63,776 bases of DNA. Source: Aplysia californica. Lineage: Eukaryota. The stretch is from positions 116,157-179,932 of the forward strand of contig NW_004797628.1 in NCBI RefSeq assembly GCF_000002075.1, given 5' to 3'. Both the position numbers and the translations under genes were made by a program. The notes beneath the pieces are model-generated. The model made no database searches. It was not told the DNA's origin and saw only the letters and a program-made list of their open reading frames with translations. The first letter of the stretch is position 1, and every line of letters begins with the position of its first letter. This document shows positions 1-63,776 of this stretch, one piece after another.

Positions 1-13310: not shown

Positions 13311-15364
13311 AAGTAAACACTCCGTTATGTAAAACGCCTTATTATTAGCTGCGTTCACACTGGAGTGGGTGCTATAGAAATGATCTAGAATCTAGATCTA
13401 CACTAGTACCTGTATTACTATTGTTTATAAATGGGAAAAAAATTTGCTGTATTTTATGATTTGACTTAGTGTTAAAACAATACCATGCCGGTTTTAAAAC
13501 AGAAAATATCTGAAATAGATCTAAATACAGATTACCGGTGTATCGAAGGTTTCAAGAGGAAATTGGAACAGGATCTGATTTGATTGGAGCATAAGCTTAT
13601 TTTGTATTTAGAAGTTGTTTCGAAAATCTCCGTCAATTTTTTTGTTTTTTATAATTTATAGCCTAAACCTCTAGTCTTACACTTCTAGATTTTTGCATGA
13701 ACCAAGTACCCTACCCGGTAAGTAGGCTACTATATTTGATCAAATTTCATGCCTTCATTTAAAAGTTATTACGAAAACCGAGGGTTCCGTTATTTTGTGT
13801 CCCCGCGTTATCATATTATATTTGGTCGATAACTTTATTGTTAACGTACTCGTGTGTTGTTACTAGTAAATGTTGTTAATAACATTTGATGAATTTGTAT
13901 TGTTTGTCATGATCTTTTAAAAGGCTTAAATGCTACCGGTACTCAAAAATTGTCATGTTTTTAAACTAAAAATGTTAAGCCTGTATTAATGCGCCTGGGA
14001 TGGGAAGGATGCAATTTTAGGCGGTTTACCTTGCAATTTTACTATTTCAAAAATGCAAATCAAGGTTGAGTGTGCAAAGCATTTTCCGTCTTAGACAGGT
14101 GAAACCCTCGGAAGGGAGCGGATTTTTCTTTCCGTTTACGCGTTGGACAGGTTTCCGTTTAAAACGGTTTTATACACAGATAAATAGAGGAATATATCAA
14201 GGGGGGAGCAGGGAGATTCCGTTAAGGCAGGTTCGACTGTATACAGTTTACCGCAAAACAGAAATTCTGTTGCAATTAGTGACGGGTCAAGTGTCAAGGT
14301 GATTTTCGTGGTAGGGACAGTAGCCTACTATATAAGACGGAAAACGCTTTGCCCGCCCAGCCCTGATTTGAAGCAAATATCGCAAGTTCGGTTCCGCCGG
14401 CTCTAAACTAGTCTCTGCTCTAAACTGAACGCTACCGGTATGGCTAGATGGTCAGAAATAGTAAGATTAAGAACGTATCATTTAATGCCTCATTTTATCT
14501 CAGATTTGATTGCAGAAATGGATTCCTGGCCCAAAAACACATAGGAGTAGAGCTTTGGGGCGTCTTTCTTGTTCTATAGAAGTTATAGATGAATTTGTTG
14601 AAATTATGCCGCATAATTTCTTCTCTATCTAACCTCATATCATTGTAATGCTTCATGTTATCACAGAAATGATAACAGAAATAGATCCCTGGTCCAAAAG
14701 TACATTGGCATGGAAAGTTTCAGACATTTACCATGACTTTAGGTGATTTTATTCAGAAAAGTGTTTAGGCCATGTGTACCGTGTTGTGATTTTCTGTTTA
14801 TAACGCAAAATTTCCCATTTTTGTGGTTCCATCTGATTAAATTGAAGTGGCAGAACTCTGAAAAAAAAATTGGGCTATGAATTTGCACTACTGTGAATAT
14901 GTTCTGTAAGTTTCTTTTCTTTTCAGCAATAACTTTCCATTTTATTGATGTCTGAAATCAATCTTTTTAGCATTTTTGAATTAACATTATGCATCAAGTA
15001 GTAATTTTTTTCCAATTTTAAGTCTCTGTATTGGCTTTATTTAAACTCTGATTGTCCTCATCTTGCCGTCTTGGTATTTTGTATAGTTTATACTGGCACC
15101 TGTTGAAACAAATGATAACACACACTTTATGTACCTGAATAAATTTTCTGTGAACTCACAAAATGGCACTTTTTAACGTGATTTTAAAGTTGCCAAAAAT
15201 TTACGATGTCCACAAATTTCAAATTCAAACGCCTGTCATTTTTAAAATTTATTGTCCGATTTCTATAATTCAAACACCAAAGTTTGTGGTTTGCATAGTT
15301 CTTTATGATGCAACAAACATATGTTTGATAAAGCACTTTGAAATTTGGGTTTGTGGTACCTAGA

Positions 15365-15500
15365 ATAAGTGCCAAAGATTAGAGGTGTTACAAGAGAGTA
15401 ACAAACACAAAAAAACGAAGGGAGACACAAAGACGATAGATGTTTGTTAGGAAAGAAGCAGCAGCAAACCACACCAGAGCACCTGCCGACCACACACTAA
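15365..15500 (-). repeat. Dispersed ~150 bp repeat (LINE 3' end/SINE-like); other copies near 6000, 16505, 17680, 26200, 38375, 44400, 52155, 53240, 57580
   Basis: Shared core ggttggcaggtgctctggtgtggtttgctccttctttcct...gcacttatatgacctaattgtgttgcaagtgccataaaac, present in both orientations. Confidence 0.7.
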
Positions 15501-15624
15501 TTAGAGTAAGTTCAGTAAGCCAAACAGAAAAAGATAGTAAAAAAAACCCCAAAGGAAGTAACTGATTATAATGGTAAAATAGACATACAACCATGACAAG
15601 CAGCCTACCTCCAATATGTAGCAT

Positions 15625-15800
15625 TGATAGTCTGGTGGTTAGGATACCGAGCATGTAATCCCATTGTCCCAAGATTTTAGGTCTGGGGGTTCGAGAATCG
15701 ACACGACCCAACTTGTGTCCCTGGGAAAGGCACTTTACATGAATATTCCCACCTGGTTCGATCCAATCTGAGATGGGTGCTAAATTCAGTTCCCAACCTC
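15625..15800 (+). mobile_element. tRNA-headed CORE-like SINE, degenerate
   Basis: tagtctggtggttagg A-box, ggggttcgag B-box, then gtgtccctgggaaaggcacttt core; same family as 60195-60520. Confidence 0.55.
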
Positions 15801-16314
15801 TTAATGCCCTGGTAACCTTAGAGTTGCAAAGGGCTTTAAACCCACATAATTTCATATTGAAAAGGACAAACAATTCAAGAAAAGAGCTTGTATTAGTAGA
15901 GGTGTTGCAGCGCTCCCAACAGCAAAAGGTCATATGAGCGCCAAGGGGTAGATGTCAACAGAAAAGTCCTGACAGGGAATCAGACGTACTCTGCTCACCT
16001 CTCTAGCTTCAACAGCACAAGGTCTGCTCGACTATCAAGGCACCCGGGTCACAAGAGTGTGACAAACACACAAAAGAAGTAGAGGATTGACGATAGCAAG
16101 GATTAGGAAAGAAAAAGCAGCAGTTCCCTGTTGTAGTTCAGGCACAGTTATGTGCATGACATTGTTCAAGAAAAGAAACTTGAACGATCTCGCAGTGATC
16201 TACAAAACGAAGGCTCTTCTATACATAAGCACAACAGCCAACACACTTAATGAAAGAAATAGACAAGTCTGTGAACCAGTATGTTTCTGGGCAAAACCAG
16301 TTTATTACATTGAT

Positions 16315-25524
<9,210 letters not shown>

Positions 25525-25551
25525 GATTGCTGTGTCTGTTGAACTACCAAC

Positions 25552-25562
25552 AAAAAAGGAAG
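25552..25562 (-). promoter_or_regulatory. TCT/5'TOP polypyrimidine initiator of RPS15
   Basis: CTTCCTTTTTT about 30 nt upstream of the exon-1 ATG, as is typical of ribosomal protein genes. Confidence 0.8.
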
Positions 25563-26828
25563 TAGGCTGGCGGAACCGGATGTGAGTAGATCTATAATTC
25601 GAAATTCCGTACACAGCTTGCAAACACTGGGTTCTGCTTCCCCCATGTCTATTTTCGCGATCATAAAAACACATAATAGATGTATCACTAATAATAATAA
25701 TTATAATAATAATAATAATAATTATAATAATGATAATAATAAATAAATAATAATAACAATGATAATAATAATGATATTAATAATAATATGATTACAAAAT
25801 GCATTGTTTGGAGGTCACAATAAAACTGAACATTTCACACTATTTTTACGCTCTTTAGGCATATAAGCTTTAATTTAATTTGAATCAGAAATAGATCTAC
25901 ATTAAATTGTACTCTTGTCATTTCTTTTGTCATATTGAAATATACCCCCCCCCCCTGTTTTATGGATTGTGAATTAAAGAAAAATATTTTTTAAAATTAA
26001 AAAAACAACCAGCTGCACAGTAAAGATTTTTCAACCTCATGCTGTACGCCTCGTTTTCTTTTGAACTCGGATTGTTTTGTGTGGAGTTTTCAACCCATTT
26101 GGTTGTTCTTTCTGGTTGGTACGCTTCTTCGTTTTCTGATTAACTGTTGTTGTTTTTTTTTCCTCTCTTTTTCTTCTGATTTAAAATAAAATATTTGGTA
26201 AGTGTTTTACACGCTTGCAATTGCATAAGGTCATATGAGAGCACAGGACACGTTAAACAATTNNNNNNNNNNNNNNNNNNNNNNNNNNNNNNNNNNNNNN
26301 NNNNNNNNNNNNNNNNNNNNNNNNNNNNNNNNNNNNNNNNNNNNNNNNNNNNNNNNNNNNNNNNNNNNNNNNNNNNNNNNNNNNNNNNNNNNNNNNNNNN
26401 NNNNNNNNNNNNNNNNNNNNNNNNNNNNNNNNNNNNNNNNNNNNNNNNNNNNNNNNNNNNNNNNNNNNNNNNNNNNNNNNNNNNNNNNNNNNNNNNNNNN
26501 NNNNNNNNNNNNNNNNNNNNNNNNNNNNNNNNNNNNNNNNNNNNNNNNNNNNNNNNNNNNNNNNNNNNNNNNNNNNNNNNNNNNNNNNNNNNNNNNNNNN
26601 NNNNNNNNNNNNNNNNNNNNNNNNNNNNNNNNNNNNNNNNNNNNNNNNNNNNNNNNNNNNNNNNNNNNNNNNNNNNNNNNNNNNNNNNNNNNNNNNNNNN
26701 NNNNNNNNNNNNNNNNNNNNNNNNNNNNNNNNNNNNNNNNNNNNNNNNNNNNNNNNNNNNNNNNNNNNNNNNNNNNNNNNNNNNNNNNNNNNNNNNNNNN
26801 NNNNNNNNNNNAACAGATTTAATTTTTT

Positions 26829-26848
26829 TGGTGGCCCTTAAAAGGGCC
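26829..26848 (-). promoter_or_regulatory. Histone 3' stem-loop (SLBP-binding type), copy 1
   Basis: Minus strand GGCCCT-TTTA-AGGGCC-ACCA: 6-bp stem, 4-nt UUUN loop, ACCA tail. Confidence 0.8.
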
Positions 26849-27045
26849 TAGTAAAAAAATGTTAAGATTGTTTTTTCTTGCTGAAACAGGTTTCCATTTT
26901 CCTTCCAGGAGAAGCACGGGTCGATCTTGTGGTCGTGGGCGGAAAAGAAAGAGAATGACGTTCTGCAACAAAAAATCTATCAGGATAAGATACTATTGAA
27001 GACCACTCGACGCAGGCTTCAGCTTTCAGGATCGTTTCACCTGCT

Positions 27046-27816
27046 TCACACCGCTGCGCCCTCGGCGCTCTCCATGGATGTGAAGAGCGCCACTACGGCG
27101 GCCAGTACTTGTGCCTCAATATCTTCTTCTTGCGGCGGGTAGTCGGCCGATGATTCAGAAAGAGACGAGTCAACACAAGGAAACATCTCCTCGATTTCCT
27201 CCTCCGTAGGGGTTGGCATTAAATGGAAAATTCGAGGGTCCCATACATGGAGCATTCTGATTTTATCGTGCTCCTCTTCCTGTATGGGAGAAACAGTGAA
27301 TTGTTCTGACCTCAAAGATATTATTTCGAGGTCTTCTTCACTGTCAGCCCAGCTGGTGCCGCCATAGGACAAGTCTACGAAACCACGCGGTGTCAATGGA
27401 ATGACAGGCGTGTATGTTGTTTCGAAGACTACGGCGGCCGGTTCAGCTGTAGGCGAGGCCTCTTTGTAAGCATTGCCACTGGTCTCTTCCACTTGCAGAG
27501 ACCTACTTCCGGAGTGGCAAGCATTTTGATCCAAGGCCTCTGTCGAATTTTGACTTTTCTTTCTTTTTTTTTCTGTAGCGGCCATCTTGCCCCCAAAGCA
27601 AGACATCAAAAGTTGTTGGACTTTTTTCATCACCGGCATCTTGAGAGTCAGCAGGAAACCCGAGTGAAAGGCGTCGCAATCAAATGTTGTGAAAGTACGG
27701 ACCTCCGGGAGTACGAGAGCCATCCTGCCAGATGACGCAATGCGCTCACGGTGGTGCAGTGAACGCGAGAGTAAATAATATTGTATAACTATGGCGTGTT
27801 CACTTTCGTCATACAT
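27046..27816 (-). CDS. Uncharacterised acidic protein, array copy 1 (256 aa from first ATG outside the LTR; 179 aa if started at AAGATGGCC, 27585)
   Basis: Uninterrupted ORF, GC-richer than flanks, kept open in all four copies, with the histone stem-loop ~200 nt downstream; no recognised family. Confidence 0.6.
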   Translation of the reverse strand: MYDESEHAIVIQYYLLSRSLHHRERIASSGRMALVLPEVRTFTTFDCDAFHSGFLLTLKMPVMKKVQQLLMSCFGGKMAATEKKRKKSQNSTEALDQNACHSGSRSLQVEETSGNAYKEASPTAEPAAVVFETTYTPVIPLTPRGFVDLSYGGTSWADSEEDLEIISLRSEQFTVSPIQEEEHDKIRMLHVWDPRIFHLMPTPTEEEIEEMFPCVDSSLSESSADYPPQEEDIEAQVLAAVVALFTSMESAEGAAV

Positions 27817-27841
27817 GTACCGTGTTTTAAAAAAAGGAAGT

Positions 27842-30276
27842 TGTGGTGTATTAAGTCTTAAGTACGCAGAGATGAGAGAATTGGTTAAGAAGGCGAAGGC
27901 TGCGATCAGTTTTATCATTTTATGTTTATTCTTGTGCAGTCATACAATAGTAGTCAGTTAACATTAACGTTTTTAGCGGGTTTTCCGCAATATGCCAGAA
28001 TGGACTATTGGGGCCAAAATTAGATTACATCACACCCTCGCTCTGCTTCTGAAGAACTCTGTCGAAGAGACATGGTTTCAGGATATCGAGACGTGAACGA
28101 GTGTTTCTGCCCAGAAGAAGTTTTGCTGGTGACTCTCCTGTTGTGGCGCGTGCAGAATTTCGGTATGCCATCAGAAAACGTGAAAGTTTCATATGTGCAG
28201 TGAGCCTCCGTCCGATTTCGCAGATTTCATGTCATTTTTGAAGACTTGAACAAAACGTTCTTCGATGCCGTTTGTTAAAGGATGGTACGGGGCACTTGTG
28301 ATGTGCTTTATGCCGTTGTGTCGCAGGAAGCTTTTGAACTCTTCAGAGGTAAATTGCGGACCGTTGTCACTGACGAGTTGGGTCGGAAGTCCAAACCTTG
28401 CGAAAATTGTGGTCAGAACATCTATTGTAGCGCTGGAGGTAGTCGAAGTTGTGGGTATCTCTTTAGCCCATTTTGTGTGCGCATCAATGACTATCAGGAC
28501 CATACAATTCATAAATGGACCTGCATAGTCTGTGTGTATGCGTTGCCATGGTTTTTCTGGAAACGTCCATGGGTGCTGTGATGAACTTTGTGGGTCTGGT
28601 TGTGACTACATGCAGCCAGTACAGCCTTTGGTCATTTGCTCTATGTCCTTGTCCAGTCCTGGCCACCAGAAGTATCCACGAGTCATGTTCTTCATCTTGA
28701 CTATGCCTAGATGACCTTCATGCAGTTGTTGAAGGACTGATGTTTGAAGACTCTTGGGAACAATAGCCCGTGAATCCCACACTCGTGAACCCCACATTAA
28801 GCATCCTTGGTGGACGCCGAGTTCATCTTGTCTGTTCATATATATACGGCTTCATTTCACTTGGAACTTGTTGAGGCCAACCGTTTTGTGTGAAGTGGAT
28901 GACCTTTGACAAGATGGTGTCAGTTCTTGAGGCCTTGTTAATGTCCGATGCACTGATTGGCAGTCCTGTAAGGATTTCATTATACATGTAATACATCTCT
29001 TCCATTTCGCCGTCATCTGTGCTTCTCACAGATAATGAAAGTCTTGACTGAGTGTCTGCGTTGGCATTGCTTTTGGAGTTCCTGTATTCGATGGTGTAGT
29101 TGAATCCTGATAGGAATGCAGCGCAGCGTTGCTGGCGTGCTGCCGATGTAGCTGGAATGCCTGTGTTCGGCCCGAAAATGAACTTCAGCGGTTGGTGATC
29201 TGTGATGAGAGTAAAGTGATGACCACATATGTAGTTGTAGTTGTAGTTGTAGTTGTAGAATTTCTTGACACTCTACACAATGGCGAGAGCTTCCTTGTCT
29301 ATTTGGGAGTAATTCGAATCAGATTTCGAGAGGCATACGCTATTGGACGTTCTTCAATGTCCTCTGTAATGTGTGACAGCACAGCACCTATGCCGTAGGG
29401 TGAAGCACCACAGGCCAGTCTGCGACTACTGAGAGGAAGGTCTGGCTTGTAGCGGACCAGTACTTCCTCTGATGCAATCATGTCTTTTGCCTGCTGAAAT
29501 GCTCTGCTGCACTCGGTAGACCAGACGAAAGGCGTGTTGTTTTGCAACAGCTCGTGGAGTGGCTTTGCGATGAGGGCAATGTTCTTGAGGAACTTGTGGT
29601 AGTAGTTGAGTGGTCCCAGAAATGACCTGAGCTGGGTTTTGTTCTCAGGAATTGGGGCATTGACTATGGCATCAACACTTTCTTGGGTTTTGTTGAGTCC
29701 ATGTTTGTTGATTTTGAACCCGCAGAAGACGACTTCTTCTTGAAAGAATTTACATTTATCCTGGTCGGCCTTTAGACCGTTATCTTCCAGCCTTTTTATT
29801 ACTTCTGCAAGATTTTCCAGGTGCTTCTTATCGTTTTCGCCTGTGATGATCATGTCGTCCTGGTTGCACTGGACACCTTCTGCACCTTGGAGTACATGTA
29901 TTTGGTCAATTGTGCGTTGCCAGATAGCAGGCGATGACGTGATGCCAAAGACCAAACGGTTGAAAACATATAGTCCTTTGTGCGTGTTAATGGTGGTGAG
30001 AGGTCTGGATGACTCATCAAAGGGAGGCTGAAGATAGGCCTGGCAAAGATCGATCTTGGAGAATTTTTCTCCTGCTCCTGGTTGGGCGAAGAGATCTTCA
30101 ATCCTTGGGAGGGTGTATTGTTCTGCCTCAAGGACTGGGTTGATTGTGATTTTGAAATCACCGCAGATACGTACATCCCCAGAGCGTTTGAGAACTGGAA
30201 CTATTGGATTTGCCCACTCGGAATGGGTGGTCTTTGTCAGAATCCCAGCTGATTCCAGTTTTTCCAGTTCTTTCTC
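27842..30276 (-). mobile_element. Gypsy (Mag-clade) LTR retrotransposon relic, 3' part, copy A; 3' LTR 27842-28034
   Basis: TG...CA LTR, PPT agagcgaggg, integrase (VIDAHTKW..SDNGPQF..SAPYHPLTNGIEERFV), HHCC (LHEGH..GCTGC), RNase H and RT fragments; TSD GAAGT at 27837-27841. Confidence 0.92.
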
Positions 30277-30393
30277 NNNNNNNNNNNNNNNNNNNNNNNN
30301 NNNNNNNNNNNNNNNNNNNNNNNNNNNNNNNNNNNNNNNNNNNNNNNNNNNNNNNNNNNNNNNNNNNNNNNNNNNNAACAGATTTAATTTTTT

Positions 30394-30413
30394 TGGTGGC
30401 CCTTAAAAGGGCC
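30394..30413 (-). promoter_or_regulatory. Histone 3' stem-loop, copy 2
   Basis: Identical to copy 1. Confidence 0.8.
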
Positions 30414-30610
30414 TAGTAAAAAAATGTTAAGATTGTTTTTTCTTGCTGAAACAGGTTTCCATTTTCCTTCCAGGAGAAGCACGGGTCGATCTTGTGGTCG
30501 TGGGCGGAAAAGAAAGAGAATGACGTTCTGCAACAAAAAATCTATCAGGATAAGATACTATTGAAGACCACTCGACGCAGGCTTCAGCTTTCAGGATCGT
30601 TTCACCTGCT

Positions 30611-31381
30611 TCACACCGCTGCGCCCTCGGCGCTCTCCATGGATGTGAAGAGCGCCACTACGGCGGCCAGTACTTGTGCCTCAATATCTTCTTCTTGCGG
30701 CGGGTAGTCGGCCGATGATTCAGAAAGAGACGAGTCAACACAAGGAAACATCTCCTCGATTTCCTCCTCCGTAGGGGTTGGCATTAAATGGAAAATTCGA
30801 GGGTCCCATACATGGAGCATTCTGATTTTATCGTGCTCCTCTTCCTGTATGGGAGAAACAGTGAATTGTTCTGACCTCAAAGATATTATTTCGAGGTCTT
30901 CTTCACTGTCAGCCCAGCTGGTGCCGCCATAGGACAAGTCTACGAAACCACGCGGTGTCAATGGAATGACAGGCGTGTATGTTGTTTCGAAGACTACGGC
31001 GGCCGGTTCAGCTGTAGGCGAGGCCTCTTTGTAAGCATTGCCACTGGTCTCTTCCACTTGCAGAGACCTACTTCCGGAGTGGCAAGCATTTTGATCCAAG
31101 GCCTCTGTCGAATTTTGACTTTTCTTTCTTTTTTTTTCTGTAGCGGCCATCTTGCCCCCAAAGCAAGACATCAAAAGTTGTTGGACTTTTTTCATCACCG
31201 GCATCTTGAGAGTCAGCAGGAAACCCGAGTGAAAGGCGTCGCAATCAAATGTTGTGAAAGTACGGACCTCCGGGAGTACGAGAGCCATCCTGCCAGATGA
31301 CGCAATGCGCTCACGGTGGTGCAGTGAACGCGAGAGTAAATAATATTGTATAACTATGGCGTGTTCACTTTCGTCATACAT
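30611..31381 (-). CDS. Uncharacterised acidic protein, array copy 2
   Basis: Same ORF as 27046-27816. Confidence 0.6.
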   Translation of the reverse strand: MYDESEHAIVIQYYLLSRSLHHRERIASSGRMALVLPEVRTFTTFDCDAFHSGFLLTLKMPVMKKVQQLLMSCFGGKMAATEKKRKKSQNSTEALDQNACHSGSRSLQVEETSGNAYKEASPTAEPAAVVFETTYTPVIPLTPRGFVDLSYGGTSWADSEEDLEIISLRSEQFTVSPIQEEEHDKIRMLHVWDPRIFHLMPTPTEEEIEEMFPCVDSSLSESSADYPPQEEDIEAQVLAAVVALFTSMESAEGAAV

Positions 31382-31407
31382 GTACCGTGTTTAAAAAAAA
31401 AGGAAGT

Positions 31408-34400
31408 TGTGGTGTATTAAGTCTTAAGTACGCAGAGATGAGAGAATTGGTTAAGAAGGCGAAGGCTGCGATCAGTTTTATCATTTTATGTTTATTCTTG
31501 TGCAGTCATACAATAGTAGTCAGTTAACATTAACGTTTTTAGCGGGTTTTCCGCAATATGCCAGAATGGACTATTGGGGCCAAAATTAGATTACATCACA
31601 CCCTCGCTCTGCTTCTGAAGAACTCTGTCGAAGAGACATGGTTTCAGGATATCGAGACGTGAACGAGTGTTTCTGCCCAGAAGAAGTTTTGCTGGTGACT
31701 CTCCTGTTGTGGCGCGTGCAGAATTTCGGTATGCCATCAGAAAACGTGAAAGTTTCATATGTGCAGTGAGCCTCCGTCCGATTTCGCAGATTTCAATGCA
31801 TTTTTGAAGACTTGAACAAAACGTTCTTCGATGCCGTTTGTTAAAGGATGGTACGGGGCACTTGTGATGTGCTTTATGCCGTTGTGTCGCAGGAAGCTTT
31901 TGAACTCTTCAGAGGTAAATTGCGGACCGTTGTCACTGACGAGTTGGGTCGGAAGTCCAAACCTTGCGAAACTTGTGGTCAGAACATCTATTGTAGCGCT
32001 GGAGGTAGTCGAAGTTGTGGGTATCTCTTTAGCCCATTTTGTGTGCGCATCAATGACTATCAGGACCATACAATTCATAAATGGACCTGCATAGTCTGTG
32101 TGTATGCGTTGCCATGGTTTTTCTGGAAACGTCCATGGGTGCTGTGATGAACTTTGTGGGTCTGGTTGTGACTACATGCAGCCAGTACAGCCTTTGGTCA
32201 TTTGCTCTATGTCCTTGTCCAGTCCTGGCCACCAGAAGTATCCACGAGTCATGTTCTTCATCTTGACTATGCCTAGATGACCTTCATGCAGTTGTTGAAG
32301 GACTGATGTCTGAAGACTCTTGGGAACAATAGCCCGTGAATCCCACACTCGTGAACCCCACATTAAGCATCCTTGGTGGACGCCGAGTTCATCTTGTCTG
32401 TTCATATATATACGGCTTCATTTCACTTGGAACTTGTTGAGGCCAACCGTTTTGTGTGAAGTGGATGACCTTTGACAAGATGGTGTCAGTTCTTGAGGCC
32501 TTGTTAATGTCCGATGCACTGATTGGCAGTCCTGTAAGGATTTCATTATACATGTAATACATCTCTTCCATTTCGCCGTCATCTGTGCTTCTCACAGATA
32601 ATGAAAGTCTTGACAGAGTGTCTGCGTTGGCATTGCTTTTGGAGTTCCTGTATTCGATGGTGTAGTTGAATCCTGATAGGAATGCAGCGCAGCGTTGCTG
32701 GCGTGCTGCCGATGTAGCTGGAATGCCTGTGTTCGGCCCGAAAATGAACTTCAGCGGTTGGTGATCTGTGATGAGAGTAAAGTGATGACCACATATGTAG
32801 TTGTAGTTGTAGTTGTAGTTGTAGAATTTCTTGACACTCTACACAATGGCGAGAGCTTCCTTGTCTATTTGGGAGTAATTCGAATCAGATTTCGAGAGGC
32901 ATACGCTATTGGACGTTCTTCAATGTCCTCTGTAATGTGTGACAGCACAGCACCTATGCCGTAGGGTGAAGCATCACAGGCCAGTCTGCGACTACTGAGA
33001 GGAAGGTCTGGCTTGTAGCGGACCAGTACTTCCTCTGATGCAATCATGTCTTTTGCCTGCTGAAATGCTCTGCTGCACTCGGTAGACCAGACGAAAGGCG
33101 TGTTGTTTTGCAACAGCTCGTGGAGTGGCTTTGCGATGAGGGCAATGTTCTTGAGGAACTTGTGGTAGTAGTTGAGTGGTCCCAGAAATGACCTGAGCTG
33201 GGTTTTGTTCTCAGGAATTGGGGCATTGACTATGGCATCAACACTTTCTTGGGTTTTGTTGAGTCCATGTTTGTTGATTTTGAACCCGCAGAAGACGACT
33301 TCTTCTTGAAAGAATTTACATTTATCCTGGTCGGCCTTTAGACCGTTATCTTCCAGCCTTTTTATTACTTCTGCAAGATTTTCCAGGTGCTTCTTATCGT
33401 TTTCGCCTGTGATGATCATGTCGTCCTGGTTGCACTGGACACCTTCTGCACCTTGGAGTACATGTATTTGGTCAATTGTGCGTTGCCAGATAGCAGGCGA
33501 TGACGTGATGCCAAAGACCAAACGGTTGAAAACATATAGTCCTTTGTGCGTGTTAATGGTGGTGAGAGGTCTGGATGACTCATCAAAGGGAGGCTGAAGA
33601 TAGGCCTGGCAAAGACGCGAGAATTTTTCTCCTGCTCCTGGTTGGGCGAAGAGATCTTCAATCCTTGGGAGGGTGTATTGTTCTGCCTCAAGGACTGGGT
33701 TGATTGTGATTTTGAAATCACCGCAGATACGTACATCCCCAGAGCGTTTGAGAACTGGAACTATTGGATTTGCCCACTCGGAATGGGTGGTCTTTGTCAG
33801 AATCCCAGCTGATTCCAGTTTTTCCAGTTCTTTCTCGACCTTCTTTGTGAGAGCGTAGGGCACGGGTCTCGCCTTCAGGAACTTTGGTGGGGCCTGGTGT
33901 TGGATAGTGAGTCTTGCTTGGTGGCTTTTTGCTGTTCCCATCCCTTCAGTGAAGACCTCTTTGTGCGTGGTCAGCAACTCTTGCTATTCGGTTTGCGAAT
34001 CTTGAGAAGTAGAGGCAGGAATTAATGCTTGCTGAATCTGTTTAAGAGCATGCCACTAAAGCTGGAACTTTTGCAGCCAGTTTCGTCCAAATAATGGATT
34101 GCTGCCTTTTTGAAGAATGCACAAGGGCAGCTTCTTCTCGACATTATCCATTTTTACCAGCACCTCAGCAACTCCCAGCGGCCGCACTTGCTCCCCTGTG
34201 TAAGTTTAAAGTACAGTGTTGCAGGTATGAAGTGTCGAACAATTTGCAGTAGTCCTGCATTGACATGATGCTCAGACTGGAGCCAGTGTCCAATTCCATG
34301 GGGATTTGCTTTGCTTTGACGAAGGGGTGGATCCAAATTTTACTGGGCGAGCCATTGTACTGGTGAATGCTGAAGAAGTCCACTGTTTCAGTGTCTTCGT

Positions 34401-36344
34401 CTAGCTGATGTACCTTTCTCGGCTGATGTCGCTTCTGTTGACTATTGTGAGGCCGAAATGCAGGTTTTGGGTTTTGGGTTTGGTTTGCCTTTGGGTTTGG
34501 ATAACCTGCAAACTGACTGAATGTGTCCACTTTTGTGACACATGTTACACTTTGCCTCGCGAAAGTAGCAGTCAGATCTTGCAGGATTTGTTTTCCAACA
34601 AGGTTGACATGGGGGATACTTCCGTGTTGGTTTGTAGTTTTGAACTGCATGCACATGTGTCGATGTGCTGGATCCTGCTGAGGACGTGGGCAGCTCGTTT
34701 GCATCCCGACTGGCCATTTCAAGAGCAACCGCTTTGTCATATGCTGTCTTGAAAGTAAGGTTTTCTTCTAGGAGAAGGCGTTTTTGAATTGTTGTGTCCC
34801 GTAGACCACAGACAAGCCTGTGTCACAATGACTGATCCAGATGATCGCCGAAGTTACAATGTTCGCTGAGCCTTTTTATTTCTACTGTGTAGATGACAAC
34901 GTCATAAAAAGGAGTCAAATCCTAGGAGTTTTGACAAGAAACTGAGAAAGCTTCCACAATTCAGGCAGAATTACAATATTATCATGTAGAAACGATGGCT
35001 ACTAGATTTAGAATACAGATCTAGATTCTAGCACTGGCGTATCATTCAAAAAGCAAGGGAGCTATTCAGAACGCGGCTTTTCAAATAGCGCGGGAGCTAT
35101 TCTGAATGCGGCGTTGCAAATATAAGCGCCTCGATTCCTAAAAAAAAAATTTCTAGCTTCGAGGAATTTACCCATACCCACGAATCTTTGCATGGCACTT
35201 CTGCAGGCCTTTCAAAAATCTGAACCCAGTAAGAGAAAACAAGTTTTTCTCATTGGGTCTTAGATCTGTCTATATAAAAAACGCCCTTTGGATGCATACA
35301 CAGGATCATTAAAATAAATACAGTGTCTTATAACGAGTCCTGAAACAACGAGAAGTCTGCTATAAAGACACTATTCTAAAACTCTATTTTTTCCCTTCTT
35401 TATCTTTGTAAATAAAATACTGCTATTGCGCAATCAGACAGTCACGCGAGTCGGTTTTAGCGGAATAATCCTGCTGCTGTGCACAGCACACAGACCAATT
35501 AAACATAACACCTCCCCAGCTGAGAAAGTTGTTGGTGATCCAGCGAAACAAAGAACGGGACACCCCACGCGAACCAACAATGAAGGCCGTAGGCCTAGCA
35601 CAGAATTCTACAATCCCAAACTGTCTCTGGTAGGCAACATGACAAGATGAAACCTCAGACGGAACCCCCCCCCNNNNNNNNNNNNNNNNNNNNNNNNNNN
35701 NNNNNNNNNNNNNNNNNNNNNNNNNNNNNNNNNNNNNNNNNNNNNNNNNNNNNNNNNNNNNNNNNNNNNNNNNGCTGAGCCTTTTTATTTCTACTGTGTA
35801 GGCCTGAATTGACTAATTTTCTCTCTGGTTGCGGTTATGAAACCTGAATCTTTCTGCAATTTCTAGGGGTTGCGGGGAAAGATGTGCATTCAAGATCATT
35901 CTCAATTGAGCATATGTCTTTGTAGAAGGCATATCAGGCGCCGTGAGGGATCGTAGTAACTGATAGGTCTTGGGTCCGATACAAGCGAGCAAAGTCGCAG
36001 CCCTCTTTGCTTCTGCATCATCATAAAATTGCAATGAAGTACATGTATTGCTCTAACCGTTCAGAGTAGTTCTGAAAAGTCTCCGTTGCGCTGTCGAACG
36101 CGTCAATCTTCATCGAAGGCATACTTAGATAAAATTAGCCTACCTCGTCGCCAGTTGTGGTGTATTAAGTCTTAAGTTCACTGAGATGAGAGAATGAGTT
36201 AAGAAGGCGAAGGCTGTGATCAGTTTTGTGTTTATTCTTGTGCAGTCGTACAATAGTAGTCAGGTAACATTTGCGTTTTTAGCGGCTTTTCGGACCGCAA
36301 CATGTCAGAGTGGACTATTGGGGCCAAAATTAGATTACATCACA
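31408..36344 (-). mobile_element. Gypsy (Mag-clade) LTR retrotransposon relic, copy B (3' LTR 31408-31600, 5' LTR 36156-36344; broken at 34891-35773)
   Basis: PBS TGGCGACGAGG (36153-36143); gag (KIDAFDSATETFQNYSERLEQY, AERFRFHNRNQ, CNMCHKSGHIQSVC); protease LDTGSS; RT 32865-33977; integrase; TSD GAAGT at 31403-07 and 36345-49; several stops and frameshifts. Confidence 0.92.
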
Positions 36345-36416
36345 GAAGTGGCTATTTGCAACGCCGCTTTGCGATTAGCGCCAGTGCTAAATAAAACCCC
36401 GTGTGCCTAGGCTATA

Positions 36417-37325
36417 GGTAGAATGGGTAGTGTCTACGTTCTCTAACGTTAGAGGACGTACACCAGCTGCCTACGTTCTCTAATGCTCAGTGCTTCCAAG
36501 CGCGTGGCATCGAATCCCGGTCCCGGAAAATTGGGGGGGGGGGGGAGGTGGGGGGGGGGTTGTTGTTTTTTCCCCTCTCCTTCTCCTTACTGCCCCCAGA
36601 CCCCCAAACAGGACGAATAATAATTGGCAGGAGGAACAATTGGCAGGGGTCTGGGGGCCGCAGGAGGGTCCTGGATAAAGAAAATGTGTAATTGAAGAAC
36701 TAAGATTTGGCCTCTCTGATTCTAAAATAAATTAAAAAAATTAGACTCAAAGACCAAGGAAAGCCACTGTTGAAAATGTACTTTAACCTGACATAAATTG
36801 GTAAAAGGAAAAGAAGGCCTACACTTAGTAGATAAAATCTCCTCTTGGGGACAAAACCAGAATTTGCATGCTTCATCACTACATAAGAAATTAAAAGGTA
36901 ACAAATTATAACTATGGGGAAAATTGTTGGTCGGTGAGGAGGAAGAGAAGAAGAAGAAACAAAAACAAACAAAAAACCCCCCGTCAGGACCGGGCTTCGA
37001 ACCCACACTCATACACTTCAAGCGCAGACACGCTGACCATTCGGCTATCAGATCATCCAACGATTATAAGGCATAATATATTATTATACAGCACTGTTTA
37101 AGGAAAGGCAACAACATAGATCAAGATGTTGACATCTAGTTTTCTCTACTTCTACAACAAAGAAAGTGAGAAGGTCGGGAAAATGTGGATGATGGGAGGG
37201 GGGATCGGCAGATGAGGTCTGGGAGGAAACTATTTAAAAAATGGCGGAAAATTGGAAGCACTGAACGTTAGAGAACGTAGACAGCTTGTATACATTCTCT
37301 AACGTTAGAGAACGTAGACACTTCC
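36417..37325. mobile_element. MULE/Mutator-like non-autonomous element (second copy 42443-43302)
   Basis: 9-bp direct repeat TAGGCTATA on both sides (36408-16, 37326-34); TIR ggtagtgtctacgttctctaacgttagag / ctctaacgttagagaacgtagacacttcc. Confidence 0.7.
36983..37058 (-). other. tRNA-like Pol III cassette inside the MULE-like element
   Basis: A box TAGCCGAATGG, B box GGTTCGAAGCC, downstream T run; acceptor stem does not pair well. Confidence 0.5.
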
Positions 37326-37344
37326 TAGGCTATATGAAGTTTAT

Positions 37345-37850
37345 CTACCTTTCGTTTTTGGAAGTTCTGATGGCTGAAAGTACAGCGCCTCTGCGTTTGA
37401 AACAAAACCATTATTTTATGAGCCTGGGTTTGATCCTGGTTCTGGAAGTTTTTTTTTTTGGTCCTCTTCTCGACTGACCAACAAATTTTCCCTTAGATCT
37501 AATTATAACTTGTTGCTTTGTAGTTTTTTTAATGTAGTGATGGAGCGTATACATTCTGGTTTTGTCCCCAAGAGGAGCTCTGTCTTAGTAGGCCTATAGC
37601 CTATAGATCTACTTTTCCTTTAACCAATTAATTAGGCCTGGTTAAAGTTCAATACATGTAACAGCTTTCCTTGGTCTGTGAGTCTAATTATGTTTTTTTA
37701 AATTTTAGGCTCAGGAGAAGAAAAAAAAAACAAACCCTTCCGGGACCGGGATTCGATGCCGCGCTTAGAAGCACTGAACATTAATCTAGACTAAGTCCTA
37801 GCGAACGTAGACAGCTTGTATACAATGTACATGTATACGTTCTCTAGGCA
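37345..37850. mobile_element. Older partial, inverted relative of the MULE-like element
   Basis: 37552-37688 and 37738-37846 are diverged reverse complements of 36740-36863 and 36440-36530; 37360-37450 mirrors the tRNA-like cassette. Confidence 0.65.
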
Positions 37851-38809
37851 GGCCTAACTTAAAGATAATATTTTTAGGTAGATCTATTGTATAACAACAC
37901 TGCAGACAGGAAATACTGCCTATACCGAGTTGCACCGTCTTGTTATTAAATTGTTATCCAAGCGTCTTTCGACTTACTTGCCCAAACTCCAAACTCAAAT
38001 GATTATTGAGAGACGAACAAGACTACGTCTAGAATCTAGTTTACTTTTGTGCAAACAATGTCAGAAACAATTGTTAGATCTAATTGAGATCTAGATTCTA
38101 GGTCTACCCAATATTGATCGGAATAGGACAACGTCATAAAAAGGAGTCAAACCCTAGGAGGTTTATCAAGAAACTGAGAAAGCTTCCACAATTCAGGCAG
38201 AACTACAATATTATCATGTAGAAACGACCAGCTGCACAGTAAAGATTTTTCAACCTCATGCTGTATTTGGTTGTTCTTTCTGGTTGGTACACTTCTTCGT
38301 TTTCTGATTAACTGTTGTTGTTTTTTTTTCTCTCTTTTTCTTCTGATTTAAAATAAAATATTTGGTAAGTGTTTTACACGCTTGCAATTGCATAAGGTCA
38401 TATGAGAGCACAGGACTCGTTAAACAATTTCATTTGGTAGAAAATTTTGAATTTTGCCGGGTTGGCGGCCAAAGCCTATTCTTATCGATTTTGAACTGCC
38501 AAGGGATCTTTAATGTACTCAACTTTCACTCGAGACCTTCGAGATTTTTCGCCCTTATCCGAGAAGGTCAGGAGTTGGATCTTACCATCCATAAGATCAG
38601 GGGTGTGGCTAAAAGACAGCAGTAAGAAGGAATCAAGGAATAGCAGTAGAAATTTAAGGCTGCAGAAAGAGTCAGGAGCCAAGAGGAAGGGGCAAACGAA
38701 CGAGGTGAGGGGGTGGGGCAGAAAGAGCGAGACGAAATCAGACGACATAACATTGTTAGAGAGCAGGAAAGGAGGTGAAAGGAGAGCATTTTAGAGACAA
38801 ATATTTTCC

Positions 38810-38883
38810 GTCGCCATCCAGATTCGAACCGGGGACCTATGGAATGAGAGGAAAACACCCTAACTTCTGGACTACGAGAGCCC
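38810..38883 (-). pseudogene. Degenerate tRNA-like sequence (Glu-CTC-like); second copy ~44839-44912
   Basis: tcgtagtccagaagttagg...tCTCa...ccccggttcgaatctgg; B box intact, stems imperfect. Confidence 0.45.
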
Positions 38884-39189
38884 TCCGATGATGATCTGTT
38901 TGCGCTGTATGTTTGGCTACTTCTGGTGTTGGTTTTATTCATTGTCACGTGACCTTCAAATGATCATTAGGGTGGGTTTTTACTGTTTTGTTCTTCGCTT
39001 TACTACACTTCCTCATAGGTTACCCTGTCTATCCATCTGATCCCGAGCAACCTTTTTAGACATTTAATTTTGTTCCAAAAAGTTGGGGAAAATATCCTGT
39101 GCCCTCTAATAGATGTAGTTACCTTTATAACCAATAGATTATGTGTACCACGTGTATCAAACCTTTATCTTAAACAGATTTAATTTTTT

Positions 39190-39209
39190 TGGTGGCCCTT
39201 AAAAGGGCC
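39190..39209 (-). promoter_or_regulatory. Histone 3' stem-loop, copy 3
   Basis: Identical motif; purine-rich AAGATAAAGG ~22 nt downstream of the stem. Confidence 0.8.
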
Positions 39210-39406
39210 TAGTAAAAAAATGTTAAGATTGTTTTTTCTTGCTGAAACAGGTTTCCATTTTCCTTCCAGGAGAAGCACGGGTCGATCTTGTGGTCGTGGG
39301 CGGAAAAGAAAGAGAATGACGTTCTGCAACAAAAAATCTATCAGGATAAGATACTATTGAAGACCACTCGACGCAGGCTTCAGCTTTCAGGATCGTTTCA
39401 CCTGCT

Positions 39407-40177
39407 TCACACCGCTGCGCCCTCGGCGCTCTCCATGGATGTGAAGAGCGCCACTACGGCGGCCAGTACTTGTGCCTCAATATCTTCTTCTTGCGGCGGG
39501 TAGTCGGCCGATGATTCAGAAAGAGACGAGTCAACACAAGGAAACATCTCCTCGATTTCCTCCTCCGTAGGGGTTGGCATTAAATGGAAAATTCGAGGGT
39601 CCCATACATGGAGCATTCTGATTTTATCGTGCTCCTCTTCCTGTATGGGAGAAACAGTGAATTGTTCTGACCTCAAAGATATTATTTCGAGGTCTTCTTC
39701 ACTGTCAGCCCAGCTGGTGCCGCCATAGGACAAGTCTACGAAACCACGCGGTGTCAATGGAATGACAGGCGTGTATGTTGTTTCGAAGACTACGGCGGCC
39801 GGTTCAGCTGTAGGCGAGGCCTCTTTGTAAGCATTGCCACTGGTCTCTTCCACTTGCAGAGACCTACTTCCGGAGTGGCAAGCATTTTGATCCAAGGCCT
39901 CTGTCGAATTTTGACTTTTCTTTCTTTTTTTTTCTGTAGCGGCCATCTTGCCCCCAAAGCAAGACATCAAAAGTTGTTGGACCTTTTTCAGCACCGGCAT
40001 CTTGAGAGTCAGCAGGGAACCCGAGTGAAAGGCGTCGCAATCAAATGTTGTGAAAGTACGGACCTCCGGGAGTACGAGAGCCATCCTGCCAGATGACGCA
40101 ATGCGCTCACGGTGGTGCAGTGAACGCGAGAGTAAATAATATTGTATAACTATGGCGTGTTCACTTTCGTCATACAT
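39407..40177 (-). CDS. Uncharacterised acidic protein, array copy 3
   Basis: Same ORF; two amino-acid differences from copies 1 and 2, both upstream of MSCFGG/MAATEK. Confidence 0.6.
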   Translation of the reverse strand: MYDESEHAIVIQYYLLSRSLHHRERIASSGRMALVLPEVRTFTTFDCDAFHSGSLLTLKMPVLKKVQQLLMSCFGGKMAATEKKRKKSQNSTEALDQNACHSGSRSLQVEETSGNAYKEASPTAEPAAVVFETTYTPVIPLTPRGFVDLSYGGTSWADSEEDLEIISLRSEQFTVSPIQEEEHDKIRMLHVWDPRIFHLMPTPTEEEIEEMFPCVDSSLSESSADYPPQEEDIEAQVLAAVVALFTSMESAEGAAV

Positions 40178-40289
40178 GTACCGTGTTTANNNNNNNNNNN
40201 NNNNNNNNNNNNNNNNNNNNNNNNNNNNNNNNNNNNNNNNNNNNNNNNNNNNNNNNNNNNNNNNNNNNNNNNNNNNNNNNNNNNNNNNN

Positions 40290-42370
40290 GCCTTTTTATT
40301 ACTTCTGCAAGATTTTCCAGGTGCTTCTTATCGTTTTCGCCTGTGATGATCATGTCGTCCTGGTTGCACTGGACACCTTCTGCACCTTGGAGTACATGTA
40401 TTTGGTCAATTGTGCGTTGCCAGATAGCAGGCGATGACGTGATGCCAAAGACCAAACGGTTGAAAACATATAGTCCTTTGTGCGTGTTAATGGTGGTGAG
40501 AGGTCTGGATGACTCATCAAAGGGAGGCTGAAGATAGGCCTGGCAAAGACGCGAGAATTTTTCTCCTGCTCCTGGTTGGGCGAAGAGATCTTCCATCCTT
40601 GGGAGGGTGTATTGTTCTGCCTCAAGGACTGGGTTGATTGTGATTTTGAAATCACCGCAGATACGTACATCCCCAGAGCGTTTGAGAACTGGAACTATTG
40701 GATTTGCCCACTCGGAATGGGTGGTCTTTGTCAGAATCCCAGCTGATTCCAGTTTTTCCAGTTCTTTCTCGACCTTCTTTGTGAGAGCGTAGGGCACGGG
40801 TCTCGCCTTCAGGAACTTTGGTGGGGCCTGGTGTTGGATAGTGAGTCTTGCTTGGTGGCTTTTTGCTGTTCCCATCCCTTCAGTGAAGACCTCTTTGTGC
40901 GTGGTCAGCAACTCTTGCTATTCGGTTTGCGAATCTTGAGAAGTAAAGGCAGGAATTAATGCTTGCTGAATCTGTTTAAGAGCATGCCACTAAAGCTGGA
41001 ACTTTTGCAGCCAGTTTCGTCCAAATAATGGATTGCTGCCTTTTTGAAGAATGCACAAGGGCAGCTTCTTCTCGACATTATCCATTTTTACCAGCACCTC
41101 AGCAACTCCCAGCGGCCGCACTTGCTCCCCTGTGTAAGTTTAAAGTACAGTGTTGCAGGTATGAAGTGTCGAACAATTTGCAGAAGTCCTGCATGGACAT
41201 GATGCTCAGACTGGAGCCAGTGTCCAATTCCATGGGGATTTGCTTTGCTTTGACGAAGGGGTGGATCCAAATTTTACTGGGCGAGCCATTGTACTGGTGA
41301 ATGCTGAAGAAGTCCACTGTTTCAGTGTCTTCGTCTAGCTGATGTACCTTTCTCGGCTGATGTCGCTTCTGTTGACTATTGTGAGGTCGAAATGCAGGTT
41401 TTGGGTTTTGGGTTTGGTTTGCCTTTGGGTTTGGATAACCTGCAAACTGACTGAATGTGTCCACTTTTGTGACACATGTTACACTTTGCCTCGCGAAAGT
41501 AGCAGTCAGATCTTGCAGGATTTGTTTTCCAACAAGGTTGACATGGGGGATACTTCCGTGTTGGTTTGTAGTTTTGAACTGCATGCACATGTGTCGATGT
41601 GCTGGATCCTGCTGAGGACGTGGGTAGCTCGTTTGCATCCCGACTGGCCATTTCAAGAGCAACCGCTTTGTCATATGCTGTCTTGAAAGTAAGGTTTTCT
41701 TCTAGGAGAAGGCGTTTTTGAATTGTTGTGTCCCGTAGACCACAGACAAGCCTGTGTCACAATGACTGATCCAGATGATCGCCGAAGTTACAATGTTCGC
41801 TGAGCCTTTTTATTTCTACTGTGTAGGCCTGAATTGACAAATTTTCTCTCTGGTTGCGGTTATGAAACCTGAATCTTTCTGCAATTTCTAGGGGTTGCGG
41901 GGAAAGATGTGCATTCAAGATCATTCTCAATTGAGCATATGTCTTTGTAGAAGGCATATCAGGCGGCGTGAGGGATCGTAGTAACTGATAGGTCTTGGGT
42001 CCGATACAAGCGAGCAAAGTCGCAGCCCTCTTTGCTTCTGCAACATCATAAAACTGCAATGAAGTACATGTATTGGTCTAACCGTTCAGAGTAGTTCTGA
42101 AAAGTCTCCGTTGCGCTGTCGAACGCGTCAATCTTCATCGAAGGCATACTTAGATAAAATGAGCCTACCTCGTCGCCAGTTGTGGTGTATTAAGTCTTAA
42201 GTTCACTGAGATGAGAGAATGAGTTAAGAAGGCGAAGGCTGTGATCAGTTTTGTGTTTATTCTGGTGCAGTCGTACAATAGTAGTCAGGTAACATTTGCG
42301 TTTTTAGCGGCTTTTCGGACCGCACCATGTCAGAGTGGACTATTGGGGCCAAAAATTAGATTACATCACA
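40290..42370 (-). mobile_element. Gypsy (Mag-clade) relic, 5' part, copy C (5' LTR 42181-42370)
   Basis: RT N-terminal half, protease, contiguous gag region, PBS, LTR, TSD GAAGT at 42371-75. Confidence 0.92.
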
Positions 42371-45218
42371 GAAGTGGCTATTTGCAACGCCGCGTTGCGA
42401 TTAGCGCCAGTGCTAAATAAAACCCCGTGTGCCTAGGCTATAGGTAGAATGGGTAGTGTCTACGTTCTCTAACGTTAGAGGACGTGCACAAGCTGCCTAC
42501 GTTCTCTAATGCTCAGTGCTTCCAAGCGCGTGGCATCGAATCCCGATCCCGGAAACTTGGGGGGGGGGGGGGACCCCCAACCAGGACGAATAATAATTGG
42601 CAGGAGGAACAATTGGCAGGAGTCTGGGGGCCGCAGGAGGGTCCTGGATAAAGAAAATGTGTAATTGAAGAACTAAGATTTGGACTCTCTGATTCTAAAA
42701 TAAATTTAAAAAATTAGACTCAAAGACCAAGGAAAGCCACTGTTGAAAATGTACTTTAACCAGGCATAAATTGGTAAATGGAAAAGAAGGCCTACACTTA
42801 GTAGATAAAATCTCCTCTTGGGGACAAAACCAGAATTTGCATGCTTCATCACTGCATAAGAAATTAAAAGGTAACAAATTATAACTATGGGGAAAACTGT
42901 TGGTCAGTGGGGAGGAGGAGAAGAAGAAGAAGAAAACAAACAACCCCCCCCCTCCCCCGTCAGGACCGGGCTTCGAACCCACACTCATACACTTCAAGCG
43001 CAGACACGCTGACCACTCGGCTATCAGATCATCCAACGATTATAAGGCATAATATATTATTATACAGCACTGTTTAAGGAAAGGCAACAACATAGATCAA
43101 GATGTTGACATCTAGTTTTCTCTACTTCTACAACAAAGAAAGTGAGAAGGTCGGAAAAATGTGGATGATGGGAGGGGAGGATCGGCAGATGAGGTCTGGG
43201 GGGAAACTATTTAAAAAATGGCGGAAAATTGGAAGCACTGAACGTTAGAGAATGTAGACAGCTTGTATACATTCTTTAACGTTAGAGAACGTAGACACTT
43301 CCTAGGCTATATGAAGTTTATCTACCTTTCGTTTTTGGAAGTTCTGATGGCTGAAAGTACAGCGCCTCTGCGCTTGAAACAAAACCATTATTTTATGAGC
43401 CTGGGTTCGATCCTGGTTCTGGAAGTCTTTTTTTTTTGTCCTCTTCTCGACTGACCAACAAATTTTCCCGTAGATCTAATTATAACTTGTTGCTTTGTAG
43501 TTTTTTTATGTAGTGATGGAGCGTATACATTCTGGTTTTGTCCACAAGAGGAGCTCTGTCTTAGTAGGCCTATAGCCTATAGATCTACTTTTCCTTTAAC
43601 CAATTAATTAGGCCTGGTTAAAGTTCAATACATGTAACAGCTTTCCTTGGTCTGTGAGTCTAATTATGTTTTTTTAAATTTTAGGCTCAGGAGAAGAAAA
43701 AAAAAAACCCTTCCGGGACCGGGATTCGATGCCGCGCTTAGAAGCACTGAACATTAATCTAGACTTAGTCCTAGCGAACGTAGACAGCTTGTATACAATG
43801 TACATGTATACGTTCTCTAGGCCTAACTTAAAGATAATATTTTTAGGTAGATCTATTGTATAACAACACTGCGGACAGGAAATACTGCCGCCTATACCGA
43901 GTTGCACCGTCTTGTTATTAAATTGTTATCCAAGCGTCTTTCGACTTACTTGCCCAAACTCCAAACTCAAATGATTATGATTATGAGAGACGAACAAGAC
44001 TACGTCTAGAATCTAGTCTACTTTTGTGCAAACAATGTCAGAAACAATTGTTAGATCTAATGGAGATCTAGATTCTAGGTCTACCCAATATTGATCGGAA
44101 TAGGACAACGTCATAAAAAGAAGTCAAACCCTAGGAGGTTTATCAAGAAACTGAGAAAGCTTCCACAATTCAGGCAGAACTACAATATTATCATGTAGAA
44201 ACGACCAGCTGCACAGTAAAAATTTTTCAACCTCATGCTGTTCCCTTCGTTTTCTTTTGAACTCGGATTGTTTTGTGTGGAGTTTTCAACCCATTTGGTT
44301 GTTCTTTCTGGTTGGTACACTTCTTCGTTTTCTGATTAACTGTTGTTGTTTTTTCTTTCTCTCTTTTTCTTCTGATTTAAAATAAAATATTTGGTAAGTG
44401 TTTTACACGCTTGCAATTGCATAAGGTCATATGAGAGCACAGGACACGTTAAACAATTTCATTTGGTAGAAAATTTTGAATTTTGCCGGGTTGGCGGCCG
44501 AAGCCTATTCTTATCGATTTTGAACTGCCAAGGGATCTTTAATGTACTCAACTTTCACTCGAGACCTCCGAGATTTTTCGCCCTTATCCGAGAAGGTCAG
44601 GAGTTGGATCTTACCATCCATAAGATCAGGGGTGTGGCTAAAAGACAGCAGTAAGAAGGAATCAAGGAATAGCAGTAGAAATTTAAGGCTGCAGAAAGAG
44701 TCAGGAGCCAAGAGGAAGGGGCAAACGAACGAGGTGAGGGGGTGGGGCAGAAAGAGCGAGACGAAATCAGACGACATAACATTGTTAGAGAGCAGGAAAG
44801 GAGGTGAAAGGAGAGCATTTTAGAGACAAATATTTTCCGTCGCCATCCAGATTCGAACCGGGGACCTATGGAATGAGAGGAAAACACCCTAACTTCTGGA
44901 CTACGAGAGCCCTCCGATGATGATCTGTTTGCACTGTATGTTTGGCTACTTCTGGTGTTGGTTTTATTCATTGTCACGTGACCTTCAAATGATCATTAGG
45001 GTGGGTTTTTACTGTTTTGTTCTTCGCTTTACTACACTTCCTCATAGGTTACCCTGTCTATCCATCTGATCCCGAGCAACCTTTTTAGACATTTAATTTT
45101 GTTCCAAAAAGTTGGGGAAAATATCCTGTGCCCTCTAATAGATGTAGTTACCTTTATAACCAATAGATTATGTGTACCACGTGTATCAAACCTTTATCTT
45201 ACACAGATTTAATTTTTT

Positions 45219-45238
45219 TGGTGGCCCTTAAAAGGGCC
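45219..45238 (-). promoter_or_regulatory. Histone 3' stem-loop, copy 4
   Basis: Identical motif; AAGATAAAGG at 45200-45191. Confidence 0.8.
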
Positions 45239-45435
45239 TAGTAAAAAAATGTTAAGATTGTTTTTTCTTGCTGAAACAGGTTTCCATTTTCCTTCCAGGA
45301 GAAGCACGGGTCGATCTTGTGGTCGTGGGCGGAAAAGAAAGAGAATGACGTTCTGCAACAAAAAATCTATCAGGATAAGATACTATTGAAGACCACTCGA
45401 CGCAGGCTTCAGCTTTCAGGATCGTTTCACCTGCT

Positions 45436-46206
45436 TCACACCGCTGCGCCCTCGGCGCTCTCCATGGATGTGAAGAGCGCCACTACGGCGGCCAGTACTT
45501 GTGCCTCAATATCTTCTTCTTGCGGCGGGTAGTCGGCCGATGATTCAGAAAGAGACGAGTCAACACAAGGAAACATCTCCTCGATTTCCTCCTCCGTAGG
45601 GGTTGGCATTAAATGGAAAATTCGAGGGTCCCATACATGGAGCATTCTGATTTTATCGTGCTCCTCTTCCTGTATGGGAGAAACAGTGAATTGTTCTGAC
45701 CTCAAAGATATTATTTCGAGGTCTTCTTCACTGTCAGCCCAGCTGGTGCCGCCATAGGACAAGTCTACGAAACCACGCGGTGTCAATGGAATGACAGGCG
45801 TGTATGTTGTTTCGAAGACTACGGCGGCCGGTTCAGCTGTAGGCGAGGCCTCTTTGTAAGCATTGCCACTGGTCTCTTCCACTTGCAGAGACCTACTTCC
45901 GGAGTGGCAAGCATTTTGATCCAAGGCCTCTGTCGAATTTTGACTTTTCTTTCTTTTTTTTTCTGTAGCGGCCATCTTGCCCCCAAAGCAAGACATCAAA
46001 AGTTGTTGGACCTTTTTCAGCACCGGCATCTTGAGAGTCAGCAGGGAACCCGAGTGAAAGGCGTCGCAATCAAATGTTGTGAAAGTACGGACCTCCGGGA
46101 GTACGAGAGCCATCCTGCCAGATGACGCAATGCGCTCACGGTGGTGCAGTGAACGCGAGAGTAAATAATATTGTATAACTATGGCGTGTTCACTTTCGTC
46201 ATACAT
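45436..46206 (-). CDS. Uncharacterised acidic protein, array copy 4
   Basis: Same as copy 3; followed by GAAGT and the start of an LTR (46234-46255) before the gap. Confidence 0.6.
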   Translation of the reverse strand: MYDESEHAIVIQYYLLSRSLHHRERIASSGRMALVLPEVRTFTTFDCDAFHSGSLLTLKMPVLKKVQQLLMSCFGGKMAATEKKRKKSQNSTEALDQNACHSGSRSLQVEETSGNAYKEASPTAEPAAVVFETTYTPVIPLTPRGFVDLSYGGTSWADSEEDLEIISLRSEQFTVSPIQEEEHDKIRMLHVWDPRIFHLMPTPTEEEIEEMFPCVDSSLSESSADYPPQEEDIEAQVLAAVVALFTSMESAEGAAV

Positions 46207-61100: not shown

Positions 61101-63428
61101 GGCCAGAGAATCAGTTCCATTCCTTGGTTCAGCAAGTTTCGATGAAGTTAAATTAGGTGAGGTGACAGCATCATCAGGATCAAAGAAAAAAAGATCGTCT
61201 GGCTTAGGTAACAAAAGTTCTAAACAACTTTCTGCTTCCTTTGCACAGTCATCTATTTCTGACTTGGTCTCTGAGGAAGAAAGAAATATAATATACATGC
61301 TCTTTTCTGTTACGCTATAGAAATTCCAAAATACAAATGACATTAACCTACTATGAGATTATTATTCTAGTTCAATTTTTTACATACATATATCAACCAC
61401 TCAGTACAAGACTCCATCATTTGTCACTTTTCAAAATGGTGTAAGGAAGACTCTTGCACTAAGCAGTCTAAATGTATTTTGGGTCCAATATGTCATTTGC
61501 ATTTAATATAGTTCAGATCCACAGTGTTACATATCTCAACCACACTTCATGCTCTTAATGTTTACAACTACAAAATCACAGTTTCCCACACATGAAAATA
61601 AATCACAATGCAACCACAAATTGGATAAGGTGAGCTAAGAAAAAAACAGCAAATAAAATTGCTTTATGTGATCACCCGCATACAATTGTCCAAAATTTGC
61701 CCTTTCAGTGTGACAAACCACAAGATTGACAACAGAGACTATTAATTTAATATGGACTAACATAAACAATAACAACTTTTAGAATTCCAGTAATCATGTC
61801 ACATCTTAGGGGATTCAAATGATAAGAAGGGAGAAGATGGACAGTACTTTCCTTTGATTTTGATAGCAGCTGTCTGCTGAACTTTAAATTCCCCTGCTTC
61901 TAAACATAGATAAACATAAGCCACATAAATATCATTGATTCATTATTAAAACTAGATTCTTAACCAGTAATAGCCCCCCCCCCCCTCCCAAAACAAAGAA
62001 AATCACAGGATGACCAACCTGAAATTTCCTGTTCAACTTTACGCAGCTTATCTGCCATGATTTTTTTCTTTCTTCTCTCCTCCTCCTCAATCCTTTGCTG
62101 TTCAGCAAGATTTTGGGCTTGAATGTTAGTGAAATCAATCTGAGGAGAGACAAATAGCAACAGCAACAAAATGTAAGTACACATTTTCAGCACTGTGATA
62201 CTAGGGAGGAGGATGTGCAAGTGATCAAGAGGGTCAAACATTTGAGGAGAGACAGACAAACATGGCCTGTGCTCCACTGGGAGTTAAAAAGGGCACGAGA
62301 GAGAGAACAACATAGGAGGGAAGTAAAGAAAGCCTCAGAGACCAGAAAGAGGAATTTAATAAGTTTTAATTAAAAGCAAACAAATTTAGAAATTTTGCTG
62401 TTGCTACTACTGTGGAATTAGATGGGCCAACCAAGATAAAAGGGCAACTGCAAGCACTTATTGAGCAGTTTTCTCAACCAAATTTTTTAAAAGTAGCGTT
62501 ATAATCAAGGCAAATTGATGAAATATTTCAAACCCATTACCTCCAAAAATCCACTCACATTTTTGCAGTTTTTTAGGTAGTCATATCCAATGACCAGCTT
62601 CCTATATCCTTGACCAAACTTATCATACCATCTCTGTACAGCATGCAGAGTGTCAGTCTTCAGTTTCTTGGCAACAGACTTCGGTGGGGGCAGTGGCTGC
62701 TTCACCTCTGTCTCTACAATTTTGACATTCATGGAAATAGATATAATTAAACACACACACATACATAATAAAANNNNNNNNNNNNNNNNNNNNNNNNNNN
62801 NNNNNNNNNNNNNNNNNNNNNNNNNNNNNNNNNNNNNNNNNNNNNNNNNNNNNNNNNNNNNNNNNNNNNNNNNNNNNNNNNNNNNNNNNNNNNNNNNNNN
62901 NNNNNNNNNNNNNNNNNNNNNNNNNNNGCCACTATCAAATGTAAAGTAAGCAGGGAATTCTGTATTTCTTTCAAACTATGCGAGCAAAAGATTACCAAAG
63001 CAAACGAGCAAATGAATACTTCCAAGATTGTTCATTCTAAAAACTGAATTTAAAGGAATGAATGAAATAAAAAAAAAAGTAAAATTTGTGTTAAAAAAAA
63101 GAGCAGCACTGTTCATATACATGCACCTTTTTAAGCAACATTTCAATATCAATACAGAACTTCCAATAAAAAAAAAAACCCCAACAACAAGCAAAAATGC
63201 CATAACAGTTTAAAATTATTATAGATTCTTAGCAGTAACATTTTGGTATTACCAGCTGTTAAAGCAAGAAAATCTTGAAGGTGAGTGACTAGAATTTCTC
63301 GAAATGCATGAGATCTGTTGAACAATTCGTCTGCCACTTGAAATGCTGACAGTCGTACTTCAGAATGCTTTTTCTTCAGATGTCTCATGATGAGTAAAAA
63401 AGCAAAGCGAACATAGTCATCAGACTTT
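49166..63428 (-). CDS. UVSSA: UV-stimulated scaffold protein A (5'-partial; 13 coding exons in window)
   Basis: Phase-compatible GT-AG exons 63428-63253, 62713-62559, 62139-62019, 61270-60675, 59726-59585, 58848-58771, 58292-58112, 56453-56298, 54261-54201, 53100-52978, 51591-51465, 50555-50327, 49262-49166. Motifs: [124 protein letters not shown]. Confidence 0.95.
53975..54048 (-). mobile_element. tRNA(Asp)-derived SINE head, degenerate (related copy ~51232-51310, +)
   Basis: gtggtgtagcgattgg..ctGTCacacgcaggagac....gattcctgactggggag. Confidence 0.4.
54527..55566. mobile_element. piggyBac-like non-autonomous element in a UVSSA intron
   Basis: TTAA|CTCATTCGCTACG ... CGTAGCGAATGAG|TTAA: 13-bp perfect TIR and TTAA TSD. 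Confidence 0.85.
60195..60520 (-). mobile_element. tRNA-headed CORE-like SINE with L2-type tail
   Basis: tcctagtggttagg A box, gggttcgg B box, gtgtccttgggaaaggcact core, aatgggtaccca, tail aagcgcatagag...gctataaaaatgctatctattataatt. Confidence 0.7.
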
Positions 63429-63776
63429 CTGAGAAAAAAAAAAAAAAAGTTGAGGTCAATTATATTCTTACCTCTAGCTTCATCAAAGGGTACAAACAGC
63501 TGAATAGGATGTAACCTTTTCATGAATGCAGTCACACCTAAATTACACTTAAAAATCAATTGAGGTTGCCTTGTTGTAACAATATTTTAAGCTGTAACAA
63601 AACTATACTACATTCAATTGAAAAATTAAAGGGTGCAGCTAATTATTACTGTATTGTCTTCTTGGCTCAAAAATGTCTTAAAAAATGTATACTTAAACTA
63701 GTCCCATCCTTTAGCATTCCGTAATGAGATCCAATCTTGACAACTTTTTTTTAAAAATGAACTTTGTTCACAAGGA

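Follow-up and report, generated by a model that had tools for sequence, protein, structure and literature searches.

How does a gene that encodes no histone come to end in the stem-loop of a histone mRNA? The pathway of tail-less stem-loop mRNAs is regarded as exclusive to histones. The question is raised by the window analyzed here, a stretch of 63,776 nucleotides from Aplysia californica, in which four histone-type hairpins (0.02 expected by chance) follow acidic ORFs on the minus strand. The answer is that about 20 intronless non-histone genes carry the promoter box and the 3′ stem-loop of Aplysia linker-histone genes. There is a good probability that they run on a captured H1-type cassette and would be processed by SLBP and U7, probably in the germline.

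Architecture of the window array

In copy 4, the promoter box CGGAGGTCCG (46088–46097), which is H4-box-like and common to Aplysia H1 and H1-like genes, precedes an acidic ORF of 197 aa with a pI of 4.45 (45436–46029). This is followed by the stem-loop and ACCA (45223–45238) and by a putative HDE of type A, a conserved purine-rich downstream element (45183–45200). Copy 3 contains the same four parts (box 40059–40068, ORF 39407–40000, stem-loop 39194–39209, and putative HDE 39154–39171). Copy 2 (31263–31272, 30611–31204, and 30398–30413) and copy 1 (27698–27707, 27046–27639, and 26833–26848) consist of box, ORF, and stem-loop. All features lie on the minus strand.

The first-pass annotation had placed the four hairpins exactly, and its acidic protein and the purine-rich stretches behind copies 3 and 4 are found as described. 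The intronless ORF reported about 200 nt before each hairpin ends 197 nt from it in all four copies, in gap-free sequence. This interval is indeed devoid of AATAAA, an ATTAAA begins 10 nt past the stem, and tblastn over the whole window returns no histone-like coding sequence. The upstream ATG, which gave an ORF of 256 or 290 aa, is replaced here. Because the paralogs begin at the MPV ATG and the promoter box falls inside the longer ORF, this ATG (46029 in copy 4) is most likely the real start, with a predicted protein of ~197 aa.

Copies 1 and 2 are identical across 1015 nt, as are copies 3 and 4, and the two pairs differ at three sites. The spacer behind copy 3 matches that behind copy 4 at 96.6%. 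Gaps of 100 N at 30277 (between the RT region and the hairpin flank) and at 40190 (between the RT region and the ORF 5′ flank) join nonadjacent parts of the unit; hence, their two sides are not continuous. The distances between successive hairpins (3565, 8796, and 6029 nt) do not represent true periods. Of the tandem array proposed before, at least two copies are real, and the full four may include allelic or misassembled duplicates.

The Gypsy element of the repeat unit

The repeat unit also contains a decayed Gypsy LTR element, missed in the first-pass annotation and lying on the minus strand throughout. It is most complete upstream of copy 2, with a 5′ LTR (36156–36344), a primer-binding site (36144–36153), an internal region of gag, RT, RNase H, and integrase with many stops and frameshifts (31601–36155; gap 35674–35773), and a 3′ LTR with 92% identity to the 5′ LTR (31408–31600). 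The latter is followed by ACTTC (31403–31407), the 5-bp target-site duplication that recurs (36345–36349) where the spacer 36345–39153 closes. Upstream of copy 3, a spacer with dispersed repeats (42371–45182) is followed by a 5′ LTR (42181–42370) and decayed gag, protease, and RT (40290–42180) cut by the gap 40190–40289. Upstream of copy 1, RT, RNase H, and integrase remnants (28035–30276) are followed by a 3′ LTR (27842–28034). The gag sequence ahead of the gap at 35674 reappears at ~34892, with ~780 nt of different sequence in between.

The LTRs, primer-binding site, gag–RT–RNase H–integrase order, and 5-bp target duplication are those of Ty3/Gypsy retrotransposons. It differs in that it is decayed and sits as a passenger on the 5′ side of the gene, outside the ORF–hairpin system. 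In the window, the ORF comes after Gypsy pol in the same orientation; it might be an extra ORF of this element or of an endogenous virus, with the hairpin serving the element. However, the ORF begins ~200 nt beyond the 3′ LTR and the target duplication that flanks the element, and not between the LTRs as expected of an accessory or env-like ORF. Moreover, a DNA search with the repeat unit gives gene-body matches only at paralogous loci, and dispersed members retain the promoter and the downstream element, which retrocopies would lose. The mobile-element reading is largely refuted and extremely improbable. In the best reading, the window contains one member of an Aplysia orphan gene family that has recently expanded in tandem, duplicated together with the decayed Gypsy element. 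In the window copies, the Gypsy LTR lies ~135 nt upstream of the promoter box, and these copies may be silenced or LTR-driven.

Genome-wide occurrence of the stem-loop

A scan of the A. californica genome identifies 60 such hairpins, compared with three in the control. Canonical histones precede 23 of them, intronless ORFs of the acidic orphan family precede 20, and basic ORFs, either H1-like or arginine-rich, that resemble sperm nuclear proteins precede eight; nine are apparently due to chance. Thus, 51 of the 60 stand behind ORFs of these three kinds. Six of the eight basic ORFs have a weak-to-clear linker-histone domain, and the two others are arginine-rich without one. The acidic family is larger than the four copies noted before: 16 of its 20 ORFs are intact and continuous without introns at the DNA level, and four loci are broken. 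Its genes consist of a box 60–100 nt before the ATG, an acidic ORF of 160–213 aa, a 3′ UTR of 104–213 nt, the histone stem-loop, and the conserved purine-rich element 20–40 nt further on. The loci read leave aside 28 further box loci.

The window hairpins match Rfam Histone3 (RF00032) with 31.5 bits and an E-value of 1.4e-6, just below the gathering score of 34, and their 16 nt are identical to the hairpin of an Aplysia H4 gene. Across the family, the stem is fully paired at 15 of 15 loci, while the surrounding 3′ UTR diverges. Pair 3 is U-G at eight of these loci, C-G at four, and U-A at three. Covariation is not significant against shuffles (183/500) because the five other stem pairs are invariant.

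The acidic protein

The acidic proteins have a pI of about 4.1–4.5 and form subfamilies at 30 to 50% identity with N- and C-terminal motifs in common. They are under purifying selection: the four closest paralogs have a dN/dS of 0.35 to 0.59, and every internal gap is a multiple of three. The hairpin is co-conserved at the 20 loci and, with the shared box, the downstream element, and this coding selection, supports a non-histone family that has taken up the histone 3′ end.

The loci might alternatively be decayed duplicates of H1 or sperm-protein genes, in which case the hairpin and box would be leftovers and the acidic ORF accidental or a shifted frame. The four broken loci, the absence of the genes from protein databases, and a dN/dS just moderately under 1 point this way. 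They are opposed by the 16 intact ORFs with divergent subfamilies and triplet-only indels, by the common terminal motifs, and by the lack of a single broken stem. In addition, H1, H3, H4, and H1-like proteins match none of the loci in six frames by tblastn and HMM (best E 0.23). A decayed histone coding sequence upstream of the hairpin, named beforehand as grounds for refutation, is not found by these searches, and a relic origin is highly unlikely. A shifted frame of an H1-like gene as the source of the ORF is likewise unsupported.

No Pfam domain is present in the acidic ORFs; a MAGE match (E 0.14–0.19) is not significant. Homologs were found neither by word-index searches with single sequences and profiles, nor by an exhaustive HMM search of 1.84 billion representative proteins, nor in JGI metagenomes, and the best ESM Atlas value of 0.75 is uninformative. 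The low complexity of the protein and length limits weaken these blank results. Exact look-ups in protein collections retrieve none of the acidic proteins, whereas canonical Aplysia H1 is present. The searches made thus yield no homolog outside the A. californica genome. The AlphaFold model consists of N- and C-terminal helices with the rest at low confidence (pLDDT 55), and the N-terminal hydrophobic moment is 0.55 to 1.13. Similarity between the C-terminal helix and helix 1 of H1 is unsupported (hhalign probability 0.2% or less). Tentatively, the protein could be a disordered acidic scaffold whose basic amphipathic N-helix, bearing acylatable cysteines, tethers it to a membrane and whose C-terminal helix binds a partner.

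The promoter box and the 3′ cassette

The box CGGAGGTCCG is common to the acidic family, H1, and H1-like genes. It is present at 18 of 20 acidic and all eight basic loci, occurs as CGGACGTCCG at 11 of 13 H1 loci, and is absent from H3/H4 loci. Of 43 exact extended boxes, 15 have a hairpin 0.6 to 0.9 kb downstream (0.0006 expected). GGTCC is the core of the H4 box in H1-type promoters, and like the H4 box of H1.0/H5-type linker histone genes (similar to H4 site II), the Aplysia box is GGTCC-cored and lies just upstream of the start. It differs in accompanying a stem-loop, whereas vertebrate H1.0 mRNAs are polyadenylated, and factor binding is here only putative. An H4 box immediately 5′ of the start is a feature of H1-type promoters (PMC6027317).

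Over 60 to 100 nt, the 3′ cassettes of the acidic genes and those of the basic genes are 75 to 85% alike. In a tree of cassettes, the two interleave, apart from canonical H1, and types A and B are each found on both. The same cassette is retained on an H1-like ortholog of 59% identity in the assembly of another species. In the comparison with protamine-like (PL-type) sperm nuclear basic protein (SNBP) genes, the features common to the eight basic ORFs and the acidic family are the box, the U-run, the hairpin, and the downstream element of type A or B; the acidic proteins are opposite in charge, are not K/R-rich, and show no detectable homology to the H1 winged helix (hhalign 0.2% or less). SNBPs are considered to descend from H1 (PMC5011920), and for the eight basic Aplysia genes we infer a sperm role from sequence.

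Metazoan replication-dependent histone genes (RF00032) resemble the acidic genes in lacking introns, in the 6-bp stem, 4-nt loop, and ACCA, in the purine-rich downstream element, in the lack of a conserved poly(A) signal, and in being multicopy and partly tandem. In contrast, the acidic family encodes no core or linker histone (pI 4.05–4.45) and has a 3′ UTR of 104 to 213 nt rather than the 30 to 64 nt of Aplysia H1/H3/H4. Its hairpin has a U-rich and not C/A-rich 5′ flank. Relative to Aplysia H1 genes, the distance from its stem to the downstream element is ~6 to 10 nt longer, and the TATA box that comes after the H1 box is lacking. The odd flank and longer spacing had been entered as caveats; both are present, and they are read here as hallmarks of a cassette class, not as decay.

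Processing and expression

The genome encodes an SLBP domain (G000:C8); a search for a U7 snRNA gene gave chance-level matches only (best E 0.5). In the proposed mechanism, Pol II would start ~40 to 50 nt past the box, SLBP would bind the hairpin, U7 snRNP would pair with the downstream element, and CPSF73 would cut ~5 nt past the stem, leaving a nonpolyadenylated mRNA. With less support, the cassette may derive from an H1-like sperm-type gene through DNA-level duplication. Adoption of the histone 3′-end element by a non-histone family, as first proposed, is strongly supported at the DNA level; use of SLBP and U7 in vivo we infer.

The mRNAs could instead be polyadenylated, with the hairpin as an internal SLBP site controlling translation or stability. 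The ATTAAA after the stem in the window copies, an AATAAA within 300 nt at several loci, and the atypical 5′ flank would fit. So would the polyadenylation of some replication-dependent histone mRNAs in differentiated tissue (PMC5100578). Nevertheless, poly(A) signals show no positional conservation, nine of 15 loci lack such a signal in the next 300 nt, and the downstream element is kept at a fixed distance (+20 to +40), which pairing with U7 would require. A poly(A) library of unlabeled tissue contains zero reads on the ORF. Polyadenylation as the normal 3′ end is therefore unlikely, and an alternative polyadenylated form, suggested before, is unsupported because the ATTAAA is not conserved in paralogs. 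In other runs, which may be DNA, contigs have a depth of 2 to 9: those of X19 and X13 are limited to the gene body, and those of X18 also include sequence beyond the hairpin and 5′ of the box. One contig of X18 ends at 45215, which is 8 nt beyond the stem, although contigs cannot show transcript ends.

For genes processed by SLBP and U7, the first-pass annotation favored S-phase or oocyte/early-embryo control. The box is also found on canonical H1 genes, the stem-loop links histone mRNAs with replication (PMC4604434), and the Aplysia ovotestis holds both germlines in one organ (PMC4786481). As a variant of SLBP/U7 processing, an S-phase or oocyte/embryo role is conceivable but the weaker candidate. 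Because the 3′ cassette falls among divergent H1-like and arginine-rich genes of sperm-protein type and not among canonical S-phase histones, the male germline is the better guess; the TATA box of H1 genes is also missing. Fast divergence and turnover also fit reproductive genes. Expression in the germline, presumably in spermatogenesis alongside H1-like sperm-type proteins, is somewhat favored; tissue and protein function are matters of association only.

Implications

No literature precedent for non-histone genes with a histone cassette was found, in a search that most subscription papers lay beyond. On balance, the data lean toward an Aplysia germline regulon, in which a non-histone family would be expressed from stem-loop-ended, nonpolyadenylated mRNAs, processed by SLBP/U7 via a distinct cassette class that sperm-type H1 derivatives also carry and that would have switched coding sequences on more than one occasion. 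The acidic family offers natural substrates for the requirements of SLBP and U7, given its U-rich flank, longer HDE spacing, and long UTR. If the reading is true, a selected multigene non-histone family with a full cassette breaks the histone-only rule, and the histone pathway is a portable module. A hidden gene class would then be predicted in other animals, largely invisible to annotation because the latter relies on poly(A) RNA.

Architecture of the tandem array

Four hairpins occupy the minus strand of the window (26833–26848, 30398–30413, 39194–39209, and 45223–45238), where the first-pass annotation had placed them, the exact count of four comparing with 0.02 expected. As it had also described, each lies downstream of an acidic, intronless ORF, the stop codon-to-hairpin distance being 197 nt in all four copies; these ORF–hairpin units are gap-free throughout. 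The 16-nt hairpin is identical to that of one Aplysia H4 gene. The suggested comparison with the Rfam family Histone3 returned a match (E 1.4e-6), the score of 31.5 bits falling slightly short of the gathering value of 34. From the MPV start, which was set by paralog comparison, the ORF comprises 197 aa (copy 4: 45436–46029). Readings of 256 and 290 aa were rejected as run-ons into the 5′ flank and LTR, the paralogs beginning at the MPV position.

Spacer, Gypsy element, and gene follow each other in this order within the repeat unit. The Gypsy element retains remnants of RT, RNase H, and integrase with many stops, has LTRs that are 92% alike, and shows a 5-bp target duplication (ACTTC). Its insertion, ~135 nt on the 5′ side of the promoter box, predates duplication of the unit; the acidic ORF falls outside the element. 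At 34893–35673, gag is broken by ~780 nt of non-Gypsy sequence, which contains a 101-nt stretch copied from the spacer and adjoins a gap, possibly a mis-join. The spacer repeat (44370–44890) is high-copy and abundantly transcribed, with a tRNA-like head. Gaps of 100 N join non-adjacent unit parts, so that sequence does not run continuously across them and the hairpin spacings (3565, 8796, and 6029 nt) do not measure a true period. Copies 1 and 2, as well as copies 3 and 4, are identical over 1015 nt, with three sites separating the two pairs, and the spacers following copies 3 and 4 show 3.4% divergence; the array holds at least two real copies.

The window also contains an intronless, somewhat divergent actin ORF (711–1916, minus strand; Pfam Actin, E 6e-143). 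Upstream of the array, and like it on the minus strand, lies a multi-exon UVSSA gene (~50263–63559; PF20867, E 1.5e-16), whose last exon was looked for and not located.

Genome-wide census of hairpins

The scan for stem-loops behind non-histone ORFs that had been proposed was run as a relaxed hairpin pattern over the Aplysia assembly, with the reversed pattern as control and the upstream DNA read for every match. It yielded 60 matches versus 3. Canonical histones lie upstream of some (13 H1, nine H3, and one H4; an H1 gene from this genome is XP_005107059.1), acidic ORFs of a single architecture upstream of 20 (16 intact, four broken or gapped), and basic ORFs upstream of eight; the nine hairpins without such a gene look like chance. 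Acidic non-histone ORFs precede a third of the histone-type hairpins in this assembly, a share that is no true gene ratio since the assembly probably under-represents core histone clusters.

The eight basic ORFs are divergent, H1-like or arginine-rich, and carry the same box and stem-loop cassette (contigs of assembly G000: L065 and L066 on C625, L061 on C317, L055 on C131, L027 on C622, L030 on C847, L048 on C1, and L012 on C156). All eight are likely unannotated sperm nuclear basic proteins. Six show linker-histone similarity (E 4e-7 to 0.045), of which two exceed the Pfam cut-off. The other two are arginine-rich and, having no detectable H1 domain, are further non-histone cargo. One basic ORF is RefSeq XP_035828684.1, "pre-mRNA-splicing factor 38B-like," probably a misnomer.

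A hairpin variant with a closing G-U pair, GGTCCTTTTTAGGACTA, recurs at ~15 loci (e.g., C46:1492845 and C64:871771) and is perhaps a repeat family. Divergent H3 copies arranged in tandem (L072, L049, and L077 on C885, C2, and C2100), in which the central region is altered and the stem-loops are intact, form either a variant or a pseudogene family.

The shared cassette

Upstream of the ATG, at a distance of 60–100 nt, the box CGGAGGTCCG is present at 18 of the 20 acidic loci and at all eight basic ones. Canonical H1 genes have CGGACGTCCG followed by a TATA box, and H3 and H4 loci are without the box. Its core letters match those of the H4 box. The H4 box that it resembles is the one in H1.0-type promoters (PMC6027317). 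Exact extended boxes number 43 genome-wide (control, 2), and 15 of them have a same-strand hairpin 0.6–0.9 kb downstream versus 0.0006 expected. The 28 without a perfect hairpin downstream (C1:5113241, 5165144, and 5172138; C678:135058; C1314:70755; C14, C24, C42, C90, C111, C277, C331, C337, C376, C378, C437, C444, C495, C566, C568, C589, C635, C651, C656, and C736) could mark additional members or genes of this regulon that are polyadenylated.

Stem pairing is complete (90/90 stem cells in 15 distinct family loci), with pair 3 in three forms; the pattern is conservation, not significant covariation. The purine-rich element at +20 to +40 occurs as type A, ending TGATACA, or type B, ending TGCA. 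Each type is found on acidic as well as basic genes; canonical histones have neither. The ATTAAA noted by the first-pass annotation just past the hairpin is not conserved. In an 87-nt cassette tree (short alignment, midpoint root), acidic and basic genes interleave with canonical H1 apart, well-supported branches forcing at least three label changes. In the assembly of another species, an H1-like ortholog (59% identity) has retained the box, the U-run, the hairpin, and the downstream element. The cassette as a whole is histone-type.

The acidic proteins

The acidic ORFs are genes. Within the set formed by the gene of the window and the three paralogs closest to it (48–78% identical), dN/dS is 0.35–0.59 and all internal gaps are multiples of three; other family pairs give 0.17–0.71, with dS saturated in some. 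All members share a basic amphipathic N-terminal helix with 1–4 cysteines, an acidic, serine-rich body (pI 4.05–4.45), and the C-terminal motif acidic-I/V-L-x-x-hydrophobic-x-x-L-F. Sub-families are joined only by weak BLASTP matches (E 1e-5 to 0.04), and the case for a common origin therefore depends in part on architecture. In the AlphaFold prediction, helices at the two termini flank a disordered middle. No homologs were found in any of the homology searches, and a look-up showed the family's sequences to be absent from the protein collection. As the most likely role, offered tentatively, the protein might be a membrane-tethered, acidic, disordered scaffold; alternatively, it might be a chaperone for basic sperm proteins.

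Transcription, processing, and origin

Among the labelled RNA runs, none contains this stretch. A poly(A) library from an unknown tissue has zero reads on the acidic gene. Over copy 4, contigs from run X19 extend only from 46038 to 45279 and those from X13 from ~46015 to 45600; in X18 one contig ends at 45215, 8 nt beyond the stem, and coverage also continues past the hairpin and upstream (depths 2–9 in all three, which may be DNA). This pattern is consistent with a putative transcript that lacks poly(A) and is made in a tissue outside the sampled ones. The genome encodes an SLBP domain; a U7 gene was searched for in it and not found. By analogy with the established pathway, SLBP would probably bind the hairpin and U7 pair downstream of it, cleavage ~5 nt past the stem leaving a tail-less mRNA.

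Sperm-type basic proteins are thought to be H1-derived (PMC5011920). Association with such genes somewhat favors co-expression of the acidic genes with H1-derived sperm-type proteins in the germline, probably during spermatogenesis. The cassette was probably acquired from such a gene by duplication at the DNA level, since promoter and downstream element are retained; H1 ancestry of the acidic coding sequence was not detected by sequence comparison.

According to PMC4604434, no cellular mRNAs other than those of histones are known to be non-polyadenylated, and no non-histone family of this kind was found in the literature open to searching. At both ends the acidic genes would function as replication-dependent histone genes do, but they do not belong to that class, because the defining histone product is absent. 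The acidic family would be an orphan cargo of an already known pathway.
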